Virus record (IMG/VR): IMGVR_UViG_3300009868_000001
Coordinates: 1 to 64,000 of that record
DNA: 64,000 nt
Strand: one strand, 5' to 3'
Source: a virus
Lineage: Duplodnaviria > Caudoviricetes
Shown: in pieces, positions 1 through 64,000 of the stretch
Layout of the letters: each line of letters opens with the position of its first letter
Position numbering within the stretch: position 1 is the first letter of the stretch
Position numbers and translations under genes: made by a program
The notes under the pieces: model-generated
What the model was told of the DNA's origin: nothing
Database searches by the model: none
What the model saw: only the letters and a program-made list of their open reading frames with translations

Positions 1-3000
1 CCTTGTTGAAACCTTGATGAATCGTTTGAAAGAAACTGAAAGCCAACTGTGTTTACTATTGAACCTCTTGATTGGGTATTTGAAACTACAGTCTTACTTT
101 CCTTGGAATAAAATTCCACCGAATTTATATCATAAAGAGGTATTAAGTTTGAAACTATATATGAATTGATGTAATCAGTAAGTGTAAGCTTGCCTAAGAA
201 ATCATTATTCACAGTTAAAATCGTATTCGTTGAATCGACAAATGTTGAGGTAAATGAAGATTGAACTCCTGCATTAAACAAATAGTCTCGAAGTATCTTT
301 TGAACATTAATTCGTCCAACTACCTCTGTGTTAGTTTCCTGCCATGCCAAATCTAAATTAGTCATGTCTATTGAATCGATGTCCTGGGTAACCTTTTGAG
401 AGTTGAAAATATTGATTTCAAGGTTTAATGGAAGGTTCATTACCTTAGCTAAGAAGTTTTGATCTTCTTCTATTCTTAAAGTCCCTGACACTGGATTCTT
501 AAAAAACCTATCAGAGTATTTCCAATGATAGCCCCAGTCCCAGTTAGATTGTAATAAAAACATATCATCACGACCTATTGGAACCTCTCCGATTAATGGA
601 TATTGCGGAAGATAACGGTCATCCTCTTCTAATAAGAGTATTCTGGTGTCTGCTACTTTTATATGATTGAAGTTTTTAATGTCAAATATATCAGGATCAT
701 TTAAGTTTAGCCTAACGTTTGCTAATGAAACTATTTGGGGATCCGGGGTTCCACTAAATGTTGCTTCAAATTCTTTCTTAAATGCAACTAGAGGTTTAAA
801 GATTGGTTCATATCCACCGTTATACCTAAAAATTGTTGCATTTGATTTAAGTTCGTTTCTGACAAATTGATAGCCAGCCAACTGAGGATTTAATTCAAGA
901 GATTGTTTCTTGAGTTTATTTCCAGCTGCAGTTGTTTTTGGTTTACTTGCAATAATTTGAAGATATTCAGGAGTTGAACTAGGGAAACTCTTTTTAACCA
1001 ATTCAACAGGTTCTTCAATCTCAACGTAAAACTCAGTGTCTGATGATTGAACTGCATTTCCGTTTGAATCAAGCTGCCATGTTTCGTATTCTATGACAGA
1101 CGACATATTATTAACAAATTCCTTAAACTTAGAAAATGACAATTTTCCGAAAAGTTGAGTGTAATAGTCCTTACCTCCCATTATCTGGAAAAATCTATAG
1201 ACTTTCCAAAGAGCCTGGTTAAACGCTGGGACAAAATATGAAAGGTCTAATGGAACTCCATAATACGGCCCACTCAAAGGTAAGCTAGGTTCACTTATTG
1301 CAAGGTTAGACAGTGAAGAGTTTGCATTGGTTGCAGAAACTGCATTATAGAACCTATCAGTTATCTGAATATCGTTTTTAACAATAGAATCTAGCATTGA
1401 ATCTGCAAAACTAAACACACCATTTCTAGCACTTAGGACGTATTCACTTCCAAAACATGACTGAGACAGCGTAGAGATCTGTGGACCTCTCATGTAAAGC
1501 AATGCATTAGTATCAACTGAACGGATTTCATCGTCCAACTGAGAAACCCATTTAGGAATGTTTGGGTTAGGAATACTCTTTATGAATATCCTGTTATTGT
1601 TTATGTAAACACCTGAAGTGCTAAAATCTATTTTACGAGTCAAAGTAATGTTAGAGAACGAATCTAACAGGGTATTGTATTTTTTATTCTTTGCATAATA
1701 CAAAAATGCATAGGAAAGATCACTCAATCCATTAGAGTTTACGTTCACTCTATAGTCTCCAAATATTCCATGAAAGAATGGAAGGAAGTTAAAGTAAGGA
1801 TTTACATCATAAAAATTATCTAGAGTCACCTTAGAGTCGTCAGTTGCACCTGGAGACATCGGCTCTATTGATAAGAAATTAGGAGCAATGGTAGTATCAC
1901 CATAATTCGAGCTCAATACTATGTCAATTAAAAGAAGGACAAACTTATAGTCCTTATGTTCAATAAATCTAAATCGTATTGGCTGAGTTGAATCAGAACA
2001 CATGTTTTCTGGTATCACCCTTAAAAGAGACGTGAACTTATAGTCTTTAAACCTGTCAGAATTTCTTACATAACTAGGTTTACCATCTATTTCTTGACCG
2101 AGATTCTGAGCAATCTCTTTAAATGAGATTCTAAATCCTTTAAATAGAGTTTCATAAAGACCTGTCGAACCTTCAATGTCGGTTATCGTGTATCTATGTT
2201 GAGTTCTAGCTACTTCTTTCTGTCCAAAAAATGGAGCATATGCAAAGTAATTTAAAAACTCATCCTTATCATTTAATAAATTAGACAAGTTTAATGGTTG
2301 GTCAAAATAAAAATAGTTCTTTTTAACCAAAGACTCATCGTTTAAATAATCAAACGCAGACTCAATATAGAACCATTCATGTGTAAACCGTGAAGGGTTT
2401 GCAGTAGGTTCGTTTTGGTTAGGCGCAAAATTGTCTTGACCAAACACAAATTCGGTGTTTAAACGATATGGATTGTCCCGAATGTCTAGGCTCTTTTCAT
2501 ATCCCCACTTACAGATGTATGGAATTATTTGACTCTTTATTGCAAAGTCTTTAGTGTTTACTTCATTTAAAATCTCATATTCAGAAAGGGCTGAGTCTAC
2601 ATATTTGTCCCTAAACTGATATTCAATTGACGTATTATCAGAAACTGCTGATTGCTTGTGAATAGTTGAAAACCCATTAAACCTTTTCAGCTCTTCGTTT
2701 TCATCCCATAGAGGCACGTCTAAGCGAATGTCTCCGTTTGTTGCCACATTATTTTTAATAACAATTGGATCTCCACTTGTAACAGTAAATGATTTAGTTC
2801 CTGTTCCTGATATAAGGTCACCAGTTTCATAAACAGTTCCGTCAATACTTATTGAACCTGTTCCAACTATTGTGTATGTAAAGTTTGTTAGGTCAAGACC
2901 ATTTACTCCCTCAGGAACATAGAAATCCTTATAAAGGTCCATCTCCTGAAATCTGGAATATGTGCTAGAATATGGATCGAAGTCAAAATCCATAAGGTCA

Positions 3001-5048
3001 AGGACCGATAGAACCCCTATCCTAAAATGGAATTGCCTACGGAACTGTGCAAGTGTATTTACAAGCTTAGGTTGAGCCTTTTCTTCTAAAAAGACTCCGA
3101 TCTTAAGGTCATAATTAGCAACAGCTAACTCAGCTTTTTTAAGGTCAGACAGGTCGTCTGATGTTATGAACTCAATTGCATGAGCAGTCTTAACAACATT
3201 TACCCAATTTTTATCAGTTTCAACTACTAGATCATATGAAGGCTCACCATCAATAATTGTTATGGTCGAATCTATTTTATTTTTATGACCTGAATCAACC
3301 ACTAAATGATAACCATAAGAGTCTCCTCCTATGAAGTTAAACTTATGATTTTCTAAATAGGTTTGGCTTTCATACCCGTTTATTTTAATGACATCCCATG
3401 TGTTTGAAACTAGAGATGAATATTCAAATGAAAATTGGAGGTCATGATTACCTGGTGAATTTATTTTCACCCAGAGACGATTCTTATATCCTAAACCAAT
3501 AAAAGGTTTGTATTTAACTGAATTTATACAGCCCAATAGAGCAGACGCAACCTGTTCAGTTGTTCCAAGGCAGTTAAAATAAAACGTGTCGCCTGTACCG
3601 GAATCTGAATGGTATGCATAAAAGTCTCCTGGATTATCAAGGTCAGGATCGTTATATCCTTCAACAGCTATGAATTCATCATATCGAAGTAAACCTGATT
3701 TTTTAGTTCCTCCTGGGTGATATAGTTTAACTGAATCACCGGTCCTAAAGTTTCCAAGAACCTCAATCTCAGCAAAACTTTGGCTTTTTCCAATAAACAA
3801 ATCAGCCGAATCTTCAATGAAAACTTCTCCTGGACCAAAAAAGCTTCCGATGTCAGTCTTAGTCGTGGTCAAAGTAAGTTTACCTGAATCTTGGTCTATG
3901 TATTCAAAGTTGTTAGGCTTTATAAGATGAAGGTTTTTATCTCTTCCTTGAACATATGAAAAGAAAATGTTTTTATCATCTGAAAAAGCAGATGAAATTG
4001 AAGTTATTCCTTTTTCAACGAACTTAAAATAAAACTCTAAACCATTAGGGTTGGTTTGAATAAATTTAATAGAGTCATCAGGCTGATACCTTGACCTAAA
4101 CTTAGGATTGTTTAACTTAAGGTCATAGTGAGTCTCAGTGTCCATTATAGCAGAATCAAGTTCTACTAGGTTACAATAAAAACCAAAATACCTGTTAAAT
4201 TCATAGTCTTCTGCAGTTTCATCATTAAATAGAAACTCAAGATTTAAGATATTTGGAAATATGATATTGTTCCTCTGGTATCCAAGCGTAATATACTCTT
4301 CGAATGCACGAATAGGGTTCCCTTCTTGAAAAAATGAATATAAGTTTTCGCTTGCTGCTGCAAAGGCTCCGGTTTTATATGCTATTCCATTGTAATAGCT
4401 AAATCTATCCCTTTCAAAGTTAATATCAAGAGGATTGTCCGGAAACAGGGGGTTGTTTATGATATTTCTAATGTATGAGCCAATCTTAGACTCGCCTGAA
4501 AGATCAAAAACCTTTACAATCTCTGCCTTTTTTAAGAGGTCGGTCATGTATTGGTTCTTATCGATTGGATAAGAATCCTTAGATTGAGTAACGTTTCCTT
4601 CCATTGGGCCCTTTATCTTAAAGATAACGAAGACATCTGGAAGGTCACTTTTAAGATAGATTGGAGCAAAAAAACTAAATTTTTCGTCGTATCTTCTATC
4701 TACTAAATATTTGACTCCACTAAAATAGTTAGAAAAATCATATTGGTCTTCAAACCTCAATGAAGTTGAATTGGTGTTTACTTTTTCCCTAAGGTCGTAC
4801 ACTATTTCTGGCGGAGTAGAGCCGTCATTAAAGAATGAGAATAAATTGGTCTCATGTCCTTTAGTAACGTCCACTGGGACACGTTTATACATATCCTTGG
4901 CCAGTTCATCGTTTGCATCGATTGAATTTAACCAAACGTTTTGGTCGCTGTCTACCGTAACTTTTACGTTACCTGTAAGCTTAGGGTTGCTCCTGACTAA
5001 CTGAAAGCTAGAGGAACCTGGAAGAATTTTCTTGTATTCTACACTCAC
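1..5048 (-). CDS. Very large putative virion structural (tail/baseplate) protein, >1680 aa, runs off the window start
   Basis: Missing from the ORF track, consistent with no stop inside the window. Manual translation from GTG at 5048 gives MSVEYKKILPGSSSFQLVRSNPKLTGNVKVTVDSDQNVWLNSID...; no other long ORF occupies 1-5048; co-oriented with the upstream structural block. Confidence 0.7.
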   Translation of the reverse strand, partial: MSVEYKKILPGSSSFQLVRSNPKLTGNVKVTVDSDQNVWLNSIDANDELAKDMYKRVPVDVTKGHETNLFSFFNDGSTPPEIVYDLREKVNTNSTSLRFEDQYDFSNYFSGVKYLVDRRYDEKFSFFAPIYLKSDLPDVFVIFKIKGPMEGNVTQSKDSYPIDKNQYMTDLLKKAEIVKVFDLSGESKIGSYIRNIINNPLFPDNPLDINFERDRFSYYNGIAYKTGAFAAASENLYSFFQEGNPIRAFEEYITLGYQRNNIIFPNILNLEFLFNDETAEDYEFNRYFGFYCNLVELDSAIMDTETHYDLKLNNPKFRSRYQPDDSIKFIQTNPNGLEFYFKFVEKGITSISSAFSDDKNIFFSYVQGRDKNLHLIKPNNFEYIDQDSGKLTLTTTKTDIGSFFGPGEVFIEDSADLFIGKSQSFAEIEVLGNFRTGDSVKLYHPGGTKKSGLLRYDEFIAVEGYNDPDLDNPGDFYAYHSDSGTGDTFYFNCLGTTEQVASALLGCINSVKYKPFIGLGYKNRLWVKINSPGNHDLQFSFEYSSLVSNTWDVIKINGYESQTYLENHKFNFIGGDSYGYHLVVDSGHKNKIDSTITIIDGEPSYDLVVETDKNWVNVVKTAHAIEFITSDDLSDLKKAELAVANYDLKIGVFLEEKAQPKLVNTLAQFRRQFHFRIGVLSVLDLMDFDFDPYSSTYSRFQEMDLYKDFYVPEGVNGLDLTNFTYTIVGTGSISIDGTVYETGDLISGTGTKSFTVTSGDPIVIKNNVATNGDIRLDVPLWDENEELKRFNGFSTIHKQSAVSDNTSIEYQFRDKYVDSALSEYEILNEVNTKDFAIKSQIIPYICKWGYEKSLDIRDNPYRLNTEFVFGQDNFAPNQNEPTANPSRFTHEWFYIESAFDYLNDESLVKKNYFYFDQPLNLSNLLNDKDEFLNYFAYAPFFGQKEVARTQHRYTITDIEGSTGLYETLFKGFRISFKEIAQNLGQEIDGKPSYVRNSDRFKDYKFTSLLRVIPENMCSDSTQPIRFRFIEHKDYKFVLLLIDIVLSSNYGDTTIAPNFLSIEPMSPGATDDSKVTLDNFYDVNPYFNFLPFFHGIFGDYRVNVNSNGLSDLSYAFLYYAKNKKYNTLLDSFSNITLTRKIDFSTSGVYINNNRIFIKSIPNPNIPKWVSQLDDEIRSVDTNALLYMRGPQISTLSQSCFGSEYVLSARNGVFSFADSMLDSIVKNDIQITDRFYNAVSATNANSSLSNLAISEPSLPLSGPYYGVPLDLSYFVPAFNQALWKVYRFFQIMGGKDYYTQLFGKLSFSKFKEFVNNMSSVIEYETWQLDSNGNAVQSSDTEFYVEIEEPVELVKKSFPSSTPEYLQIIASKPKTTAAGNKLKKQSLELNPQLAGYQFVRNELKSNATIFRYNGGYEPIFKPLVAFKKEFEATFSGTPDPQIVSLANVRLNLNDPDIFDIKNFNHIKVADTRILLLEEDDRYLPQYPLIGEVPIGRDDMFLLQSNWDWGYHWKYSDRFFKNPVSGTLRIEEDQNFLAKVMNLPLNLEINIFNSQKVTQDIDSIDMTNLDLAWQETNTEVVGRINVQKILRDYLFNAGVQSSFTSTFVDSTNTILTVNNDFLGKLTLTDYINSYIVSNLIPLYDINSVEFYSKESKTVVSNTQSRGSIVNTVGFQFLSNDSSRFQQ

Positions 5049-5064
5049 TCATCATATATAGTTT

Positions 5065-8000
5065 TTAAGACACAGTTAATACGGATTGTGAACCTGTATC
5101 AGATACCAAGTTAGTTGTCGTATTTGTGTCCTGTTTAAACTGACAGTTGACATTTACGTCAAATGAAAAAGGTGTCTGACCCTTTACATAAATGTCAAAA
5201 CCAACAGTCTTACTATACTTTATATTAGTAAGTGTTTCATTAGTTCTAAAACCACCAATATATCCAAGCTTGTCTGAACATCTAAATTGGAATATAAGAG
5301 GTATGTTAATTGAATTCTCTGTACCAGCTGTGATTATTTTCCTAGAAAGAGTTGGGTGATTTCCGTCAACTGATATAGTTTCATAGGTGTTAGGCATTAT
5401 GAAAAGATAAGAACCACATGTATACCTTCCTATTAAGAATTCATCGTTTGGTGAGAAACCGATTTTAATTGGAAAGTCCCTATCTGTTAAGGTGGTAGAA
5501 GACTGTGAGTTTGCTAAACCTGCATCAGTTGAAACTTGATATTCAGCTTGTGCATAGTATTTAACACCAAATATATTGGTCCCTTCATCAACTGAAGTTT
5601 CAAAATGAAGACCTTGAGCAAATGGAAGCGATTTTTGAATTCCTGAATTGTATTCGCTTGCTGTGTATGCTGGTCTAAAATAAGAAGCTATGTGTGAAGT
5701 TGTGTCTGCGTCAAAACCTAAATAATCAAGGTCTGGGTGAGACTTATGAATACAAAATTCAGACAAGTATCCACTACCATTTGCAGTAGAACCAGTGAAA
5801 GTTCCATCCCAAACATTAGTATCGGTGTTAAAGTTAATAGTATTAGTACCACCAACAACAATTGATGATAAGTTAGGATTAAACGGAAGGTAGTGTCCAA
5901 AATTAAATGGAACCTTTCTTGTCTGGCTAGCGTATGTTATGTCGCGACCGTCGTATGCATAGCTTGTCTGCTGAGTATATGACAGAGGGTTAGTAGAAGA
6001 AGTCGGAGTGGTTAGGTCTATTTTATCACCAGCCCTAAGGTCCTTAGAAAGACCAAAATCCTTATATCTTAAGTATATGAATTGACTTTGAACCTGAGAC
6101 GATTGAAGACCAGTCTTTTGTTTTATTCCACCTATTTCTCCAGCTACTTGACTGTTTATTGTGATAGGAACCTTATCGTACCTTCTATTCTTTCCATAGT
6201 CTGCATCTTGGACACCACCTGGATAAGAAACCTGAGCCCCCTCATCTATACCACCTACTAAATATGATACAAGTTCAAGCGGAGTGCTTGATGTGTTACG
6301 TATAGAGATTGTGTATTCTGCAGAAACGATTGCACCGTGACGATATGAACTAGAACCAACAACTTTAATCTTGTCTTGGTAGTTACCTGCAAATAAGTTT
6401 ACGGTCTTTCCGTTTACGACAGAAAATTCGTTTCCGTTGGTGTCTAATATCTTAACATCAATCTGACCAACTGCGGTTGCAATGCTTGCTTGAATTTGAG
6501 CAATTGTGTCAGCCATTTCCTTAAGTTTGGTGTATGCATCTATGATTTCACCACTTGACCCAAAGAATCCGCTAGAAACATCGCTTAGGGTATGAGCATA
6601 GTATTTATCACCTTTGGTAAATGCAGACTGTAAGTGAAGGTCCAAACCGCGAGAGTTTAATTCTTCTTGAAAAGCAATCTTAGCCTCTTCAGAGAATATC
6701 TTCTGAGAAGCAATGGTTCCTTCCTCAGCAGTTGCAACATCTGATGGAAACTGCACTATTATTGGAGTTGACCATTCAGACATTATTGGGTTATCTGGGA
6801 AGCCTGCTTCAGATATCGACTTAATTGATATTTCGACTGATTCTCCCTTTCTTATAGGAATTTCAAGTTGGTTACAATTAATTGTGTCTGGGTCAGCCGT
6901 GTTTTCTTCTTGCCATTTATAAAAACCAGTAGATTCATCAAGTATTTTCTTTCTAGGTTCAGAAAGGTATTCTTGGTATGGAGAGAAGAAACCTGTCCTC
7001 TTAGTTCCATTTTGATCTACATATGATATAGGTTCAGCGTTTGGAGAAGTTCCAGTCTGACTAAGATAACGATACCTTATTTTAAATTGAACAACTTCTT
7101 GAGTTCCATATGCTGTTACTTTAGGTGAAGGCAGGTGCCAAAAACCACGAACCCTATGTTTAGGTGCTACTATAAACTGTGGAGTATTCTGAACAGCAAG
7201 GCTTATTTCCTTAACAGTTGTAGACATCTGGTTAAAAGCAACTTGCTTTTGGTCTGTCTTAGTTTTAAGGTCCTTCTCTAATTTAAGTTTTTGAGAAGGG
7301 TTTAACGATTTGTTAGTGTTAAGGTCAGACTTGATCTGATCAATAGACTTGTCGATTTCCTTTATGTTTGTACTAAGCTGTTCTTTCTTAGAAAGCTTAC
7401 TCTTTATATCATTAGTGTTTGCTGTGTTTGTGATATGTTGGTCTACCTGAGTAACCTTAAAGTTACTTACATCTAATGACGGAGCATCAGGAACAGCTCC
7501 TAAAACAGAAGGAACCTTCTTTTCCTTTGCATATGACATAAACAACATACCGAAATCTGATACGAAATTCTTATAGAAAGAATCAAGGGTAGTAGTAGAA
7601 CCGTCTGCTAATGTTATTTGAAGTTCATTAGTAAACACTCCAAATCCATTAGACAGAAAATCTGTGGTTAAATCAAGACGTGCACTAATTGGTCTTAAGA
7701 AGATTACCTCTCTTTCATTGTAACCTACGTTTACTTGAACTGATGGTTTTTTATAAGGTAGAGGCTTAATCCTAAGAACAGAAGCACCTTGTGAAATTCC
7801 CTGAGTACCAAAAACTCTCTTTAAGACAACTGTGTTTTGAGTCTTATCGACTGAAACTATGATGTATTCTGAGTTGTCAGCAGTTATAAAAGAATCACCT
7901 ATTGCTAAAATCTTATTTGGCTTATCAGACACTGTGATGTCTGTGTATTTTATTGTGTTTAGTTTATATTTCTTAACAGTAGAAGTAAGAGTTTCACCGT

Positions 8001-8697
8001 TAATGGATTCAACGAAAGTATCTTCGTATATTTTTAAGATATCAAACACCCCACGATTCCTATTAATAGCAAGAGGAAGTTCGACTATGTTAATGTCTTC
8101 GTTATATGATATTCCTCTTTCGTTAAGGTCTGTTATAAGGTCTGAATAATTAATAGAGTTCACACCCTTATATGTTTGATCAAAATAAGACGAAATATCA
8201 TCGTCAGAGTCGTTTATGATTATTCTATGAACTTCAAACCTGTCTATATCGTCATTGACATAAAGTGCAACATCTACTGAGACATAAAGAAGAGGGTCAA
8301 TAAAGGACTCAAAGAACCAGTTATTCTTTACTTGAAAAGAAGTAGGAGCAGTTAAAGCTGCTGAATTTATTGTCTCTAAGTCCTGAACAAGTGAGGCAAG
8401 GTCAGTCATTTGAAACTTTCTAACGTCTCCGTTTTCACTCTTTATTCCAATAGTGTTTCCGTTTGCATTTAAAAGAGAATCAAACGTCTTTTGAACGTTA
8501 TCAATCTTACCGCTTAGGTATCCAAATGATGGGACGAGAATTGACGCTATCGTACCGTCGGACTTAACCTGGTTTATCTGTACGCTATCAGATTGAGTTG
8601 AAAGAACTAATGAGAGCTTATTATAAAGCTCTTGCATGTTAGTTATTTGAACCCCTAAGTCTTGCAGAAGGTCTGCAAATGTATACTTTTTTGTCAT
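5065..8697 (-). CDS. Large putative virion structural protein (coiled coil plus FN3/Ig-like beta segments)
   Basis: 1210 aa; central coiled coil (KLSKKEQLSTNIKEIDKSIDQIKSDL); FN3-like ending ISIKSISEAG...SEWS; S/T-rich; late-strand block. Confidence 0.55.
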   Translation of the reverse strand: MTKKYTFADLLQDLGVQITNMQELYNKLSLVLSTQSDSVQINQVKSDGTIASILVPSFGYLSGKIDNVQKTFDSLLNANGNTIGIKSENGDVRKFQMTDLASLVQDLETINSAALTAPTSFQVKNNWFFESFIDPLLYVSVDVALYVNDDIDRFEVHRIIINDSDDDISSYFDQTYKGVNSINYSDLITDLNERGISYNEDINIVELPLAINRNRGVFDILKIYEDTFVESINGETLTSTVKKYKLNTIKYTDITVSDKPNKILAIGDSFITADNSEYIIVSVDKTQNTVVLKRVFGTQGISQGASVLRIKPLPYKKPSVQVNVGYNEREVIFLRPISARLDLTTDFLSNGFGVFTNELQITLADGSTTTLDSFYKNFVSDFGMLFMSYAKEKKVPSVLGAVPDAPSLDVSNFKVTQVDQHITNTANTNDIKSKLSKKEQLSTNIKEIDKSIDQIKSDLNTNKSLNPSQKLKLEKDLKTKTDQKQVAFNQMSTTVKEISLAVQNTPQFIVAPKHRVRGFWHLPSPKVTAYGTQEVVQFKIRYRYLSQTGTSPNAEPISYVDQNGTKRTGFFSPYQEYLSEPRKKILDESTGFYKWQEENTADPDTINCNQLEIPIRKGESVEISIKSISEAGFPDNPIMSEWSTPIIVQFPSDVATAEEGTIASQKIFSEEAKIAFQEELNSRGLDLHLQSAFTKGDKYYAHTLSDVSSGFFGSSGEIIDAYTKLKEMADTIAQIQASIATAVGQIDVKILDTNGNEFSVVNGKTVNLFAGNYQDKIKVVGSSSYRHGAIVSAEYTISIRNTSSTPLELVSYLVGGIDEGAQVSYPGGVQDADYGKNRRYDKVPITINSQVAGEIGGIKQKTGLQSSQVQSQFIYLRYKDFGLSKDLRAGDKIDLTTPTSSTNPLSYTQQTSYAYDGRDITYASQTRKVPFNFGHYLPFNPNLSSIVVGGTNTINFNTDTNVWDGTFTGSTANGSGYLSEFCIHKSHPDLDYLGFDADTTSHIASYFRPAYTASEYNSGIQKSLPFAQGLHFETSVDEGTNIFGVKYYAQAEYQVSTDAGLANSQSSTTLTDRDFPIKIGFSPNDEFLIGRYTCGSYLFIMPNTYETISVDGNHPTLSRKIITAGTENSINIPLIFQFRCSDKLGYIGGFRTNETLTNIKYSKTVGFDIYVKGQTPFSFDVNVNCQFKQDTNTTTNLVSDTGSQSVLTVS

Positions 8698-8709
8698 CCT
8701 CTAGAAATT

Positions 8710-10806
8710 TTATCTTAATTTATCTACTCTAAAATTTAGACCCACTTGGTCGATACATGTTAGCCTAAAAATAGGGGTCATATCGGTGCCAAAATCTGAT
8801 TGAGATAATACAGTGATAGTCTTACCATATGTTCCGTTACCTAAAAGGTTGTTTGCATCCGTCACTATTGTTATGTCATTACTTCCAAGGTCGATTGGGT
8901 CACTAAACACCAAATCAAAAGTCTGACCTTTTTTCCAAGTAACACTTGAATCGTCAATCTTAAGAGTTATGTCACTTGGAGAAACAAAACTGTTACCTCC
9001 TTTTTCGTGTCTGTAATAGTTAGCAAACTTAGACAAAGGAAGAGTTCTAAAGAACTCTAAATCATATATAGAGTTGTTGCTAATATTAAAGGTCTGGTTG
9101 TCGTTATGAACAGTCACCCTGTTTGGTTTTCTTTCAATCCTGACTCCATCTCCTGACTTAATAACGTCTGAATTATAGCTGACCTCAACACTTGTGTTGC
9201 CTTCGATGAAATTGTTTAGGTCTGAGCTTATCTTTTCTAATAGTTTTGAAAATGCATTAGAATTATCAAACAGATTTTGGCTGTTTTGTAACGAATTTTC
9301 AAGTGTGGATAGCCTTTGTTGCATTCCATTTATAAACGAGGTGTTAAGTATTGAGTCCTTAGCTGATTGTAACTCTCCTTTAAGGGTTTCAAGTTCCAAT
9401 AACTTATCGTTAAACGAGGTAGAAAGGTTTCTATATACTGTCAAAAGGTCGGTGAACAGGTCTAATGAAAACGTGGAGAAATCATTTATAGAACGCTCTA
9501 CCCTAACATCTTCGACTGAGTTATCAGTCTTGACGTTAACTTTAAATGCAAAAGCATCTCCGTTAACCTTAGTTACTACATCTGGTCTATTTTTAGTTAT
9601 GTATGGGATTCTAAACTCAAGACCGTTTTGTTCGACTTTATTTAAAAATAGTACGCCGTGTAAGTTTAATGCAGAGTCGGTTGGATTGTTTGGATCAAAT
9701 ACTTCATAGTAGAGAAGTACTACGTTAAACTCAAAGTTTTTATTAGCAACATAGTCATTAAACGAAGAGAAGGTCTTAATGCTTGGATTTTCGCTTGCCA
9801 GTTTGTAATTAGCAAGATCAAAGTCTATAACAACTCCGTCTAGCGTATTTCTTACATAATCGATTGTGACTGAATTCTTGGTCTTCTTTATCAATTGGTT
9901 TTTTGCCAATGAAAAGTCACTGTCAGTATAATATGAATTATTGATGGTTCCATTAAACCATCTTCCAGTCGAATAAGACGGAGGCATTGCATTGGAAGTA
10001 GGCATCTCGGCAATCTGTGAGGTGACGCTTGCATCATCAAGATCAAAGAAGCCGTTAGTATTTAGTCCATATGGATGAACATCTGAATAATGTCTGCCTG
10101 AAAGAAACTCTATGTCTAATGGGTCAGCAGGATTGTTTGTGACAATCATGTTTGGAGTATAATTGACATCGTCAACTGTCTTGAATAAGACATGAGGAGT
10201 TGTTCCTACATTTGTTGGGACGTAAATATAAATTTCACTGTATGCATTGTCTTTGGTCTTAACGCTGTTTACTACGTCAATTTCACCAATGTATTTTACG
10301 ACACGGTTGTAAATGGTTGCATTTTCATCCATCTCAGTAAACCTAAGGGCATCTGAAGAAAGAGCATTTGCATTTCTTTCAAGAGCATTTGCATCTCTCC
10401 AATGAATAGCTCCAAGCTCCTTGAGCCATTTCCAAAAGATCCTTTCAGAAACCTTTTGCTTTAGACTTCTATCATGAGAATCCAAAGAAAGTAATAGGGC
10501 TTCAAAGTTTAATGCATAGTTTTGAAAACTCTCAGCCAAGTTTATGTTTTGGTCTGTGTTCAATCCCTCAATTAAAGGTGTTTCACCTGGAGCAAGAAAC
10601 TGTACTGAGTTGTTAGGAACTAACTTATTGCCATATAATGCGGTTGGGACCCCAATGTCTGGAAGCCTTAGCAAAGCAAAGTGCGTAAACCTAGCTTTAT
10701 TGACACTGTTATTAAATGTCAATGTTAAGTCATCATTAGCACTTTGAAATGAATAGAATATCCCCTTCCTAGTGGTAATGGGTTTTATAAAAGAAGTTAC
10801 TGCCAT
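8710..10806 (-). CDS. Putative virion structural protein with coiled coil
   Basis: 698 aa; coiled coil (LLELETLKGELQSAKD...LSTLENSLQNS); same operon as other large late genes. Confidence 0.5.
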   Translation of the reverse strand: MAVTSFIKPITTRKGIFYSFQSANDDLTLTFNNSVNKARFTHFALLRLPDIGVPTALYGNKLVPNNSVQFLAPGETPLIEGLNTDQNINLAESFQNYALNFEALLLSLDSHDRSLKQKVSERIFWKWLKELGAIHWRDANALERNANALSSDALRFTEMDENATIYNRVVKYIGEIDVVNSVKTKDNAYSEIYIYVPTNVGTTPHVLFKTVDDVNYTPNMIVTNNPADPLDIEFLSGRHYSDVHPYGLNTNGFFDLDDASVTSQIAEMPTSNAMPPSYSTGRWFNGTINNSYYTDSDFSLAKNQLIKKTKNSVTIDYVRNTLDGVVIDFDLANYKLASENPSIKTFSSFNDYVANKNFEFNVVLLYYEVFDPNNPTDSALNLHGVLFLNKVEQNGLEFRIPYITKNRPDVVTKVNGDAFAFKVNVKTDNSVEDVRVERSINDFSTFSLDLFTDLLTVYRNLSTSFNDKLLELETLKGELQSAKDSILNTSFINGMQQRLSTLENSLQNSQNLFDNSNAFSKLLEKISSDLNNFIEGNTSVEVSYNSDVIKSGDGVRIERKPNRVTVHNDNQTFNISNNSIYDLEFFRTLPLSKFANYYRHEKGGNSFVSPSDITLKIDDSSVTWKKGQTFDLVFSDPIDLGSNDITIVTDANNLLGNGTYGKTITVLSQSDFGTDMTPIFRLTCIDQVGLNFRVDKLR

Positions 10807-10830
10807 TTGCTTCTATTTTTATTTGTATGA

Positions 10831-11784
10831 TTAGACGTAATTCATGTTACGGTCTCCGATTATAATAAATCGGTTGGTTGTCACTCCATTGTTATCAGAT
10901 GAATCGGAAAGCACAGTTGCATAAAGTCCAATAAATGAATCTAATGGATTGTTGCTAAACTTAATGTTAGGGTTAGCTCCTGGGTTATTGTTTCCAAATG
11001 CCACACTTTGTCCAGTTGTGGTATCTGGATAAAGATAAACGAACTTGGTGTTGCTGTTTGCAAAAGTCGTCCAGCTTTGAAATATTTGAGTTGTGCCTGA
11101 AAGAATCTTAGCCAGGAACAGGTTAAATTGTTGCCCCTTTTCAACCGGTGCAGTTCCATCAACCTTAACATAAAGCTTAATTCCATTTAAAGACCCGTTC
11201 CAGCTGCTTGTTCCTGGGTTATAGATTAAAAGCTCACCGTTTATAGTTAAGGTCAAAAATATGTTTCTACGACTTGCACTAGTCAGGTTAACTGTTCCTA
11301 CTGCCCAGCCTGAATCATAAGTCAGAGCAACTTGTGTCTCTTCATAATCTTCTGCTTGAGAAAACACAAAGCTTGATGATTTACTAAAAGTGGCATCATC
11401 AGACACGGTCAAAGTCTGAGTAGAAGATGCTCCGGTGACAGTAAGAGCAGCTGAAGTTAACGATGTATCAGCAACAAGCTTGTCAACGTTCATTAAAGAT
11501 TCATTAGAACCATCGATTATGACGCTGAACAGAGTCTGAGAAGGTCCTGTCTTTGTAAAAAGAACTGTCCCGTTTTCGACTATTAAATTTTTTACCCTTA
11601 TTGTGTTAACTGGCGTGTCGACTCCTATTTTACCAGCGGCGATGTCTATCTCAAACCCGTTTAAAAGAGCCTCTATTTGATCTTTTACTAGGGCGAAGTT
11701 TGCGTTTGATTTGGTTGCAACCTCAGGATAAAAATCCGTGTCTAAAATTTCGTCAATTGGTATCTCGACCGTATTAAATGCCAT
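10831..11784 (-). CDS. Putative tail fibre/spike-like structural protein
   Basis: 317 aa, T/S/G-rich beta composition; late promoter ATAAATAA just upstream. Confidence 0.45.
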   Translation of the reverse strand: MAFNTVEIPIDEILDTDFYPEVATKSNANFALVKDQIEALLNGFEIDIAAGKIGVDTPVNTIRVKNLIVENGTVLFTKTGPSQTLFSVIIDGSNESLMNVDKLVADTSLTSAALTVTGASSTQTLTVSDDATFSKSSSFVFSQAEDYEETQVALTYDSGWAVGTVNLTSASRRNIFLTLTINGELLIYNPGTSSWNGSLNGIKLYVKVDGTAPVEKGQQFNLFLAKILSGTTQIFQSWTTFANSNTKFVYLYPDTTTGQSVAFGNNNPGANPNIKFSNNPLDSFIGLYATVLSDSSDNNGVTTNRFIIIGDRNMNYV

Positions 11785-11815
11785 TACTGTATAGTTTTTT
11801 TTATTTATTGATAGG

Positions 11816-14800
11816 TTAAAGGTTCTTTAAAATCTTGACCTTTCTTTCATTTAACCTATTTTCAATAAATTCTATGTAATCTGATTTTTCAAGGACTTTA
11901 ACGACCGGATCGTAGTCCAATTCATGAATGTTTCCTTTATTGTCCTTAACTTCTGCCCTCAGATAAAAGTCTCCAGTTTCAGGAAACCTAAAAATAAAGA
12001 ACGGGCCACCTTTTATTGTTATAATGTCTGTAAAGGTTGAATCGGAATTCCTTTTTCTTAGATACCAAGTGGTCTCGGTCTTTCCCCATACTGAATTTAT
12101 AAGGAAAAATACACTTAGATATTTAGGGACGACTATTTGGTTGTCTGTTATCTTAACCTGAGACATGCTCAATGAGTTTTCATCGAACACAGATTTTAAA
12201 AAACCTGTCTGTTCTGTCTTATCTGCATTATATTTTAAGCTCTTCTTGTTTATCCAGTATTGTGGGTCTGACACTATTCCTGATATTATATCAGAAGTTG
12301 GTGCACTTAAGAAGAAGGTCTCTCTATCGATATTTGGAAACTTTTGGACCATTTTATCAATAAAAGTTTGGCTGTATGCCCACACAGGTTCAAAGAAAGT
12401 GTATTTACTAGTCCTATGACCTGGGCTACTTATTCCTGGGCTAGAAACCTGAGTCTGAGCGACTCCTGAAACTGAGCTAGAAGTGTCTCCTGACTTTGAA
12501 ATTATGACAACATGGTGAAGTTGCTTGCTATGATATTTTGCCTGAGCATGTATATTGTTTTTCTCAATCCAAAAATTGTATTGACTTAAAGCAGGATGAT
12601 CGGTCTGGTTTAAAATTTCAACAAGGTCAGAAAGCTTAGTGAAAGACGGAATAATGTATGGAACGTAACCGCCTATCTGAATGCTCGTACCTGGTTCGTA
12701 TCTTTCTAAGTAAAATCCATTTAAAAAGTCCCAACACCAGACATTTTGATATATCTTAGTATGAAACATGTCCTTAATCTGAACACCGTCTAGGTCCCTT
12801 AATCTCATTCCAGGTTGTCCCTCGGCAACACCCCACCATCTTTTGTATTTACTATCAAGTGTTACATCATCATACGCCTTAAAAGTGGCAGTGTCATCAT
12901 CCAATATCTCAATATTAAACATGTTTCTTCCAATACCAAACTGATTAATATATTCCCACATGTTAAACAGGTTAGAACTCATGTCAATTGAATTAAAAGA
13001 ATCCTCATTATTGGTTATGTTTGCATTTGCATCATACACATAAGAACCTGCCAGATCCTTTACTTGAAGATTATATAAATCCTTTAGTCTATAATTAAAC
13101 TTATCATTTACACGAGTAACTGCAACTATATAAGGCTTAGTAGGATCCACTGTGACTCGAAGATAATGTGGTGACATACCGCCAAAATGGTCATGGACCT
13201 TAGCTTCAACTAAATATGTTCCATGGTACGGAAGTATATGTGGAAGCCTGTATAAGTATTTTGCAATACCTCTATAATTGAAATAATAAGGATTTGGGCC
13301 TGGTTTTGTTATCGTCCATTCAACCTCATGTAAGTTTACAAGTCTACCGTCTTCTATTGTCATGTTTTCAGGAACAAGTTCCTCGACTGTGATTCCAGTA
13401 AGGTCTGAAAGCCTTAACTCTGGAACATCAAGTTCTAAAACAATAGGACAGCCAATTGGACCAACATGATCGTCTGAAAACTGCCATTCAGGTCTCCTAC
13501 CATGATTTGAAAATGCATTGTCTATAAGTGACTCATAAAAAGAAGAATACAAATTACATATCGCATCTATTTGAAACAACGGATACTTTTGGCTAAATTC
13601 ATATGGACTTGAGTTTCCTTCGGTGTTATATGAAAGCCAAGGAAACTGGTTAGCCTCACTGTTTTTATAAAGGGTCTTTACGTCCTCAATCCGTAAGTCG
13701 ATTGAGTCTGTATTAGGAACACTGACCTTTAGGTCAAACCTATTATTGATTGGAACTTCATAGACCAGCGTTTGATCCGTCCAATACTTGATAGGTATCC
13801 TTTCAAAATAAACAAACTCTCCTATGACGTCCTTTATCACGACATTTACAGGTAGAAACTCGTTTTTAAGCTTATCTGATAGTCTATTTAGCTTATAAAA
13901 TATCTCGTCTACCTCAAATTCAGTGGTCTCCTCTACTTCAGGGAGACCCTCAGCATCGTAGTTTCCATTTGGCTTAGTAAATTCATAAACAAGTGCAAGA
14001 AAGGCCGTCTTTTTAAACTGTTGGCTGTCCTTGATGTCCTTATCAAGTGTTATTAGATTTAAAGAATCAATCTTTCCATCGTCTAGAAGGTCTGTTATGT
14101 CAACCATTGCAGTCTTATTGAAATATGGAGAGTTAGTATTAATGTTCTTCCAATATTCCTTGACCTTTAAAACATCTTTATACCCTAAAAGGTTTATAAT
14201 GTTTACAAGACCCTTGTAAGTTCCTACATATGGAAACACTTGGTCTCGGTTGACTAATATTTCTTTCCTTGCTTGATTTATCTCCTTCCAATCAGGAAGG
14301 CCTTCCTTTAAATCATAATCTTTAAGTATTAACGCATCTTCTTGGTTGAACTTTATGCCAAAGTTTTGTAACCATACCCTAAACCTTTCGTCCTCTGCCG
14401 TCCCTTCACCATAAATTTCCATTTCCATGATAAGAAAACCGTCACCAACTATTGAACCATCGTTATAAAACATTTGAATGGTCCTAGTGTATGCAATTTC
14501 TTCGGTAGGATTAAACGCAATGTTTATTTGTAAAGGATAACTTAAGTCAATGACAGAGTCATAATCAAAATCAGAAAAGTTTATGACAACTGATTCCTGT
14601 TTAGCAATAAACGGCATATCATCGTTTTCCGGATCTGTCTGGACAGTATACAGAAAAAGGTTTTCTGAATTGTCGATTGTCTTCCATTTAAAGATTATGA
14701 AACCTCCAGTACTTAGGGTAGGAAACTTATAAGTAGAAGATACGTTTTCTAATACAAATATGTTTACTGTATCAAATAGGTTTATTGAAGTCTGAGTCAG

Positions 14801-14932
14801 GTAGTTTTTACCTGTCCAAACGCCGTCCGGCCAGATTAATGGAGCAGAGACTGAGCTGGTCATCGTAGTGTCTAACTTAAAGTTATACGACTCTCCTAGC
14901 TTGTCAAAAAACATCAGATTCAGTGGTAACAT
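11816..14932 (-). CDS. Putative baseplate wedge-like protein
   Basis: 1038 aa; YVGTYKGLVNIINLLGY resembles the wedge/gpI-type motif; PKD/Ig-like segments (GTYLVEAKVHD, GDFYLRAEVKD); late promoter upstream. Confidence 0.45.
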   Translation of the reverse strand: MLPLNLMFFDKLGESYNFKLDTTMTSSVSAPLIWPDGVWTGKNYLTQTSINLFDTVNIFVLENVSSTYKFPTLSTGGFIIFKWKTIDNSENLFLYTVQTDPENDDMPFIAKQESVVINFSDFDYDSVIDLSYPLQINIAFNPTEEIAYTRTIQMFYNDGSIVGDGFLIMEMEIYGEGTAEDERFRVWLQNFGIKFNQEDALILKDYDLKEGLPDWKEINQARKEILVNRDQVFPYVGTYKGLVNIINLLGYKDVLKVKEYWKNINTNSPYFNKTAMVDITDLLDDGKIDSLNLITLDKDIKDSQQFKKTAFLALVYEFTKPNGNYDAEGLPEVEETTEFEVDEIFYKLNRLSDKLKNEFLPVNVVIKDVIGEFVYFERIPIKYWTDQTLVYEVPINNRFDLKVSVPNTDSIDLRIEDVKTLYKNSEANQFPWLSYNTEGNSSPYEFSQKYPLFQIDAICNLYSSFYESLIDNAFSNHGRRPEWQFSDDHVGPIGCPIVLELDVPELRLSDLTGITVEELVPENMTIEDGRLVNLHEVEWTITKPGPNPYYFNYRGIAKYLYRLPHILPYHGTYLVEAKVHDHFGGMSPHYLRVTVDPTKPYIVAVTRVNDKFNYRLKDLYNLQVKDLAGSYVYDANANITNNEDSFNSIDMSSNLFNMWEYINQFGIGRNMFNIEILDDDTATFKAYDDVTLDSKYKRWWGVAEGQPGMRLRDLDGVQIKDMFHTKIYQNVWCWDFLNGFYLERYEPGTSIQIGGYVPYIIPSFTKLSDLVEILNQTDHPALSQYNFWIEKNNIHAQAKYHSKQLHHVVIISKSGDTSSSVSGVAQTQVSSPGISSPGHRTSKYTFFEPVWAYSQTFIDKMVQKFPNIDRETFFLSAPTSDIISGIVSDPQYWINKKSLKYNADKTEQTGFLKSVFDENSLSMSQVKITDNQIVVPKYLSVFFLINSVWGKTETTWYLRKRNSDSTFTDIITIKGGPFFIFRFPETGDFYLRAEVKDNKGNIHELDYDPVVKVLEKSDYIEFIENRLNERKVKILKNL

Positions 14933-14972
14933 TCGACTGTCTTTTTCTTATTTATCAAAAATGAAAGTTTCC

Positions 14973-15419
14973 CTATATAGAATAGATCTCGCTCTCACCT
15001 CCATGGCTAAGAGATATTATTTCAATCCTCTCAGTCTTATCCACACCAGTCTTATGGTGAATCCTTTTGTATTCCTTGGCGTAACCATTTTTAGCAATCT
15101 GTGTAAAATATGAGAATGCGTTATTAGAACGCGTCTCATCAAAGTTTTGCCAGTATTTTACCAAGTCAAAAAGCGCCGATTGAATAAGGTCTTCTTTGTC
15201 TAATGGGTTTGAAAACTTGAGTTTAAGGATGGCTCTATTTACAAGTATCATAAAGAACTCAACTGCCTTAGGCGACAGTTCACCTTTTTTGTGTTGGTAA
15301 CCGGTCTCTTCGTTTAAAAGTCCATACTTGCATCTCAAGATCTCCTGCGTAAACTGTTTGTTGTTAATGTAATGTACTGTGTTCTTAGTCGAAACCCTTT
15401 TCTTTACTTTCTCTTTCAT
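14973..15419 (-). CDS. 55: Late-transcription sigma factor, T4 gp55-like
   Basis: HYINNKQF N-terminal motif and NFDETRSNNAFSYFTQIAKN signature of gp55. Confidence 0.9.
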   Translation of the reverse strand: MKEKVKKRVSTKNTVHYINNKQFTQEILRCKYGLLNEETGYQHKKGELSPKAVEFFMILVNRAILKLKFSNPLDKEDLIQSALFDLVKYWQNFDETRSNNAFSYFTQIAKNGYAKEYKRIHHKTGVDKTERIEIISLSHGGESEIYSI

Positions 15420-15428
15420 TTCCTCATT

Positions 15429-16097
15429 TTATTTTAAAAGGACCTCGTGTACTTTTAATACAGGAAGATAAGAATCGACCATATCCATAAATGGAGAGTC
15501 AACTTTGTCCTTTATTATGATGTCTGAGGAATAATCTTTTAATAGTTTAAATAGACCGGTTTCCCTGACCTCTTGGATCTTAGGGTCGGCCTTAAATTGA
15601 TTTAGAACAGTTAGCTTGTCTGCATTTCCTTTACAACCTAAACAGTTCTTTAGCTCTCCAGGTGAAAACACAAATAAGCCTTGTCTATTTCCCTTAAGTA
15701 AGGCATCAAGCAAGTCTTTCTTAAGGATTCCAGTTCCCTGTGCTATATCGACTAATGAATTACCAGAAGACCCATATGAAAAACCTTCAAAAGCAACGAC
15801 AATTGGTTGGTTCCAGTCTATTCTTTTTATGAGCCATTCTTTTATATGACCTGAAAGCTTGACCATATTTTCAAGCTTCTTGCTTTCGGTCGAAGAGTAA
15901 GTGTTTCCTTTGACGTCTTTTTCTCCTAATTCAAGAAAGGAGACTCCTTCGTAAGCTAACTGAAGGTCTTCAAGTAGCTTAGATTTCTTTTTGGTATTTT
16001 TAGTGTTACACACTCCTAACCATTCAAATGACTTAAAGTCATATGAAATACATACACCTGGGTGGTTTATTGAAAAGTCTATACCGATGATTATCAA
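15429..16097 (-). CDS. RuvC-like Holliday junction resolvase
   Basis: IIGIDFS, VAFEGFSYGS, GKGNADK-like and DMVDSY acidic motifs of the RNase H/RuvC fold; TTG start. Confidence 0.8.
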   Translation of the reverse strand: MIIIGIDFSINHPGVCISYDFKSFEWLGVCNTKNTKKKSKLLEDLQLAYEGVSFLELGEKDVKGNTYSSTESKKLENMVKLSGHIKEWLIKRIDWNQPIVVAFEGFSYGSSGNSLVDIAQGTGILKKDLLDALLKGNRQGLFVFSPGELKNCLGCKGNADKLTVLNQFKADPKIQEVRETGLFKLLKDYSSDIIIKDKVDSPFMDMVDSYLPVLKVHEVLLK

Positions 16098-16122
16098 AGT
16101 TCATTTGGTCAATTTGAAATTA

Positions 16123-16150
16123 GTTCTACTTACATTTTCTTCAGCGGTTT
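16123..16150 (-). promoter_or_regulatory. Early/middle promoter AAACC-N16-GTAGAAC driving resolvase and gp55
   Basis: Reverse-strand match to the motif found upstream of the plus-strand operons. Confidence 0.65.
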
Positions 16151-16190
16151 TTAAAACCAATGATTTTTTGTTAGTAAAACATGGGTGGTT

Positions 16191-16290
16191 GGGCGGGTTA
16201 AGAAAACTTAAGTATACTAAGATCCTTAGCCTACTTATTTATTCTTATTCTATCTTATTTAGTCTTAAGATCGCGCCCGCCCGTCACGCG
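16191..16290. repeat. Origin-like element: GGGCGGG/CCCGCCC inverted repeat enclosing ~10-bp-phased CTTA(TT) repeats
   Basis: GGGCGGG 16191-16197 and CCCGCCC 16276-16282; CTTATT at 16234, 16244, 16254; CTTA at 16207, 16225, 16264; lies in a divergent intergenic region. Confidence 0.55.
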
Positions 16291-16308
16291 GAAAAATGAA
16301 TTTTTCAA

Positions 16309-16335
16309 GAACCGTTTCACCTTTGGGTGTATAAT
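16309..16335 (+). promoter_or_regulatory. Early/middle promoter GAACC-N15-GTATAAT
   Basis: Shared motif, 18 nt upstream of the exonuclease start. Confidence 0.6.
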
Positions 16336-16353
16336 TTATAGACAAACATAAAT

Positions 16354-17093
16354 ATGTATACAGAAGAACAACTTTCAAACCTTCTATTATTTGACATTGA
16401 GACGGCTTCACAGACTTCATCAGTCGACCAACTTTCCCCCCGAATGCAGGAACTCTGGCATAAACGCACAGAATATCTAAGAAACATGGACAAGCACCCA
16501 GAGAATAAGACTATGTCTGATAACGACCTCTATCTTCATAAGGCTGCACTTCAAGCTGAGTTCGGTAGGGTGGTATGCGTAAGTTTAGGTATGATCAGGT
16601 TTTCTCAAGATGGAGTCCCTTACTTTGTCTTAAAGACTATTGTTGGTGAGGATGAAAAGGACGTATTAGTTAAGACCTTTAATGTCATAAACGGGGCAAA
16701 CAAAGATAATAAGCTGCTTAAACTGTGTGGGCATAACGTGAAACGGTTTGACATACCTTTCTTAGGAAAAAGGTCCCTAATAACGGGACTCAATACTCCT
16801 AAAATCTTAAACACTGTCGATAAAAAACCATGGGAGATTCAAGTGGTCGACACTACTGAGATATGGTCTCATGGTGCGTGGCAAGAGAGCTTTACTCCGC
16901 TTGATTTAATTGCAGCATGCCTTGACATCGATTCACCTAAGGACGAGATGGATGGTTCAAAGGTCACTCAATACTTTTGGGAAGGTCGTCTGGAAGAAAT
17001 AAAGAAATACTGCGGAAAGGACGTAGTGACTCTTGCTCATATTTTACTGGCCCTTTCGAAGAAACCTAAACTAAAAGAAATAATCCAAAAATA

Positions 17094-17094
<1 letters not shown>
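16354..17094 (+). CDS. Stand-alone PolB-related DEDD 3'-5' exonuclease
   Basis: ExoI FDIET, ExoII GHNVKRFDIPFL, ExoIII YCGKDV; KKPWE motif typical of this family. Confidence 0.85.
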
Positions 17095-19089
<1,995 letters not shown>

Positions 19090-19110
19090 AACTAACGTTC
19101 ATATATGGGT

Positions 19111-19145
19111 ATGGGCTTGTCTTAACGGACGGCCCATTTCTTTTT
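19111..19145 (+). terminator. Rho-independent terminator after groEL
   Basis: Hairpin ATGGGC...GCCCAT followed by TTCTTTTT. Confidence 0.65.
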
Positions 19146-19163
19146 ATGTCGGTAAATAATTTT

Positions 19164-22100
19164 ATGCCAGACAATAACATAAACGAGCTTTTAGAAAAGA
19201 TACGATGTGATCTTCGTGAGTCTCAGGCCTTTACTGATGAGGAACTTGAGGTGCTAGACTCATGTTTAGAACCACTCGATCCATCTAGGGACATAGAATC
19301 AGACCAATTGACCGATAGTATGTTGGACGACATCCTTAAAAACAATAAGGAAGCCGGTGAGGATGCTGCAAATGAACTTCTTCAATGTGTTTCTCAGTTA
19401 CAGGAGGTCGCTGATTCTGTGAAGGAAAAAGCAAAGGACGCAAATAAGGCAGCGACCATACGAGCTAAGGTCGAAGAAGTCTATTTAAACCTTCTTCCGA
19501 TTCTTGCGTTTTATGAAGCTAGAAATGACAGGTTTAATGAACTTATTTCAGGTTATCAAAAAATTACATCTCCTAATGAAGCTGTTGATTTTTTAGAATC
19601 TGCTAAAAAAACAGTATCAGACTTTAATGGAAACATTGAAGATGCCTTAAAGTTCGCCATAAACCAATACACGTCTAAAGAAATAGTCTCTTTTTCCTTT
19701 GGAGCAAGCACAATAAGTGTTCCTTCGCTGCTTTTTACAACAGTTGTCAGCTATGAACCAGATGGTGAAGGTCAAAAGGAGGTTACCGAAATAGTCCAAA
19801 TACTTGGAAATAAGGACTTAAGCCAAAACCTATTTACTCCTCTAGTCTCCGTTCCAATATTTTTTACGGAACTTCCTATGAATCCCGACGACATTAAGGA
19901 TTTTTATGACAAAAATATTTCAGAATCATATCTATATAGAAGAGGTTCAGGATATCGTGGTTTCTTTTGGAAGATGATGGATCCTCTCAATAGATTTTTT
20001 ACATTAGATGAAAGGGGCCTTACTATTGATCAGAGGTTAATAGACCCTCAACTTAAGGACTCATCGACTAAGTCCGTTAAGGAAGGTGATGCTGAGTTCT
20101 TTATAAATGACTTGGAAAAGTTTCAAGAGTTCTATAAGGATGCTGTGAAACAGATTCGTGATAGGATCTCAAAGGACTTAAATGAAACCCTTCCAAATGA
20201 AGCCAAGTTTACAATAGATTCTATTAAAAACTTAGGAAGGTTGGCAGCAGACATAGTTGTGTTTGAGACTCCAAACGTCTCACCTTCTTCTGTGTTAAGC
20301 GATGGAGTATCAGGTTCAAGTTATTTGACTCAAAAACAGCAATACCAAGAGCTTAAAGACAGAGTCGATTTATTTAAACAAAACATAGATGCTCTTAAGA
20401 AAAAAGAGAATGATGTCGTTGACCAGGAGGCCTTTAAGAAGGCGATGTCAGCGGTTAAGTGTTTTCCTATACAGACCGATGACAGTGATGATAAGGGGTG
20501 CAACGTGCGTCAGTTTTTAGGTAAAGACCCATTAGGTATTCGTACAGTTTCTGGGACAGAGTCAGGTTTTCCTGATATAACCACATTTTGTTACTGGTTA
20601 GAATTTGCAAAGATAGCGACTCTTGTAAACCTTATGCCAATACCTGATCTTTCCGGTACTCCAGGTAGGATACCAGGTCTAACCTTTAGGTATTGGCCAA
20701 TAGGACTTCAGATACCTACACCAGGTCCACCAATAAAGATTCCGCTTCCTCAGATTTGGCTTCCTTTAATGGTCATATCTACTCCGTTTGGCATCTTCGT
20801 CATATTATTAGCAATCTGTGGGATAGTGCCTTCACCGTTTCTTCTTTTTATAAGTCCAACTGGCGGAAAGGTATTTCTTGTTTCTTTTAAGGGTATCTCT
20901 CTTCAAGAAATGGGATTTAAAGTAAAAGACACTAAAAACCCATTAGGAATAGAACCTGATGGAATGTCTGGAAACCCAGTTAAAGGAGCGTTTCAAGTCC
21001 CACTAGCTGCTTTAGCTGCAGCCGACAAAGCAACACGAATTGCTAAAGAACTTGCAAGAAAGGCTGCAAACTTACCACAACAAGTTGTCATGCCAAACGG
21101 TTCAGCCGTTCCGTTTAACCAAGGAGAGTCTGCACCTCCTCAGTATGGTTATTATGAGGTGATGCAACAAGGAGTTGATAAGACTAAAGAGTTTGAAGAC
21201 TTTATAACTGGGACGCGAGTCAAAATAATGAAACAGATTGACGAGATAGGTGATATTGAAACCAAAAACGTCTCAAAGATTCAACAAAAGATTAAACAGG
21301 GAAAAAAGTATACACCGTCTCAAATTGCACAGGCAATATCTAAAGATGCGCAAGGTGCAATAGGAAAGCTAAAATTAGGTTCTATCACTTATCCTAAGGA
21401 CACAGGTAAATTAATGATGCAACCGACTGCCCTTCAAAAAATGATAACCAATTTTAAAGGTGAATCGTCGGGTGGGTTTAAGGGAGTTCCTTCGGATTTC
21501 TTTGATATTAAGAAGCTTCTTTTGAAATACATCACTAGACTCAATGTAGACGCTGGAAATGAAAGGTTCAATTTAAAGAAAAAAGCAGACATCGATAAAT
21601 TTAGAAATAGACTTAAAAAATTAAACAAAAACGTTTTCGGTTCCCTTAAAGGTAGGGCAAACCTTTCACAGTTTGATGATTATAACAGTTCTGTCTCTGA
21701 GGCTGCTAGGGTTACTACCCTTCTTACTCTTACTTTAGGATTTGTTCAAGCTGCAGGTGCAATTCAATTGGCAAATCCTTTTAGAAGCTGTTGTTCTGCT
21801 AGCAAATCTGTTAAGGTTCCAACAATAATCTCTCCGACTGTTCTTTTGGCACTCATTGCGGCCGAGAAGATAATAGAGGCCGCAATAACAGCTTTGTCTG
21901 AACTTGATTTAGTTAGACTTGCAGGTGGAGCCAAACAAGTAGGAACAGAAGCTCTTAAGAATGTGTTTCAGCTTATATTAAAGTCGGTCCCATCTTTAAC
22001 TCTTCCTAAGACTTTGGACCTTTTTAACGTTGGAACCCTTCTTGCTTTTATTTCACCAATATTTGCATTCCTAAGTCTTCCACAGACTCCAATATTTGCG

Positions 22101-22754
22101 GTTCCAGGGATACCTACTCAGATTAACATAAATCTGGATAATATAGTAAAACCTCTGTTGTCTAAGGCAATTGGTTCAGCTTTAAATAGTGTCTCGCTCC
22201 TTCAGAATGCCCTTCCAATGAACTTAATTGATAGGATTGGAGAACTATCATCTGCAGATTTGAAGGCCCTATTGAAAAATCAAATAGATTCTGTGTTTAA
22301 CTCAGTGGTTGACCCAATAAAACCTCTTTTCAAGCTTGTCGATTCTATTCCATCTAAGAAAGGAGTGTCTAAGTCAATATTTGATGCTGCCATTCCTCCT
22401 TTAAATATTAAGGCAGAAATTAATGCTGCCATAAAAGCAGCAATACCTGCTTCTTCATTAATGATGATAATTGATATGAAGGCCCTGTCTGGGATAGTTA
22501 AAAACGTCCTTCCGACTCTTGAACCTATCTATAAGTTTCCATTGTCTTTTATAGTGGTATCAGGTGCATGTGCACTTCCTGCTCCTGCAGGTCCACTTGC
22601 GGCCAGGATGTTACACCCAGTTTTCAACCAAGACGACCTTCCACCTTGGGAAAGACTTTCAATATCTAACCCATTATTTGTCATATTCGTAGATGAGGTT
22701 ATCTCAAAGGCAGCAGATTCCACAGGAATTATTTTAGGAAGAGCAATTAGTTAA
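19164..22754 (+). CDS. Large late-expressed protein with hydrophobic/proline-rich segments (putative virion protein)
   Basis: Track ORF opens at 19038, but the likely start is ATG 19164 (MPDNNINE), after the terminator and a GTAAATAA late promoter at 19152-19159. Confidence 0.55.
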   Translation: MPDNNINELLEKIRCDLRESQAFTDEELEVLDSCLEPLDPSRDIESDQLTDSMLDDILKNNKEAGEDAANELLQCVSQLQEVADSVKEKAKDANKAATIRAKVEEVYLNLLPILAFYEARNDRFNELISGYQKITSPNEAVDFLESAKKTVSDFNGNIEDALKFAINQYTSKEIVSFSFGASTISVPSLLFTTVVSYEPDGEGQKEVTEIVQILGNKDLSQNLFTPLVSVPIFFTELPMNPDDIKDFYDKNISESYLYRRGSGYRGFFWKMMDPLNRFFTLDERGLTIDQRLIDPQLKDSSTKSVKEGDAEFFINDLEKFQEFYKDAVKQIRDRISKDLNETLPNEAKFTIDSIKNLGRLAADIVVFETPNVSPSSVLSDGVSGSSYLTQKQQYQELKDRVDLFKQNIDALKKKENDVVDQEAFKKAMSAVKCFPIQTDDSDDKGCNVRQFLGKDPLGIRTVSGTESGFPDITTFCYWLEFAKIATLVNLMPIPDLSGTPGRIPGLTFRYWPIGLQIPTPGPPIKIPLPQIWLPLMVISTPFGIFVILLAICGIVPSPFLLFISPTGGKVFLVSFKGISLQEMGFKVKDTKNPLGIEPDGMSGNPVKGAFQVPLAALAAADKATRIAKELARKAANLPQQVVMPNGSAVPFNQGESAPPQYGYYEVMQQGVDKTKEFEDFITGTRVKIMKQIDEIGDIETKNVSKIQQKIKQGKKYTPSQIAQAISKDAQGAIGKLKLGSITYPKDTGKLMMQPTALQKMITNFKGESSGGFKGVPSDFFDIKKLLLKYITRLNVDAGNERFNLKKKADIDKFRNRLKKLNKNVFGSLKGRANLSQFDDYNSSVSEAARVTTLLTLTLGFVQAAGAIQLANPFRSCCSASKSVKVPTIISPTVLLALIAAEKIIEAAITALSELDLVRLAGGAKQVGTEALKNVFQLILKSVPSLTLPKTLDLFNVGTLLAFISPIFAFLSLPQTPIFAVPGIPTQININLDNIVKPLLSKAIGSALNSVSLLQNALPMNLIDRIGELSSADLKALLKNQIDSVFNSVVDPIKPLFKLVDSIPSKKGVSKSIFDAAIPPLNIKAEINAAIKAAIPASSLMMIIDMKALSGIVKNVLPTLEPIYKFPLSFIVVSGACALPAPAGPLAARMLHPVFNQDDLPPWERLSISNPLFVIFVDEVISKAADSTGIILGRAIS

Positions 22755-22781
22755 AACCGAAGATTTTAAGTAACGTATAAT
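22754..22781 (+). promoter_or_regulatory. Early/middle promoter AAACC-N16-GTATAAT
   Basis: Exact consensus 20 nt upstream of the S1-like gene. Confidence 0.7.
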
Positions 22782-22801
22782 TTCTTGTTAAACATAAAAC
22801 A

Positions 22802-23980
22802 ATGACAAACCAGACAGTTGAAGCAATCGATTTTAATGACTTATTCACAAGAACAAGATCACGATTTAACGATAGGGTTAAACTAACCCCACAAGACGTA
22901 CGAAACGGCATGAAGGTTTATTGCAAAGAACCATATGCCCAGGACCTATATGATAGGTTTTATTCAAGCAAATCACCATCAGCGGTATACGCACCAATAA
23001 AGGATTTTTCGATTGGAGATATCCTTTCAGTAAGGGCTAAAAACATCGATTTTACCGAAAGGGTAATCGAAGCTGTTAACTTACAAACAGGTGCATCAGT
23101 TTTCATCCCATTCAGGGAATATTCATTTGATCCTGCTTCTCTTGCAAGCAATGAAGACCAATGGAATTTTAAGGTAATGGTCTATAAGAAGCACCAAGGA
23201 ACTTACTATGCTTCTGAAAGAAAATGTGCAGCCATAGTTTACCGTGAAGACATGGAAGACTTTGTTAAGAACAACAAATGGTTTTATGTCAGGGTTTCTG
23301 AACTGGTTAAAGGTGGATACCTTGCACTATACAAAAACTCAGTTAAGTGTTTCTTGCCTGGTTCTCATGCAGCAGCAAACGTTATTCATGACTTTCAAGA
23401 ATACCTTAACAAGGAAATTCCAGTTATGGTCGAAAGTTACGATGAAGCCAATAAACTGTTTATCGTTTCTTACAAGAAATACATTAAGCAGACTCTTCCT
23501 CAAAAGATATATGATCTTTCTTTCACTAAGGAATACAAAGGTCGTCTTACCGACAAACCACACGGAATTGGAATGTTCGTTGAGTTCGAAAACTACTACA
23601 CCGGCCTTATCCATAACTCTGAGTTTGCTGATTATGAAAAAGCAAGCAGACAGTATAAAGCAGGAGATGAGATATCTTTCTATGTAAAAGACGTAACCTT
23701 TAAGAAAGGTGAACCTAGAATCGTCTTAACAGTAGACAAAAGTGAAGTTAATGAGGACCGAGTTAGATGGCAGGCTCTCAGAGACCGAATCTCAGGAAAG
23801 ACTCTTGAATACACCTATTCTCATGGTAGCTCTATCGAAGTAGAACTCCCTAATTCTAACGAATGGTTTGATTTAGAAATCAATCAAAATCGTTTAAGGG
23901 ATAACTTGAAATCTGAAGGACGCATCAAGATCTTTTCAGTAGACGTTTTACGTCAAAATATCAAGTTCGAGCTTCTATAA
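22802..23980 (+). CDS. Ribosomal protein S1-like multi-S1-domain RNA-binding protein
   Basis: S1 repeats: KGGYLAL...CFLPGSH...IVSYKKYI and GMFVEF...TGLIHNSEF...YKAGDEISFYV. Confidence 0.8.
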   Translation: MTNQTVEAIDFNDLFTRTRSRFNDRVKLTPQDVRNGMKVYCKEPYAQDLYDRFYSSKSPSAVYAPIKDFSIGDILSVRAKNIDFTERVIEAVNLQTGASVFIPFREYSFDPASLASNEDQWNFKVMVYKKHQGTYYASERKCAAIVYREDMEDFVKNNKWFYVRVSELVKGGYLALYKNSVKCFLPGSHAAANVIHDFQEYLNKEIPVMVESYDEANKLFIVSYKKYIKQTLPQKIYDLSFTKEYKGRLTDKPHGIGMFVEFENYYTGLIHNSEFADYEKASRQYKAGDEISFYVKDVTFKKGEPRIVLTVDKSEVNEDRVRWQALRDRISGKTLEYTYSHGSSIEVELPNSNEWFDLEINQNRLRDNLKSEGRIKIFSVDVLRQNIKFELL

Positions 23981-24158
23981 TCGATAAATAAAAACCTACG
24001 ACTCCAAACTAATTAGAATGTAGAGGCCTATCAAACATGAAAAAGCATAGGTTCGAAATTCTTAACATCTGAGTCAAATCATTTTATACATCAAATGTTA
24101 TTAATCATTTGTCTGTTTGACAAGGGTTATAACTGTCAAAAAAGTTTAGTTTTAAAAG

Positions 24159-27100
24159 ATGCAAGATTACCTTAGTTACTTTGGCAGTAATAAGTTTGCT
24201 GCTGATAACTGGGCCGGAAAATACGCGCTCAAAGATCCGGACGGAAAAAGAATAGAAGCTACGCCGGATGATATGCATCTAAGGTTAGCCGCAGAGTTCG
24301 CAAAAATAGAAGCCTTACATAAGAACGGTCTTTCAGTAGACGCAATTTATGAATATTTTAAGGATTTCTTTGGAATTATTCCACAGGGTTCAGTTATGGC
24401 AATGGCTGGAAACCCTTTTCAAGTAGGTTCATTGTCAAATTGTATCGTCCTTCCTAAAATATTTGATAGTTACGGCGGTATTATGTATGCTGACCAGCAA
24501 CTGACTCAATTAATGAAAAGAAGGTGTGGAGTAGGTGGAGATCTTTCACCTCTCAGACCGGCAGGTTCAAAAGTTAAAAACGGAGCATTAAGTTCTACTG
24601 GAGTTCCTAGTTTTATGGAACGTTATTCTAACACTACTCGTGAGGTTGCTCTTGAAGGAAGACGTGGGGCCCTTATGTTAATGCTTGACATAAGACACCC
24701 AGAAGTTGAGGAATTCTCAACGAAGAAGATAGACCGAACTAAGGTAACCGGGGCTAATATTTCGGTTAAAATCTCAGATGAATTTATGAATGCAGTGAAG
24801 GACGAAAAACCATTTGTTCTTCGGTATCCAATTGATGCAATATCTGAGACTGAAGCTTTGGTTTGGAAACAGAAAGAAGCAAAGACAATTTGGGACGTCA
24901 TTATATCAGCAGCTCATGATTGTGCAGAACCAGGAATAGTCTTCTGGGATAGACAACATTATTACTCTCCGTCTTCTCTCTATCCTGAGTTTGAAAATAT
25001 AGCGACCAATCCATGCTTAGATGGAGATACTTTAGTTGCTGTTGCTGATGGTAGAAATGCTGTCACTATTAGGGAATTAGCAGAACAGAATGTAGAGTTT
25101 CCAGTATATTCAATGAAGAACGGACGCGTTTCTATTCAAAAAGCAATTGCATTCAAGACCAAGGAAAATACTAAAACAATTAAAGTTATTTTAGATGATG
25201 ATTCTACATTTATATGTACACCAGATCACTTAATTATGAAAAGAAATGGTGAATATGTAAAAGCAGAAGAATTAAAAGAAAATGATTCGTTAATGCCTTT
25301 TAATTCATATGTTTCTAATAAAAACTATCGTCAAATTGCTTCGAATACAGGAAGAGACAGAAGACAATATAGAATGATTTCTGAATACTATGGTTTAAAC
25401 GTTGATTCAAAAATTTATGCAATCCATCATAAGGACTTTAATAGTTTAAATGATTCGATTCTAAATCTTGAAATAATGACACATGTTGATCATAAAGAGC
25501 TTCATGCTTCAAGAATGAGAGGTAGCTTGAACCCTATTTTTAAACTTAAAAACTCATGTAGATTTGAAAATTATAAAGCAAATAATATATTTTATAATAA
25601 TAAGGGAGAGTTAAATTCTAATTTTTCTGGAATTTCAAATGAAGAATTAGAAAAAATAATTTCAACCTGGATCCTAGAATTAGGATATGAACCGTCTTCT
25701 TCAATGTATGTTTCATTTGCATCAGAAAATAATTTGCCATTAAGTCTATCGTCACATTATAGGAAATCTTATTTTAATGGAAAAAGTTGGTTGACTGAGA
25801 TTTCAAATAAACTTAATGTTAAAACTTTCAATAATGCTTATGAAAAACGGTTATATTTGTATAACCATAAAGTTAAACAGATCGTTGAAGTTGAAAACAG
25901 AGATGTGTATGATTTAACAGTAGAAGAAACTCATAATTTCGCAATTATCACTTCAGCTAAAGATAGCAATTTTATTACTTCTTCTGGAGTTTTTGTTCAT
26001 AATTGTGCTGAGATTGCGATGGGACATGACAGCTGTAGGCTGATTGCAAACAATATGTTTTCATGCATCATTGATCCCTTTACTCCAAATGCAAAGTTTG
26101 ATTTTAAGAGATGGTATCAACTTAGTTATGATGGTATGAAATTATCAGATGACTTGGTCGAACTTGAACTTAAGTCTATTGAAAGGATACTTGAAAAGAT
26201 AGACAAAGACCCAGAGCCAGACTATATTAAAGCAGTTGAAAAAAAGACTTGGGAAGACTTATATTCAATTGGAAAAAAGGGTCGTAGGACAGGTTTAGGT
26301 TTTACTGCATTAGGTGATACTCTTGCTGCTCTTGGTTTAGGTTATGATTCTAAGGAAGGCTTAAAAATGGTCGATCAGATAATGAGGACTAAACTTGAAG
26401 GTGAACTTGATTCTACAATAGGTATGGCCGAAGACAGAGGAGCTTTTCCAGCATTTGATGCAGAGCTAGAAGCAAAATGGGCAGAAGATCCTAGGACGTT
26501 TTTCTATTTCCTTAAGAATGAATTTCCTGAGCAATGGAAAAAGATGCAAAAGGTCGGTCGTAGAAACATATCATGGTCTACTATAGCCCCAACTGGAACC
26601 TTATCGACTGTGTCTGCATTGGATATCAATTTAAGAATATTTGGAACTACTTCAGGTTTAGAACCGGTCTTTTCTTTATTCTATATTAGACGTAAGAAAA
26701 TTAATGCAAATGCTGAAAATGTCAGAGTTGATTTTGTTGATGCAAATGGAGATTCATGGCAGGAATTTGCAATAGTTCACGACGGATTTAAGTTGTATTT
26801 GAAAATAGTTCACGGTATTGATAACCCAGAAGAGTTAACTAAGGCCCAACTTGAAGAATATGCTGCCCAGTCTCCATATGCAGGTTCAACTGCACCTGAA
26901 ATTGATTGGATTAAGAGAGTTGAGATGCAATCAGTCATTCAAAAATACATCACACATAGCATTTCTTCTACTATTAATCTTCCAAAAGACGTTTCTGTTG
27001 AAAAGGTAGGCGAAATATATATGAAGGCTTGGGAGCTTGGTCTTAAAGGTATCACAGTGTATCGAGACGGTAGCCGAGATGGTGTATTAATCACTGATAA

Positions 27101-27635
27101 TTCTAAAAAGGATGTCAATGAGTTTGGATATCATGATGCTATAAAAAGGCCTGAGAACTTACCTGCTGAATTACATTATGTTGTTGCTCAAGGACAAAGG
27201 TATGGTGTAGTTATAGGTCTCATGAACGGATTACCTTATGAAATATTTGCTTTTCCAGAGAGTAAAAATGTTTCAGGTGTTATTCAGGGTGTCAGTAAGA
27301 AGGTTCGTCAGACTAAATATAGGTTTGAGTCTAAGGACGTTACAATAGAGGAACTTCAATTAGCATCTCCTACTCCAGAAGAACAGATTTTAACTCGTCT
27401 GATAAGTGGTATGCTTAGGCACGGAACAGATCCTAAGTTTATCGTAGAACAGATTGACAAATGTCCACTAGAAATAGTTAGTTTCGGTAAGGCAATAATG
27501 AGAGTCCTTAAAAAATACGTGTCAGAACAATCTTTAGCTGCTAGATTTAAGTGTAAGGATTGTGGCAGTACTAACGTAAGATTTGAGGAAGGCTGTTCGA
27601 AATGTGTGGACTGTGGTAGTTCAAAGTGCGGATAA
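24159..27635 (+). CDS. nrdJ: Class II (adenosylcobalamin-dependent) ribonucleotide reductase with intein
   Basis: SLSNC, GRRGALM, TNP/CAEI active site, TIAPTGT, SISSTINLP, KGITVYRDGSR; C-terminal TSCPD-like and Zn-ribbon Cys motifs; no NrdB in the window. Confidence 0.9.
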   Translation: MQDYLSYFGSNKFAADNWAGKYALKDPDGKRIEATPDDMHLRLAAEFAKIEALHKNGLSVDAIYEYFKDFFGIIPQGSVMAMAGNPFQVGSLSNCIVLPKIFDSYGGIMYADQQLTQLMKRRCGVGGDLSPLRPAGSKVKNGALSSTGVPSFMERYSNTTREVALEGRRGALMLMLDIRHPEVEEFSTKKIDRTKVTGANISVKISDEFMNAVKDEKPFVLRYPIDAISETEALVWKQKEAKTIWDVIISAAHDCAEPGIVFWDRQHYYSPSSLYPEFENIATNPCLDGDTLVAVADGRNAVTIRELAEQNVEFPVYSMKNGRVSIQKAIAFKTKENTKTIKVILDDDSTFICTPDHLIMKRNGEYVKAEELKENDSLMPFNSYVSNKNYRQIASNTGRDRRQYRMISEYYGLNVDSKIYAIHHKDFNSLNDSILNLEIMTHVDHKELHASRMRGSLNPIFKLKNSCRFENYKANNIFYNNKGELNSNFSGISNEELEKIISTWILELGYEPSSSMYVSFASENNLPLSLSSHYRKSYFNGKSWLTEISNKLNVKTFNNAYEKRLYLYNHKVKQIVEVENRDVYDLTVEETHNFAIITSAKDSNFITSSGVFVHNCAEIAMGHDSCRLIANNMFSCIIDPFTPNAKFDFKRWYQLSYDGMKLSDDLVELELKSIERILEKIDKDPEPDYIKAVEKKTWEDLYSIGKKGRRTGLGFTALGDTLAALGLGYDSKEGLKMVDQIMRTKLEGELDSTIGMAEDRGAFPAFDAELEAKWAEDPRTFFYFLKNEFPEQWKKMQKVGRRNISWSTIAPTGTLSTVSALDINLRIFGTTSGLEPVFSLFYIRRKKINANAENVRVDFVDANGDSWQEFAIVHDGFKLYLKIVHGIDNPEELTKAQLEEYAAQSPYAGSTAPEIDWIKRVEMQSVIQKYITHSISSTINLPKDVSVEKVGEIYMKAWELGLKGITVYRDGSRDGVLITDNSKKDVNEFGYHDAIKRPENLPAELHYVVAQGQRYGVVIGLMNGLPYEIFAFPESKNVSGVIQGVSKKVRQTKYRFESKDVTIEELQLASPTPEEQILTRLISGMLRHGTDPKFIVEQIDKCPLEIVSFGKAIMRVLKKYVSEQSLAARFKCKDCGSTNVRFEEGCSKCVDCGSSKCG
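25014..26003 (+). mobile_element. Intein (330 aa) with HNH homing endonuclease domain
   Basis: Starts CLDGDTLV, block B CTPDHLI, block F VYDLTVEETHNF, ends VHN before Cys; internal IHHKDFNSLNDSILNLEIM HNH motif; visibly more AT-rich than the exteins. Confidence 0.92.
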
Positions 27636-27647
27636 TAAATAAAGAAT

Positions 27648-28256
27648 ATGCCACTAAAGATATTATCATTTACCGAGTATAGAAAATTAAATGAGGACGA
27701 GATCCCAGCAGCAGGCGCAGCTATTCCAAGCACCCCTACTGCTGGGGCTGGTTCTACTCTTCCAACAGGAGCAGTCGACCCAACTACAGCCGTTTTAAAT
27801 TCTCCTACCCTAGGAATGGGTTCGTCACCAACTTCATTAGGTTTTCCGGACCCAACTGGAATGGGTGGAGCAGCCGTTCCCCCTCCAGTAGTAGAAGAGG
27901 TTCCTACTTATAAAATGGTCTTTTTGGACGACAATGTCGACTGGCATATTCAAAAACCAGACGGCGGTGGTACCAAAAAGTATATGGAGTACCAAATAGA
28001 AGACCCAGCATTGGACACATGGTTACAGGAAAAAGGATGGACTGAAGATAAGCCAGAGTTTCAGAAAATGCTTAAAGGCGAAAAATATTCACTGGATTCA
28101 TCTAAAGTAGCAACTTTGAGACATGATTTTGAAAATGAATCACTTGGTGATGAGGCTGGTGAAATTGAGGTAGACTACGATGAAAAAAATGAACCATTTG
28201 TGTCGGATATCGATGTAGTGTTCATTTCTGCAGCAAATCATAGTGAAACCAAATAA
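27648..28256 (+). CDS. Putative internal head protein with capsid-targeting-like N-terminus
   Basis: AATAAATAA late promoter at 27634-27642; N-terminus KILSFTEYRKLNE; low-complexity A/G/P/T linker, then an acidic domain. Confidence 0.5.
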   Translation: MPLKILSFTEYRKLNEDEIPAAGAAIPSTPTAGAGSTLPTGAVDPTTAVLNSPTLGMGSSPTSLGFPDPTGMGGAAVPPPVVEEVPTYKMVFLDDNVDWHIQKPDGGGTKKYMEYQIEDPALDTWLQEKGWTEDKPEFQKMLKGEKYSLDSSKVATLRHDFENESLGDEAGEIEVDYDEKNEPFVSDIDVVFISAANHSETK

Positions 28257-28273
28257 CTGTTTATTGGTATAAT
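28245..28273 (+). promoter_or_regulatory. Early/middle promoter GAAACC-N16-GTATAAT
   Basis: Exact consensus upstream of the histone-like gene. Confidence 0.7.
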
Positions 28274-28292
28274 TCTATAAAAATTCGAGAAT

Positions 28293-28502
28293 ATGTCAAC
28301 TTGGTTAAACGACATCAAAACAACCGTAGCTGAACTTGAAGTTGAAGCTACAAAGTTTGCCGAAAAAGGAAACAACTCTGCTGGTACTCGTGCAAGGAAA
28401 CTTTTACAAGAACTGAAAGGCTTAGCCCAAACAGGACGTGAGGAGATTCAATCTGCAAAGTTAGCTGAAAAAGCTGCTGGTAAGTCAGAAGTATCTGCTT
28501 AA
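28293..28502 (+). CDS. Histone H1-like (Hc1 family) small DNA-binding protein
   Basis: 69 aa; EKGNNSAGTRARK matches the KGNKAAGTRARK signature of Hc1/Bacteroidota 'histone H1'. Confidence 0.8.
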   Translation: MSTWLNDIKTTVAELEVEATKFAEKGNNSAGTRARKLLQELKGLAQTGREEIQSAKLAEKAAGKSEVSA

Positions 28503-28533
28503 TCTGAGCCTTTAACGCACGGTTTAAACTTAA

Positions 28534-28570
28534 GAAAGGAAACAAATTTTTGTTTCCTTTCATTGTTTTT
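28534..28570 (+). terminator. Rho-independent terminator
   Basis: GAAAGGAAACAAA/TTTGTTTCCTTTC inverted repeat followed by ATTGTTTTT. Confidence 0.75.
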
Positions 28571-28573
28571 ACT

Positions 28574-28602
28574 GAAACCAAATGCACATCCTGTAGTATA
28601 AG
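28574..28602 (+). promoter_or_regulatory. Early/middle promoter GAAACC-N16-GTATAAG
   Basis: Shared motif upstream of the SSB gene. Confidence 0.7.
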
Positions 28603-28626
28603 ATAAAAAAAATTAAATACTTCAAC

Positions 28627-29703
28627 ATGGAAGACATTTTCGCGTTAGACTCGAAGGACTTTACTAGGCAAAGCAAAGGAACTAAGAAAGCAGATGACCC
28701 AAACATTTACGATCCTACACCAGATCAGGGTAAGAACGGTGTCTATAAGGCCATTATACGTGGTGTGCCCTATATGAAAGACAAATCAAAGACACGTTAT
28801 CAAAAATTCTATGCAATGCTTAAAAACCCGTTGACCGGGGATAAGGTATTCATAGACTGTCCATCGACAATAGGTAAATCATCAATCCTGTGGGATTTAG
28901 CTACTTTAATTAAGAAGCTTAAAGATGATGAACCTGAAATTCACAAGGAGCTTTCAGATAACTTTTCTCGTAACTCCAAAATCTACTCTCCTTTTTACAT
29001 TAAACAGGATTCAAACCGTCCAGATTTAGTAGGATCTATAAAGATTATTCCTTATGGTGCACAAATCGACAAACTATTCCAAGATGAACTTAACCCAGAC
29101 CCAGAATTCAACCTACCATCGGTAAACTGTTTTCACCCTCTGGCAGGTAAAGACTTGATGTTAACTGTCACTCGTAAGACTAAACAATTTAGGGACTTTT
29201 CGTCTTCTAAGTTTTACGAAAAACAGACTCCACTTGTCATCAAAACAGACGAGCGTGAAGTTATAACAAGTGAAAATCCAAAAGTCCTTAAATGGGTTCA
29301 AGATTGGTTGCTTGAAAATACACCAGACATGGAACCTTATTATTATAAGTCATGGAAGGAAGAAGACTATGCAAAGGTTGCAGGTCTTATTGTTCAAATA
29401 GTTCACTATCCAACTCTACTTGAAAATCTATTACTGTCGTCTAAGGACACTAAGATGGTAGAGTTGGTTAGAGAAGCAGCAAACAGGACTTCTAAAAAGA
29501 GCTCCGGTTCAGCTTCAGCTAAAGGTAAAAACCTTGAGTTAGACGAAGAGGACGATTTCGGTTCATCAAAGGCAAGTTCAGGTTCTCATGATTTAGAACC
29601 AGATCCGTTTGAAACTCCTAAATCAGGTAAGAAGCCTGCTTCAAAAAAGTCTAGTGCTCCAGCACCAGATGAGGATGATGATCCATTCTCAATGGTTGAC
29701 TAA
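28627..29703 (+). CDS. 32: Single-stranded DNA-binding protein, T4 gp32-like
   Basis: GVYKAIIR, IDCPSTIG, GSIKIIPYG, RDFSSSKF; acidic C-terminal tail DEDDDPFSMVD. Confidence 0.8.
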   Translation: MEDIFALDSKDFTRQSKGTKKADDPNIYDPTPDQGKNGVYKAIIRGVPYMKDKSKTRYQKFYAMLKNPLTGDKVFIDCPSTIGKSSILWDLATLIKKLKDDEPEIHKELSDNFSRNSKIYSPFYIKQDSNRPDLVGSIKIIPYGAQIDKLFQDELNPDPEFNLPSVNCFHPLAGKDLMLTVTRKTKQFRDFSSSKFYEKQTPLVIKTDEREVITSENPKVLKWVQDWLLENTPDMEPYYYKSWKEEDYAKVAGLIVQIVHYPTLLENLLLSSKDTKMVELVREAANRTSKKSSGSASAKGKNLELDEEDDFGSSKASSGSHDLEPDPFETPKSGKKPASKKSSAPAPDEDDDPFSMVD

Positions 29704-29724
29704 TAAAAATAACGTCGTAAAGTC

Positions 29725-30021
29725 GTGTCAGAAAAAGCAAATACAGAAGAAAAAGCATTACCAGAAATAAAAAAGCATGTCCTATTAGGTGCAATAACTT
29801 ATGATAATTTCGATCATTATCAAAAGTTCCTAGAAGGACTAAAACCAGACCAGGCTATACTTGTCTTAATGGCAGCAGTTAAACATGCTTACAATAAACC
29901 TGGAACTTACACGATGGAGGAGACTGAACTTGTGATGAAAGCTTTGAGAACAATTTCAAATGCAGCTAAGCCACAAGAGCAGCCTACAGACGAAAACAAA
30001 TCCAATGATACTACTAATTGA
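29725..30021 (+). CDS. Hypothetical protein
   Basis: 98 aa ORF in the replication operon. Confidence 0.6.
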   Translation: MSEKANTEEKALPEIKKHVLLGAITYDNFDHYQKFLEGLKPDQAILVLMAAVKHAYNKPGTYTMEETELVMKALRTISNAAKPQEQPTDENKSNDTTN

Positions 30022-31120
30022 TGGAAACGCGTTTATTAACGTATCCTTCGCAGTAGTCAGAGGTAACCTTCTAAAAGACCCTCGGGTCGGAGAGCAATAT
30101 TGGGTCGAGGACTTGGAAAGAAAGGGGAACTTTCTTCTAAAGTCGCAGGCCCAATCTGCTTTTAAGAAGTTTATCGGAAGCTACTTGTCGAGCATTCTTA
30201 AGCCATATAAAGGAAGGATAACACATCTTGTTTTTGCATTTGACTCTGTCAGCTGGCGAAGACAATACATAAAAGATCATTTTGAGTCCGAAGAGGGAGT
30301 TACATTTGAATATAAGGGAAATAGAAAGGAAGACAATAAGAAGCTTTTGTTTTTTGATTTCTTCTATTCAGATATTTTACCTGTTCTACACGAATGTGGA
30401 ATAGCATCATACAAAACTAAGGGTCTTGAGGGTGACGACATTATTGCATATCTATGTTCAAGAAGCAGACAAGATACGATAATTTGGTCAGTAGACACAG
30501 ATCTTATGCAGCTTGTTAAGTCAGGTGAATCTAGGACTGTTCTGACGATTCCTAAGATGCAATCAAAGTCTAAAAGAGTAGTAACAGACAAAAACTTCTT
30601 CGATGTCCAGGAGTCATCTAATGACCCTTTTTCCATGGATGATTCCACCATTAACAAGAAAGGTGTAGTAAACCTGGTTCGTGACATTGCTCATAACCCA
30701 GAATACACTCACTTATTAGTAGACCCCAGAGAAGAAGTTCTTAAAAAAGTTCTCAGAGGAGATAATTCAGACTTTATTAAGAGAGCTCATAAAAAACTTT
30801 CTGAAAAGAAAGCAGAAGCGGTCATAGAACTTGTTAAAGATTCTTCAATATGGGAAGACCTTCTTAACATAATGGAAAATGATACGGAAAGATTTGTTGA
30901 TATAGTGTCAAATGCAGTAAGGTCTGTAATAGGTATAAAGGAAGAACCCGAGATGGAGACCCTTAAAAAAGACATTGAGATTCGTCTCAGGATCATTAGA
31001 CTTGCTCCTAAGTTTTTTCCACAGGATATGTTAGAAAACCTAATTGACAAGATGCGTAAAAATAAGGTAAACATGTTTAATCAAGACCAGTTTAGGAAAA
31101 TAGTTGAGGAAAGACTATGA
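30005..31120 (+). CDS. rnh: 5'-3' flap exonuclease / T4 RNase H-like
   Basis: LLIDGN, SWRR, YKGNRK, EGDDII, SVDTDLMQL, GDNSDFI; likely start ATG 30005. Confidence 0.88.
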   Translation: MILLIDGNAFINVSFAVVRGNLLKDPRVGEQYWVEDLERKGNFLLKSQAQSAFKKFIGSYLSSILKPYKGRITHLVFAFDSVSWRRQYIKDHFESEEGVTFEYKGNRKEDNKKLLFFDFFYSDILPVLHECGIASYKTKGLEGDDIIAYLCSRSRQDTIIWSVDTDLMQLVKSGESRTVLTIPKMQSKSKRVVTDKNFFDVQESSNDPFSMDDSTINKKGVVNLVRDIAHNPEYTHLLVDPREEVLKKVLRGDNSDFIKRAHKKLSEKKAEAVIELVKDSSIWEDLLNIMENDTERFVDIVSNAVRSVIGIKEEPEMETLKKDIEIRLRIIRLAPKFFPQDMLENLIDKMRKNKVNMFNQDQFRKIVEERL

Positions 31121-31773
31121 GAAGGCTTAAAATTAAGGGAATAAGTGAGGACTGTGTAATTTCTTACTTTTCAAAGATGAATCAAGGTCAAAAAATTGAG
31201 CTTAGGGATTCTTATTTTAAAGGTTCTTCATATGGGTTCATTGCAGATTTATTTTTTGTGGAAATTACTAAAACAGATGGTTCGGTAATTGTTAATACCG
31301 ATTCGTTTTTTGATCCCACTAAATCACCAGACCAACTATATTTTAAACTCGATGGACATGAGTTCAATACATCTTCAACAGCAGGTCCTTTTGAGTTCGA
31401 GACACTCTTTGAAAATGACACAAAAATAGAATCACAAATGACACCATCAAACATTGGAATTACCCCGTTATATGACAGGGTCCTGGTAAAGCCAGACGAA
31501 CAACAAGAACAGACTCAGTCTGGTATTATTATACCAGTAGACAGTCGTAAAAAATCAAACATCGGAACTGTTGTGGCAGTCGGTGAAGGTACACCGGCCC
31601 AACCTATGTTCTTAAAACCTGGAGACAGGATTTTATACCAGAGATATGCCGGTCTTGACGTTGAATGGGACAACCAATCGTATGCCATTATATTGACCCA
31701 TGAAGTCATAGCTAAGATTGACCCAAACTTTAAATCAGACCTGGTGTATAAAGACCAGAACGATTCCAACTAA
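31117..31773 (+). CDS. groES: Co-chaperonin GroES with ~107-aa N-terminal extension
   Basis: PLYDRVLVKP, TQSGIIIP, GTVVAVGEG, LKPGDRILY in the C-terminal half. Confidence 0.88.
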   Translation: MRRLKIKGISEDCVISYFSKMNQGQKIELRDSYFKGSSYGFIADLFFVEITKTDGSVIVNTDSFFDPTKSPDQLYFKLDGHEFNTSSTAGPFEFETLFENDTKIESQMTPSNIGITPLYDRVLVKPDEQQEQTQSGIIIPVDSRKKSNIGTVVAVGEGTPAQPMFLKPGDRILYQRYAGLDVEWDNQSYAIILTHEVIAKIDPNFKSDLVYKDQNDSN

Positions 31774-31792
31774 AGTACAACTTACAATAATT

Positions 31793-31822
31793 AAAAAAGG
31801 GAACCATTTGGTTCCCTTTTTT
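31793..31822. terminator. Bidirectional terminator between convergent groES and sheath genes
   Basis: AAAAAAGGGAACCA-TT-TGGTTCCCTTTTTT. Confidence 0.9.
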
Positions 31823-31842
31823 GTTTTTCCTTCCCATTCCGA

Positions 31843-34734
31843 TTAGAAAGAAGGTGTAAATCCTGTTTGTGAGCTTGATAACTGTCCACCGACACGTGTT
31901 ATCGTAATCCTGTTTATAAACTTATGAATTCCTCTTGGGAAGTCTACACGTATGTCAAGCAAGGCTGCGTTGTTTTCGATGATTTCGTTAGTGTTGTTCT
32001 TAGCGTCAATTTGAACTTCATAATAGCTAATACCACGTGCTGCTAAAACTGCGTCTAGGTAATTCTTAACGATTGATTTTACACGAAGTTGAGTGATCTC
32101 ATCATTAAAGTCGAACAAGAAGTTAAATAGAATCCTTTCAATATCCTTCTCAATAGTTATAAGTGCTTCTCTCACGTGGATGTTGTTAAGTGCTGAACGT
32201 ACTCTTTGATATGCAAGGTTGTTCGAAAGAATCATGTTTCCAAATCCTCTACGCTTGACAATTAAGTTAAATCCGGTTGGTTCCAAGTAATCTCTATCTT
32301 CTTTAGTTAAGAAGTATTCTGGTTCTACGATTTCTGGGTCTAATAAAATACCTTTCTTTGCACCAACGATTGAGAACGTGTTTCCTGAAGAGTATTTTCT
32401 CATGAATGCGTTTCCAACATATGGAGCTGGAGGTACTGAACGATTCCTACCGTTATCGATTATGATAAGGTTAGGCATAAAATATGCTGCATATGTTGAA
32501 ACTGGAATACCATTCACGTCTCCGTCTGCAAACTTAAAGGTGAAGCTTGGGTTTAAATCCAAGTTACCTCCAGTTGAGATATGAGCTGGGGAAACCAGTT
32601 TAGTTGCTATGTCAATAAAACTTGGGTCTACTGACTTTTCAAATTGTGCAAAGGATGGAGAGTTTAGTATTGCTAAACACTTACCATGGTCTGCTGCTAT
32701 CTTAGCCAAGTAATACTTAGAAGACTGCGCAATCTGACCTTCATAAGAGTCGATTATGTAACGGAAGTCTACTGTTTCTCCGTCTGCTAATGTCTTAGCT
32801 ATGTTTGTATCGTTGTAGATAAATCCAAGGATATCGTCTTGTCTGTCCGCTGTCTTATTAGGCAGGTGTTTTTCAAGAAGCTTAAAGCTGTCTAAGTAGA
32901 AACCTTTATACTCCTGAATAAAGTTCTTCACTCCCTTATAAACGTGCAACTCATTGTTGTCTGTGTATATACCAGATATAGTTGCGGCTGACGGTACCAT
33001 TGTTGTGACCGTGTAAGAAGTCTCAGATGGGCTCAAAGTTGTTGAAGAAGATACCGAAAGAATCTTTAGGAATCTTGGACGACTGTCTCCAACGAGTTTC
33101 GCTTTAATGTAGTTATTTGGCTTAATAAACTCGTCAATTGTTGTCTTGTTTGTCGAATTTATTGTAAGCTTGATCTTGTTTATTCCAAGAATAGAGTAAG
33201 AAGTAAAGTAGTTTGTATCAGTTAAATCAAACACTTTCTTAAAGCTCTTAAGATCCGTATTGGCAATATCATAGTAACCTGCGATAGTAGGCGTAACGTC
33301 CTCTCTGTTCACCAGAGTAACGTCTGCATATTGATACAGCTTAATAAACTTATAGGTGTTACCACTTATTGTCGCAGTAAATCCAGAATCTATTCTAACA
33401 TAGCTTGTTAAGTGTTCATTGGTGTTTTTAATGAACCCGTTTTTCCATGCAGTATACAGTGAGCTGTTTTCGTAAGCGACTATATACTTAGGAGTTACCG
33501 TATCATCTACTACTATTGCGTCGTTAGGACCGGCTGGAACAGAACCTGTAATAACTGGGTTAGAGTCAATAGTTCCTGAAATAAGGTCTCCTGCTATCTT
33601 TAAAGAAAGAGCACCTTCTGATGGCTGACGGTAGCTAAGTATGTCCACTAATTTGTTAGTAGAATCGTCTGCCATGTAAAGCAATTGGTCAAATCCATGA
33701 CCTATAAGGTCTACCCTATGGGTTTGCATGCTTGAGTCTGTAAATGAAGACTCAGTAAGGTCGATAAGTTCAAGTTTATCATGATCTACTCCACAAAGAA
33801 CTTCTGTTTGAACAAAGATTCTGTTGATTACCTTATCGATTGATACAACAGTACCGGTTTGGTCTTTAAAGTCTGGGATAAGGCTACCGACCGTCCTTAA
33901 GACGACTTTAACTTCTCCTTGAGAAAGGAAGTTGTTCACTTTGCTTCTCATAAGACCTCTTTCGTTAAAGTATTGTTTCCAAACTGGATCGTTTGAAAGT
34001 TTAACGTTATCTGTCCAGTTACCTTCGATTGCAAATATTTCAACGAAGTAATCTGAAACTAAGTCATCTGGATGTAAGAATGCTGGAACTTCAACATCGT
34101 CTCCGAATTGTCCATAGTATTCCTTAACGGTAAGGTCATATCCAGTAACATCTGCTATTTTAACCCAAACTGTCATAGGTTTCTTTCCAAGGTTAGCAAA
34201 GCTAAATATCTTATTGGAATCTGCATCGATTTCACCAAATAAACCTGGGTTAGTGATAAAATCGTCGCCTAATGCTATATTCTTAGTTTTGTTCAATTGG
34301 TTAGAGTCAGCATACCATAACCTTTGAGTGTTATAAAAGTCTGAAAGAGGTTGGTTAAACTCTGACAGTAAGTTGTTAGTGTTCATTGCTGAACCTTCGG
34401 TGTTAAATGTTGTAAACCACACCTTATCGTCATCGTCAACCGGAAGAACGTTTAATGCATAAACAGGTCCTTCCCTAAGTGAAACTTCTATTGCTCTATG
34501 AAAGAAGCTTCCTTTATTTTCTAATTGAGTGTCAATATCACCAAAGACCAGTCTTGCAGTTTTAAGGTCGGTTATAGACACTACTGAGTTGACAGGTCCC
34601 TTTTTGCTTGATCCAATAATAAGTCGCCCCGTAGTTAACGGTAAGCTAATGTTTTGGCTCTCATCGATTTCAAATGTGTAAATACCACTTGATAATAGAT
34701 TGTTTAAATTAATTCGTTGGAGCGTATCAGCCAT
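31843..34734 (-). CDS. 18: Contractile tail sheath protein, gp18-like
   Basis: SGIYTFEIDES, IGSSKKGPVN, VPPAPYV, SALNNIHVRE, FDFNDEIT, NNTNEIIENN. Confidence 0.9.
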   Translation of the reverse strand: MADTLQRINLNNLLSSGIYTFEIDESQNISLPLTTGRLIIGSSKKGPVNSVVSITDLKTARLVFGDIDTQLENKGSFFHRAIEVSLREGPVYALNVLPVDDDDKVWFTTFNTEGSAMNTNNLLSEFNQPLSDFYNTQRLWYADSNQLNKTKNIALGDDFITNPGLFGEIDADSNKIFSFANLGKKPMTVWVKIADVTGYDLTVKEYYGQFGDDVEVPAFLHPDDLVSDYFVEIFAIEGNWTDNVKLSNDPVWKQYFNERGLMRSKVNNFLSQGEVKVVLRTVGSLIPDFKDQTGTVVSIDKVINRIFVQTEVLCGVDHDKLELIDLTESSFTDSSMQTHRVDLIGHGFDQLLYMADDSTNKLVDILSYRQPSEGALSLKIAGDLISGTIDSNPVITGSVPAGPNDAIVVDDTVTPKYIVAYENSSLYTAWKNGFIKNTNEHLTSYVRIDSGFTATISGNTYKFIKLYQYADVTLVNREDVTPTIAGYYDIANTDLKSFKKVFDLTDTNYFTSYSILGINKIKLTINSTNKTTIDEFIKPNNYIKAKLVGDSRPRFLKILSVSSSTTLSPSETSYTVTTMVPSAATISGIYTDNNELHVYKGVKNFIQEYKGFYLDSFKLLEKHLPNKTADRQDDILGFIYNDTNIAKTLADGETVDFRYIIDSYEGQIAQSSKYYLAKIAADHGKCLAILNSPSFAQFEKSVDPSFIDIATKLVSPAHISTGGNLDLNPSFTFKFADGDVNGIPVSTYAAYFMPNLIIIDNGRNRSVPPAPYVGNAFMRKYSSGNTFSIVGAKKGILLDPEIVEPEYFLTKEDRDYLEPTGFNLIVKRRGFGNMILSNNLAYQRVRSALNNIHVREALITIEKDIERILFNFLFDFNDEITQLRVKSIVKNYLDAVLAARGISYYEVQIDAKNNTNEIIENNAALLDIRVDFPRGIHKFINRITITRVGGQLSSSQTGFTPSF

Positions 34735-34807
34735 TTCGGTCAGTCTTTTTTGCTATTTATTTTCATACAGTGATATAAGGTCACACCTTATTCACGAAAT
34801 TTCTTAG

Positions 34808-34816
34808 TTATTTATC
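34808..34816 (-). promoter_or_regulatory. Late promoter GATAAATAA for the sheath gene (second copy ATAAATAG at 34753-34760)
   Basis: Similar to T4 late TATAAATA. Confidence 0.65.
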
Positions 34817-34826
34817 AATAGTAAGT

Positions 34827-34854
34827 AAACCTAAAAAGCTAATTGGAGTAGAAG
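34827..34854 (+). promoter_or_regulatory. Early/middle promoter AAACC-N16-GTAGAAG
   Basis: Shared motif upstream of the gp56-PolB operon. Confidence 0.65.
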
Positions 34855-34872
34855 TTAAGAAAAAGTATAAGT

Positions 34873-35352
34873 ATGTCAAACACAAATTATCAAGCATGTG
34901 CACAACTTGAGGTTGAGGATCTATATAAAGACAGTAAGAACACATTGGGCGACTTGATGAATCTTCAAAAAGATATTCAGGAAACAGTCTACGGCCATGA
35001 TTTTAAAAAACTGAGAGAAGAACCTCTTTCCGAGATGCGTAAGTTCTATGATTGGAATTACCATGCTATCCAGGATGAACTTAGGGAAACTTTTAATGCA
35101 CTTGGTGGTATAAATGATGGTATAGGTAATGGTGTATGGAAACCTTGGAAAAAATCCAATAAAGATTCCTATTCTATTAAGTTTTCTCAGATGTCTCCAA
35201 AAGACCTGCTTGAACTTAAATATGAACTTGTTGACATTCAACACTTCTTATTCAATATGATGCTCGCAATCGGAATGACACCAGAAGAGCTATTCAATCT
35301 TTATTTTGCCAAGAATAAAGAAAACCGCGACCGTCAAAAACGAGGATACTAA
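34873..35352 (+). CDS. 56: dCTPase/dUTPase, T4 gp56-like
   Basis: IQDELRE, VWKPWK, ELKYELVDIQHFLFNM and KNKENRDRQKRGY closely parallel gp56. Confidence 0.88.
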   Translation: MSNTNYQACAQLEVEDLYKDSKNTLGDLMNLQKDIQETVYGHDFKKLREEPLSEMRKFYDWNYHAIQDELRETFNALGGINDGIGNGVWKPWKKSNKDSYSIKFSQMSPKDLLELKYELVDIQHFLFNMMLAIGMTPEELFNLYFAKNKENRDRQKRGY

Positions 35353-35364
35353 AAAAACTAAAAT

Positions 35365-36750
35365 ATGATAATAAGTTCAGAAATAAACTCTAAGGAAAAT
35401 CTTTTAATTGCTTCTTATTTTAACGAGGCAGGCCAGGTTGATTTTATCCGTAAACAACTTACAGATGAGGATATGTTTAACTGGAAGATTACAAGCAATC
35501 CTACTCCCGACATAAATTGGGACGGAAAGTATCTTGAAAAATCAAAGACTAAATGGGTTTCCAGGTTTAGAACAGAAGAGCTAATACAAAGTAAGTTTAC
35601 TCAAGCTGAACTTGCCAAGCTATATAGTGAAAAGAAACCATATAAGTGGTATTCCGATATAGAAATTTGGCTTACAAGTAACGAGTTCCCAGACCCAAAT
35701 GAAGCAAAAGAACGAGTTTCTCTTATTACATGTTTAAGTGATGATAATTTCATCTATGTCTTATCAACAATGGCTGATTTATCTAAGGAACAACAGGACA
35801 AAATGATGGCGTTTGTAAACAAATACGTCGAATCACACGGTCAGACATTTAAGTTAAAATATGTCTATTATGAACAGGAGGAAAATATGCTTCGTGCATT
35901 TTTCCATAAAATGCTTCCTAAAATTCCTTTTTTAACCGGATGGAACTTTATGGGATTTGACTGGTTGTATCTTGTTAATCGTGCTAAAAACATTGGAATT
36001 GAACCAGCTGCAGCCCTATTAAACAAAAGACTCATAGGTAAAGCATATATGCCTTCTCATTTAGGTCTTCTTGACTACATGGAAGTCTTTATGAACCTTA
36101 AGCCATATAAAGTTGTCGAAAACTATAAATTGGGTTACATCGCAAACCTTGTCTTAGGAACTAAGAAACTTGAGCACGGTAACGAGTCGATGATGGAGTT
36201 TCAAAAACAGACTGAGAAATACATTGCATATAACATAATTGACACGATTCTTGTTAAGTTAATAGATGACAAACTTCAATTATTAGATGTGGCTTTTGAG
36301 ATCTCAAATGTTGCACGTATCGATGTAAGCCGAATTTTCAGTTCAGTTTATATCACAGAAACATTAATGTGTCGTGAATTCCTTTCACGTGGAAGAAAGA
36401 TGGCATCGTTGGATAAAGCTCCATTGATGGACAGCACATATGACGGTGCGTATGTTGCAAAACCTGTCCCTGGATACTATCCGCTAGTCGCATGTTATGA
36501 CTTTGCATCAATGTATCCAAATCTACAGATACAGTTTAACATATCTCCAGACGCTTATTTGGGCAAAATAAACCAAATGAATGAAGAAGAAGTGTTAGAC
36601 AACATATGGACTAAGAATAACACAGTCTTTAATTCTAAAAACGACTCAGCAGCAAGGACAATACTAAGCGGTCTTTATAATGCTCGAGTTGAGACTAAGA
36701 ATGAAATCAAGAAACTAGAAAAGAAAAGCTTAGATGTTCAAGTGTCTTAA
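35365..36750 (+). CDS. Family B DNA polymerase, N-terminal subunit only (exonuclease plus motif A)
   Basis: SDIE, GWNFMGFDWLYL, YNIIDT, YDGAYV, YDFASMYP, NISPD present; no KxxxNSxYG or YGDTDS; 461 aa. Confidence 0.88.
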   Translation: MIISSEINSKENLLIASYFNEAGQVDFIRKQLTDEDMFNWKITSNPTPDINWDGKYLEKSKTKWVSRFRTEELIQSKFTQAELAKLYSEKKPYKWYSDIEIWLTSNEFPDPNEAKERVSLITCLSDDNFIYVLSTMADLSKEQQDKMMAFVNKYVESHGQTFKLKYVYYEQEENMLRAFFHKMLPKIPFLTGWNFMGFDWLYLVNRAKNIGIEPAAALLNKRLIGKAYMPSHLGLLDYMEVFMNLKPYKVVENYKLGYIANLVLGTKKLEHGNESMMEFQKQTEKYIAYNIIDTILVKLIDDKLQLLDVAFEISNVARIDVSRIFSSVYITETLMCREFLSRGRKMASLDKAPLMDSTYDGAYVAKPVPGYYPLVACYDFASMYPNLQIQFNISPDAYLGKINQMNEEEVLDNIWTKNNTVFNSKNDSAARTILSGLYNARVETKNEIKKLEKKSLDVQVS

Positions 36751-36778
36751 AAACGCTTACTTAAAAATTAAATTACGT

Positions 36779-37450
36779 ATGAATCCGGATTTATTACAAC
36801 AGGTTGCAACTTACAGGGATTTTTTCCTACACAAACAGATGCAATGGATAAAATCGAGCGATCCAGCCAAGGTCGCCAAGCTTGTGACTGTATCTGAAGT
36901 CTTCGCTCGAGGTAAGGATATTTATGCACAACTGAGCGATGGAACTTCCATACCTGTTACTCGACTAAATAATGATCTTATGATGATCACCAATGATACA
37001 CCAGCAATGTCACTAGACCAAGTAAGGTCGATTAATGCTGATCCTGGTGTGAGTGTTTCTCCAAAGAGCGGAACAGATGACGACCCATATAGTGATACTA
37101 GCCTCGAAGTAGCTGAAAGTCCAAAGACAGTTAGGGAACATTATGAAAACAAGATGGGAGGACAACAACCTGTTCAGGAATCTGCTGTAGAAAGGAGGGT
37201 TCAATCATCAGCTCCTCAAAATCAAAACTTCTTTAATCAATTTACGGCAGATTCTATAAACCTTAACTTAAACATTACAATTAATCTTCCTCCGATGAAT
37301 CTATTGAAGATGATGTATAATAATGCTAAGGATAAGAATGAATTTTTGAAGAATTTGTGTAGCCATATAAATAATCAAATAACAGAAAGTGTTATTCAGG
37401 AGTCAATAATCAAAAAGATTGACTCTAAAAAGAGCCAACCTAATGAGTGA
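36779..37450 (+). CDS. Hypothetical protein
   Basis: In-frame ATG at 36779 in A-rich context; no polymerase motifs. Confidence 0.6.
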   Translation: MNPDLLQQVATYRDFFLHKQMQWIKSSDPAKVAKLVTVSEVFARGKDIYAQLSDGTSIPVTRLNNDLMMITNDTPAMSLDQVRSINADPGVSVSPKSGTDDDPYSDTSLEVAESPKTVREHYENKMGGQQPVQESAVERRVQSSAPQNQNFFNQFTADSINLNLNITINLPPMNLLKMMYNNAKDKNEFLKNLCSHINNQITESVIQESIIKKIDSKKSQPNE

Positions 37451-37886
37451 AATTGATAAAGCTCCAAGTAAAAAGACAGACGTATGCCTAATCTTGTTTA
37501 CGGTCACTGACAGTGAAAAGGTTAAAAATGTCTATACTTACATTGACGATAAACATCAAACCGTAGTTACGGTGGAGTTTGATCCAAATAAGGATGACTC
37601 GTATTGGGACTGTATTTCACGAGGTCTCTTAAACTCAGCAGGTCTTGATATAGATTCAGATAATCTATCAGTTAATGATGTGTTTTACTTAGGTGATATT
37701 ACTTCTTCATATTTTTCAGAGATTAAATGTTTTGGTGTAAATGTGTCTAACATCGAAGGTCTTGAGTCAAAACTTCAATCAAGTTCTGGAAAGTTTCATA
37801 AGATAGGATTCCATCATTTAGTTGGTGGTGAATGCACAGACACTCTTCTATTATCGTCATCCTTCCTTCTTGCCGCCTATTTTTAA
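37443..37886 (+). CDS. Hypothetical protein, possibly degenerate Nudix fold
   Basis: DDSYWDCISRGLLNSAGL echoes the Nudix box without the catalytic Glu residues. Confidence 0.45.
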   Translation: MSEIDKAPSKKTDVCLILFTVTDSEKVKNVYTYIDDKHQTVVTVEFDPNKDDSYWDCISRGLLNSAGLDIDSDNLSVNDVFYLGDITSSYFSEIKCFGVNVSNIEGLESKLQSSSGKFHKIGFHHLVGGECTDTLLLSSSFLLAAYF

Positions 37887-37890
37887 TTGA

Positions 37891-37918
37891 AAACTCCATT
37901 CACCTTTTTTCGTAAAAT
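37891..37918 (+). promoter_or_regulatory. Early/middle promoter AAACT-N16-GTAAAAT
   Basis: Variant of the shared motif upstream of uvsX. Confidence 0.55.
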
Positions 37919-37937
37919 TATAAAAAGAAAAGAGTAA

Positions 37938-39167
37938 ATGGCTAAACAGGCAAAAGACGTTTTTTCCGAGTTTAATAAACAACTGGACAAGCTCGCTGAG
38001 AGCTCAAAAATGGAAGTCGAACTTAAAGGCTTCTCAGATATTTCAGAATACATCGATACTGGTAACTACATTTTAAATGCAGCTTTAACCGGTTCTATTT
38101 TAGGTGGATATCCAAATGCACGAAGCGTTTGTATTGCAGGTGAACCTAGCACAGGTAAAACATTCTTATGTTTAAATGCTGCACGTGAAGCCCAGAAAAT
38201 GGGATATTACATAATGTATATTGATACTGAAGGTGCAATCGACCAAAAGGACTTTTCTAATTTCGGAGTAGACCTAACTAAATTAAGATATATTCGTCTT
38301 GGAACGGTGAGTGATGTTAAATTTGCAGTCGCAAGTGCAATTAAAGTAATTAAGGACATCATCAATGACAATCCAACAGCTAAGTTTATGCTTTTTGTTG
38401 ACTCAATAGGTCAGCTTGAAACTGGAAAGGAAAGAAATGATGCAGTCCAAGGTAAAGACACATCTGATATGGGTCTTAGAGCCAAACAGTTACGTGCAGC
38501 CTTTAGGAATTTTACGCTCGATTTATCAAATCTTAAGGTTCCAATGATATTCACCAATCACTTAGGTGATGACCCAGCTAACATATATGCTGGTAAAAAG
38601 ACAGGTGGCGGTAAAGGACCAGAATACGCTGCGTCAACTATCATATATCTAGGAAAAGGCACGCTTAAAGACGGAGAGACCAAGACCGGTATTATCGTTA
38701 AGATAATGATTAAGAAAAACAGGTTAGCTAAACCAATAGAAGGTATTGAAATTCATATCTCTCATTTAAAGGGTATGAACAGATATGTAGGCCTTCAACA
38801 ATTTATGAGTTGGGAAGGTTGTGGAGTTGCTCGTGGTAAAAAACTAACAGAGAAAGAGTATTCTAAATTGTCTGATGCAGATAAAGCTAAGGCCAAACCA
38901 TTTAAGGTTGGTGAAGAACAGCTTTACTTAATAGAATCTAACCAAGCTAAGAATTATATCATAAAATGGACAGGTGAGGCTGTGCCGGTTAAATACTTAT
39001 TCACGTCTCAGGTCTTTACTGAAAAGGTCTTAAAGGAACTTGATGAAACCGTCATAAAGCCTATGTTCAAATATGCAACAATGTCTGAGATACTTGCAGA
39101 TGAAGTTAACGATTTAGATATCTCAGGTGATACAGATGATGACGATTTAACTGAAACTGAAGAGTAA
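37938..39167 (+). CDS. uvsX: RecA-like recombinase UvsX
   Basis: Walker A GEPSTGKT, YIDTEGA, FVDSIG, DMGLRAK, IFTNH, GGKGPEYAAS. Confidence 0.92.
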   Translation: MAKQAKDVFSEFNKQLDKLAESSKMEVELKGFSDISEYIDTGNYILNAALTGSILGGYPNARSVCIAGEPSTGKTFLCLNAAREAQKMGYYIMYIDTEGAIDQKDFSNFGVDLTKLRYIRLGTVSDVKFAVASAIKVIKDIINDNPTAKFMLFVDSIGQLETGKERNDAVQGKDTSDMGLRAKQLRAAFRNFTLDLSNLKVPMIFTNHLGDDPANIYAGKKTGGGKGPEYAASTIIYLGKGTLKDGETKTGIIVKIMIKKNRLAKPIEGIEIHISHLKGMNRYVGLQQFMSWEGCGVARGKKLTEKEYSKLSDADKAKAKPFKVGEEQLYLIESNQAKNYIIKWTGEAVPVKYLFTSQVFTEKVLKELDETVIKPMFKYATMSEILADEVNDLDISGDTDDDDLTETEE

Positions 39168-39505
39168 TGGATTTTATCTTAAAAAAGGAATTGCCCCTTA
39201 AATATCATCTAGGGATGTATAAGAGTTCACGAGAGTTTCCTCAAAAGGAGGATCTCTTGTTTGCTCTGTCTACTCATTTTATAAAGGTTGCCTCCAAGAA
39301 AAAAGTTAAGGCTGAAGACTTTCAAGTCACTTCAGATTTACTTAAAGACCTGTTTGGTGACGTTAAGTTCCTACAAAATTTTAGAGGTTTTATAAAACAG
39401 GTTGTGCCGCAGTTGATACAAGAAGAAAGGATAGTTAAGAATCAAGCAGGTTTCCTTTTAAAACCAGCTGAAATTCTTAACTTTTATGAAAGAAAGACCA
39501 AATGA
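39167..39505 (+). CDS. Hypothetical protein
   Basis: 112 aa, coupled between uvsX and the helicase (the position of gene 40 in T4). Confidence 0.6.
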   Translation: MDFILKKELPLKYHLGMYKSSREFPQKEDLLFALSTHFIKVASKKKVKAEDFQVTSDLLKDLFGDVKFLQNFRGFIKQVVPQLIQEERIVKNQAGFLLKPAEILNFYERKTK

Positions 39506-41109
39506 TAGATTTTAAAGAAAATATTGAGCTCTTAGAGAAAGTCATTTTCAACTTCTTAATATTAGAAGATGATGATGACATTGTTATTAAGCCAAAGAAC
39601 TATGACGGTATTGATAAGAAAGACCTCATACTTATGGCTAAGAGCTATTTTTTTATTGACGACACACTTCAGAAATCTTTCAAGGAAATAAAGAAATATG
39701 TTCAAGCTTATCATAAGTTTCCAACTCGTAATGAGATTAGAGATCTTTTAAATCTTAACAACATTTACTTATCAGAAAATGAGTTTGACGATTTGTTTGC
39801 TGTTAACTTAAAGGATTATTCTTATGATTTTCTTTACAAATACACCAAGGCATTCATCCTTATTAAGAACCTTAATACGAGTATAACTGAAACGTTAACC
39901 TTTTTAAAGACAAGTGAAGTCAAACCTGAAAATATAGACTCAATAGTCAATAAGGTAAGAGACTCTCTTGGTGAAAAGTTAAATCTCTCTTTTTCAAAGA
40001 GAGGCAAGGGCTTAAATTTCTCAGACCCTGCATCACATAAGCAGACCTTAAAATCAGGAACTCCTTCTGGTTTTCATTTCTTTGATAAGGTATTAGGTGG
40101 CGGTTGGAATGAAAAGACTTTAGTTGTCTTTCAAGGTCGGCCAAAGGTTGGAAAGACAACTGTGCTATCAAACATAGCTGCTCGTGCATATATGAGCGGT
40201 GTAAATGTGGGCGTTGCAACAACTGAAGTTTCTAGAGAAAAGTATGTAAAGAAGATTGGAGCAAATGTTCTTAACATTCCGGTAAAAACTTATGAGACTT
40301 TAGTTGAGGACGGACACTTAGATGTCATACAAAATAAGTTAAATCAAGCGTCTAAGGAAATGAAGCTTGGAGAACTTTGGGTTGAGGAATTTCCGACTGG
40401 TGACACTACTGCGATTGATATTGAAAACTATTTCTTAAACATAGAACAATCGACAGGAATTAAGTTTAAAGTAATAGTCGTCGATTATATCAACTTGATG
40501 AGGTCACTTAAAGATCATTCAGGTTCGTATGGACATATTAAAGCAGTGTCAGAGGAACTGAGAGCAATTGCTATCAGAAACAATTGGTGTATAATAACCG
40601 CTACTCAGATGAAGCGAGAGTCAGTTGAAAACCTAAATCCAGGTATGACGGACGTTGCTGAATCATTCGGTCTTATTCACACAGTCGATACTCTGTTCGG
40701 TCTTGTTAGACCTCCTTTGTCCAAGGAAATGAAGATTAACGTTATAGTGAATAGAGATGATGGGTTTGAGGGTAGTTATAGGTCGTTTTACATTGACTAT
40801 GTCTATAATAGGTTAAATGAAAGGTTGGAAGCTGGAACTGAATTTTACTCAGAGGAGGAAGACCTTTCAGACTTAGAAGCTGTTCTTAACGAGGAATACG
40901 AAAAGATTTCACGTTCTACTAATTTTAAAGAACCTGTTTCTAAACCTGCTCCCGTCCTTCAATCATACATGAAACTTGAAAAACCAATACAAAACGAAAT
41001 ACCTGTCAGTCAACACACTGGCAAAAAATTAAAACCTCTTAAGGATGTTCTTTCAGCATCACACGCTTCCATTTTGTCTGGAGACGATGACGACAGTTGT
41101 CCTTTTTAA
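39502..41109 (+). CDS. 41: Replicative DnaB-like helicase, gp41-like
   Basis: GRPKVGKT, VVDYINLM, SEELRAIA, TATQMKR, DVAESFGL. Confidence 0.92.
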   Translation: MIDFKENIELLEKVIFNFLILEDDDDIVIKPKNYDGIDKKDLILMAKSYFFIDDTLQKSFKEIKKYVQAYHKFPTRNEIRDLLNLNNIYLSENEFDDLFAVNLKDYSYDFLYKYTKAFILIKNLNTSITETLTFLKTSEVKPENIDSIVNKVRDSLGEKLNLSFSKRGKGLNFSDPASHKQTLKSGTPSGFHFFDKVLGGGWNEKTLVVFQGRPKVGKTTVLSNIAARAYMSGVNVGVATTEVSREKYVKKIGANVLNIPVKTYETLVEDGHLDVIQNKLNQASKEMKLGELWVEEFPTGDTTAIDIENYFLNIEQSTGIKFKVIVVDYINLMRSLKDHSGSYGHIKAVSEELRAIAIRNNWCIITATQMKRESVENLNPGMTDVAESFGLIHTVDTLFGLVRPPLSKEMKINVIVNRDDGFEGSYRSFYIDYVYNRLNERLEAGTEFYSEEEDLSDLEAVLNEEYEKISRSTNFKEPVSKPAPVLQSYMKLEKPIQNEIPVSQHTGKKLKPLKDVLSASHASILSGDDDDSCPF

Positions 41110-41124
41110 AATAATCCATGAAAA

Positions 41125-41808
41125 GTGGAAGAAAAACATATAATTGAAACTGACTCTAACCTAGAAGAAGAATATCATGAGAGTCAAAGTGAATTTGAAG
41201 AGTTTGAAGAGTTTGACGAAGAGTCTTCTGAATCCGATGAAGAAGAAGGAGATGAAGAGGAAGCTGAAGCACGAAGGAATAAACATGCAATTCTAAAGAA
41301 GAACGACAAGATCTTCAATAACTCATATAACACAGGTGATGGAATCCAAAGAGACGATTATCATTCACAGGAAATTCGTCTGTCACCTGCTTATTCAGAT
41401 TCATACTTACAAGAATCGGATGGGTATACTGACAGGTTAGGATTAAGTGTAGTCCAGACAGAACTCGATGCAGTCTATAAGAGAAATCCAAAGCTTCTTG
41501 AAATAATTGGAAACGAAAAACGTAAGTTTTCTAAGACAGATGTTAACTTTGTCTTTAATGTCCTTTTAAAAGAGCTTAACAATAGCATTTTTGCGAATTC
41601 AATTCACGTATTAGATGCAGTATGTAATCTTTTGCAAATTGAGTATAAGAAAGCGTTTGATATGCTGGATTATGAGTTTAAGGAAATATTAGTCAGTGAC
41701 CTTGATGACCAATTTGGCGTGTTAAACAGCAATTTTAAAACCAGATCACCTAGAAAGGTAGAAAACGAAGAAGATGACGATGAACTTGACGAAGAATATC
41801 AGGATTGA
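41125..41808 (+). CDS. Hypothetical highly acidic protein
   Basis: 227 aa with poly-E/D termini. Confidence 0.6.
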   Translation: MEEKHIIETDSNLEEEYHESQSEFEEFEEFDEESSESDEEEGDEEEAEARRNKHAILKKNDKIFNNSYNTGDGIQRDDYHSQEIRLSPAYSDSYLQESDGYTDRLGLSVVQTELDAVYKRNPKLLEIIGNEKRKFSKTDVNFVFNVLLKELNNSIFANSIHVLDAVCNLLQIEYKKAFDMLDYEFKEILVSDLDDQFGVLNSNFKTRSPRKVENEEDDDELDEEYQD

Positions 41809-42904
41809 TGGCATACGCCGAGTTTTTCTCTTAGGCGACCTTCACTTAGGCATAAGAAATAACTCATTAGAATGGAGTGAGATTCAACGGAAGTTTTTAA
41901 CTGAAATCTTTCCGCGACATATTGAACCTTATTTTAATCCTGAAACAGACATTCTTTTATTAGAAGGAGACATATTTCACAGTAGGGACTCCATAAACGT
42001 TCGTGTGTATAACGAAGCAGATAACATATTTAGGTTTTTAACCGATAAGTTTAAACGTGGAGTTTATGCAATAGTTGGTAATCATGATGTCTATTACAAA
42101 TCATCAAATGTTGTCAATTCTATCAGCATCCTTCAGAAAGTCTATTCTAACTTTCATGTTTTTACGTCTCCTCATATTTTAGAGATAAACGATAAACATA
42201 GGTTTTTAATGTTGCCTTGGATAGACAATATAGATTCCTTAAAACAGACGGTCACTTCTTATGTTGATTTGGCAGATTATGTTGTCTGCCATGCTGACAT
42301 AAACGGTTTTAGTCTCAATAAACATCAACAGGTTGAACATGGAATTGAACCTGCATCATTGAGTGATTTTAAGAGAGTCTATGCAGGTCACATACACCTA
42401 AAACAGGAAAAATGGAATGTCCTTTACACAGGAACTCCATATTCAATGGATCGTGGAGACCGAGACTCACAAAAGGGTTTCTATGTATTAGATGTGACTG
42501 GGGATGATGTGAATGAAACATATATAGAAAACTTAGAGTCTCCTAAGTTTATTAAGGTAAACATCTTAGACATCCTGGACATGAAGATTGACGACATACG
42601 TCTAATGTTCAAAAACAACTTTGTCGATATCATGATTGAGACTCGGATAGCTGCTAAGATGGATGTCTCAAAATTTAACGAAATATCAGAAGAATTTGGT
42701 GCCAGAAAGATAGAATTTTTTACATATTCAGATGACCCAATGGAACGAGTCAAACGCGAGGACCTTGCTCAAAAGGAACTTGGAATATTTGATGCATTTG
42801 ATATTTACTTAGAGGGTTCAAACATGGAAAGGACACATAGATCAAAGGTTGTTTCCAAGTTTAATGAGGTCTATAAAACAATGAAAGATTTAAGTCATGT
42901 ATAA
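41774..42904 (+). CDS. 47: Recombination endonuclease, Mre11/gp47-like
   Basis: GDLHLG, GDIFH, GNHD, CHAD, GHIH metallophosphoesterase motifs. Confidence 0.92.
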   Translation: MTMNLTKNIRIDGIRRVFLLGDLHLGIRNNSLEWSEIQRKFLTEIFPRHIEPYFNPETDILLLEGDIFHSRDSINVRVYNEADNIFRFLTDKFKRGVYAIVGNHDVYYKSSNVVNSISILQKVYSNFHVFTSPHILEINDKHRFLMLPWIDNIDSLKQTVTSYVDLADYVVCHADINGFSLNKHQQVEHGIEPASLSDFKRVYAGHIHLKQEKWNVLYTGTPYSMDRGDRDSQKGFYVLDVTGDDVNETYIENLESPKFIKVNILDILDMKIDDIRLMFKNNFVDIMIETRIAAKMDVSKFNEISEEFGARKIEFFTYSDDPMERVKREDLAQKELGIFDAFDIYLEGSNMERTHRSKVVSKFNEVYKTMKDLSHV

Positions 42905-43385
42905 ACCATTCATATCACCTAAGGTTTCAAGCCGAGTAAAGGATGGAAACTATAGAGTCTTTGCTGAATCTCAAATTACAGTCGGTGAAGAAATAGAAGT
43001 TTGTTCTTTTATTCCAATGTCACGTAGAGCAATCGCTGCTCTTGAAAAAAACGTTTGTTTTGACTTAACAGGACGGTTTTTTGTAAATCCAGAAGAGGCT
43101 CAAAAGGAGTCATTGGCACTTCATAAGTTAAAGAACGCACTAATAGATGCTGAGAGTTCAAACATAACTGGACAGAGGCTCTTGGAACTATTAAATGCAC
43201 AGGTAAACGAAAATTCTATAGAAAATTTTAAAATAGGCTCCATTTTATTAGGGTTTGGCAGTATCTATTCAAAGTCAGATGAACCTAATTGTATCTGTAC
43301 ATATTTACCAGACGAGAAACTTTACCTTATAAAAGCTGTAAAAAACATAGTACGAGGAGAAGAGCTCGTGCTTCCGAGACTATGA
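42897..43385 (+). CDS. SET-domain protein with degenerate catalytic motifs
   Basis: RVFAESQITVGEEIE, LGFGSIYSKSDEPNC, IKAVKNIVRGEEL follow SET architecture. Confidence 0.7.
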   Translation: MYKPFISPKVSSRVKDGNYRVFAESQITVGEEIEVCSFIPMSRRAIAALEKNVCFDLTGRFFVNPEEAQKESLALHKLKNALIDAESSNITGQRLLELLNAQVNENSIENFKIGSILLGFGSIYSKSDEPNCICTYLPDEKLYLIKAVKNIVRGEELVLPRL

Positions 43386-45049
43386 GAATTAAAAAATGGA
43401 GCTGGAGAAATATTTGTTCATATGGTAATCGTCTTCAAACGATTGAAATTGCTGACAATCCTCAGTTGGTTTTGGTCTATGGACAGAATGGAGCAGGTAA
43501 GTCTTCCATTGCTGAAGCATTGACCGTCTCAATTTATGGAAGGTCGACTCGTAAAAAGATGGCCAATATCCCAAATAGGCTGAATAAGAATGCATATACT
43601 AAAACAGTCTTTCAAACAAATAACGGAGACGAAGTAGAGCTTGAAAGGGGAATTGATCCCAACTTTTCCAATCTTAAGATAAACGGACAACCATATAACC
43701 TTCCAGACAAAAGAAGGGTTGATGAGTTTATTGAGGAACAAGTAGTTAGAATCCCTCTTCCTGTCTTTTCTAACACAATAAATCTTTCTATAAATGACTT
43801 TAAGAGTTTTATCCAACTCAATCCAAATGATAAAAGAAAGATAGTTGACAAGATATTTGGATTAGATGAGGTCAACTCTATGAGTCAAATGGTGAAAGAA
43901 GAGAGTCGTGTCCTTAGAAGCGAGGTAGCGACCCTTGAAAGTGTTGTTGCTAAAAATAAACACCATCTTCAAAGATCAATTCAACAGTTAGAAGAAATTA
44001 ATAATTCAGCTAACATTGAAAGAGAAAAGGAAATAAAAGATCTTGAAAAACAACTTGAAGTATACCAGAAAACAAAAGTTGAAATTAAAAAACAGGGTGA
44101 AGACGTTTCTAAACAAGTCAAGGAACTTAGAGAATCTATAGAATCTAAAAAAAGGCTAGCCCAAGACTGGCGAGTTAAAATATCTTCGCTAACTGAAAAG
44201 ATTGATCTTTATGAACTTGGAAAGTGTCCTCATTGTGAGTCTAATCTTTCAGACCATGATCATATTGAACTTCTAAATCAATCTAAGGCTGAACGTGATG
44301 ATTTAAACAAGAAAAGAGAAGACCTTGCAAAAGAAGTGACTCCTTTAATTCAAAAAGAGTCTGAATTGACAAAACAATTTGAAGAAATCAAGGAAAAACA
44401 CTCTAAGAATAACTCTAACATATTTTTTACTGAAAACAAGATTGAGGAACTAAAATCAAGTGGACAGAAAAAAGAGACTAACGCAGTAGAGGATTTAATC
44501 TCAAACATAAGGAATGAAATATCTGAGACTGAAAATGAACTATTTTCAAAAAAAGAGCAACTTCAAATCAACTTAGACTTAGAAGCTGCTCTTTCAGAAT
44601 CAGGTATCAAAAAGATAATAATGGGAAATATAGTTCCAACCCTTAACCAAAAAATCCTAAAGATTTCCAAGGCACTTGAGTTTAAATTTGCCTTTGAATT
44701 TGACGAAGATTTCAATCCGATAATAAAACACATAGGTCATGAAATAGCACCAGATTCTCTCTCAACCGGTGAAGGTAAAAAGATGAACCTGGTCATTCTG
44801 CTTTCCATAATAGAAATAATCATGATGAAACAAAACGGTTCTAATATCTTATTTCTGGATGAGATATTTGCATCGTTGGACGGAGAGGTTGTTTATAAGG
44901 TTGTGGAGACTCTTAAAACCTTTGCTAAGAAATATCGTATGACTATATTCGTAGTATCTCATGAATGGCTTCCTGAAGAATTCTTCGATACTATACTCAG
45001 CGTTAAAAACGTTGACAATTTTTCTGAAATAGAAATAAAGAAAACATGA
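43382..45049 (+). CDS. 46: Recombination ATPase, Rad50/gp46-like
   Basis: GQNGAGKSS, Zn-hook CPHC, LSTGE signature, LFLDEIF, VVSH; start ATG 43382 overlaps the upstream stop. Confidence 0.93.
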   Translation: MRIKKWSWRNICSYGNRLQTIEIADNPQLVLVYGQNGAGKSSIAEALTVSIYGRSTRKKMANIPNRLNKNAYTKTVFQTNNGDEVELERGIDPNFSNLKINGQPYNLPDKRRVDEFIEEQVVRIPLPVFSNTINLSINDFKSFIQLNPNDKRKIVDKIFGLDEVNSMSQMVKEESRVLRSEVATLESVVAKNKHHLQRSIQQLEEINNSANIEREKEIKDLEKQLEVYQKTKVEIKKQGEDVSKQVKELRESIESKKRLAQDWRVKISSLTEKIDLYELGKCPHCESNLSDHDHIELLNQSKAERDDLNKKREDLAKEVTPLIQKESELTKQFEEIKEKHSKNNSNIFFTENKIEELKSSGQKKETNAVEDLISNIRNEISETENELFSKKEQLQINLDLEAALSESGIKKIIMGNIVPTLNQKILKISKALEFKFAFEFDEDFNPIIKHIGHEIAPDSLSTGEGKKMNLVILLSIIEIIMMKQNGSNILFLDEIFASLDGEVVYKVVETLKTFAKKYRMTIFVVSHEWLPEEFFDTILSVKNVDNFSEIEIKKT

Positions 45050-45246
45050 CAATACCACAAATTGGTTCGGCATTAAAAAAGGTCTCTAACCGTTCAGCAA
45101 TAGAAGAGCCTATTTTAACCACAATACAAAATCCTGTTAAAAAACAGGATACGAAGGCCAGTTCAAAACCTGCATCAAAGCAAGCGGTAAAATCTAAACC
45201 GGAAACGTCTGACCTTTCTAAAAATTACAAGTTTAAGAAAAAATGA
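45046..45246 (+). CDS. Small basic hypothetical protein
   Basis: 66 aa, Lys-rich, coupled to both neighbours. Confidence 0.5.
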   Translation: MTIPQIGSALKKVSNRSAIEEPILTTIQNPVKKQDTKASSKPASKQAVKSKPETSDLSKNYKFKKK

Positions 45247-46160
45247 GAGTTTACACAGGCCCAGACTTCGCAACAGTCTATAAAGAATCTATAACTGACT
45301 TAATACGCTCAGGCAATGCAAATGATCCAAGGGGAACTAAAACCAAGGAGTTTTTAAACACTGCTTTGGTTATGGAAAATCCTCAAGCATGTCTATATGA
45401 AAATGAGGTTAGATCATCACAAAGAAAATACGTAGCTGGAGAATTGTTATGGTATTATGCAGGACGAAAGGACGTCCAGTTTATAACCAAGTTTTCTAAG
45501 TTTTGGGAAGCTCTACAAAACCCAGATGGTACTGCCAATTCAGCATATGGACACCTTATATTTAAAAACGAAACAATTCACGGATTTACACAGTTTGAAT
45601 GGGTAGTCAAGAGTCTGCTTAAGGACTTAAACACAAGACAGGCAGTAATGCATCTAAACCTTCCGACCCATCAATATGAGGGAAATAAGGACTTTGTATG
45701 CACAATGTATATCAATTTCCATGTTCGTGAAGGCAAGCTTCATATGTCAGTTCATATGAGAAGCAATGACGTTATCACTGGAACACCCACTGACGTTGCG
45801 TTCTTTTCAACTCTTCAGATGCAAGTTCTTTTTATGATAAATCAAGTTCACCCAGAAATTGGTTTAGGAACTTATACACATATAGCAGACTCGTATCACG
45901 TATACGACAGACACTATGACCTTATTGAAAGGATGATTGAAAAACCTTTTTATCCGGTCGTTATACCATCAATTAAAAAGTCTTTGATTGCAGATGTTAG
46001 AGGAAATGCATCAGATGACATAATAAACCTGGTGAATTATGTCGAATCAGATTCTACTGATTTAATAATATGTCAAGAAGATGATTTACTTAAATGGATA
46101 GTAGATCATGCAATATTAAAAAGAAAGCCTGTTGAAAACCCATCTGTTATAACAGCGTAA
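45243..46160 (+). CDS. Thymidylate-synthase-fold dCMP hydroxymethylase-like enzyme (gp42-like)
   Basis: ELLWY, NSAYG, TRQAV, DFVCT catalytic Cys, MRSNDVITGTPTD with Asp at the specificity position, SYHVY. Confidence 0.8.
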   Translation: MRVYTGPDFATVYKESITDLIRSGNANDPRGTKTKEFLNTALVMENPQACLYENEVRSSQRKYVAGELLWYYAGRKDVQFITKFSKFWEALQNPDGTANSAYGHLIFKNETIHGFTQFEWVVKSLLKDLNTRQAVMHLNLPTHQYEGNKDFVCTMYINFHVREGKLHMSVHMRSNDVITGTPTDVAFFSTLQMQVLFMINQVHPEIGLGTYTHIADSYHVYDRHYDLIERMIEKPFYPVVIPSIKKSLIADVRGNASDDIINLVNYVESDSTDLIICQEDDLLKWIVDHAILKRKPVENPSVITA

Positions 46161-46170
46161 AAGAATATAG

Positions 46171-46515
46171 ATGAAAGAGATAGAAATATTCTTTGTTAAG
46201 GAACTTAAGACATATGTTGAGACACATGGAAAGAAAAAGAAGTCTGACTATATTCTCAATGTCAATAAGCTCATTAAATCAAAGTTCAACACAGAGCTGT
46301 TTGTTTTAAACAGAGTTCAGGCATTTATCTTGAACTATGAAATATTAAGACTTGTCGATAAGGTCCTTAGTATTAAGAATCAAAAGTATAATCGAATCAT
46401 TTATCTCAATTCTAACCTGACTGAATCTAAAGTCAATAATCAGATGCAGGTTTTAAGTAATCATTATCCTGATATTCAATTTAAACCATTTTCACTATAT
46501 GAGTCAGAGGAATAA
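46171..46515 (+). CDS. Hypothetical protein
   Basis: 114 aa ORF within the operon. Confidence 0.55.
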   Translation: MKEIEIFFVKELKTYVETHGKKKKSDYILNVNKLIKSKFNTELFVLNRVQAFILNYEILRLVDKVLSIKNQKYNRIIYLNSNLTESKVNNQMQVLSNHYPDIQFKPFSLYESEE

Positions 46516-46519
46516 TCAC

Positions 46520-47086
46520 ATGATTGTAGTTAACTTTTTTGCCGGTCCTGGCACAGGCAAGTCTACTCATGCTGCAATGCTGTTTGCAAAGTTAAAGACC
46601 CAAAACATTAATTCAGAACTTATCCAGGAATATGCCAAGGACAAGACTTGGTTGCGAGATTCTAAGACATTAGAAGTTCAACCATATATTGCTGGGAAGC
46701 AGTTTTTCCGTCAGGCTCGTCTTCGACATGATGTCGATGTAGCAGTAACAGATTCTCCTTTACTAATGGGTATGGCGTATTCAGGTTACGGTATCACAGA
46801 CAACTTCAATGGTTGGCTCGTAGATGCTTTCAAAATGTTTAGTAACATCAATATCTTTTTGGTAAGGAATACTGAACACCATAAGTTTAACCCAGCTGGA
46901 AGGTGGCAGGACGAAAACGCAGCAATCGAAAAGGATAAAGAAATCAAGGCAATACTTGATAAGTTTAACTTTCCATATTACACTATCGAAGTAAACGAGG
47001 ACTCTCACGATAGGGTGTATGAAACTGTAATTAATGACCTTAAATTTAGGGCTCCTCATTTATTTCAAAAAGAAGAAACAGTATGA
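46520..47086 (+). CDS. P-loop nucleoside/nucleotide kinase-like protein (NadR/AAA_28-type)
   Basis: GPGTGKST, EYAK, VTDSPL, GRWQ. Confidence 0.7.
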   Translation: MIVVNFFAGPGTGKSTHAAMLFAKLKTQNINSELIQEYAKDKTWLRDSKTLEVQPYIAGKQFFRQARLRHDVDVAVTDSPLLMGMAYSGYGITDNFNGWLVDAFKMFSNINIFLVRNTEHHKFNPAGRWQDENAAIEKDKEIKAILDKFNFPYYTIEVNEDSHDRVYETVINDLKFRAPHLFQKEETV

Positions 47087-47565
47087 ACAACTTAGTATAC
47101 CTGGCTGGAGCAATAACCGGCTGTACTTATAACGAATGCACAGATTGGAGACAAAAAGTCAGAGACGCAGTCCCATCTCATATTCAAACAATATCTCCAA
47201 TGAGAGGTAAACAAAGACTTAAGGAAATCGAAGAAGGTTCCACTATTAAAATGGTCTACGAGGACAATCCACTAACCTCGGCTAAGGGTATAAACACCAG
47301 GGACTATAACGATGTTCGTCGAGCAGACGCAATCTTTGTAAACCTTTTAGGAGCAAAGAAAGTCTCCATTGGAACTGTTATGGAGATCGCCTGGGCACGG
47401 GCATTTTCTAAGCCCGTTATATGTGTCATGGAACCGGACAATATACATCAACATACAATGCTCAACTATGCATGTGGATACATTCTAAATGACCTAGATT
47501 CAGCCATCTCAGTATTGATAACAGTATTAAGTACAGACCGTCAATTGGAGGACCTGACAAAATAA
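47083..47565 (+). CDS. Nucleoside 2-deoxyribosyltransferase-fold N-glycosidase (DNPH1/MilB-like)
   Basis: VYLAGAI, RDYNDVRRADAIFVN, SIGTVMEIAWA, KPVI. Confidence 0.82.
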   Translation: MNNLVYLAGAITGCTYNECTDWRQKVRDAVPSHIQTISPMRGKQRLKEIEEGSTIKMVYEDNPLTSAKGINTRDYNDVRRADAIFVNLLGAKKVSIGTVMEIAWARAFSKPVICVMEPDNIHQHTMLNYACGYILNDLDSAISVLITVLSTDRQLEDLTK

Positions 47566-47582
47566 TTAAAGATGTCCTAATA

Positions 47583-47849
47583 ATGTTAGGACTCACGATC
47601 CTGCAGAATGCAAGTTTTACATTAGTTGGGAGAGCCAGAAACAGTGATTCACTCTTATTTCATGCGTTAGCTGCAATTCTTTCAAATGGAATCTGGCTTC
47701 TAGTCATACGTAAGGTTGTAAGTAACTTTGACCAGCCGGTTTTAATGATAACTTACTTAATCGGTTCTGTTTCAGGTTCAGTTTCAATGCACTACATATC
47801 TATGAATTACATAGAAAAGAAATTTAAAGCAAAACAACAATCATCATGA
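47583..47849 (+). CDS. Small membrane protein (about 3 TM)
   Basis: 88 aa, mostly hydrophobic helices. Confidence 0.6.
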   Translation: MLGLTILQNASFTLVGRARNSDSLLFHALAAILSNGIWLLVIRKVVSNFDQPVLMITYLIGSVSGSVSMHYISMNYIEKKFKAKQQSS

Positions 47850-48169
47850 AGATAACATTATGTGGCTCTACTAAATTTAAAGAGCAATTCGAAAAAGCTA
47901 ACCAAGAACTTACTTTAGGTGGAAATATTGTATATTCAGTTGCAGCCTTTGGTCATGCAGATGCCAAGAACTGGACAGAAGAACAAAAGACTACCTTAGA
48001 CTTGGTACATTTTGCTAAGATTGAAGAGTCTGATGTGATTTACGTTATTGACGTAGACAATTACATTGGATTTTCGACTGCCCGTGAGATTCAATGGGCT
48101 AAGATGAGAGGTAAGAAGATATTTTATCTTTCAGAGACTCCGCCATACAAACTAGACGCAGTCATATAA
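47846..48169 (+). CDS. Second, minimal NDT-fold protein
   Basis: ITLCGS, KIEESDVIYV, YIGFSTAREIQWAKMRGKKIFY. Confidence 0.7.
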   Translation: MKITLCGSTKFKEQFEKANQELTLGGNIVYSVAAFGHADAKNWTEEQKTTLDLVHFAKIEESDVIYVIDVDNYIGFSTAREIQWAKMRGKKIFYLSETPPYKLDAVI

Positions 48170-48173
48170 AATT

Positions 48174-48200
48174 AAAAAGGGAGCATTTAGCTCCCTTTCT
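48174..48200. terminator. Bidirectional terminator between convergent operons
   Basis: AAAAAGGGAGC-ATTTA-GCTCCCTTTCT. Confidence 0.85.
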
Positions 48201-49061
48201 TTATTTTGCTGGTTTTCCAAACGGGAAACCGCCTTTCTTTTCCTTTCCTTCTTCTGGTTTAAGTTCCTTTGGTTCCGCTCCTGGAGCGGCTCCTGTCGGA
48301 GGGGTTGTTGGTCCTGCACCTGGTGCTTTCTTAGGACGTGGCCTTCTCCTTTTCTTCTTAGGTTTTTCTGCGCCAGGCTCTCCTTCCTTCTTTTCTTTGC
48401 CTTCTTCACCCTCTTCTTCCTCTTCCTCAGGCTTAAACATCTTAGTTACGGCTGCTATTACTAGGTCTGCTGCTTCTTCCTTCTCAATTTCCATTGAGTT
48501 AACGATGTCTCCTACTAGTGTGTCTAAAGTATCGCTAAAGTTTTCAAGAACCTGATTTAGCTTTTCTTCGTCTACTTCAGGAGCTTTACCCTTTTCACTA
48601 TCAAGCTTAGGAAGCTTTTCAGGTTCAAGTACATTTATAGATCCTGGAAACGGGTTGTCGCCTCCTTCCTTAGACAATTGCTGAAACTCTTCAAAAAGAG
48701 CTATCCTGCCTTCGTTTAGGAGTGTTTGTTTAATGCTCATGCTATTTGCTTTATTTTCTTTTAATTCAATTGTGCCTGTAGTAGGAATGGCATGCCTAAT
48801 CTCAGACGGTTTCTTTCCAGCTTGCTTGTGAACTAAATCGCTAGTAAAAGCCTTCCACGTTGGATCGTAATTTGGGTGTTCTGTACCGTTCTCAGAAGAA
48901 TGATACCTTTTCACCGTGTTCGTCCATTTTTCCAACGTCTTTCTCTTCTTCTTTGAATCCCATTCAATAGCTTGCTTAGGCCCGCCAAAAGAAGGCTTAG
49001 ACAAATCCATATACTGATCAAAGTCATACACGTCGTTTGACCTAAGATTGAATATTTCCAT
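48201..49061 (-). CDS. Late protein with acidic/basic low-complexity tail (putative internal head protein)
   Basis: GATAAATAA at 49069-49077; LLNEGRIALFEEF; tail EEEEEE...KPKKKRRRPRPKK. Confidence 0.5.
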   Translation of the reverse strand: MEIFNLRSNDVYDFDQYMDLSKPSFGGPKQAIEWDSKKKRKTLEKWTNTVKRYHSSENGTEHPNYDPTWKAFTSDLVHKQAGKKPSEIRHAIPTTGTIELKENKANSMSIKQTLLNEGRIALFEEFQQLSKEGGDNPFPGSINVLEPEKLPKLDSEKGKAPEVDEEKLNQVLENFSDTLDTLVGDIVNSMEIEKEEAADLVIAAVTKMFKPEEEEEEGEEGKEKKEGEPGAEKPKKKRRRPRPKKAPGAGPTTPPTGAAPGAEPKELKPEEGKEKKGGFPFGKPAK

Positions 49062-49084
49062 AGTTAAGTTATTTATCCCTCAGT

Positions 49085-49669
49085 TTATATTCCAATAGAA
49101 CCAATACGGTCTTCGACCCATGCGTCTGCTTCAAACTGAGCGGTTAATACATAGATACCAGCTTGACCGTCTGCCAAATAATCAAGCTTCATTTGAGTTA
49201 GCTTTCCAGTTGGCATACATGGTTTAAATCGGTATTCCCTATAGATGTCACCAATCCTATTAAAAATGGCCACATATATTTCGCCAGTACCATAATCTCT
49301 CTTTAGACCCTGACGTCCTGTCATAGGTTCAGAAGATAGGTCAAACCATGCACGTATAGTGTTGTAAATATACATGTCGTTTGCGTCATTAAGGTTGACT
49401 TCAAACTGCACAGTAAGTATAGTAGTGGTTATTTCAGGCTTAGCTGGTGCATAGGTCCTTTCCGCAAACTTGTAATATTGTTTTACAAGCGTACCTGATG
49501 CTGAGAGCTCTGGAAGACCGTCTAAGTTCTTAATGTGTTCGACCAAAAGGTTAACACCCTGAGTAATTGAAGGTGGTGGAGTTATCACTACCTCAAACTG
49601 GTTTAAGTATAGAGGCTCCCAAAGATTAATTGCGGCTTGAGAGTTATTCCAATGTGGTAATCCAGGCAT
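49085..49669 (-). CDS. 19: Tail tube protein, gp19-like
   Basis: EPLYLNQFEV, AWFDL...TGRQGLKRDY, LTAQFEADAW; 194 aa; late promoter at 49691-49698. Confidence 0.8.
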   Translation of the reverse strand: MPGLPHWNNSQAAINLWEPLYLNQFEVVITPPPSITQGVNLLVEHIKNLDGLPELSASGTLVKQYYKFAERTYAPAKPEITTTILTVQFEVNLNDANDMYIYNTIRAWFDLSSEPMTGRQGLKRDYGTGEIYVAIFNRIGDIYREYRFKPCMPTGKLTQMKLDYLADGQAGIYVLTAQFEADAWVEDRIGSIGI

Positions 49670-49690
49670 GTGTAATTAAGTTACTTTTTC

Positions 49691-50344
49691 TTATTTATTA
49701 CGAGCTTTTCTTTCTCGATCTTTAACTGCTCCTAATTCTCGTAATAAAGATGCTTTTGCGTCTGCTGGTAACTCAGACCGGTCTCTAATAAAGTCCATAA
49801 GACGACTTGACCTTCTGATTGCTGCTTCTGCTTCTCGTGAAAGACTTTCTTTACTTTGAAAAGAAAGCTCGACTGAAGGAATCACCTGCACTATTAGGTT
49901 ATCCTGGCCCTGACCGAAGATGTCCAGGTTCACACGAGTTCCGTTTACTATGATTTGTATACTTGAAAGATTATCCGAACCATCCTCTGTCTTTGTGATA
50001 TTATTAGACATGATGTGTTTGAAGGTAGAGAACTGTCCGCCCTCACTAACTTCATAGTCTATAAATCTGATCTTCTCAGCATTTATAAGTATCTCATATG
50101 AGTTTACATTTGATGTTGCTTTAATCGCTCTTCCTATTTGTCTAAGAAGTCCAGATATCTGTTCAGCTGATTTATACTTTAAGTACTCAGCTTTACCTGA
50201 TGCTTTAACTATATCTAAGTCTGGATAGATACGAGTCTCATGCAAGTGTACGACCTGCTCATGTTGATTCCATTGTGGTTGTTCAACATCATCAGCTTTC
50301 CATCTTAGCTTAAAAGATATTATCGATTCAGCAATAGCACTCAT
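49691..50344 (-). CDS. Hypothetical late protein
   Basis: 217 aa within the head-tail late operon. Confidence 0.6.
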   Translation of the reverse strand: MSAIAESIISFKLRWKADDVEQPQWNQHEQVVHLHETRIYPDLDIVKASGKAEYLKYKSAEQISGLLRQIGRAIKATSNVNSYEILINAEKIRFIDYEVSEGGQFSTFKHIMSNNITKTEDGSDNLSSIQIIVNGTRVNLDIFGQGQDNLIVQVIPSVELSFQSKESLSREAEAAIRRSSRLMDFIRDRSELPADAKASLLRELGAVKDRERKARNK

Positions 50345-50952
50345 TATGGAGTTTCAGGGCTCTCTCCTTGGAACAGTTTGCCCTTATTTGATTTTTTCTT
50401 CTTAGGGTCTACTGGTTTGTAGTTTGCCCAAATCTCATTATAGATTCTACATGATGCTCCCATGAAATTGACAATTCCTATATACTTCTTACGGTCCTGT
50501 CCTTTCATCTTAGATATCTTTCTACCGATTATTGCAGCATCATCGACGTCAAGTTCGTCATCGTCACTCTTTCCAACAAGGTCCTTAAGACTGTTTTCAT
50601 AAACAGCATATTTATTAGACCATTGTCTGAATTCCATAATGGGACCAAAATTGTTTTCTTGGCTCATCTGTCTTTCTTGATTTTTAAGCCCAGGGACATC
50701 TAGACTATATTTAGGAAGCTTTCCATATTTTGATGATAAGAAATTGTATATGCTTTCAGCCGTTGATTCTAGGTCATCGTCATCATAAACTTCAGTCTCC
50801 ACTTGACTAGGTATTGCTCCGCTTATTGGAACTAGGTTTTCATTTTGTGGAATCACACCTTCATACCTTAGACCACCGGAAGACCTGTCATAATAGATAT
50901 TGACCTTGGACTGGTTATCCAAGTCTATTACAAAATACGGTATCTCTCCCAT
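50344..50952 (-). CDS. Hypothetical late protein, possibly internal head protein
   Basis: Internal PIMEFRQW...VYE motif and basic C-terminus. Confidence 0.5.
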   Translation of the reverse strand: MGEIPYFVIDLDNQSKVNIYYDRSSGGLRYEGVIPQNENLVPISGAIPSQVETEVYDDDDLESTAESIYNFLSSKYGKLPKYSLDVPGLKNQERQMSQENNFGPIMEFRQWSNKYAVYENSLKDLVGKSDDDELDVDDAAIIGRKISKMKGQDRKKYIGIVNFMGASCRIYNEIWANYKPVDPKKKKSNKGKLFQGESPETP

Positions 50953-50960
50953 TTTTATTC

Positions 50961-51326
50961 TTACTTCTTAAGGGTAGCTAAGTTAGGATTTACTTCCTTC
51001 TTGCCTGCAGCCTTTCCGCCTACTTTAAGGTCTTCTCTCTTTGGATTGACTTCCTTAGATACTTTAGAACCCTTGCCGGTGTCTAGCTTACTAAGACCTG
51101 GTTTAACTTCCTTTGAAGGTGCAGAACCTCCACGAGTCTCTATCTTAGCCATACCTGCATTAGGTGACTTGCTGCCAGCTCCTTTGCCGCCAACTTTTAG
51201 ACCAGACAGTTCAGGGTCTATTTCTTTTGTTACCTTAGAACCTTTTCCAACGTCTAACTTAGCCAAATTTGGGTTAAGTTTTTCGTTAAGCAAAAATTCC
51301 TTATAAGATACAACTGGTTTGTTCAT
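50961..51326 (-). CDS. Basic repeat protein with capsid-targeting-like N-terminus
   Basis: VVSYKEFLLNE followed by ~18-aa K/G-rich repeats; perfect TATAAATA upstream. Confidence 0.6.
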   Translation of the reverse strand: MNKPVVSYKEFLLNEKLNPNLAKLDVGKGSKVTKEIDPELSGLKVGGKGAGSKSPNAGMAKIETRGGSAPSKEVKPGLSKLDTGKGSKVSKEVNPKREDLKVGGKAAGKKEVNPNLATLKK

Positions 51327-51346
51327 CTTTTCAAAATCTATTTTGG

Positions 51347-51355
51347 TTATTTATA
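51347..51355 (-). promoter_or_regulatory. Late promoter TATAAATAA
   Basis: Exact T4 late consensus TATAAATA on the minus strand. Confidence 0.8.
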
Positions 51356-51377
51356 AGAGACACTATCTCTATAAAAT

Positions 51378-51408
51378 AAAAAACCCTAAGATTTCTCTTA
51401 GGGTTTTT
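51378..51408 (-). terminator. Terminator after the major capsid gene
   Basis: AAAAACCCTAAGA-TTTC-TCTTAGGGTTTTT inverted repeat. Confidence 0.85.
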
Positions 51409-51433
51409 GTTATGTGACTTAGTCACTCAGTGC

Positions 51434-53161
51434 TTACGACTGAGGAACTAATGTGCTACCTGTTAGGATACCAAGGTTGTCAACAGTCATTGTGATGTAC
51501 TGAGACTCTGGGTGCCATCCTGCTTCGGTGATTGCATACCTTGACTTCAGTGCGATGACTGGAGACATTGTAGACTCAGAAACAGTTTGGAAGCTTTCAG
51601 CCATGATGTAAGGCATGAACTTGATACCTGGCTCTTCGTCACCACCTTTACGACCGATGAATATACGAGAGTCTCCCCACTTGAAGTTAGGGTCAACGTA
51701 TACTTGAAGACCGTAAACCTTACCGGCTGGATACAGTTGACCTGCACCTGATGGAAGATCGTTGCTGAATGGAGCGATTGAGTAACCTTGAGCATCAGCA
51801 AGAGCAGATGCAACACGTCCGTTTGTTACAACGAAAGTACCGTTACCGAAACGACCACGGTGGTAGATAAGGTTAGCCATTTCAAGGATCTTAGTAGCAA
51901 CCCTTCTTTGTAGAGTAGTGATGTTTTCGAATCCACCAAAACCTGCTGCTAAGTTAAGGGTAGTGATACCTGAACCTTCAACTTGACCAATCTTAGTTGT
52001 GTGAAGCTTACCAAGTTGTAAGTGTTTTACAACAAGTTGCTTGTTGATTGACTGTGCAACATCGTTAACTGCTGTGTTTTCCAACATAGAGATAACGTCA
52101 TAGTTCCATACCCTGTTAAGGTCTTGGATCTGGTTGATTGTTGCAGAGATCTTTACTTGGTCGTCAACTGCTTCGACGAACTTAGTAAACATCTTGATAC
52201 CCATTGAACGGAATTTGTTCTTTTCCGCTACTTCCCTCTTCATACCAGTTGGAAGGGTTGCTTCGTCTCCGTATTCTGGAAGGAATGGACCAACAAATGG
52301 GCTTGTACCAGCTGCATAGTCGTCATCAGACATTGAGGTAAAACCAGAGATATGGTTTTCTAATGCTGAAGTAAGAGCTGCTGTGGTAGTAGTTGTGAAG
52401 TCATAATCTGCAGTAGATGCAGTAAAGGTAATTGTGTTACCGTTAGCTACATATGTTGCGATTGTGTTTGTGCTCGAAGTGTCGTTGATAACCCTTAGGA
52501 TTGGGTTTGCATCCATCCTAGAGAAACCTACAAAACGTAGAGTCAAAGTCTGACCAGATACTACGATTGTTGCTTGAACGTTGTTATCAAGATCTCCCCA
52601 AGTTGAAACACCACCACCAGTTGTTGTCATGGCAGTTGAAGGTGTAATACCTTGGATTTTGATAAGGAACGGTTCGTAGTTAGAATCCAGGTTACCACCT
52701 AAGTATACGTAATCCAGATAAGGTAAGAAACCAACTGGAGCGTCCATAGTAACGACTGGTGTAAAGTCGAATGCTATAGTCTTAGATGCAACTTGAATTG
52801 CAACTGGCATAAGGGTTGGGAACTTGTCACCAGAACCTGATGCTTTGCCTACTGGGTAGTAAGCGTTTTTAGCTGCACCACCTGCAGTGAACGGAGTCAT
52901 GCTGTTGGTTGGAGCTGAGATTTGGCCGATTTGGCTGATCGATGTTGGTTGTTGGAAAAACAGACCAGGAGCACCGCTTTCAAAAAGAGCTCCATACAGT
53001 TGTTGTGGAGTTGCAGTTTGATCGAACATCGCGTGATAGTGGCAGTAATCTGACAACCAAGGTCTTGCTTCCACGTTACCACCATGTGCTTCTACGATAG
53101 GCTTCCACGTTTCGTTGATAACGTTATCGTTAAGCCTCTTGAAAATTTTTAATGATGCCAT
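51434..53161 (-). CDS. 23: Major capsid protein, gp23-like
   Basis: VVTMDAPVG, QIQDL, RGRFGNGTFVVTN, VYVDP, FMPYI, PVIALKSRYAI. Confidence 0.9.
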   Translation of the reverse strand: MASLKIFKRLNDNVINETWKPIVEAHGGNVEARPWLSDYCHYHAMFDQTATPQQLYGALFESGAPGLFFQQPTSISQIGQISAPTNSMTPFTAGGAAKNAYYPVGKASGSGDKFPTLMPVAIQVASKTIAFDFTPVVTMDAPVGFLPYLDYVYLGGNLDSNYEPFLIKIQGITPSTAMTTTGGGVSTWGDLDNNVQATIVVSGQTLTLRFVGFSRMDANPILRVINDTSSTNTIATYVANGNTITFTASTADYDFTTTTTAALTSALENHISGFTSMSDDDYAAGTSPFVGPFLPEYGDEATLPTGMKREVAEKNKFRSMGIKMFTKFVEAVDDQVKISATINQIQDLNRVWNYDVISMLENTAVNDVAQSINKQLVVKHLQLGKLHTTKIGQVEGSGITTLNLAAGFGGFENITTLQRRVATKILEMANLIYHRGRFGNGTFVVTNGRVASALADAQGYSIAPFSNDLPSGAGQLYPAGKVYGLQVYVDPNFKWGDSRIFIGRKGGDEEPGIKFMPYIMAESFQTVSESTMSPVIALKSRYAITEAGWHPESQYITMTVDNLGILTGSTLVPQS

Positions 53162-53178
53162 TTTTAAAATGGATTTTT

Positions 53179-55209
53179 TTAGTTTCGAGCCCTTCTTTTC
53201 AGAGACTCAAGGTATTCGTTTGAATATCCTCTTTGGTGTTCTGCAATCTTGCTAACGTGGACAAATCCTTCTTTACCTTGGTTGCTTTCGTCAAGCTTTT
53301 GCAGTTCTTGATTTCTCTTATTTGTATATATCCTCTCCTGGATGTTACGAAAATCGTAAGAATCCCAGAAGTTTTTAACTTGATATGGAGTATTCAACAC
53401 AAATGTTGTTGCTTTCACAGCAAGTTGATTCTTTTCGCCATCGTTCATAGCTTCAAAAAGTTCTTTGTAACCTTGTGGCATGAACTTTATGTAGGTAGGA
53501 ACTCCGACGTATTTTTGGTTTAGAACAGCTTCCATTAAGTTAAGGACCTCTGCTTCATTTGTATAAACAGAGAACTTAAGTGTCTCAACAATTGCTGTCT
53601 TAGTCTCTTGGTCTAATGAATAGAACTTAGACTTATTATCTTCGCTGAGTAGTTTTAAGAACGGATATTGATTCTCTAATACTGCCTTTGCTGTATTGTT
53701 TTTAACGTAGTTAAGTATCTTATCTACTGATTCGACTATGTCATCTACTGGTGATGATTCATCTACTGATATGTTAAGACCTTCATCTACTTTCTTAACT
53801 TCATCAAGTAATCTGCGAGTTCTTAACTTAGCACTAGGTATAACTGATTCGTTCATCATTTCTGCAACGTGTTCAGTATATAGAACGGTCTTTTCAAGTT
53901 GTTCGCCTAGATAGTCAGAAGAGTATTGGATGCTTTCTCCAAGTGTTTCACCGAGATAGTTTGCGTACCCAACAACACTCTTAATGTTCTTACCTAAGTA
54001 TTCAGAATATCTGATACCTTTCTCAGCCATTTCTCCAACATATTCAGTATATCCTACTCCTCTTTGGATAGACTCTGCTAGGTAGTTCATGTAACCTACG
54101 CTTTGGTTAAAGTTACGTCCTAAATAATTTGAATAGTTGACTGCTTCGTTTAAGGTAGTTCCTAAGTAAGCTGCATAACCACGAGTTTGGTTAACGCTCT
54201 CTGTGAGGTAATTGGAGAAACCAATAACCTTGTTGACCATTGTGCCAACATGTTCAGAGTAACCGATGCTCTTATTTTGCATTTCTGCCAGATAGTCAGC
54301 GTAATTAGTTACGTTCTGAATTTCTGTTGCTAAGTAGTTAACGTATTCTACCAGTTTAGGATCTTGAGTCGTTGACTCATTAACCCTTCCTGATTTAAGG
54401 TCGTTTATCAACCCAGTTAACTGGTCGAATTTTTCCTTAACTACTTCTGTGTACTTATTAAATTGCTCTGCTGTGATGTATGCACCCTGCATTTCCAATA
54501 TGTTATTTTCGTTGAAATCGTTGAAAATGTTTTTCTTATTTATCTTGTAAACTTGAATAGACTCAGATAGACCGAGGCTCTCGCTAATGTTTTGGAAATT
54601 GTTTACGGAGATAACAGATTCCTTTTTCAAAGAATCGAAAGCTTCGAAAAGCTTATTATAGTTATAATCATAACTTTCATTTAAAGTGGTCCTGTGAAGA
54701 GATGCTTCCTCGAAGCCAGGTTCTGCCACTAGGTCATATGTGAAGATTCTATGAAGTTTGACCCTTCCTTCATTCATTATTTGACCAGCAGCTCTTGATG
54801 AGATTGATACTGTGCAACCTGATTCTACGATAGTCTTTGCTATCCTACCACATGGAGTATCAAGAAGCTTTACACGTATTTTAACTCTATTTGAACCTTC
54901 ATCATATGTAAGAGATTCAACAACGTGTGAAACGTTTTTAAGAGCAATATCAAAATCCTTTGGGTGGTCTAATTCTCCGAAGAGCTTACCCCTCTTGATT
55001 TTTTCTTGTAAATATGTAAGATGGGGAAGGTATTCGTCCTTCTCGTAAATACGATTGTTATTGTTCTTAACTCCAAAAACAGCTGCAGTTCCCTCTAACG
55101 TAATATCATCTCCTGACTTATTAACAGTTAGAGCCTCGTTTACCCTAGTTATAACAAACGCTGGGTTATCAATGGATGCAAAAAGCTTTGCAAAATCGGG
55201 TGCTACCAA
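53179..55209 (-). CDS. 21: Prohead protease (gp21-like) fused to a scaffold/core domain
   Basis: LEGTAAVFGVKNNNNRIY, GELDHP, VSH, TPCGRI, SISSRAAG, TYDLVAEPGF; long repeat-rich C-terminus; late promoter at 55228-55236. Confidence 0.88.
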   Translation of the reverse strand: MVAPDFAKLFASIDNPAFVITRVNEALTVNKSGDDITLEGTAAVFGVKNNNNRIYEKDEYLPHLTYLQEKIKRGKLFGELDHPKDFDIALKNVSHVVESLTYDEGSNRVKIRVKLLDTPCGRIAKTIVESGCTVSISSRAAGQIMNEGRVKLHRIFTYDLVAEPGFEEASLHRTTLNESYDYNYNKLFEAFDSLKKESVISVNNFQNISESLGLSESIQVYKINKKNIFNDFNENNILEMQGAYITAEQFNKYTEVVKEKFDQLTGLINDLKSGRVNESTTQDPKLVEYVNYLATEIQNVTNYADYLAEMQNKSIGYSEHVGTMVNKVIGFSNYLTESVNQTRGYAAYLGTTLNEAVNYSNYLGRNFNQSVGYMNYLAESIQRGVGYTEYVGEMAEKGIRYSEYLGKNIKSVVGYANYLGETLGESIQYSSDYLGEQLEKTVLYTEHVAEMMNESVIPSAKLRTRRLLDEVKKVDEGLNISVDESSPVDDIVESVDKILNYVKNNTAKAVLENQYPFLKLLSEDNKSKFYSLDQETKTAIVETLKFSVYTNEAEVLNLMEAVLNQKYVGVPTYIKFMPQGYKELFEAMNDGEKNQLAVKATTFVLNTPYQVKNFWDSYDFRNIQERIYTNKRNQELQKLDESNQGKEGFVHVSKIAEHQRGYSNEYLESLKRRARN
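53860..54351 (-). repeat. About 12 tandem 14-aa repeats (YxxYLxE...) in the scaffold domain
   Basis: YVNYLATE, YADYLAE, YSEHVG, FSNYLTE, YAAYLG, YSNYLG, YMNYLAE, YTEYVGE, YSEYLG, YANYLGE and others. Confidence 0.85.
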
Positions 55210-55279
55210 CTTGGTCTAATTTTTTTCTTATTTATTAAGAGAAGACCAAGTAAAAATGAAAAGGTGTGTAATTATCCTA

Positions 55280-56203
55280 TCATCTGCACTTTTTTAGGAT
55301 AGTTTTCAGCGTTTCTAACTCACTTTCAGTAATATTTTTAGTGTTTAGGTCTCTTGGTTGAACAATAAACACATAGTTAGATACCACGTCATTAGGCATT
55401 TTTATGCCTTTATTATAGATTGTAAACTTAATTCTACTTAAATTCGATGAGTCGTATGATTTGACCTTAAACTTTTCTCCAACACATGTATCCACAAAGA
55501 TTGGTTCCTTTAAAAGCAAGTCGACCAGGTTACATGGAACTACATGATACACAGTTCCATCAGGCTCCATCCATAAAGTATCATCCGTTTTAAAAACTAT
55601 GTCAATTAAGGCGTCACCTGCGTATTTTACGTTCATACTGACCTGTTCTTCACCCATACCCTTAGCTATAAACCTAATATAATAGGTCTGTTCACCATTA
55701 TTGTTTAGGATATTAATAGGTTGCCAGTTTTCCCTAAGGTTAACCTTTATTGTTATAGATTCGTTTGAGATTGAACCAATACCTACGTCTGAAACAATGG
55801 TTCGTGAATATGGTATTTCAAACGAGACTCCTTTCATCAAATCAGCAAGAGGCACTTCCTTTCTAATATAAATGTTAAGGTTTTCGACTGACCTATTTGA
55901 TTTTTCAAAGTCCTTAAACCATCTATCTCTAAAACTAGTTCCAAAACCATCGATAAAATCTGCTCGACCGAAATCGGAGCTGAAGGATTGTTCGCTAGTC
56001 TCAGGCGTTTTTCTTCGTACGTCGTATTTTTGACGGGCTGTTTCGTTTCCTAATGTCTCAAAAGCTTCAGTTATTTCCTTAAACTTGTTTTCGTCTCCTC
56101 CCTTATCAGGGTGATGTTTCTTCGCAAGGTTACGGTATGCTGTTTTTATCTGAGCAGCCGTCGCATTTTCATTAACTCCTAATATTTTATAATAGTCTTT
56201 CAT
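55280..56203 (-). CDS. dnaJ: DnaJ-family co-chaperone without Zn finger
   Basis: DYYKILGV, AYRNLAKKHHPDKGG J-domain; C-terminal substrate-binding-like domain. Confidence 0.9.
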   Translation of the reverse strand: MKDYYKILGVNENATAAQIKTAYRNLAKKHHPDKGGDENKFKEITEAFETLGNETARQKYDVRRKTPETSEQSFSSDFGRADFIDGFGTSFRDRWFKDFEKSNRSVENLNIYIRKEVPLADLMKGVSFEIPYSRTIVSDVGIGSISNESITIKVNLRENWQPINILNNNGEQTYYIRFIAKGMGEEQVSMNVKYAGDALIDIVFKTDDTLWMEPDGTVYHVVPCNLVDLLLKEPIFVDTCVGEKFKVKSYDSSNLSRIKFTIYNKGIKMPNDVVSNYVFIVQPRDLNTKNITESELETLKTILKKCR

Positions 56204-56209
56204 TTCCTT

Positions 56210-56236
56210 AAACTAAGAAGCATAGCTTAGTATAAT
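56210..56236 (+). promoter_or_regulatory. Early/middle promoter AAACT-N15-GTATAAT heading the glycan operon
   Basis: Variant of the shared motif. Confidence 0.55.
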
Positions 56237-56268
56237 ACTTTACTAAAAAAGGAAATAATCAGGACAAA

Positions 56269-56919
56269 TTGGAGCTCAAAAATTTCATCCAGGCCCACCC
56301 AAATGAAAAATTTCTCATTCTTGGAAACGGAAAGTCAATTTTAAATCTTCCTAAAAAGATTGACTTAATTACCATTGGTGTAAATGACATAGAACGCCAT
56401 ATGATTCCTACTTATTTAGTTTTAACAGACAATCCTAATAGATTTGGTGTTGTAAATTCCAAACGAAGAAACCAAGTTCAATCGACTAAATCTAAGTTTG
56501 TCTTTGTTTTCGATAAATGGTGGACTTTTAAAAGTGATGACGGAAAAAACTTAGACTATAAAAGAATAGTCATGAAATTAGGTAAAAAGGGAAAACTTGA
56601 TAACCTAGATTCAAAGGACACTGTTGACTATTCAATAACGTCTCCGTATGTCGCTGCTATACTTGCATATAAAATGGGAGCCAAAGAAATTGGAATAATC
56701 GGAGTTGATTTTACGGACGGTCATTTTTATAGACCAGAGGATGGTGTTCACCCTATAGTTAAATCGTCTCGGTTAGAAGAGGTTGAGTGTCATTTCAAGG
56801 CATTAACTGAAGAGCTTGAACGTCGTGGTATTAAGGTTTGGAACTTAAGTGAAGAATCTATCTTAAAGCCAATTCCAAAAAAGAGCCTAAGTGAGTTTTT
56901 ATGTTACCAGACAACGTGA
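56269..56919 (+). CDS. Maf/DUF115-like (CstII/sialyltransferase-related fold) putative nonulosonate transferase
   Basis: ILGNGKS, TIGVN, PTYLVLTD, MGAKEIGIIGVDF, VWNLS; directly upstream of the NeuA-like gene. Confidence 0.65.
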   Translation: MELKNFIQAHPNEKFLILGNGKSILNLPKKIDLITIGVNDIERHMIPTYLVLTDNPNRFGVVNSKRRNQVQSTKSKFVFVFDKWWTFKSDDGKNLDYKRIVMKLGKKGKLDNLDSKDTVDYSITSPYVAAILAYKMGAKEIGIIGVDFTDGHFYRPEDGVHPIVKSSRLEEVECHFKALTEELERRGIKVWNLSEESILKPIPKKSLSEFLCYQTT

Positions 56920-57527
56920 AGATAGTTATACCTGCCAGAAGAGGTTCTAAGGGGTTTCCGTTTAAAAACAGAAAGCTTCTTCAATATACTCTTAATTCAA
57001 TTCCTAAAAAATATAGGAAAATGGTCTGGATAACGACGGATGACGAAAAAATTATAGATAAATGTAGAGGTGATTATAATGTAGTTGTTAGACCTAAATC
57101 ATTAGCACAGGATAATACTCCAATATGGAACTCCATGTTTCACCTCATTATTTCCAATAAGTCCTTTAAAAAGGACGACATTATCATAATGTTGTATTTA
57201 ACTTACCCAGATAGAAAATGGAAGTTAGTATTAAAGGCATTAAAGTTCTTTAAGAAACATAAAGCTAAAAGTCTTTTATGTAAAATTAAGGTTGATTCTC
57301 ATCCATATTTAATGATGTATGAAAACGGAATCAACGGCCGAATGATTGTATCTCACAATAAGTTTAGAAGACAAGACTATCCTGAAGTCTTTGAGCTCAG
57401 TCATTGTGTTTGCATCTTTAAAGTTAGTGAAATCCAAAACCTAGGTAGAAACCTATGGAATAATAATACAGTATACTTTCCAATTAAAAGACATCGGGAC
57501 GTAGACTATAAAAATCAATATAAGTAG
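56901..57527 (+). CDS. neuA: Acylneuraminate cytidylyltransferase (CMP-nonulosonate synthetase)
   Basis: IVIPARRGSKGFPFKN, ITTDD, RPKSLAQD, LTYPDR, RRQD, DVD. Confidence 0.85.
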   Translation: MLPDNVKIVIPARRGSKGFPFKNRKLLQYTLNSIPKKYRKMVWITTDDEKIIDKCRGDYNVVVRPKSLAQDNTPIWNSMFHLIISNKSFKKDDIIIMLYLTYPDRKWKLVLKALKFFKKHKAKSLLCKIKVDSHPYLMMYENGINGRMIVSHNKFRRQDYPEVFELSHCVCIFKVSEIQNLGRNLWNNNTVYFPIKRHRDVDYKNQYK

Positions 57528-57532
57528 TAAAA

Positions 57533-59077
57533 ATGAAAAGTGCGTTATTTACATACATTACAGAGTATTTGGTAAATGAGGTTGAACATGCAATAGATTC
57601 ATTTATGGTCAATCATGATGATTTTAATGGTAACATAATCATCCTGTATTCTAAATATGAACCGATAAGTGAAAAGACTCAACTTAAATTTAAGGAAAAA
57701 TATAACCCAATATTCAAATTAGTTTCAAGTGCTGGCCTTGATGTATTGTATTCAAGACTCAGAGGAGAGTTTAATCAAAACCCTTCAATCTGTCAATATC
57801 TTTTAGTTGAAGCATTAGGCGCCGTAAGTTATGACAAAATATATGCGATTTCGCCTAAAGTAACGATGACAGGCAAGTCAGACCAATATGTAAAAGCAGG
57901 TGACATAATTTTCTTTAAAAAGGATATGACTTATCGTGAAGATAAGAAGTTAATAGTTAGACTGGGACCAACTCTAGTCAATCCTAACTTTTTTATAGTT
58001 AACAAGCCGGCAATGGGGCAAAATTATCCAGGTTTTTTATATAAGAACCTTGTGTTTAATCGAGACCTAAGTACTGCAATGACTTATTTTCTCGTAAACT
58101 ATCTTTCAACCAAATGTCAGGTAAAAATTCTTGAAAATTCAGCTTTTCCAATAGTCGAAAATTTTTCAAATCAGGCATTTCCGATATTCGTTGCAAATCA
58201 ATCGAGGATGATAGGGATAGACTTTACGTTTATCAATAATGTAAATCAAAAAAATTATCTAAAGGTCCTGGATTTTTACAAAAAGAACCGGGAATTTGTT
58301 GATTCGTCTATCAAAGATAGACTTTTTAGGTATTCACCAGACAATTCTTTTGAAAATATTGACGTAGATATTGCAACTGAAATACCAGATGACTTGAAAT
58401 ACAATGTTCAGGGCCAAAATGAAAAATTATGTTTAATTGTCTCATTTAGAAACAGAGACCAACACCTCGAGGTATTTCTTCCATACATAACTGCGTACCT
58501 TGAAAATGTCAATAATATTCATGACTATCAAATAGTTATAGTCGAACAGGCCGACAATAAGCCATTCAATCGTGCTAAACTATTTAACATAGGTGTTAAT
58601 GAATGTCCTGGTTTCGATTACTATTGTTTTCATGACATTGACCTAATTCCAATCAATGTAGACTATTCATATTCACCTGATCCAACACACTTAGCTGTTT
58701 ATGTAGAACAGTTCGGTTATGAGATTCCATATGCTGAATATTGGGGAGGAGTCATTATTGTTCCGACTGATTCATTTAAAGCAGTTAACGGATTTAGTAA
58801 TGAATATTGGGGATGGGGAGCAGAGGATGATGATTTTTACCATCGTTTGTTAAATGGTAAATGTAATCCTGTTCGACGACCTGGCGGTAAATACAGGTCT
58901 CTTTCACATGTTAGTAATATGGATCCAGTCATACGTGAGAAAAACTGGAAACAGTTTTTGGAAGCTAAAAATTCTGGATTTAATAAGCAAATAAGCAGCG
59001 GTCTTTCAAACCTAGAGTATAAACTTCTTAGTGTTTCAGGATACGGCAAAATAAAATTTATCAAGGCTGAATTATGA
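57533..59077 (+). CDS. GT7 beta-1,4-galactosyltransferase-like domain fused to a divergent N-terminal domain
   Basis: FRNRDQHL, FNRAKLFNIG, FHDIDL, YWGGV, VNGFSNEYWGWGAEDDD. Confidence 0.88.
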   Translation: MKSALFTYITEYLVNEVEHAIDSFMVNHDDFNGNIIILYSKYEPISEKTQLKFKEKYNPIFKLVSSAGLDVLYSRLRGEFNQNPSICQYLLVEALGAVSYDKIYAISPKVTMTGKSDQYVKAGDIIFFKKDMTYREDKKLIVRLGPTLVNPNFFIVNKPAMGQNYPGFLYKNLVFNRDLSTAMTYFLVNYLSTKCQVKILENSAFPIVENFSNQAFPIFVANQSRMIGIDFTFINNVNQKNYLKVLDFYKKNREFVDSSIKDRLFRYSPDNSFENIDVDIATEIPDDLKYNVQGQNEKLCLIVSFRNRDQHLEVFLPYITAYLENVNNIHDYQIVIVEQADNKPFNRAKLFNIGVNECPGFDYYCFHDIDLIPINVDYSYSPDPTHLAVYVEQFGYEIPYAEYWGGVIIVPTDSFKAVNGFSNEYWGWGAEDDDFYHRLLNGKCNPVRRPGGKYRSLSHVSNMDPVIREKNWKQFLEAKNSGFNKQISSGLSNLEYKLLSVSGYGKIKFIKAEL

Positions 59078-59691
59078 AAATTGATTTGACTAAAATTCCT
59101 GCTTTTTGGTTTGGTGGCATTAAACCAAATCGGGCAAAAAGAATCACAAATATGTTTAAGCGGACAGGTATCAATGCTTCCAAGCTTGAAACATTTATAG
59201 ATTCCGACCCGGTTATGGGTTGTGCACTCAGTATGAAAAACGCCCTTAAGGTCGTCAATCAAATAGACGAACCATGTTTAGTATTTGAGGATGACGCAGA
59301 AACTACTGCCCATGTTAGGTCTATGGTTATTGAAGTTCCTGATGATGCAGATGCAGTTTATCTTTGTTTAAGTAAATATGGAGTAATGAAGGATTGGAAA
59401 CTTCAACACCGAGATAAAATGGCTTCAGAAAAGGATTTTTCCTTTGTTAGGACCAGAGATCCTAGATTTGTTAAGTTAAACAATATGGTAACGTTGACTG
59501 CTGTTGTTTACATAACTGAGAGGTATAAGAAACATGCATTAAAAGAAATTGATTCAGTGATTCCTACCAAACTTCACTGTGATGTTCCTATTGCATTGGC
59601 CTTACGTGATTTTAATGTATATGCTATGACCAAACCTCTTTTTTATCAAGAGTGCCCATTGTCTAAAAAAACAACCAATTTTGTGCTATGA
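59074..59691 (+). CDS. GT25-like glycosyltransferase
   Basis: GCALS, CLVFEDDA, LTAVVYI, HCDV, LFYQ. Confidence 0.65.
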   Translation: MKIDLTKIPAFWFGGIKPNRAKRITNMFKRTGINASKLETFIDSDPVMGCALSMKNALKVVNQIDEPCLVFEDDAETTAHVRSMVIEVPDDADAVYLCLSKYGVMKDWKLQHRDKMASEKDFSFVRTRDPRFVKLNNMVTLTAVVYITERYKKHALKEIDSVIPTKLHCDVPIALALRDFNVYAMTKPLFYQECPLSKKTTNFVL

Positions 59692-60512
59692 TAGCAAGAA
59701 CTTTTTTCTCTAGAAAATGGAACGATAATGGGGAACCTTGGTTTCAAGTTGACCTTCCGTTTAAGTGTGATATTTACATGAATTATATAGACCATGAAAC
59801 CCTTGCTAAAACCCCATCAGGCGTTAAAAAGGTTTTCATGGACATAAACGAACCTACGTTTTACGGTCAGTCTGTTGAGACTTTATTGGAAAACGCTGAT
59901 AAATTTAATGCTATAATAACTAAACACCAAAGTGTTATAAATTCGATTCCTTGGGCAACAACTGATATTTGGGCATCAAGCTACATTATTCCCAACAAAA
60001 ATATAGACAAGGATTTCTCCGTTTCCTTTCTTTGCACGAATAAAAAAGGTTACCCTGGATACGAAGTCAGACACCAGCTTTGGAACAGACAGGACGAAAT
60101 AACAGTCCCAAAAAGATTTTGGAGTTCAAAATATCTACCAGTAGACCCCAATCGCATTTTACCTGGAACCGGTGAAAATACCGATAAGATTGTTTTATTT
60201 AAGTCTATGTTTTCAATCTGTCCTGAAAATTCAAGTGAAGAGAACTACCTTACTGAAAAGATTATGGATTGTTTTTTAACGATGACTGTTCCAATCTATC
60301 GTGGGTGCACGAATTTTGAAAAATATTTTAATCCAAACGGTGTCATCTTTTTTAATGACATTGACGATTTAATTCAAAAGATTAATAATTTAACTCCTTA
60401 TGAATATTTCAGTAGACTTCCAGCTATGCAGGAAAATTTCAACAAAGCTATGAAAATGATGAATCCCGGTGAAAGAGTTAGGGATCTCATTTTACAAAAA
60501 ATAAAACAATAA
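59688..60512 (+). CDS. GT10 alpha-1,3-fucosyltransferase-like
   Basis: FSICPENSSEENYLTEKIMDCFLTMTVPIYRG alpha-3 FucT motif. Confidence 0.85.
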   Translation: MIARTFFSRKWNDNGEPWFQVDLPFKCDIYMNYIDHETLAKTPSGVKKVFMDINEPTFYGQSVETLLENADKFNAIITKHQSVINSIPWATTDIWASSYIIPNKNIDKDFSVSFLCTNKKGYPGYEVRHQLWNRQDEITVPKRFWSSKYLPVDPNRILPGTGENTDKIVLFKSMFSICPENSSEENYLTEKIMDCFLTMTVPIYRGCTNFEKYFNPNGVIFFNDIDDLIQKINNLTPYEYFSRLPAMQENFNKAMKMMNPGERVRDLILQKIKQ

Positions 60513-60513
60513 C

Positions 60514-61269
60514 GTGGATTTAATAGTCGATAATAAAAACAAGGTCCTAGTGTTTTGGAATGCTAAGTGTGGGTGTTCTTTTGTAAAAGCATTATTTTTA
60601 CAATCTCGTGAAATACCTTTACCTGAGTTTGAGCAGTTACATGAAATCATAGGATATGGGTATAGTCCAAACCAGGAATTTTCGTTTATTGATACAAACG
60701 ATTTAGAAAGATATTCTTCATATAAAAAGGTCCTTATCGTTAGGGACCCATATAAAAGATTGGTGAGCGGATTCTTAGAAAAGATCCCCAAATGGATTAA
60801 GGCTGGTCACTTTAATCAATCATGTTACCTGTCATTTAACGATTTTATTTCTAAAATATCAGAGATAAACGGAGTAGTTTCATGTGGCTCTTCTTCTTTT
60901 TATGACATTAAACACTTCATTCCCCAGTTTTCTGAAAAATATGAAATATTTGAAAAGATGGGGTGGACTTTTGACTATGTGATAGACGTTTCTCAGCTTT
61001 CTAAAAATATAGATGTGTTTGAGAACTTATTCAGTTCTAAACTCGATGAAGTCGCTGCATTTGAAATTGGTAGCTCACACCAAGTCAAATATTCCGATTC
61101 AATTAGAGAAGGTTCAGCAGACGTTCCACTAGAAGAATGGATGAACACTAACGTTTTCCCAAACTACAAAAGCTTTTATATGAACGAACAGGTCATGCAG
61201 TCCTTTAATCATCTCTATTCAAATGACCTACTAAAATTAAAAGAACTTGGTTTTGAATATTCATTATGA
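60514..61269 (+). CDS. Carbohydrate sulfotransferase (Sulfotransfer_2-like)
   Basis: 5'-PSB-like NAKCGCS, 3'-PB VRDPYKRLVSGF, HFIPQ, YSNDL. Confidence 0.8.
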   Translation: MDLIVDNKNKVLVFWNAKCGCSFVKALFLQSREIPLPEFEQLHEIIGYGYSPNQEFSFIDTNDLERYSSYKKVLIVRDPYKRLVSGFLEKIPKWIKAGHFNQSCYLSFNDFISKISEINGVVSCGSSSFYDIKHFIPQFSEKYEIFEKMGWTFDYVIDVSQLSKNIDVFENLFSSKLDEVAAFEIGSSHQVKYSDSIREGSADVPLEEWMNTNVFPNYKSFYMNEQVMQSFNHLYSNDLLKLKELGFEYSL

Positions 61270-62084
61270 AATTAGGAGTATCATATAGTGTGTTTGATGG
61301 CGTTGAATTACTTGAATCATCAATAAAACAGATCAGAAAGGACGTTGATTTTATAGATGTTCAGTATCAGGAGAAATCATGGTTCGGTAAGCCTGCAAAG
61401 CCTATTGATTTATGTATTCTTAATGAACTTAAGAAAAAAGGTCTCATTGATTCTCTGACTCTATTTAAGAACTTTTATGAGCTTAAGCCCATAAAGATGC
61501 ACGTCATGCAGTCTAAAATATTTGAGACCGCTAAGAGAAATGCCGGGTTGGACTCATGTCTAAAGAAGGGTTGTACTCATTTTATGAATATGGACGTTGA
61601 CGAATTTTATGACACGGAACAGTTTAGAAAAGCAAAATCAATAATTGAAGAAAAGGACCTTGAAACGACTGCTGTTTCGTATTTGAATTACGTAACACCG
61701 ACTTTACATAGAGGTTATTCTCCTCATTTGGTTCCATTCATTCATAAAATAACGCCTGCGGCCAGACATACTAAATTTCAACCGTATTTTCCAGGAGTAG
61801 ATCCTACTCGTGGTCTTGGAGATGAGTCTTATAAGAGATGGCGTATATTTCCTAAGGAGGATATCATAATGCATCATATGGAAATGGTCAGAAGGGATCT
61901 TGCATCGAAATACGAGTCTACTTCAAGGTTTTATTTAGAACGTAATAGAATTAATGAACTGGTTCAACTTGTTGAAGAGTCTAAATCAAAAAACTCCATA
62001 AATTTTAAAGGTATAATATATCCTGGAGCAAAGGAAGATTCTATTTTGACTCCTGTTGAAAATAAATTTGGGATTAAAATATGA
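61266..62084 (+). CDS. GT-A fold glycosyltransferase (GT2-like)
   Basis: ETAKRNAGL, MDVDEFY DxD motif, MHHM. Confidence 0.65.
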   Translation: MKLGVSYSVFDGVELLESSIKQIRKDVDFIDVQYQEKSWFGKPAKPIDLCILNELKKKGLIDSLTLFKNFYELKPIKMHVMQSKIFETAKRNAGLDSCLKKGCTHFMNMDVDEFYDTEQFRKAKSIIEEKDLETTAVSYLNYVTPTLHRGYSPHLVPFIHKITPAARHTKFQPYFPGVDPTRGLGDESYKRWRIFPKEDIIMHHMEMVRRDLASKYESTSRFYLERNRINELVQLVEESKSKNSINFKGIIYPGAKEDSILTPVENKFGIKI

Positions 62085-62911
62085 CCCAGATAATTGCAGA
62101 GATAGGAATCAATCATAATGGAAGTCTTGAGATTACTAAAAGACTGATAGATGAAGCAGTTGAAGCAGGTGCTGATTATGTAAAGTTTCAAAAAAGAGAC
62201 CCAGATATCTGCGTTCCTGATGAAATGAAAAATGTCTTACGTGACACTCCATGGGGCAGAATAACTTACCTTGAATATAAGAAGAATTTAGAATTTTCAT
62301 ATTTAGAATATGAAGAGATTGACAAATACTGTAAACTTAAAGGGATTAAATGGTTTCTTTCAGTTTGGGACCTTAACTCTGCTGAATTTGCTCGGGAAAT
62401 CGATCACACTATTGTAAAGATTCCATCAGCTCTTGCTCTAGACCAGCCCCTGTTAGAATATTGTAGAAAACATTTTGAGACTCTCATTATATCTGTCGGT
62501 ATGTGTGAAGGCTATCAAATTCAAAGCATAATAGATAGAATTAAGCCGGATGTGATTATGCACACAAATTCATCATATCCAAGTCCAATTGAAGAACTAA
62601 ACCTAAACCACATTAAATGGCTTGAAAAGGTGTCTAATGGGTCGGGTCATAGATTTGAAATTGGTTATTCTGGACATGAATTTGGATTGGTGACGACATT
62701 TGCTGCAGTTGCAATGGGAGCGACTTGGATCGAAAGACATATCACATTAGACAGGACGATGTGGGGTTCTGACCAAGAGTCTTCAGTCGAACCGTTGGGC
62801 TTTAAAAAACTTGTCAAGGGTATTAGAGATATAGAAAAATCGCTTGGAGAATATGGACCACGTAAGGTCACTCCTTCTGAGCATCAAAAAATAAAATCAT
62901 TAAGAAAATGA
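62081..62911 (+). CDS. neuB: N-acetylneuraminate/nonulosonate synthase, short form without SAF domain
   Basis: IIAEIGINHNG, GADYVKFQKR, KIPSA, HTNSSYP, GYSGHE, IERHITLDR, GSDQ. Confidence 0.92.
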   Translation: MTQIIAEIGINHNGSLEITKRLIDEAVEAGADYVKFQKRDPDICVPDEMKNVLRDTPWGRITYLEYKKNLEFSYLEYEEIDKYCKLKGIKWFLSVWDLNSAEFAREIDHTIVKIPSALALDQPLLEYCRKHFETLIISVGMCEGYQIQSIIDRIKPDVIMHTNSSYPSPIEELNLNHIKWLEKVSNGSGHRFEIGYSGHEFGLVTTFAAVAMGATWIERHITLDRTMWGSDQESSVEPLGFKKLVKGIRDIEKSLGEYGPRKVTPSEHQKIKSLRK

Positions 62912-63876
62912 AAAGAGCATTAGTATGTGGTGCAGGTGGATTCATCGGAAGCCATCTTGTAAAAAGACTTAAGAATGAAGGATTCTATGTAATTGGCGCC
63001 GATTTAAAGATGCCGGAGTTTAGTAAAACAGCAGCAGACAAGTTTATAATAATAGACCTTAGAGAACCGGGTCTTTGTGATGCTCTATTTAGAGAAGGAA
63101 AGTTTGATCATGTGTATCAGCTTGCTGCCGATATGGGCGGAGCAGGTTATATTTTTACTGGAGAACATGATGCGGATGTGATGCACAACTCTTCACAAAT
63201 TAATCTTAATATTGCTAAACTTTGTGTAAAGTTTAACGTTGAACGTGTATTTTATTCTTCATCTGCTTGTATGTATCCTGCATACAATCAAGAGGACCCT
63301 AATAATCCTAACTGTAAAGAAGATTCAGCATATCCTGCAAACCCAGACTCAGAATACGGTTGGGAAAAGCTTTTCAGTGAAAGGTTATATCTAAGCTTTC
63401 ATAGAAACTATGGCTTAAATGTTAGGATAGCCAGGTTCCATAACATATTTGGACCTGAAGGAACCTGGACAGGCGGAAAAGAAAAGGCTCCAGCTGCCAT
63501 ATGTAGAAAGGTTGCTTCAGCTGAAACTGGAACGTCAATCGATATCTGGGGAGATGGAGAACAGACCCGATCGTTTCTTTATATTGATGAATGTGTTGAA
63601 GGAATCAGAAAATTAATGGAATCTGATTTTGTTGGTCCGGTCAATATTGGTTCAGATGAAATGGTCACTATAAACGACCTTGCAAACAGGACAATTACAA
63701 TATCAGGAAAAACCCTTTCCTTAAACCATATTGAAGGTCCTCTTGGAGTAAGAGGTAGGAATTCTGATAATAATTTAATTCAGGAAAAATTGGGATGGTC
63801 ACCTAATAAACCATTAAATGATGGTCTTGCTTCCACTTATGCTTGGATTGACGAACAAGTTAAAAAGACTAAGTAA
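62908..63876 (+). CDS. GDP-mannose 3,5-epimerase-like extended SDR
   Basis: GAGGFIG, AADMGGAGYI, YSSSACMYP, YGWEK, RFHNIFGPEGTWTGGKEKAPAAICRK, GVRGRNSDN. Confidence 0.88.
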   Translation: MKRALVCGAGGFIGSHLVKRLKNEGFYVIGADLKMPEFSKTAADKFIIIDLREPGLCDALFREGKFDHVYQLAADMGGAGYIFTGEHDADVMHNSSQINLNIAKLCVKFNVERVFYSSSACMYPAYNQEDPNNPNCKEDSAYPANPDSEYGWEKLFSERLYLSFHRNYGLNVRIARFHNIFGPEGTWTGGKEKAPAAICRKVASAETGTSIDIWGDGEQTRSFLYIDECVEGIRKLMESDFVGPVNIGSDEMVTINDLANRTITISGKTLSLNHIEGPLGVRGRNSDNNLIQEKLGWSPNKPLNDGLASTYAWIDEQVKKTK

Positions 63877-63877
63877 T

Positions 63878-64000
63878 GTGAGTAAGACATATTTAATAGA
63901 CATAGACCAGACCATTTCTAAGACAGACGGTCTGGCTTATGAAAGGGCAGAACCAATACTAAACAACATCAACACTGTAAATCGATTATTTGATGAAGGT
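63878..64000 (+). CDS. HAD-family phosphatase, N-terminal part (truncated by the window end)
   Basis: Manual translation from GTG 63878: MSKTYLIDIDQTISKTDGLAYERAEPILNNINTVNRLFDEG; DxDxT motif I. Confidence 0.7.
   Translation, partial: MSKTYLIDIDQTISKTDGLAYERAEPILNNINTVNRLFDEG

Follow-up and report, generated by a model that had tools for sequence, protein, structure and literature searches.

The closest described counterpart of the locus analysed here is the T4 pathway, in which the TS-fold dCMP hydroxymethylase gp42 and the dCTPase gp56 operate alongside a dCMP deaminase, a separate ThyA, a gp1-type dNMP kinase and alpha- and beta-glucosyltransferases. Hydroxymethylation is marked by an Asp or Glu three residues before the catalytic Cys together with Ser94 and Tyr96 in T4 numbering (PMC6400193, PMC13326640), whereas a methylase is expected to carry a hydrophobic residue at the acidic position, and residues that set the preference for CMP or dCMP have been defined in MilA (PMC6400193). 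Synthases of 5-hydroxy-dCMP (5hodCMP) are diagnosed by an Asn where E. coli has Asp169 (PMC13326640). Hydroxymethylase-glycosidase pairs are represented by MilA/MilB and BcmA/BcmB, in which a CMP hydroxymethylase is coupled to an hmCMP N-glycosidase for nucleoside-antibiotic synthesis; in MilB, base stacking and recognition of the 5-hydroxymethyl group fall to an F-L-(G/A)-(G/A)-P-F-(R/K) motif (PMC4081090). A further point of comparison is NARP3, which couples a membrane nicotinamide riboside (NR) importer with a NadR-like enzyme (PMC13464706).

The window, a stretch of 64,000 nucleotides of viral DNA, belongs to an uncultured jumbo phage of ~250–270 kb whose capsid protein is closest to those of huge and Lak phages. 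According to the ORF listing of the window, genes for a TS-like enzyme, a kinase, two NDT-fold proteins (NDT1 and NDT2) and a membrane protein are tightly packed (Table 1), and the ORFs and motifs that the first-pass annotation had reported at 45243–48169, including DFVCT and RSNDVITGTPTD, are all present. The kinase and NDT1 genes share a 4-nt ATGA overlap, as do the membrane protein and NDT2 genes, and a strong terminator with GC-rich stems of 11 bp and 9 bp and a T tract on each strand separates the operon from convergent late genes. The database gene call for the kinase begins at M8 (P0121). The first-pass annotation omitted orf114, located between the TS and kinase genes, for which Pfam, PHROG and Atlas searches returned no assignment.

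Table 1. Position of the features discussed in the text, counted from the first nucleotide of the window.
Feature	Position	Strand	Evidence
gp56-like dCTPase/dUTPase, all-alpha NTP pyrophosphohydrolase	34873..35352	+	T4 gp56 homology, phrog_173, PF08761
TS-fold enzyme, T4-type dCMP hydroxymethylase signature, 305 aa	45243..46160	+	PF00303, residue alignment
orf114, core TS-operon partner	46171..46515	+	Synteny in related loci
P-loop NMP-kinase-fold kinase, AAA_28 / NadR-RNK type	46520..47086, alternative start 46499	+	AAA_28, AF2 model
NDT1, NDT-fold, YtoQ-like family, Glu nucleophile intact	47083..47565	+	PF05014, profile vs PDB
Small membrane protein, 2–3 TM, 88 aa, phage-only family	47583..47849	+	DUF5698 (sub-threshold), phrog_33664
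NDT2, minimal NDT-fold protein, 107 aa	47846..48169	+	AF2 model, Foldseek
Bidirectional intrinsic terminator	48174..48200	.	Stems and T tracts on both strands

The TS-like protein matches PF00303 (E 2.6e-25) over profile positions 2–258 of 266, and its matches to MilA (7.6e-21), the best solved structure, and T4 dCH (4.5e-16) are both better than that to ThyA. Although it is only 27% identical to T4 gp42 and has a C-terminal extension of ~70 aa, it shares the Glu, Ser-x-Tyr, Asp-x-x-Cys and R-S-x-D elements of the T4 enzyme: E67, S100, Y102, R132 and D150 align with T4 E60, S94, Y96, R123 and D145, and C153, R173, S174, D176 and D184 with T4 C148, R168, S169, D171 and D179. T4 R124 is replaced by Gln. 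The active-site and signature residues, including C153, E67 and D184, are invariant in 30 homologues, and the enzyme occurs on over 370 related viral contigs. D184, within RSNDVITGTPTD, corresponds to T4 D179, the Asp that replaces E. coli Asn177 and is tied to dCMP specificity; D150, three residues before the catalytic Cys, corresponds to T4 D145 and ThyA Leu143. Whereas MilA has Lys133 and Ala176 at the positions governing CMP versus dCMP preference, the window enzyme resembles T4 in having Arg and Ser, the dCMP-type residues. With all published signature residues present, its best reading from sequence is a T4-type, dCMP-specific hydroxymethylase, which bears out the earlier gp42-like assignment.

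Two other identities fit this protein poorly. A canonical ThyA is at odds with Asp184 and Asp150 at the Asn177 and Leu143 positions, and the enzyme falls well under every ThyA equivalog cut-off (best NCBIfam ThyA match 65 bits versus a cut-off of 327). RB69 gp48, a TS homologue of a T4-like phage and the prototype considered for a 5-hydroxy-dCMP synthase, likewise replaces N177 by Asp and L143 by an acidic residue, but it reads RSQN where the window enzyme reads RSND: D176 is Asp, RB69 gp48 has Asn, and the D169N exchange is absent. The two proteins are 23% identical, and no arabinose-pathway genes lie nearby.

The dCTPase that had been proposed upstream is a true gp56 homologue, sharing 37% identity with T4 gp56 along all of its 159 aa (residues 10–159 versus 17–171, E 2e-31), matching phrog_173 (E 4.7e-21) and exceeding the cut-off of PF08761; it is kept in three relatives (G001–G003). 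Together, the dCTPase, pol, UvsX, gp41, gp47 and gp46 genes form a T4-like replication and recombination neighbourhood. Only one TS gene, the TS-like one, was seen in the window's own genome, a ~41% complete fragment, and the near-complete relatives G001–G004 encode both a canonical ThyA (211–289 bits) and a divergent TS-like enzyme (71–87 bits). The relatives also have a dCMP deaminase gene abutting the TS gene. The combination of ThyA, dCMP deaminase and dCTPase in the relatives equals the T4 scheme, which makes a 5hmC (or derived) genome the best reading; on this gene content and the TS signature, cytosine in the phage DNA is most likely replaced genome-wide by 5hmC or a derivative, as the first-pass annotation had suggested. 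The core would then be a further example of a known, T4-type kind. Departures from the T4 pathway concern its later steps. A search for a T4-type DNA glycosyltransferase, alpha- or beta-, found none, a weak negative that agrees with the earlier remark that no T4-type glucosyltransferase was visible. Searches of this genome and its relatives for a gp1- or Tmk-type dNMP kinase, and for a match to PF21448 (DNMK), came up empty, which leaves the relatives with no enzyme assigned to the conversion of hm-dCMP to hm-dCDP.

Synteny divides the operon into two parts. The core gp47-SET-gp46-TS-(deaminase)-orf114 is conserved across all 80 related loci; in 79 of them an orf114 homologue lies 3' of TS and follows the deaminase gene. 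Kinase, NDT1, membrane protein and NDT2, in contrast, were found by tblastn and HMM searches in none of the 80 syntenic loci and are missing from the large relatives G001–G005, save one weak NDT-like match in G005. Cassette-free relatives retain TS, dCTPase, deaminase and ThyA. Because the cassette is missing from the 80 loci and the five large relatives, the core pathway has no need of it, and the single integrated cytosine-modification module of the first-pass annotation gives way to a core and a separate, lineage-specific insertion at the 3' end of the operon, whose tie to hydroxymethylation is plausible but unproven. The close operon coupling with the TS gene speaks against regarding the cassette as independent.

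The kinase contains a P-loop and matches AAA_28 (E 3.6e-12; 47.2 bits versus a cut-off of 27). In VIA-align comparisons, its AF2 model (pLDDT 94.6) scored Z 17.4, 17.2 and 16.6 against NadR ribosylnicotinamide kinase (RNK) domains, the top alignment having an rmsd of 2.7 over 168 residues, and at most 15.9 against thymidylate kinases. The modelled protein is closest to the NadR RNK domain, with a lead in Z-score of only ~1.5, and PHROG names its family "thymidylate kinase". A T4 gp1 identity was rejected (BLASTP E 0.23, no PF21448 match). The kinase had been counted as part of the module; the structural comparison points instead to the NAD-related reading that the annotation itself had set against its proposal. 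The same genome encodes a NAMPT (G000:95925–96623), ~48 kb distant from the cassette, and an NMNAT-like (CTP_transf_like) domain within a 956-aa protein; in the clade, NAMPT is limited to this genome and G005, the two with an NDT-like gene. Kinase homologues elsewhere are fused to NADAR or adjoin Macro domains, and none of 80 phage loci with such homologues has an Asp-type TS beside them. Nicotinamide riboside, used together with the phage NAMPT and NMNAT-like genes, and hm-dCMP are both tentative candidates for its substrate, each somewhat short of an even chance.

The membrane protein, with two to three hydrophobic segments as read from its sequence, belongs to a phage-only family of ~90 aa (Atlas clusters of 52–75 members, mostly viral) and matches DUF5698 at a sub-threshold level (E 1.4e-4) and phrog_33664 (E 4e-6); a PnuC match was not found. 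A membrane protein next to an AAA_28 kinase that models best on NadR RNK, with NAMPT and an NMNAT-type domain elsewhere in the genome, recalls NARP3, but the kinase stands alone without an NMNAT domain, the membrane protein has 88 aa and nothing beyond the weak DUF5698 match, and NARP3 has no NDT genes where the cassette has two. Membership of the cassette in NARP3 was rejected on these grounds.

Both NDT-fold assignments of the first-pass annotation hold, NDT1 through Pfam and NDT2 through its modelled structure. NDT1 matches PF05014 above the cut-off (36.7 bits), and its profile retrieved YtoQ (2.4e-6), BlsM (2e-4) and MilB and BcmB (both ~5e-3) from the PDB; the match to Rcl (2khz) is marginal (E 0.74). 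Y6, R23, R41, K43, D74, S95, G97, E101, N120, H122 and H124 are invariant in 30 homologues, and D74, S95, G97 and E101 align with MilB D78, S97, G99 and E103. NDT1 has a Tyr (Tyr6) at the position tied in published work to 2'-deoxyribose preference, whereas the ribo-specific enzymes have Phe. The P-F-(R/K) part of the MilB motif is absent, the family reading Y-L-A-G-P-I-T and the window protein A-I-T. Five of the seven TS genes neighbouring NDT1 across 160 loci are canonical, and the neighbours of NDT1 in other phages are genes for a dNMP kinase, a dATP/dGTP diphosphohydrolase and a DNA polymerase rather than NAD genes. Lacking the MilB motif and a preferential link to Asp-type TS, NDT1 does not bear out the earlier proposal of one integrated module.

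NDT2 has only a sub-threshold Pfam match (DUF4406), and its NDT fold is assigned from the AlphaFold (AF2) model (pLDDT 93), for which Foldseek returned the CMP N-glycosidase BcmB as best match (E 1.3e-4), followed by nucleoside deoxyribosyltransferases, DNPH1 and MilB. Like NDT1, it shares the Asp, Ser-x-Gly and Glu nucleophile of MilB and BcmB; G7, S8, S31, D52, H55, K58, G75, S77 and E81 are invariant in its family, which numbers 6,446 representatives at E ≤ 1e-3 and carries no Pfam or PHROG name. The MilB motif is again absent, NDT2 reading T-L-C-G-S-T-K-F, with S-T-K in place of P-F-(R/K). The phosphate loop of DNPH1 (Rcl), a 2'-deoxynucleoside 5'-monophosphate N-glycosidase that clears hm-dUMP, is C-G-S-I-R, which the C-G-S-T-K of NDT2 resembles. 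The match to DNPH1 is by structure only (TM 0.59–0.69 against DNPH1 chains), and the catalytic site of DNPH1 has a Tyr where NDT2 has Thr (Thr4, at the position of NDT1 Tyr6). In four or more further phage lineages NDT2 adjoins a hydroxymethylase-type TS, often with a kinase: kinase-NDT2-TS trios, with a kinase family unlike the cassette's, occur at three loci (L265, L266, L273), a TS-deaminase-NDT2 arrangement at a fourth (L287), and one NDT2-TS locus additionally encodes a kinase and a SAM methyltransferase, recalling bacimethrin genes. Every one of the eight TS genes lying no more than 6 kb from an NDT2 homologue belongs to the D/D/D hydroxymethylase class, and their proteins share just 20–44% identity between lineages. 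Any TS gene was seen in only six of 24 large NDT2-bearing phage records, so NDT2 is not a dedicated hydroxymethylase partner. The proposed hydroxymethylase-glycosidase pairing thus stands in so far as NDT2 recurs beside hydroxymethylase-type TS, directly 5' of it in other phages, and is weakened in so far as most NDT2-bearing phages have no TS and the window's relatives keep TS without NDT. Of the cassette's parts, NDT2 has the best chance of being tied to hydroxymethyl-pyrimidine nucleotides, and its pairing with hydroxymethylase-type TS appears to be undescribed.

We lean, with modest confidence, towards two adjacent systems, a hydroxymethylase core and a lineage-specific accessory cassette. 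In the core, Cys153 would attack C6 of dCMP and Asp184 would read the cytosine, Asp150, Ser100 and Tyr102 would position a water molecule for conversion of the methylene intermediate to 5-hydroxymethyl-dCMP, and the gp56-like enzyme, converting dCTP to dCMP, would keep C out of the triphosphate pool and supply the hydroxymethylase; the DNA would then bear 5hmC or a derivative for C. The kinase-NDT1-membrane protein-NDT2 cassette would have been inserted 3' in the core operon as an accessory. With their Asp/Glu pair and phosphate-binding Ser/Gly, NDT1 and NDT2 are most likely putative NMP N-glycosidases or transferases that may trim or re-route a nucleotide pool; NDT2, for example, could clear hm-dUMP in the manner of DNPH1, and protection from hmU arising by hm-dCMP deamination would fit here. 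That no 5hmC enters the DNA, the enzyme making 5-methyl-dCMP or 5-hydroxy-dCMP, its product being deaminated to hm-dUMP or dTMP, or NDT2 freeing 5-hydroxymethylcytosine for a small molecule in the manner of MilA/MilB and BcmA/BcmB, would agree with the deaminase gene next to the TS gene in relatives and with the bacimethrin-like NDT2-TS locus. We hold this to be quite improbable: Asp150, Ser100 and Tyr102 form the hydroxymethylation signature (PMC6400193), D176 differs from the Asn that marks 5hodCMP synthases (PMC13326640), canonical ThyA makes another dTMP route needless in relatives, the conserved dCTPase points to exclusion of C from DNA, and the TS gene occurs in relatives that encode no NDT protein.

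For the cassette, a role within one cytosine-modification module, the kinase acting on hm-dCMP as T4 gp1 does and the NDT proteins enforcing C replacement by acting on hydroxymethyl-pyrimidine or residual canonical NMPs or by a base swap, would explain the single, translationally coupled operon with one terminator, the kinase-NDT2-TS(Asp) trios in three lineages and the TS-deaminase-NDT2 order in a fourth, the exclusively hydroxymethylase-type TS genes beside NDT2, the (hm)CMP glycosidases BlsM, MilB and BcmB as nearest solved kin of NDT1 and NDT2, and the lack of another dNMP kinase beside one whose family bears the PHROG name "thymidylate kinase". It is nevertheless doubtful, as every relative keeping TS, dCTPase and deaminase lacks the cassette, the kinase is nearest to NadR RNK with homologues never by an Asp-type TS in 80 phage loci, NDT1 lacks P-F-(R/K) (PMC4081090) and has mostly canonical TS neighbours (5/7 in 160 loci), and TS is missing in most NDT2-bearing phages. 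We consider equally unlikely a unit for NAD+/nucleoside salvage or counter-defence, in the manner of NARP2/NARP3 and with no relation to DNA modification, in which NAMPT and the NMNAT-like domain would be joined by a nicotinamide riboside kinase of NadR type, a small importer in the membrane and NDT-fold enzymes for ribosyl transfer or hydrolysis. The kinase family and its best structural match, the NADAR fusions and Macro neighbours of its homologues, the NAMPT and CTP_transf_like domain, the confinement of NAMPT to the two genomes with an NDT-like gene (G000, G005) and the NARP3 precedent of an NR importer with a NadR-like enzyme (PMC13464706) all favour such a unit; the absence of a PnuC match, the deoxyribose-type Tyr and phosphate-binding Ser/Gly of NDT1, its nucleotide and DNA gene neighbours in other phages, the Z margin of ~1.5 over thymidylate kinases and a NAMPT ~48 kb off weigh against it.

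With the predicted hydroxymethylase core, a whole clade of freshwater-type jumbo phages, with T4, Lak and other huge phages as distant relatives, joins the predicted 5hmC viruses, which has consequences for sequencing, restriction and CRISPR targeting of their DNA. The cassette shows that adjacency in an operon can mislead, as the kinase here may serve NAD+ salvage, which is a recognised theme in phage counter-defence. Of greater use as a lead is NDT2, a very large viral family whose genes are repeatedly flanked by a kinase on one side and a hydroxymethylase-type TS on the other. It is conceivable, if rather unlikely, that NDT2-type proteins are a viral monophosphate N-glycosidase family partnering hydroxymethylases in hmC phages, either clearing hm-dUMP like human DNPH1 or releasing or exchanging the modified base. 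Release or exchange of the modified base would make these the first viral examples of MilA/MilB-like hydroxymethylase-glycosidase pairs, and policing of the hydroxymethyl-pyrimidine pool by NDT2 would be a step in the hypermodification of viral DNA that has gone unrecognised.

The TS-like protein of the operon matches the Pfam family Thymidylat_synt (E = 2.6e-25), and its identity as ThyA was rejected with 65 bits against a curated equivalog cut-off of 327, a score far under every such cut-off. Among its solved relatives, the CMP hydroxymethylase MilA (7.6e-21) and the dCMP hydroxymethylase of T4 (4.5e-16) both outrank any ThyA. The signature of hydroxymethylation is an Asp three residues N-terminal to the catalytic Cys together with Ser94 and Tyr96 (PMC6400193); Asp in the place of E. 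coli N177 sets dCMP specificity, non-methyl products are associated with an acidic residue at L143, and for the recently discovered 5-hydroxy-dCMP synthases the diagnostic residue is Asn at D169 (PMC13326640). In a MAFFT alignment, residues E67, S100, Y102, R132, D150, C153, R173, S174, D176 and D184 of the TS-like protein correspond to E60, S94, Y96, R123, D145, C148, R168, S169, D171 and D179 of the T4 enzyme, and the sole differing signature position is T4 R124, which is Gln here. RB69 gp48, the 5hoC enzyme, carries the expected Asn at the D169 position; the TS-like protein has no Asn there, and where MilA carries its CMP-preference residues Lys133 and Ala176 it has Arg and Ser, the same as T4. 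The active-site residues are invariant across 30 homologues of 47–81% identity (two TS relatives, P0002 and P0003, stand at 81% and 71%). Together, the signature residues and their invariance point to 5-hydroxymethyl-dCMP as the probable product.

The window comes from a 109-kb IMG/VR viral record estimated to be about 41% complete, and all ORFs named in the first-pass annotation were found in it. Its replication genes have a T4-like layout (gp56-like dCTPase, split family B polymerase, UvsX/RecA, gp41-type helicase, gp47 and gp46), and its major capsid protein is nearest to those of an uncultured 462-kb phage and of Lak phages, at about 33%. A blastn search of the region against phage records gave no match and a single-protein scan across viral contigs no close relative. 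An alignment-driven scan for related viral loci yielded 376, and in the 80 kept the order gp47-SET-gp46-TS-(gene of 157–164 aa)-orf114 is conserved. The SET-domain ORF, detected by tblastn in 43 of these 80 loci, is therefore a stable member of the clade's Mre11/Rad50 operon; for orf114 there was no family assignment, and Atlas structure matches were of low confidence only.

Coordinates of the features discussed
Feature	Record	Position	Strand	Remark
gp56-like dCTPase	window	34873-35352	+	
SET-domain ORF	window	42897-43385		between gp47 and gp46
TS-like gene	window	45243-46160	+	
Site of missing deaminase	window	46160-46171		TS-like gene and orf114 10 nt apart
orf114	window	46171-46515	+	extra ORF between TS-like gene and kinase
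Kinase	window	46520-47086		
NDT1	window	47083-47565		
Small membrane protein	window	47583-47849		
NDT2	window	47846-48169		
Strong bidirectional terminator	window	48174-48200		end of operon
Glycan island operon	window	56269-64000		
NeuB/nonulosonate region	window	62144-62851		
NAMPT/NAPRTase-family protein	G000:C1	95925-96623		same genome, beyond window
956-aa protein, NMNAT-type domain	L500	565-3435	-	same genome
Comparison locus for deaminase	L013	8884-9357		
Comparison locus for deaminase	L062	8860-9354		
AAA_28 kinase-NADAR fusion	L161	1443-2402		
Macro-domain neighbour of kinase	L117	8260-8901		
L498, NDT2-bearing phage	G022:C1	77745-78173		

The gene of 157–164 aa encodes a dCMP deaminase (E about 1e-22) and follows TS in all 80 related loci. 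It is missing between the TS-like gene and orf114 in the window, and none was detected across the 109-kb fragment. A canonical ThyA with a high score occurs alongside the divergent TS-like enzyme in near-complete relatives, which include a 271-kb genome with terminal repeats. These relatives encode a gp56 homologue as well. Taken together, these genes form the pyrimidine scheme of T4 (dCTPase, dCMP hydroxymethylase, dCMP deaminase and thymidylate synthase), which speaks against the TS-like enzyme and the deaminase serving as another path to dTMP. In four large relatives, G001–G004 (L082–L085, L088), the canonical ThyA genes lie in unusually long open frames of 380–429 aa with a Pfam match in two or three pieces, a split that could reflect an insertion, an intein or an intron-like element.

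The cytosine modification proposed in the first-pass annotation is well supported for two enzymes, the TS-like protein by its signature residues and the dCTPase by its 37% identity to T4 gp56 (E = 2e-31). A gp1-type or Tmk-type dNMP kinase was not found. The T4-type glucosyltransferase families gave no match, a weak negative because control genomes gave none either. The sites GATC, GTAC, CTAG and CATG are depleted in the whole genome record (O/E 0.45–0.70) and not in eight related loci (O/E 0.87–1.07). Since pieces of T4 and RB69, with fully modified cytosines, show equal depletion of GATC, GTAC and CATG, site avoidance is uninformative as a proxy for cytosine modification and was set aside.

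The genes downstream of this core are tightly coupled to it within the operon, and the first of them, the kinase, could serve either hydroxymethyl-dCMP or nicotinamide riboside. It is an AAA_28 protein, and identity with T4 gp1 was rejected as direct comparison showed no similarity. Its structural model (pLDDT 94.6) aligns best with NadR ribosylnicotinamide-kinase domains (Z = 17.4, 17.2 and 16.6), thymidylate kinases following at Z of at most 15.9, a modest margin below. One homologue, P0122 (68%), would lie on one contig with the TS relative P0003, the longest contig of both being 18,851 in length. Homologues occur in many jumbo phages, where neighbour analysis of the family revealed no conserved partner gene; in 80 phage loci they never adjoin an Asp-type TS, and they are fused to NADAR in about six loci and adjoined by a Macro domain in about five. 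The fusions include L161, L130 and L149, and L117 is an example of a Macro-domain neighbour. Also encoded in the genome of this phage are a NAMPT/NAPRTase-family protein (E = 7.7e-40) and a 956-aa protein with a cytidylyltransferase/NMNAT-type domain, which suggests an NAD+ salvage pathway; within the clade, NAMPT is confined to the two genomes with an NDT-like gene, this phage and one (G005) of its five large relatives. A phage NAD+ pathway consisting of a membrane importer and a NadR-like enzyme has newly been described (PMC13464706). Given the NadR match, the NADAR and Macro contexts and the NAMPT and NMNAT-type genes, a role as nicotinamide-riboside kinase is about as likely as one as hydroxymethyl-dCMP kinase, and NAD+ salvage is a possible role of the cassette kinase.

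NDT1 scores above the Pfam NDT cut-off. Its family, a tight one whose more than 800 members come from phages and Patescibacteria, has a profile closest to YtoQ, followed by BlsM, MilB and BcmB. NDT1 retains the ribose Asp, the phosphate Ser-x-Gly and the Glu nucleophile (D74, S95, G97, E101) but lacks the P-F-(R/K) motif with which MilB reads the 5-hydroxymethyl group. Its commonest neighbours in other phages are a dATP/dGTP diphosphohydrolase domain, a T4-type dNMP kinase and DNA polymerase A, and the TS genes near it are canonical in five of seven cases (160 loci). NDT1 resembles a general enzyme of the deoxynucleotide pool.

NDT2 received no assignment from Pfam or PHROG, and its profile had no sequence-level match among PDB sequences, so its placement comes from structural search only: Foldseek neighbours of the model (pLDDT 93) are BcmB, NDTs, DNPH1 and MilB, and D52, S77 and E81 are invariant at the catalytic positions. 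The family is very large (6446 cluster representatives, E ≤ 1e-3) and includes many tandem duplicates and members within larger proteins; one homologue, P0396, carries a fused DUF5131 (phage Gp37/Gp68-type) domain. In eight of 80 viral loci the NDT2 homologue lies within 6 kb of a TS gene, and all eight TS genes show the hydroxymethylase-type D/D/D signature, none being canonical. These TS proteins share only 20–44% identity between lineages, so the linkage was not passed down as one block. L273 has the order kinase-NDT2-TS with genes abutting or overlapping (L265 and L266 are similar), and in L287 it is TS-deaminase-NDT2; a second locus scan seeded with TS-linked members recovered the same lineages. 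NDT2 as a strict hydroxymethylase partner was rejected, as a TS of any kind is present in only six of 24 large phage records that bear NDT2, and is canonical in three of the six. The link to hydroxymethylase-type TS is recurrent and non-obligate, and among the papers searched we found none linking phage NDT-like genes to dCMP hydroxymethylase. The TS homologue of another NDT2-bearing phage, L498, has Asp at the L143 position and Asn at N177, a pattern that would be expected for a dUMP hydroxymethylase.

Kinase, NDT1, membrane protein and NDT2 were all absent from the 80 syntenic loci by tblastn and HMMs from family alignments. In the five large relatives neither kinase nor NDT2 was detected, nor NDT1 save for one weak NDT-like match in G005, and the orf114 homologue closes the plus-strand operon in relatives, followed by convergent late genes. 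The RB69 modification cluster gp45-gp55 was rejected as a counterpart, no gene being matched. A NeuB/nonulosonate glycan island, found in this phage only and absent from four near-complete relatives, is a second lineage-specific island besides the cassette. The integrated module that had been proposed finds only partial support: NDT2 is linked, recurrently though non-obligately, to hydroxymethylase-type TS genes, and the cassette is an accessory insertion in which the kinase may be of NAD+ salvage and NDT1 a general pool enzyme. From their absence in the 80 loci and the five large relatives, the four genes are read as a lineage-specific addition to a conserved core that would work without them.

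Follow-up and report, generated by a model that had tools for sequence, protein, structure and literature searches.

The eleven-gene glycan island of this uncultured aquatic jumbo myophage is, as the comparison of gene order indicated, an accessory and lineage-variable cassette at a fixed hot spot between the baseplate hub gene and the DnaJ/protease/capsid block. What is new is that the same spot carries differing sugar genes, from 0 to 9 kb, in different jumbo phage lineages. The island very probably has the enzymatic capacity to make a nonulosonate donor, an L-sugar donor and a sulfated glycan, because family, motif and fold evidence was obtained gene by gene and the proteins had no transmembrane segments. 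The proposal as a whole, that a hot-spot island makes a product that decorates the virion proteins of the phage itself, is plausible but somewhat short of probable. If it is true, the particle would gain a variable anionic glycan coat.

Island layout and insertion site

The window, the whole 64,000-nucleotide stretch analyzed, belongs to a contig that covers 41% of a genome of ~260 kb. Open reading frame calls gave 11 co-directional genes on the plus strand at 56269-64823, ending 823 bp past the window against a convergent baseplate-hub gene. The ten coupled genes of the preliminary description, which expected the operon to continue, were all present and the operon did run on; with the remainder of the HAD gene and an additional gene, g11, the total comes to 11. 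The island and its frame are as follows, with numbering continued past position 64000.

51434-53161, minus strand: right-hand frame, major capsid protein (PHROG)
53179-55209, minus strand: right-hand frame, prohead protease (PHROG)
55280-56203, minus strand: right-hand frame, DnaJ-like protein (PHROG hits; J-domain by inspection)
56204-56268: divergent intergenic region, 65 bp
56269-56919, plus strand: g1, 216-aa CstII/Maf-fold (GT42-like/PF01973-like) transferase, TTG start
56901-57527, plus strand: g2, 208-aa CMP-nonulosonate synthetase (NeuA/PseF/LegF class)
57533-59077, plus strand: g3, 514-aa two-domain transferase, GT8-like + GT7
59074-59691, plus strand: g4, 205-aa probable GT-A transferase, GT25-like (weak assignment)
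59688-60512, plus strand: g5, 274-aa GT10-type (fucosyltransferase family) transferase for a GDP-L-sugar
60514-61269, plus strand: g6, 251-aa PAPS-type carbohydrate sulfotransferase (Sulfotransfer_2)
61266-62084, plus strand: g7, 272-aa GT-A (GT2-like) transferase, DxD = MDVDE
62081-62911, plus strand: g8, 276-aa NeuB-family nonulosonate synthase without a C-terminal SAF domain
62908-63876, plus strand: g9, 322-aa GDP-mannose 3,5-epimerase (GME)
63878-64198, plus strand: g10, small HAD phosphatase (DIDQT), about 106 aa, first 123 nt inside the window
64200-64823, plus strand, beyond the window: g11, second CstII/Maf-fold transferase, about 207 aa
64797-65588, minus strand, beyond the window: left-hand frame, baseplate hub gene (PF04717, phrog_430; gp5-like OB domain)

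Given the likely starts of g10 (GTG 63878; the longest reading frame begins at 63818) and g11 (ATG 64200; longest frame from 64152), neighboring genes overlapped by at most 19 nt and were separated by at most 5 nt, and the 3' end of the hub gene overlapped g11 by 27 nt. As described earlier, the proteins had no membrane anchors; a transmembrane-grade hydrophobic stretch was absent from every island protein (maximum KD19 1.45), and all eleven products are predicted to be soluble.

The survey of related jumbo phages suggested in the preliminary description showed that the hub/DnaJ/protease/capsid order was kept in about 50 IMG/VR relatives, whose complete genomes are about 250-270 kb, while the cargo of the gap varied. 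The distance between the hub and DnaJ-like genes was 0 bp at 19 loci, where the two genes adjoin directly and the island is absent, 0.7-1.9 kb at seven, 3.7-6.4 kb at 21 and 8.4-9.2 kb at three. The cargo named by Pfam in a scan of ten representatives, three of which had no Pfam match and many of whose small reading frames fell outside the scan, comprised GT2, GT4, RgpF, rhamnosyltransferase, GT92, FkbM methyltransferase and NeuB-like genes and a g1+g2 pair. The commonest island gene in the clade was g7, homologs of which (43-47% identity) adjoin the hub gene in many relatives. Along the capsid tree the island changed state just three times, too few for a statistical test.

A chimeric assembly, or a phage contig fused to bacterial capsule DNA, is extremely improbable. 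The GC content of the island (0.33-0.35) is slightly below that of the head genes (0.40), but both borders were collinear with complete relatives, the islands of the relatives lie at exactly the same site and share g7, and the best bacterial NeuB match was 46% identical and had no synteny. The island is genuinely phage DNA, in agreement with the earlier reading of it as a phage operon.

The only non-coding DNA upstream of the island is the 65-bp divergent region, which appears to be a control region common to the island and the DnaJ/head block. It contains the palindrome AGTATAATACT at 56229-56239, the one perfect copy in the window, and 12 of 15 relatives keep it in the corresponding intergenic region. 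A single promoter beside the head genes had been proposed. The late co-expression that this suggests was not borne out: the late motif ATAAATA[AG] was absent from the plus strand of 56204-56268 and a GTATAAT-type element, which otherwise precedes replication genes in this phage, lies upstream of the operon. The source phage encodes a gp55-like late sigma, and in six of 13 relatives the exact late-promoter motif stands just ahead of the first island gene.

Donor synthesis and transferases

In the first donor pathway a NeuB-type synthase is joined by a cytidylyltransferase and a small HAD phosphatase. The synthase, g8, matched PF03102 at 208 bits and TIGR03569 and TIGR03586 at 208 and 148 bits, both below the equivalog cutoffs; in the PDB it matched PseI (8h2c, 8e-28) and a 290-aa synthase (6ncs, 1e-27). 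The phosphatase, g10, matched phrog_1238 (8e-19) and a capsule biosynthesis protein (9iqw, 1.4e-9), and its DxDxT motif was present. A homolog of g10 adjoins a NeuB homolog in one other phage (MH319754) and lies ~3 kb from one in another (LR756508). Such a pairing of a SAF-less NeuB with a mini-HAD was noted for a Kyanoviridae virus, in which the two adjoin, and for a 484-kb phage and a Pelagibacteraceae SAG contig, in which they lie near each other. The cytidylyltransferase, g2, scored 23.1 bits against PF02348 (cutoff 22.6) and 8e-10 against TIGR03584 (PseF), and matched the CMP-Neu5Ac synthetases 6ifd (8e-8) and 1eyr (2e-6).

A NeuC-type epimerase was not found in the contig, and no ManNAc-forming enzyme is present. 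Since the latter is missing, the synthase would most simply condense PEP with mannose-6-phosphate, among sugar 6-phosphates, to give Kdn-9-phosphate; the HAD enzyme would take off the 9-phosphate and g2 would then form the CMP-sugar. A phosphate/phosphatase route is the mark of Kdn synthesis in B. thetaiotaomicron and P. parvum, and likewise of the human pathway; typical bacterial pathways do not need the phosphatase (PMC6200933). The second donor pathway starts from host GDP-mannose, the substrate of the GDP-mannose 3,5-epimerase. Residues 5-322 of g9 aligned to Arabidopsis GME (2c59, 1.6e-101), and the gene was 66-69% identical in nucleotides to cyanophage epimerase genes. It would feed GDP-L-galactose/L-gulose to the GT10-type enzyme.

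Six genes encode transferases, with seven transferase-like domains among them: g1 and g11 have the CstII/Maf fold, g3 fuses a GT8-like domain to GT7, and g4, g5 and g7 are GT25-like, GT10-type and GT2-like, respectively. One PAPS-type sulfotransferase, g6, accompanies them. Gene g1, presumed to be CMP-nonulosonate-dependent, matched the phrog_4603 sialyltransferase (1.7e-6). Its AF2 model (pLDDT 94.5) had CstII (6e-5), CstI and Maf (5mu5) as top Foldseek matches and also matched MptE, its family profile matched only GT42 sialyltransferases in the PDB, and distant homologs carry PF01973. The second such enzyme, g11, was related to the N-terminus of g1 by BLASTP (2e-6) and to the g1 family by hhalign (probability 92%, E 6.5e-7, 169 columns).

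Gene g3, previously listed as GT7, proved to have an additional GT8-like N-terminal domain. Its GT7 domain (residues 296-505) scored 65.6 bits for GT7N and 80.3 bits for GT7C in Pfam and matched beta4GalT1 (1tvy, 2.7e-40) with the catalytic motifs intact (HDIDL, WGWGAEDDD and the Tyr289 equivalent kept), and is firmly predicted to be a true beta4-galactosyltransferase domain. The N-domain (residues 1-253) may be catalytically dead; it has ISPK at the DxD position, and six of nine ESM Atlas structure rows named GT8 (TM 0.60-0.68). For g4, a GT25-like assignment is weak: PF01755 scored 16.6 bits where 24 is the cutoff, and a search of the PDB gave no match. The protein also matched phrog_24091 (function unknown, 1.7e-25) and has a FEDDA motif by inspection. 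The GT10 profile PF00852 matched g5 at 23.9 bits, equal to the cutoff, and H. pylori alpha1,3-FucT aligned at 2e-7 across the donor motif, CPENS..YLTEK in g5; homologs with 32% identity occur in the islands of relatives L097 and L103. The AF2 model of g7 (pLDDT 78) matched TarS, SunS, ColGalT1 and TarP in Foldseek.

The sulfotransferase g6 (PF03567, 37.6 bits) has a 5'-PSB-like AKCGCS and a 3'-PB-like VRDPYKRLVSGF by inspection. Only three relatives were found in a large protein collection, two of them on contigs that also bear g1 and g3 homologs. On these contigs, of 90,459 bp and 57,185 bp, the g1/g3/g6 homologs were 77/73/58% and 57/52/42% identical, the g3 homologs being full-length, and this co-occurrence was counted as a sign of real phage cargo under selection.

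The enzyme classes listed in the preliminary description were therefore borne out by the profile and structure checks except for GT25, which fell below the cutoff. The assignments of GT7, GME, NeuB, CMP-nonulosonate synthetase, sulfotransferase, GT10, GT-A/GT2-like, HAD and the two CstII/Maf-fold proteins are firm, in keeping with the earlier claim that the phage can supply CMP-nonulosonate and a GDP-L-sugar along with transferases and a sulfotransferase, all soluble. The GT7 domain would add beta-linked galactose, g1 and g11 would attach nonulosonate and g6 would draw on host PAPS. The predicted outcome is an oligosaccharide, anionic and sulfated and at most about six or seven residues long, which would be assembled in the cytoplasm with no lipid-carrier export pathway supplied by the phage.

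The acceptor of the glycan

The likeliest candidate acceptors are Ser/Thr residues of the phage's own structural proteins, namely fibre-like poly-Ser/Thr proteins or insertion domains of the capsid or sheath. Several observations favor a virion acceptor, 1) the island sits inside the structural module, 2) six of 13 relatives have the late motif ahead of it, 3) lipid-carrier genes are absent, Wzx, Wzy/WaaL and an initiating phosphoglycosyltransferase having been found neither in the source contig nor in three relatives at least 93% complete, as the earlier remark on flippase and ligase anticipated, and 4) mucin-like proteins accompany the islands. Mucin-like poly-Ser/Thr proteins are encoded by each of four near-complete relatives that have an island, with 9-25 stretches of five or more S/T in one protein. 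Of the three island-less genomes compared with these four, one, 84% complete, had neither a mucin-like protein nor a homolog of any island gene, and two fragments had one weaker S/T-rich protein each. Against a virion acceptor, the source contig, 41% of the genome, has no mucin-like protein; the syntenic place for such genes falls just past its end. Its copy of a ~2,040-aa structural protein has none of the poly-Thr linkers of the G007 and G008 orthologs. Also counted against it were that the source operon has the replication-type GTATAAT element and no late motif, and that the closest characterized enzymes act on lipooligosaccharide. The virion-protein acceptor proposed earlier remains a hypothesis that gained some independent support from the comparison of relatives.

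The last two points also favor a less likely alternative, remodeling of the host envelope, in which the soluble transferases would lengthen lipooligosaccharide, the LPS core or some other lipid-linked glycan of the host at the cytoplasmic face for export by host MsbA/Lpt or capsule machinery. An altered host surface would hide receptors from superinfecting phages or keep progeny virions off cell debris. The nearest characterized relatives of g1 and g11 are CstII, CstI and a Pasteurella LOS sialyltransferase, and g5 is closest to H. pylori FucT; all of these, like the relatives of the GT8-like and GT25-like parts, belong to LOS/LPS outer-core synthesis. CstII, H. pylori FucT and GT8/GT25-type LOS enzymes are soluble or peripheral, work at the cytoplasmic face and depend on host export with no dedicated flippase. 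The argument from missing membrane anchors, flippase and ligase to a cytoplasmic acceptor, made in the preliminary description, is consequently weak. Envelope remodeling is at odds with the conserved site in the structural module, the exact late promoter in about half of the relatives and the mucin-like proteins in near-complete genomes; moreover, a lysogeny function, which would allow time for surface conversion, was not seen.

Some other cytoplasmic acceptor is improbable, whether a host protein, a phage protein outside the virion structure, a small molecule or a free oligosaccharide. It would suit the solubility of every island enzyme and the lack of an acceptor in the sequenced 41% of the genome, but has no positive evidence, and a surface-exposed product would be more typical of so variable a cassette at a hot spot within the structural module. 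Far less probable is a multi-sugar chain on hydroxymethyl-pyrimidines of the phage DNA as protection against restriction. The window does contain a thymidylate-synthase-fold gene (PHROG thymidylate synthase; region 45243-48169), and phage transferases that build multi-sugar DNA hypermodifications are reported where PMC12619734 cites Pyle et al. 2024. However, no island transferase resembles known DNA glucosyltransferases, carboxylate and sulfate on DNA to be packaged would be physically unfavorable, and the island is missing from close relatives with the same overall gene order.

Relation to known systems

Comparable clusters in large cyanophages were interpreted by their authors as cell-wall modification (PMC12801897), a reading that favors the envelope alternative. 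The preliminary description likened the island to the sulfo-sialyl-Lewis enzyme set. The likeness extends to enzyme classes only; which nonulosonate, L-sugar and acceptor are used, and the linkages and their order, are not readable from sequence. The epimerase points to GDP-L-galactose/L-gulose as the L-sugar donor rather than GDP-fucose.

The operon and its insertion site

The source record was a single linear IMG/VR contig of 109,066 bp, with a completeness of 41% by the CheckV estimate, and the window was its first 64 kb. The contig was collinear with a complete relative of 270,136 bp, over kb 68-172 of the latter. Some 80 IMG/VR contigs encoded a capsid protein with about 60% identity to that of the present phage, and several of these contigs were 250-271 kb long and 93-100% complete; among deposited phages the best matches, at about 33% identity, were the Lak megaphages and an uncultured phage of 462 kb. 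The description of the moraphages, Lak-related aquatic jumbo phages with DnaK/DnaJ genes and predicted Bacteroidota hosts (PMC12619734), fits the present phage in a general way.

The glycan island was an operon of eleven genes, designated g1 to g11, in which adjoining genes overlapped by up to 19 nt or were separated by up to 5 nt (probable starts, GTG at 63878 and ATG at 64200). The gene list of the preliminary description was correct, and the operon continued past the window, as had been proposed there, ending 823 bp beyond it. On the 5' side, a 65-bp region was common to the operon and to the divergent genes for a DnaJ-like protein, the prohead protease and the major capsid protein, and on the 3' side the last gene overlapped the 3' end of the convergent baseplate-hub gene. 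The features concerned were:

56269-64823, plus strand, glycan operon, g1 to g11
56229-56239, palindrome AGTATAATACT in the divergent intergenic region
55280-56203, minus strand, DnaJ-like protein of 307 aa, J-domain with HPD motif, between the glycan island and the prohead protease
14973-15419, minus strand, gp55-like late sigma factor gene
55235, 51354, 49698, 14955 and 11808, examples of ATAAATA[AG] motif sites

The T4-like late promoter motif ATAAATA[AG] occurred 24 times in the genome, mostly just 5' of minus strand structural genes and, before many of these, at a distance of 10-25 nt. None was found on the plus strand before or inside the glycan operon. The palindrome, found at the corresponding place in 12 of 15 relatives, supplied instead a GTATAAT element resembling those 5' of the replication genes, and may be an operator common to both sides or a promoter element that works in both directions. 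Scans for sigma-70 promoters and terminators returned sites no more numerous than in shuffled sequence. The replication-gene block also encoded a GroEL chaperonin (17470-19089, plus strand; phrog_5725, 1.5e-148). Elsewhere, the family match of the 1,158-aa ribonucleotide reductase large subunit (24159-27635, plus strand) was split between residues 14-288 and residues 700-964, which suggests that something, for example an intein, has been inserted.

The order hub, DnaJ-like protein, protease and capsid was recovered by tblastn with the flanking genes in about 50 relatives; the DnaJ-like gene had the same position in these, yet its identity was only 26-35%. The gap between hub and DnaJ genes was 23-63 bp in 19 loci, 0.7-1.9 kb in seven, 3.7-6.4 kb in 21 and 8.4-9.2 kb in three. 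Seven of the ten representative cargo proteins scanned with Pfam were glycan enzymes of families that varied by lineage, including GT2, GT4, RgpF, rhamnosyltransferase, GT92 and FkbM methyltransferase, and three had no Pfam match, many small ORFs lying outside the scan. Some lineages also had a NeuB-like gene, the g1 and g2 pair or a GT10-like gene, as found by tblastn with the window's own proteins. Most islands opened with a long protein in which a shared N-domain of about 230 aa was followed by differing transferase domains, and the commonest island member was the g7 family. On the capsid tree, island-less clades were nested among island-bearing ones, with at least three changes of island state. 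The gap sizes, the differing cargo and these changes together indicate that the island is mobile accessory cargo carried at a hot spot.

Homologs of g1, g3 and g6 were found on contigs of two shared sizes (90,459 bp and 57,185 bp), with identities of 77, 73 and 58% and of 57, 52 and 42%, suggesting, from equal contig sizes only, that at least the core of this operon was kept in two closer relatives. A scan of IMG/VR and JGI metagenomes for the whole operon, made with g3, returned GT7-domain relatives only, none with the other genes, and a g7 peptide-pattern scan returned nothing; g7 relatives were found by tblastn on the capsid-anchored loci. Among 50,697 deposited phage genomes, tblastn gave no match to g3 or to the g6 sulfotransferase, one weak match to g1 and three to the NeuB type of g8. 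GT7-domain proteins were common in aquatic metagenomes, often fused to the lectin-like Laminin_G_3 domain. Three GT7-domain genes stood in tandem in other viral IMG/VR contigs (L004-L006, for example L005 7850-11904). GT2-family genes lay far from the head/baseplate island in two complete relatives (G006 210453-215848; G007 124009 and 160368), so there may be a second glycan locus in the clade.

The preliminary description had allowed for a host capsule locus with near-identity and synteny. No close or syntenic bacterial locus was found and a host capsule origin was rejected; that the island is an artefact is hardly credible.

Enzymes encoded by the island

The capacity of the phage to encode a soluble pathway for a glycan that contains a nonulosonate and an L-sugar and bears sulfate was well supported. 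No membrane-spanning stretch was found in any of the 11 island proteins.

The AlphaFold model of g1 (pLDDT 94.5), built from an alignment of 59 homologs, had CstII, CstI, a Pasteurella sialyltransferase, Maf and an MptE-type kinase as its top structural matches in Foldseek, with a probability of 1.00 and TM 0.46-0.51 for CstII and CstI. The g1 family profile matched only GT42 sialyltransferase chains in the PDB (E 0.003), across the segment S..A..G.K.I...G.DF, while the single sequence gave chance matches only. g11 was a distant paralog that joined the g1 family at an hhalign probability of 92%, and both proteins had the hallmarks of the GT42 fold, 1) the CstII fold itself, 2) an N-terminal GNG nucleotide loop and 3) the central S..A..G.K.I...G.DF segment. 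Sequence inspection pointed to the histidines after the GVDF segment of g1 (DGHFY..GVHP) as candidate counterparts of the catalytic His188 of CstII. Neither g1 nor g11 had any Pfam match; PF01973 (Maf) was present only in g1 homologs at about 35% identity, and g1 spanned just the core of the 632-aa Maf structure 5mu5 (TMt 0.21). The first gene had been called Maf/CstII-like, which holds for its fold and not for membership of the Maf family.

The C-terminal domain of g3 matched Glyco_transf_7N (65.6 bits, cutoff 27) and Glyco_transf_7C (80.3 bits, cutoff 23), and residues 296-505 matched beta4GalT1 in the PDB at 2.7e-40 over 209 residues. The motifs HDIDL (DxD), WGWGAEDDD and PYAEYWGG aligned to the bovine enzyme and were kept in both full-length homologs; the last contains the equivalent of Tyr289, which we take to specify Gal rather than GalNAc as the donor. 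Judged by its sequence, this is a true GT7 domain (CAZy GT7, beta-1,4-galactosyltransferase). The type II membrane anchor and stem of the animal GT7 enzymes were absent; g3 had no hydrophobic segment, and a GT8-like domain occupied its N-terminal part. That domain (residues 1-253) had no Pfam match and was identified by an ESM Atlas structure search, in which six of nine rows named GT8 (TM 0.60-0.68). From a reading of the alignment, ISPK replaced the expected DxD site in all three homologs, so the domain may not be catalytic. Its comparison with the shared N-domain of the relatives' first island gene gave an hhalign E of 0.0023 at a probability of only 12%.

The GT25 identity proposed for g4 was weak: Glyco_transf_25 scored 16.6 bits, under the cutoff of 24, and the PDB sequence search gave chance matches only, leaving the protein weakly GT25-like. 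g5 scored exactly the PF00852 (GT10) cutoff of 23.9 bits and kept the EN and YxTEK elements of the donor motif of H. pylori FucT (F..C.EN....Y.TEK), in an alignment of only about 64 residues. g6 matched Sulfotransfer_2 (37.6 bits, cutoff 22) and on inspection contained AKCGCS and VRDPYKRLVSGF, the two PAPS-binding motifs. g7 was a GT-A transferase with a DxD, its nearest folds being TarS, SunS, ColGalT1 and TarP; the search of its profile against the PDB gave only a non-significant match to GmaR.

Four genes were assigned to donor synthesis. g9, a GDP-mannose 3,5-epimerase (GME), matched Arabidopsis GME over its full length with 343 bits (1.6e-101), the next SDR class scoring 88 bits. The GME family converts GDP-mannose to GDP-L-galactose or L-gulose, and the GT10-type g5 would be the natural user of such a product. 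g2, a CMP-nonulosonate synthetase, matched CTP_transf_3 at 23.1 bits (cutoff 22.6) and CMP-Neu5Ac synthetase structures at 8e-8, had the loop VIPARRGSKG by inspection, and scored far under the PseF equivalog cutoff. g8 was a NeuB-family nonulosonate synthase with the NeuB TIM-barrel (PF03102, 208 bits, model positions 1-238 of 241) that ended at residue 276 with no SAF/antifreeze-like C-terminal domain, a size resembling that of the solved synthase 6ncs (290 aa); it fell under the equivalog cutoffs for both NeuB (208 vs 399.65 bits) and PseI (148 vs 340.25 bits). g10 was a small HAD phosphatase with no match to the solved KdsC-type phosphatases, its best match being an unrelated small HAD annotated 'capsule biosynthesis protein'.

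The SAF-less NeuB and the same small HAD were side by side in an unrelated marine T4-like virus of the Kyanoviridae (MH319754.1; L121, 12001-13127), with the HAD directly downstream; this virus also had a GME, 61% identical. The two genes were also near each other in a 484-kb phage (LR756508.1; L122, 12001-16361), together with a GT10-like fragment, and in a Pelagibacteraceae single-cell contig. Because of these pairings, the NeuB type and the small HAD look like one module. Only a synthase that works on a sugar 6-phosphate calls for a phosphatase; this is so for the human pathway and for the Kdn pathways of B. thetaiotaomicron and P. parvum (PMC6200933). Since the contig had no NeuC-type epimerase, the simplest guess, and a guess only, is that g8, g10 and g2 would make Kdn from mannose-6-phosphate and activate it. 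No APS kinase was present, so PAPS must be derived from the host. The likeness to a sulfo-sialyl-Lewis set that had been drawn earlier stands for the enzyme classes, all of which were matched; the wording is an analogy of classes only.

The acceptor of the glycan

The preliminary description had argued for a cytoplasmic acceptor from the missing anchors and export genes. The absence was real: PF02397, PF01943 and PF04932 (initiating phosphoglycosyltransferase, Wzx and Wzy/WaaL) had no match in the 109-kb contig or in three relatives that were 93-100% complete, the positive controls being matched in both cases. The search covered the Wzx, Wzy/WaaL and Bac_transf families, with WecA-type and ABC-transporter families outside it. 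The argument itself fails to discriminate: the closest enzymes of known function assemble lipooligosaccharide at the cytoplasmic face and leave its export to general host machinery. These same enzymes speak for a host envelope glycolipid as the acceptor, and the late motif missing here, with a GTATAAT element of the replication-gene type in its place, speaks against the virion; even so, we regard the envelope as a rather unlikely target. Virion proteins are the acceptor that we favour, tentatively and at somewhat short of an even chance. Leaning to the virion are the conserved position of the island within the structural module and the exact late motif that lay just 5' of the first island gene in 6 of 13 relatives.

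Whole genomes were screened for poly-Ser/Thr proteins, in which Ser/Thr made up 55% or more of a 40-residue window, and for runs of at least five Ser/Thr. The sequences discussed here were:

3-5048, minus strand, structural protein of about 2,040 aa, cut by the left end of the contig about 360 codons before its end
31843-34734, minus strand, tail sheath, with the Thr-rich patch SSSTTLSPSETS
51434-53161, minus strand, capsid protein, with the Thr-rich patch DFTTTTTAAL in an insertion domain (residues about 150-285)
39337-58750 of G006 (complete relative, 270 kb; L166-L167), minus strand, four consecutive genes for Ser/Thr-rich proteins

The outcome also leans to the virion. Each of four island-bearing, near-complete relatives had two to four proteins that reached the window threshold and one protein with 9-25 of the runs, for example PTTTTT repeats. 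An island-less relative that was 84% complete had no poly-Ser/Thr protein and no homolog of any island gene, and two island-less fragments had one weaker Ser/Thr-rich protein each, the comparison being one of four genomes with three, which are not independent samples. The set in G006 included a 3,733-aa protein with 49% Ser/Thr and collagen-like (Gly-Thr-Ser)n repeats and an 810-aa protein with PTTTTT repeats; adjoining it, at 35.1-36.1 kb, were an FkbM-like methyltransferase homolog and another island-type gene. On the other side, no mucin-like protein was found in the present contig. In the relatives these genes lay 7-30 kb left of the gene for the 2,040-aa protein, a place that here would be past the contig end. 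The orthologs of that protein in G007 and G008, both island-bearing, had poly-Thr linker cassettes (T6-ISG-T6SS-G-T7), which were missing from the present copy and from that of the island-less G001.

The Thr-rich patches of the capsid and sheath could be candidate O-glycosylation sites, and as such are without statistical support. The Ser/Thr content of the capsid insertion domain was 0.20-0.27 in island-bearing and 0.13-0.21 in island-less phages; it was dropped as evidence on the acceptor, the independent-pairs test giving p = 1 with no power because there were only three changes of island state along the tree. Some other cytoplasmic target is improbable, and phage DNA far more so.

A wider proposal, possible but doubtful, is that a clade of aquatic jumbo phages carries out mucin-type O-glycosylation of its own particle in the bacterial cytoplasm, with no lipid carrier, by means of a swappable hot-spot cassette, the glycan here bearing sulfate as well as an L-sugar and a nonulosonic acid. 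The usual view of phage particles is that they are bare protein. If the proposal is true, no sulfated, sialylated-type glycoprotein coat would have been described before for a bacterial virus, and transferase families otherwise typical of animals (GT7, GT10 and Sulfotransfer_2) would take part in building it. Self-coating with charged sugars could alter virion adsorption, sticking to mucus or particles, protease resistance, escape from antibodies or grazers, and the diversification of phage "serotypes", for which a hot spot with a conserved frame and swappable glycan cargo offers a simple comparative handle. If the target is host lipooligosaccharide, a lytic jumbo phage would be rewriting the surface of its host. 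Possible tools for glycan synthesis are the minimal 210-aa CstII/Maf-fold transferase, the soluble GT7, the soluble carbohydrate sulfotransferase and a GT10 that may use GDP-L-galactose.

Relation to known systems

In mycobacteriophages, virion glycosylation is reported to involve a few transferases, which modify the C-terminal portions of capsid and tail-tube subunits (Freeman et al. 2023, Cell Host Microbe, as cited in PMC12619734 and PMC12801897). As there, the island encodes soluble glycosyltransferases near structural genes, and carriage is accessory and variable between phages. The mycobacteriophage glycans go onto virion proteins in the cytoplasm, as may those of the island. The island, however, has seven transferase-like domains, a sulfotransferase and two pathways of donor synthesis, and the capsid protein here has no C-terminal Ser/Thr tail. 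Giant viruses (chlorovirus capsid glycans, Megavirinae fibrils) decorate virion proteins by their own nucleotide-sugar synthesis and soluble transferases, in lineage-variable clusters. Their hosts, however, are eukaryotic.

The islands for Maf O-glycosylation of flagellin with nonulosonates, as in Aeromonas and Campylobacter (PF01973; structure 5mu5; PMC4065374), likewise combine a NeuB-type synthase, a CMP-activating enzyme and a Maf/CstII-fold transferase, are cytoplasmic and have no lipid carrier, and they act on the protein ahead of its assembly. In contrast to the 632-aa Maf, g1 and g11 (each about 210 aa) are reduced to the core, with no extra domains, and no flagellin is involved; the GT7, GT10 and GT2-like enzymes and the sulfotransferase are absent from Maf islands. 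The lipooligosaccharide mimicry toolkits of Campylobacter jejuni (CstII, GT42), Helicobacter pylori (FutA/B, GT10) and Neisseria/Haemophilus (GT8, GT25) use the same folds and families, soluble or peripheral, to make sialylated and fucosylated products. However, identity in the fold alignments is very low, at 12-18%, the island is phage-encoded within a structural module, its beta4-galactosyltransferase is of the animal GT7 type rather than GT25, and a sulfotransferase is added.

The T4-like cyanophages S-SCSM2R, S-SCSM1 and P-SSM2 carry 'LPS' or cell-wall gene clusters of function inferred only (PMC12801897). These, too, are large aquatic myophages with glycosyltransferases, NDP-sugar epimerases and ulosonic-acid enzymes, and the g9 GME gene has 66-69% DNA identity to cyanophage epimerase genes. 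Their clusters carry KdsA/KdsB (Kdo) instead of a NeuB-type nonulosonate pathway, and the GT7 and sulfotransferase of the island had no match in the 50,697 phage records. The Kdn pathway of Bacteroides thetaiotaomicron and Prymnesium parvum, comprising Kdn-9-P synthase, Kdn-9-P phosphatase and CMP-Kdn synthetase (PMC6200933), resembles the island in having a synthase, a HAD phosphatase and a cytidylyltransferase and no ManNAc-forming enzyme. It differs in that the island HAD gave no match to solved KdsC-type phosphatases, and the substrate of the island synthase is a predicted one.

With the animal sulfo-sialyl-Lewis x pathway the island shares the GT7 (beta4GalT) and GT10 (alpha3FucT) families outright, and the sialyltransferase and PAPS sulfotransferase as classes. 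Unlike in animals, the sialyltransferase-like enzymes adopt the CstII/Maf fold of bacteria instead of belonging to GT29, and GDP-L-galactose takes the place of GDP-fucose as the implied donor of the L-sugar. The sulfotransferase belongs to the Sulfotransfer_2 type, and all the enzymes are soluble rather than Golgi-anchored. No paper on a phage nonulosonate/sulfate glycan island was found among those searched. Phage glycan gene clusters and virion glycosylation are kinds already known, and the present island is a variant of these.

Follow-up and report, generated by a model that had tools for sequence, protein, structure and literature searches.

The glycan cluster at the end of the window (the whole 64,000-nucleotide stretch of phage DNA analysed here) most likely makes an activated sialic-acid-like sugar by way of a phosphorylated intermediate, probably KDN from mannose-6-phosphate, together with GDP-L-galactose from GDP-mannose, both sugar identities being read from gene context. 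In the proposed scheme, a NeuB-type synthase that lacks the SAF domain would join PEP to a hexose-6-phosphate of the host, in the simplest case mannose-6-phosphate, and so form a nonulosonate-9-phosphate (KDN-9-P). A small HAD phosphatase of 106 residues (the mini-HAD) would strip the phosphate from this intermediate, and a cytidylyltransferase of 208 residues would convert the product to the CMP-sugar. The nonulosonate would then be transferred from the CMP-sugar by a Cst-II/Maf-like protein, the product of the last gene of the cluster, and possibly by that of the first gene as well. The likeliest user of the product of the GDP-mannose 3,5-epimerase (GME) would be a GT10-type enzyme, whose relatives normally use GDP-fucose. 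The scheme is grounded in family identities, catalytic residues and gene associations, from which we infer the substrates of NeuB and the phosphatase, the sugar on the CMP donor and the transferase that uses the GME product. Taken as a whole, this reading of two donor modules (CMP-KDN via Man-6-P, and GME with GT10) is tentative, its probability falling a little short of even, and it is limited by the fact that the host could supply ManNAc-6-P or GDP-fucose.

Organization of the cluster

The cluster comprises 11 genes (contig positions 56269-64823), and all those listed within the window lie on the plus strand. The source contig of 109,066 bp is a fragment of a huge phage, about 41% of the genome according to CheckV; because of this incompleteness, a gene missing from the contig is not necessarily missing from the phage. 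There are no tRNA genes in the first 5 kb, a stretch filled by one long open-ended minus-strand ORF.

The first gene (56269..56919, +) encodes a 216-residue protein of no clear family, with no Pfam match at 0.001 and a weak MptE-like match (E 0.056). Its N-terminal ILGNGKS segment is similar to the CMP-sugar site of Cst-II/MptE-like transferases, and a homologue adjoins a CMP-synthetase in locus L057. The second gene (56901..57527, +) encodes the 208-residue cytidylyltransferase, a predicted CMP-nonulosonate (or CMP-ulosonate) synthetase that matches Pfam CTP_transf_3 with 23.1 bits and NCBIfam PseF with 8.3e-10, far under the cut-off of the latter model. Homologues with 40-44% identity stand immediately before NeuB in loci L046 and L047.

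Several putative transferases follow. The C-terminal half of a 514-residue protein (57533..59077, +) belongs to the GT7, or beta-1,4-galactosyltransferase, type (Pfam Glyco_transf_7C, 7.9e-23; Glyco_transf_7N, 4.5e-18). The next protein, of 205 residues (59074..59691, +), is possibly a GT25-like transferase, with a weak Glyco_transf_25 match (E 0.0073); in 11 loci of other viruses a homologue precedes a GT10 homologue by about 3 kb. After the GT10-type gene comes a 251-residue sulfotransferase (60514..61269, +; Pfam Sulfotransfer_2, 3.6e-09), and then a 272-residue protein (61266..62084, +) without a Pfam match, whose DVD sequence at 110-112 fits the DxD motif of a probable GT-A fold glycosyltransferase. 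The model of this protein is poor (pLDDT 50), its N-terminal half resembling GT-A enzymes such as TarS and COLGALT1. This resemblance led us to reject a role for it as a precursor-making enzyme. Its stop overlaps the start of NeuB, and a homologue comes immediately before NeuB in L051 and L056 and about 3 kb before it in L075.

NeuB, GME and a DxDxT phosphatase follow in that order, and the epimerase and phosphatase that had been predicted after NeuB are both real, GME occupying 62908-63876 and the phosphatase 63878 to contig position 64198. The last gene of the cluster lies past the end of the window (contig 64200-64823) and encodes a 207-residue putative Cst-II/Maf-like nonulosonate transferase, modelled with a pLDDT of 81 and with Cst-II as its best fold match. 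Beyond it the minus-strand baseplate genes begin.

The absence of NeuC, Pse/Leg and Gmd/Fcl genes, originally noted for the window, holds over the whole 109-kb contig, 41% complete as it is. A search of all 109,066 bp finds no Epimerase_2/NeuC, DegT, NTP_transferase/ManC or PMI. PseB/LegB-type, gmd and fcl genes are likewise absent from the 109-kb contig, on which GME is the only SDR found. Nor does this 41% complete contig carry beside the synthase the Leg/Pse set of a 4,6-dehydratase (LegB/PseB), a DegT aminotransferase, an N-acetyltransferase and a hydrolysing 2-epimerase. With one more cluster gene and then the baseplate genes, neuC, gmd and fcl do not lie just downstream either, where the original prediction had suggested looking for them.

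The epimerase and the GT10-type transferase

The 322-residue epimerase (62908..63876, +) aligns over residues 5-322 with Arabidopsis GDP-mannose 3,5-epimerase (E 1.6e-101 to PDB 2c59). This full-length match, with all catalytic residues, reaches 343 bits, compared with just 70-108 bits for GDP-fucose synthases and at most 88 bits for any other SDR structure. The NAD motif, GAGGFIG, begins at residue 8. C121, Y150, K154 and K193 are conserved and correspond to Arabidopsis Cys145, Tyr174, Lys178 and Lys217, whose catalytic roles we take to be those given in the work on 2c59. Judged by its sequence, the protein is a genuine GME, and since all four catalytic residues are kept, GDP-L-galactose/L-gulose is its expected product, as had been predicted. 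Homologues in cyanophages are 57-63% identical, and a bacterial example is the Methylacidiphilum enzyme cited in PMC9602691. In cyanophage S-SCSM1 the annotated GME (ORF123, 58% identical to that of the window) follows gmd and fcl, whereas the GME of the window lies between NeuB and its phosphatase, without gmd or fcl. GME and fucose synthesis are therefore not mutually exclusive.

The 274-residue GT10-type protein (59688..60512, +) belongs to the alpha-1,3/4-fucosyltransferase family, although its match to Pfam Glyco_transf_10 stands at 23.9 bits, exactly the cut-off. It shares the family motif ENS-x5-Y-x-TEK, here at 180-191, and the C-terminal Pfam GT10 match with enzymes of the Helicobacter pylori FucT type, but it is short and is partnered with GME instead of gmd/fcl. 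Among its 34 viral relatives, gmd occurs within 10 kb in 16, and gmd together with fcl in 13. Only here and in L106 does GME stand beside GT10. The L106 GME is 65% identical to that of the window and lies directly upstream of the GT10 homologue, with no gmd or fcl within 10 kb. GME in place of gmd/fcl beside GT10 fits a swap of donor from fucose to L-galactose, as would be expected from the suggestion that the GT10 may be an L-galactosyltransferase. That suggestion gains from the contrast between relatives beside gmd/fcl and GME here; the tie of GME to GT10, as opposed to the other transferases of the cluster, comes from adjacency in two lineages only.

It is quite possible, though we regard it as doubtful, that the GT10 is an ordinary fucosyltransferase that uses host GDP-fucose, and that the GME product goes to the 205-residue, 272-residue or GT7-like protein or has another use. 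The GT10 motif is canonical, most GT10 relatives sit with gmd/fcl, S-SCSM1 has fucosyltransferases as well as GME, gmd and fcl, and the cluster holds at least four other candidate transferases. The lack of gmd and fcl over 109 kb and the arrangement in L106 argue against this reading, as does the fact that fucosyltransferases accept GDP-L-Gal in fucose-deficient plants.

The synthase and its phosphatase

NeuB (62081..62911, +) matches PF03102 over residues 22-257 (1.5e-61). With 276 residues and no SAF domain, it is as first described: the Pfam scan gives no SAF match, the protein stopping 19 residues past the NeuB domain, and the same scan does pick up SAF in NeuBs of 344-345 residues from other genomes. 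In the alignment to N. meningitidis NeuB, E25, K53, Q55, K129, S132 and S154 correspond to E7, K35, Q37, K113, S116 and S138, and Y186, S213, H215, E234, H236 and D247 to Y166, S197, H199, E218, H220 and D231, residues some of whose roles are presumed here. Other roles are as given in PMC8208679. The metal-binding histidines and the PEP/substrate residues in this alignment are thus all kept, while the acidic residue at N. meningitidis position 134 is not and aligns to L118.

The missing SAF domain might be taken as a marker of KDN synthesis, an equation that we reject. The NCBIfam model of KDN-9-P phosphatase gives seven matches above its cut-off in 401 Bacteroidota genomes, the four best at 245-254 bits (true orthologues score 243-254 bits on NF058599). 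The NeuBs beside three of these four, all next to true BT1713-type phosphatases, are 344-345 residues long and keep SAF; the fourth is truncated at the edge of its locus. In favour of mannose over an amino sugar, Streptomyces have a NeuB without SAF (PMC8208679) and produce wall polymers of Kdn (PMC11481543).

The evidence for a phosphorylated intermediate comes from the partners of the synthase, with gene neighbourhoods taken from IMG/VR and GTDB loci. About 51 of the 74 loci with a SAF-less NeuB have a HAD phosphatase nearby. In 35 it is of the KdsC type, standing alone (about 162 residues) or fused to the CMP-synthetase (about 390 residues), with 60-134 bits against the model of KDN-9-P phosphatase; 16 others have a mini-HAD. 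Around the KdsC-linked synthases transferases predominate and amino-sugar genes are almost absent, which favours mannose over an amino sugar. The NeuB of the window, to which metagenomic NeuBs of about 60% identity exist, falls in an all-viral clade of 12 members, in 11 of which a mini-HAD lies within 6 kb. Since the phosphatase is a conserved partner of this clade, the substrate would be a sugar-6-phosphate, as in the KDN and animal pathways, and these sequence comparisons lend good support to the phosphorylated route.

A Lys-Arg pair after the KxQ motif, K38-R39 in the window, points the same way. In mini-HAD-linked NeuBs the Lys is found in 14 of 15 and the Arg in all 15, and the pair is present in 37/37 KdsC-linked SAF-less NeuBs and 3/3 BT1714-type orthologues. 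Four neuC-linked NeuBs lack it, three having T-H and one K-F. In the human enzyme, phosphate recognition has been placed in the loop of this pair (PMC8208679).

The same succession of NeuB-family synthase, HAD phosphatase and CMP activation, without NeuC, is found in Bacteroides thetaiotaomicron BT1714/BT1713 and in the Kdn-9-P synthetase and CMP-Kdn synthetase of Prymnesium parvum (PMC6200933). BT1714-type orthologues share the Lys-Arg pair with the NeuB of the window, but they are 31-36% identical to it, have 344-345 residues with SAF, and pair with a KdsC-type phosphatase rather than the unrelated mini-HAD. Also comparable are the KdsC-linked SAF-less NeuBs of environmental bacteria and giant-virus-sized contigs, which share the KFQKR and SGH signatures and likewise adjoin a phosphatase and a CMP-synthetase. 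The NeuB of the window falls in a clade distinct from theirs, with strong support (a quick IQ-TREE run, deep branches unresolved), and has a phosphatase of another family. It differs from them at positions 54, 58-59, 64, 66 and 228; in the pocket region, its clade has W rather than K at 228, Y rather than H at 66 and L rather than G at 64, and the substrate may therefore differ. The conserved HAD partner supports a phosphorylated route, but it is not the KdsC-type phosphatase of the known KDN pathway.

The mini-HAD (63878..64000 and on to contig 64198, +; likely GTG start at 63878) has D-I-D-Q-T as motif I. Ten family members all have D8, D10, T12, T48 and D92-D93, and nearly all have the Lys of motif III. 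A profile search finds no KdsC or NF058599 match; the match to TIGR01689 is weak (28 bits, cut-off 162), and the best solved structure by sequence is PDB 9iqw, a 'capsule biosynthesis protein' (2.4e-09). Like the EcbF/BcbF capsule biosynthesis phosphatases (TIGR01689) and 9iqw, it is a small HAD that has no cap and carries all four motifs; substrates of these proteins were not found in the literature reached. The family has at least 411 viral relatives, most without NeuB nearby. By a profile built from short members only (fusion proteins otherwise merge the family with the CMP-synthetases), the mini-HAD adjoins NeuB in 17 loci, and in L060 it forms the C-terminal domain of a CTP_transf_3 protein immediately upstream of NeuB. 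Among 80 further loci picked by mini-HAD alone, 23 have CTP_transf_3 within 8 kb, abutting the HAD in about 10, and 10 of the 12 readable NeuBs are SAF-less with KFQKR. In the complete 293-kb relative G404 (NeuB 62% identical), the mini-HAD is fused to a cupin that shares 28-33% identity with PMI-like cupins positive for PF01050. In L047 the cupin joined to the mini-HAD resembles such cupins but falls short of the PF01050 model, and its reading as a PMI is only half supported.

An unlikely alternative is that the product of NeuB is a 5,7-diamino nonulosonate of legionaminic or pseudaminic type, or some other non-phosphorylated sugar, in which case the precursor genes would lie in the host or in the 59% of the genome that is missing, and the mini-HAD would have another job in the glycan island. 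The relative L046 (NeuB 59% identical) has SDR, GNAT, DegT and NeuC-like Epimerase_2 genes, typical of such sugars, in a row with CMP-synthetase, NeuB and HAD, and L056, of the same phage lineage, has PglD-like acetyltransferases and DegT-like fragments. Besides, among solved structures NeuB matches a pseudaminic acid synthase best, NeuB is missing from the surroundings of most mini-HADs, and clusters of neuABC with pse/pgl genes have been recorded in viruses (10.1101/655167). However, 9-deoxy sugars cannot bear a 9-phosphate, yet a HAD is near NeuB in nearly the whole clade and, in L060, forms one protein with the CMP-synthetase. The contig lacks DegT, NeuC and PseB, and the complete genome of G404 has no Epimerase_2 anywhere. 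The SAF arginine, required by known LegI and PseI, is missing from the NeuB of the window. R314 is conserved in the SAF-bearing NeuB groups (PMC8208679).

KDN is still to be set against Neu5Ac, which the module might make in the animal manner, NeuB converting host ManNAc-6-phosphate (e.g. from NanE or NanK) to Neu5Ac-9-P and the mini-HAD dephosphorylating it. The phosphatase association and the Lys-Arg signature apply equally to this route, and Man-6-P and ManNAc-6-P cannot be told apart as substrates from the sequence. We nevertheless consider it distinctly improbable, since bacterial ManNAc-6-P is a catabolic intermediate, mainly in sialic-acid scavengers, neither the cluster nor the surroundings of related loci include a gene for making it, and the relative with the PMI-like cupin fusion points to mannose. 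The human enzyme, on the other side, takes both substrates (PMC6200933, Table 2). The original preference for a KDN-like sugar over Neu5Ac is favoured by the lack of amino-sugar genes on the contig and weakened by their presence in L046; KDN rather than Neu5Ac or another sugar is what we infer.

It is highly improbable that NeuB joins PEP to another sugar phosphate (e.g. pentose-5-phosphate), giving an 8-carbon Kdo-like acid phosphate for the HAD and cytidylyltransferase: many mini-HAD genes do abut CTP_transf_3 without NeuB nearby, as expected of a Kdo-type pair, and the pocket residues of the clade are unlike those of KdsC-linked clades, but we know of no NeuB-family enzyme that makes Kdo-8-P. 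The Prymnesium enzyme, moreover, rejects Ara-5-P (PMC6200933).

Implications for viral surface glycans

Should the reading fail, the cluster would be another viral surface-glycan island such as cyanophages and lake viromes have already yielded. If it holds, the phage would supply two rare donors, CMP-KDN and GDP-L-galactose, starting from a pair of mannose metabolites that are ubiquitous in hosts, and would do so with no amino-sugar pathway. In its widest form, which is speculative and rather unlikely, huge phages and other large marine viruses would carry a self-contained KDN pathway in which a SAF-less NeuB takes mannose-6-phosphate and the mini-HAD, of a 100-residue family so far unassigned, has replaced KdsC-type enzymes as ulosonate-phosphate phosphatase, and in the phage analysed here CMP-KDN and GDP-L-galactose, with a retargeted GT10, would yield a KDN-capped, L-galactose-branched, sulfated glycan resembling sulfo-sialyl-Lewis.

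The proposed pathway would also assign a role to a small HAD family that is very common in viruses, that of a KdsC analogue acting before CMP activation, and would make the Lys-Arg pair after KxQ a testable signature of nonulosonate synthases with phosphorylated sugar substrates. The presence of GME in place of gmd/fcl next to the same transferase family would be an example of donor swapping. Together, the signature and the donor-swap rules would allow better annotation of the many genes labelled 'N-acetylneuraminate synthase' in viromes and environmental genomes.

Cluster organization and the phage

The NeuB gene belongs to a co-directional cluster flanked by a DnaJ gene on one side and by baseplate genes of the minus strand on the other; the cluster spans 56269 to contig position 64823. 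The first gene encodes a 216-aa protein of no assigned family and is followed by genes for a 208-aa cytidylyltransferase (CTP_transf_3), a GT7-type protein (57533-59077, 514 aa), a 205-aa protein of no assigned family, a GT10-type protein, a sulfotransferase-family protein (Sulfotransfer_2), a 272-aa protein of no assigned family, NeuB (62081-62911, 276 aa), an SDR epimerase (62908-63876), a small HAD protein and, last, a 207-aa protein (contig 64200-64823). Since the HAD gene extends from its most plausible start, a GTG at 63878, to contig 64198, only its first 41 codons lie inside the window. In its C-terminal half, the GT7-type protein has matches to the two halves of the GT7 (beta-1,4-galactosyltransferase) family, which is otherwise typical of animals; its N-terminal part of about 290 aa has no family assignment.

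The predicted model of the last gene product (pLDDT 81) has its best solved-structure matches in Cst-II sialyltransferase, a Pasteurella sialyltransferase and a Maf glycosyltransferase, and its N-terminal LGNGP is similar to the site at which Cst-II binds the CMP-sugar. The 272-aa protein upstream of NeuB gives a poor model, in which the N-terminal half resembles GT-A transferases, and contains a DVD motif. With these two proteins, as modelled, the cluster would fit both the making and the spending of a CMP-nonulosonate.

The cluster lies on a single viral contig of 109,066 bp, whose first 64 kb form the window. The contig is that of a tailed phage, with baseplate, portal, helicase and polymerase genes; its portal protein is closest to uncultured 'huge phage' records (41% identity) and about 33% identical to those of Lak phages. 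A minus-strand ORF at 3-5048 (>1,682 aa) is cut off by the start of the contig, and no tRNA genes were found in that stretch. The tail-gene region encodes, on the minus strand at contig 73564-76434 (L001:11564-14434), a 956-aa protein with a central cytidylyltransferase-like domain (PF01467, 7.8e-06).

The synthase and its phosphatase

NeuB matches PF03102 (1.5e-61) and has no SAF domain, which the same scan detects in 344-345-aa NeuBs from other genomes; marine metagenomes contain abundant SAF-less NeuBs, about 270 aa long and about 60% identical. The four HAD motifs of the phosphatase are kept in ten family members. The original observation of a SAF-less synthase followed by a DxDxT phosphatase is therefore borne out. 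Across the whole contig, family searches detected no Epimerase_2 (NeuC/LegG), DegT, Polysacc_synt_2, NTP_transferase or PMI gene and no SDR other than the epimerase, so that neuC, gmd and fcl, which just downstream would have spoken against the original reading of the two sugar donors, are absent from the contig, over half of the genome lying outside it (41% completeness by CheckV).

NeuB loci from GTDB genomes (41) and IMG/VR (33) were compared after annotating neighbours with purpose-built profiles. A KdsC-type HAD, the family of the known KDN-9-P phosphatase, adjoins a SAF-less NeuB in 35 of the 74 loci, either on its own (about 162 aa) or fused behind a CMP-synthetase as the C-terminal half of a protein of about 390 aa. 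These HADs reach 60-134 bits with the NCBIfam KDN-9-P phosphatase model and at most 139 bits with the KdsC subfamily model. Sixteen loci, viral in all but one, have instead a homologue of about 100 aa of the window's HAD (mini-HAD). A quick tree, whose deep branches have no resolution, places the window NeuB in an all-viral clade of 12 (SH-aLRT 97), 11 of which have a mini-HAD within 6 kb of NeuB. In an independent sample of 80 further viral loci, drawn from at least 411 relatives with the mini-HAD as the sole criterion, a CTP_transf_3 gene occurs within 8 kb in 23, abutting the HAD in about 10, and NeuB in 13; 10 of the 12 readable NeuBs are SAF-less with a KFQKR motif. By association, the mini-HAD would occupy the place of KdsC in Kdo/KDN pathways, just before CMP activation. 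This position, an association and not chemistry, is what chiefly speaks for a phosphorylated NeuB substrate, a route that we consider likely.

Two fusions in related viruses lie beside SAF-less NeuBs: in viral locus L060 (8850-10004), directly upstream of NeuB, the mini-HAD is the C-terminal part of a CTP_transf_3 protein, and at L047:10817-11530 it is joined to a PMI-like cupin. In the roughly 10 viral loci found through the mini-HAD in which CTP_transf_3 abuts or overlaps it (L132, L145, L148, L153, L158, L162, L181, L182, L200 and L207), NeuB is mostly missing within 8 kb; these may be Kdo-type pairs with a non-KdsC phosphatase. Sister phages have a conserved Cys-rich 100-aa ORF, 71-88% identical between them, between NeuB and mini-HAD (L048:3888-4190, L051:1796-2095, L056:10876-11175, L057:11914-12216 and L075:9494-9799); it is absent from the window's contig, where the epimerase takes its place. 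Two neighbours in viral NeuB loci L046-L075 match GT29, a eukaryote-type sialyltransferase family (alignment A1; best E 1e-21). In four gammaproteobacterial loci (L025, L027, L028 and L030), two modules lie a few kb apart. One has neuC and a CMP-synthetase together with a SAF-bearing NeuB, and the other pairs a SAF-less NeuB with a fusion of CMP-synthetase and KdsC, an arrangement that implies two distinct nonulosonates per locus.

When 83 NeuB homologues are aligned and sorted by their neighbour genes, the two residues after KxQ (K38 and R39 in the window NeuB) are Lys in 14/15 and Arg in 15/15 mini-HAD-linked NeuBs, and Lys-Arg in 37/37 KdsC-linked SAF-less NeuBs and in 3/3 SAF-bearing NeuBs beside true phosphatases of the BT1713 type (Bacteroides thetaiotaomicron KDN-9-P phosphatase). 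The pair is missing in all four neuC-linked NeuBs, which have Thr-His (three) or Lys-Phe (one); N. meningitidis NeuB has Thr-His at this site. In this alignment, the signature goes with the linked phosphatase, whether or not the NeuB has SAF. In the human enzyme, this loop favours use of the phosphorylated substrate (PMC8208679). Since the window clade differs from both KdsC-linked groups in having W228 for Lys, Y66 for His and L64 for Gly, the same substrate is not assumed.

KDN or another nonulosonate

That the NeuB product is KDN is a tentative reading, to which we give somewhat less than even weight. The missing SAF domain, taken originally as a sign of KDN, is no such sign, because NeuBs beside true KDN-9-P phosphatases keep it. 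The equivalog model for that phosphatase, whose cut-off the B. thetaiotaomicron control passes, gave seven matches above cut-off in 401 Bacteroidota genomes; three of the four best (245-254 bits) have next to them a NeuB of 344-345 aa with SAF, and the fourth NeuB is cut by the locus edge.

The case for mannose-6-phosphate as the substrate is indirect. Amino-sugar genes are absent from the cluster, and genome-wide searches found no Epimerase_2 in the relative G404 (complete, 293 kb; NeuB 62% identical) or in G405 (98% complete). The G404 mini-HAD carries a fused cupin, which shares 28% identity with the mannose-6-phosphate isomerase of phage S-SCSM1 (PF01050, 84 bits) and 33% with another cupin that is PF01050-positive; the fused cupin itself fails the PF01050 model. 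Glycosyltransferases and MptE-like proteins make up most of the 140 proteins encoded near KdsC-linked SAF-less NeuBs on the same strand, with Epimerase_2 found twice and DegT not among the 25 most frequent families. Streptomyces has NeuBs without SAF (PMC8208679) and Kdn polymers in its walls (PMC11481543). Against mannose-6-phosphate stands viral locus L046 (NeuB 59% identical), where SDR, GNAT, DegT, a DegT-like fragment, Epimerase_2, CMP-synthetase, NeuB and mini-HAD lie in a row, a legionaminic-like set. Locus L056, from the same phage lineage as the window, also counts against it, with PglD-like acetyltransferases and DegT-like fragments.

The epimerase, the GT10-type protein and known pathways

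The epimerase matches Arabidopsis GDP-mannose 3,5-epimerase (GME) structures over its full length (E 1.6e-101) and keeps the NAD motif and catalytic C121, Y150, K154 and K193, as expected of the GME-type enzyme originally noted after NeuB; other SDR structures reach at most 88 bits, and the GDP-fucose synthase model 108 bits (cut-off 500). The enzyme itself is not new, since many cultured T4-like cyanophages have GME-type genes (57-63% identity) and the one beside gmd and fcl in S-SCSM1 is already annotated as GME (PMC9602691).

The GT10-type protein scores at the Pfam cut-off, and its residues 180-191 carry the ENS-x5-Y-x-TEK motif of the family. Across 34 viral loci whose GT10 homologues are 28-42% identical, gmd lies within 10 kb in 16, and gmd with fcl in 13. 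GME occurs in just one of them, L106, where it is 65% identical to the window's and sits immediately upstream of the GT10 homologue; that locus has neither gmd nor fcl. Two lineages thus have GME where gmd and fcl usually sit. L-galactose is fucose with a 6-hydroxyl. The proposal that GT10 is an L-galactosyltransferase fits this arrangement and stands in part: the link is one of adjacency, and further candidate transferases are encoded in the cluster.

Viral neuABC clusters are already on record (10.1101/655167); no description of a phosphatase-linked SAF-less viral NeuB, of the mini-HAD assignment or of the GME/GT10 pairing was found in the literature searched. The module works like the KDN pathway of B. 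thetaiotaomicron and Prymnesium and like the animal Neu5Ac-9-P pathway, but its synthase is SAF-less and in a clade of its own and its phosphatase belongs to another HAD family, which places it outside both enzyme sets. It is a variation on these known pathways.
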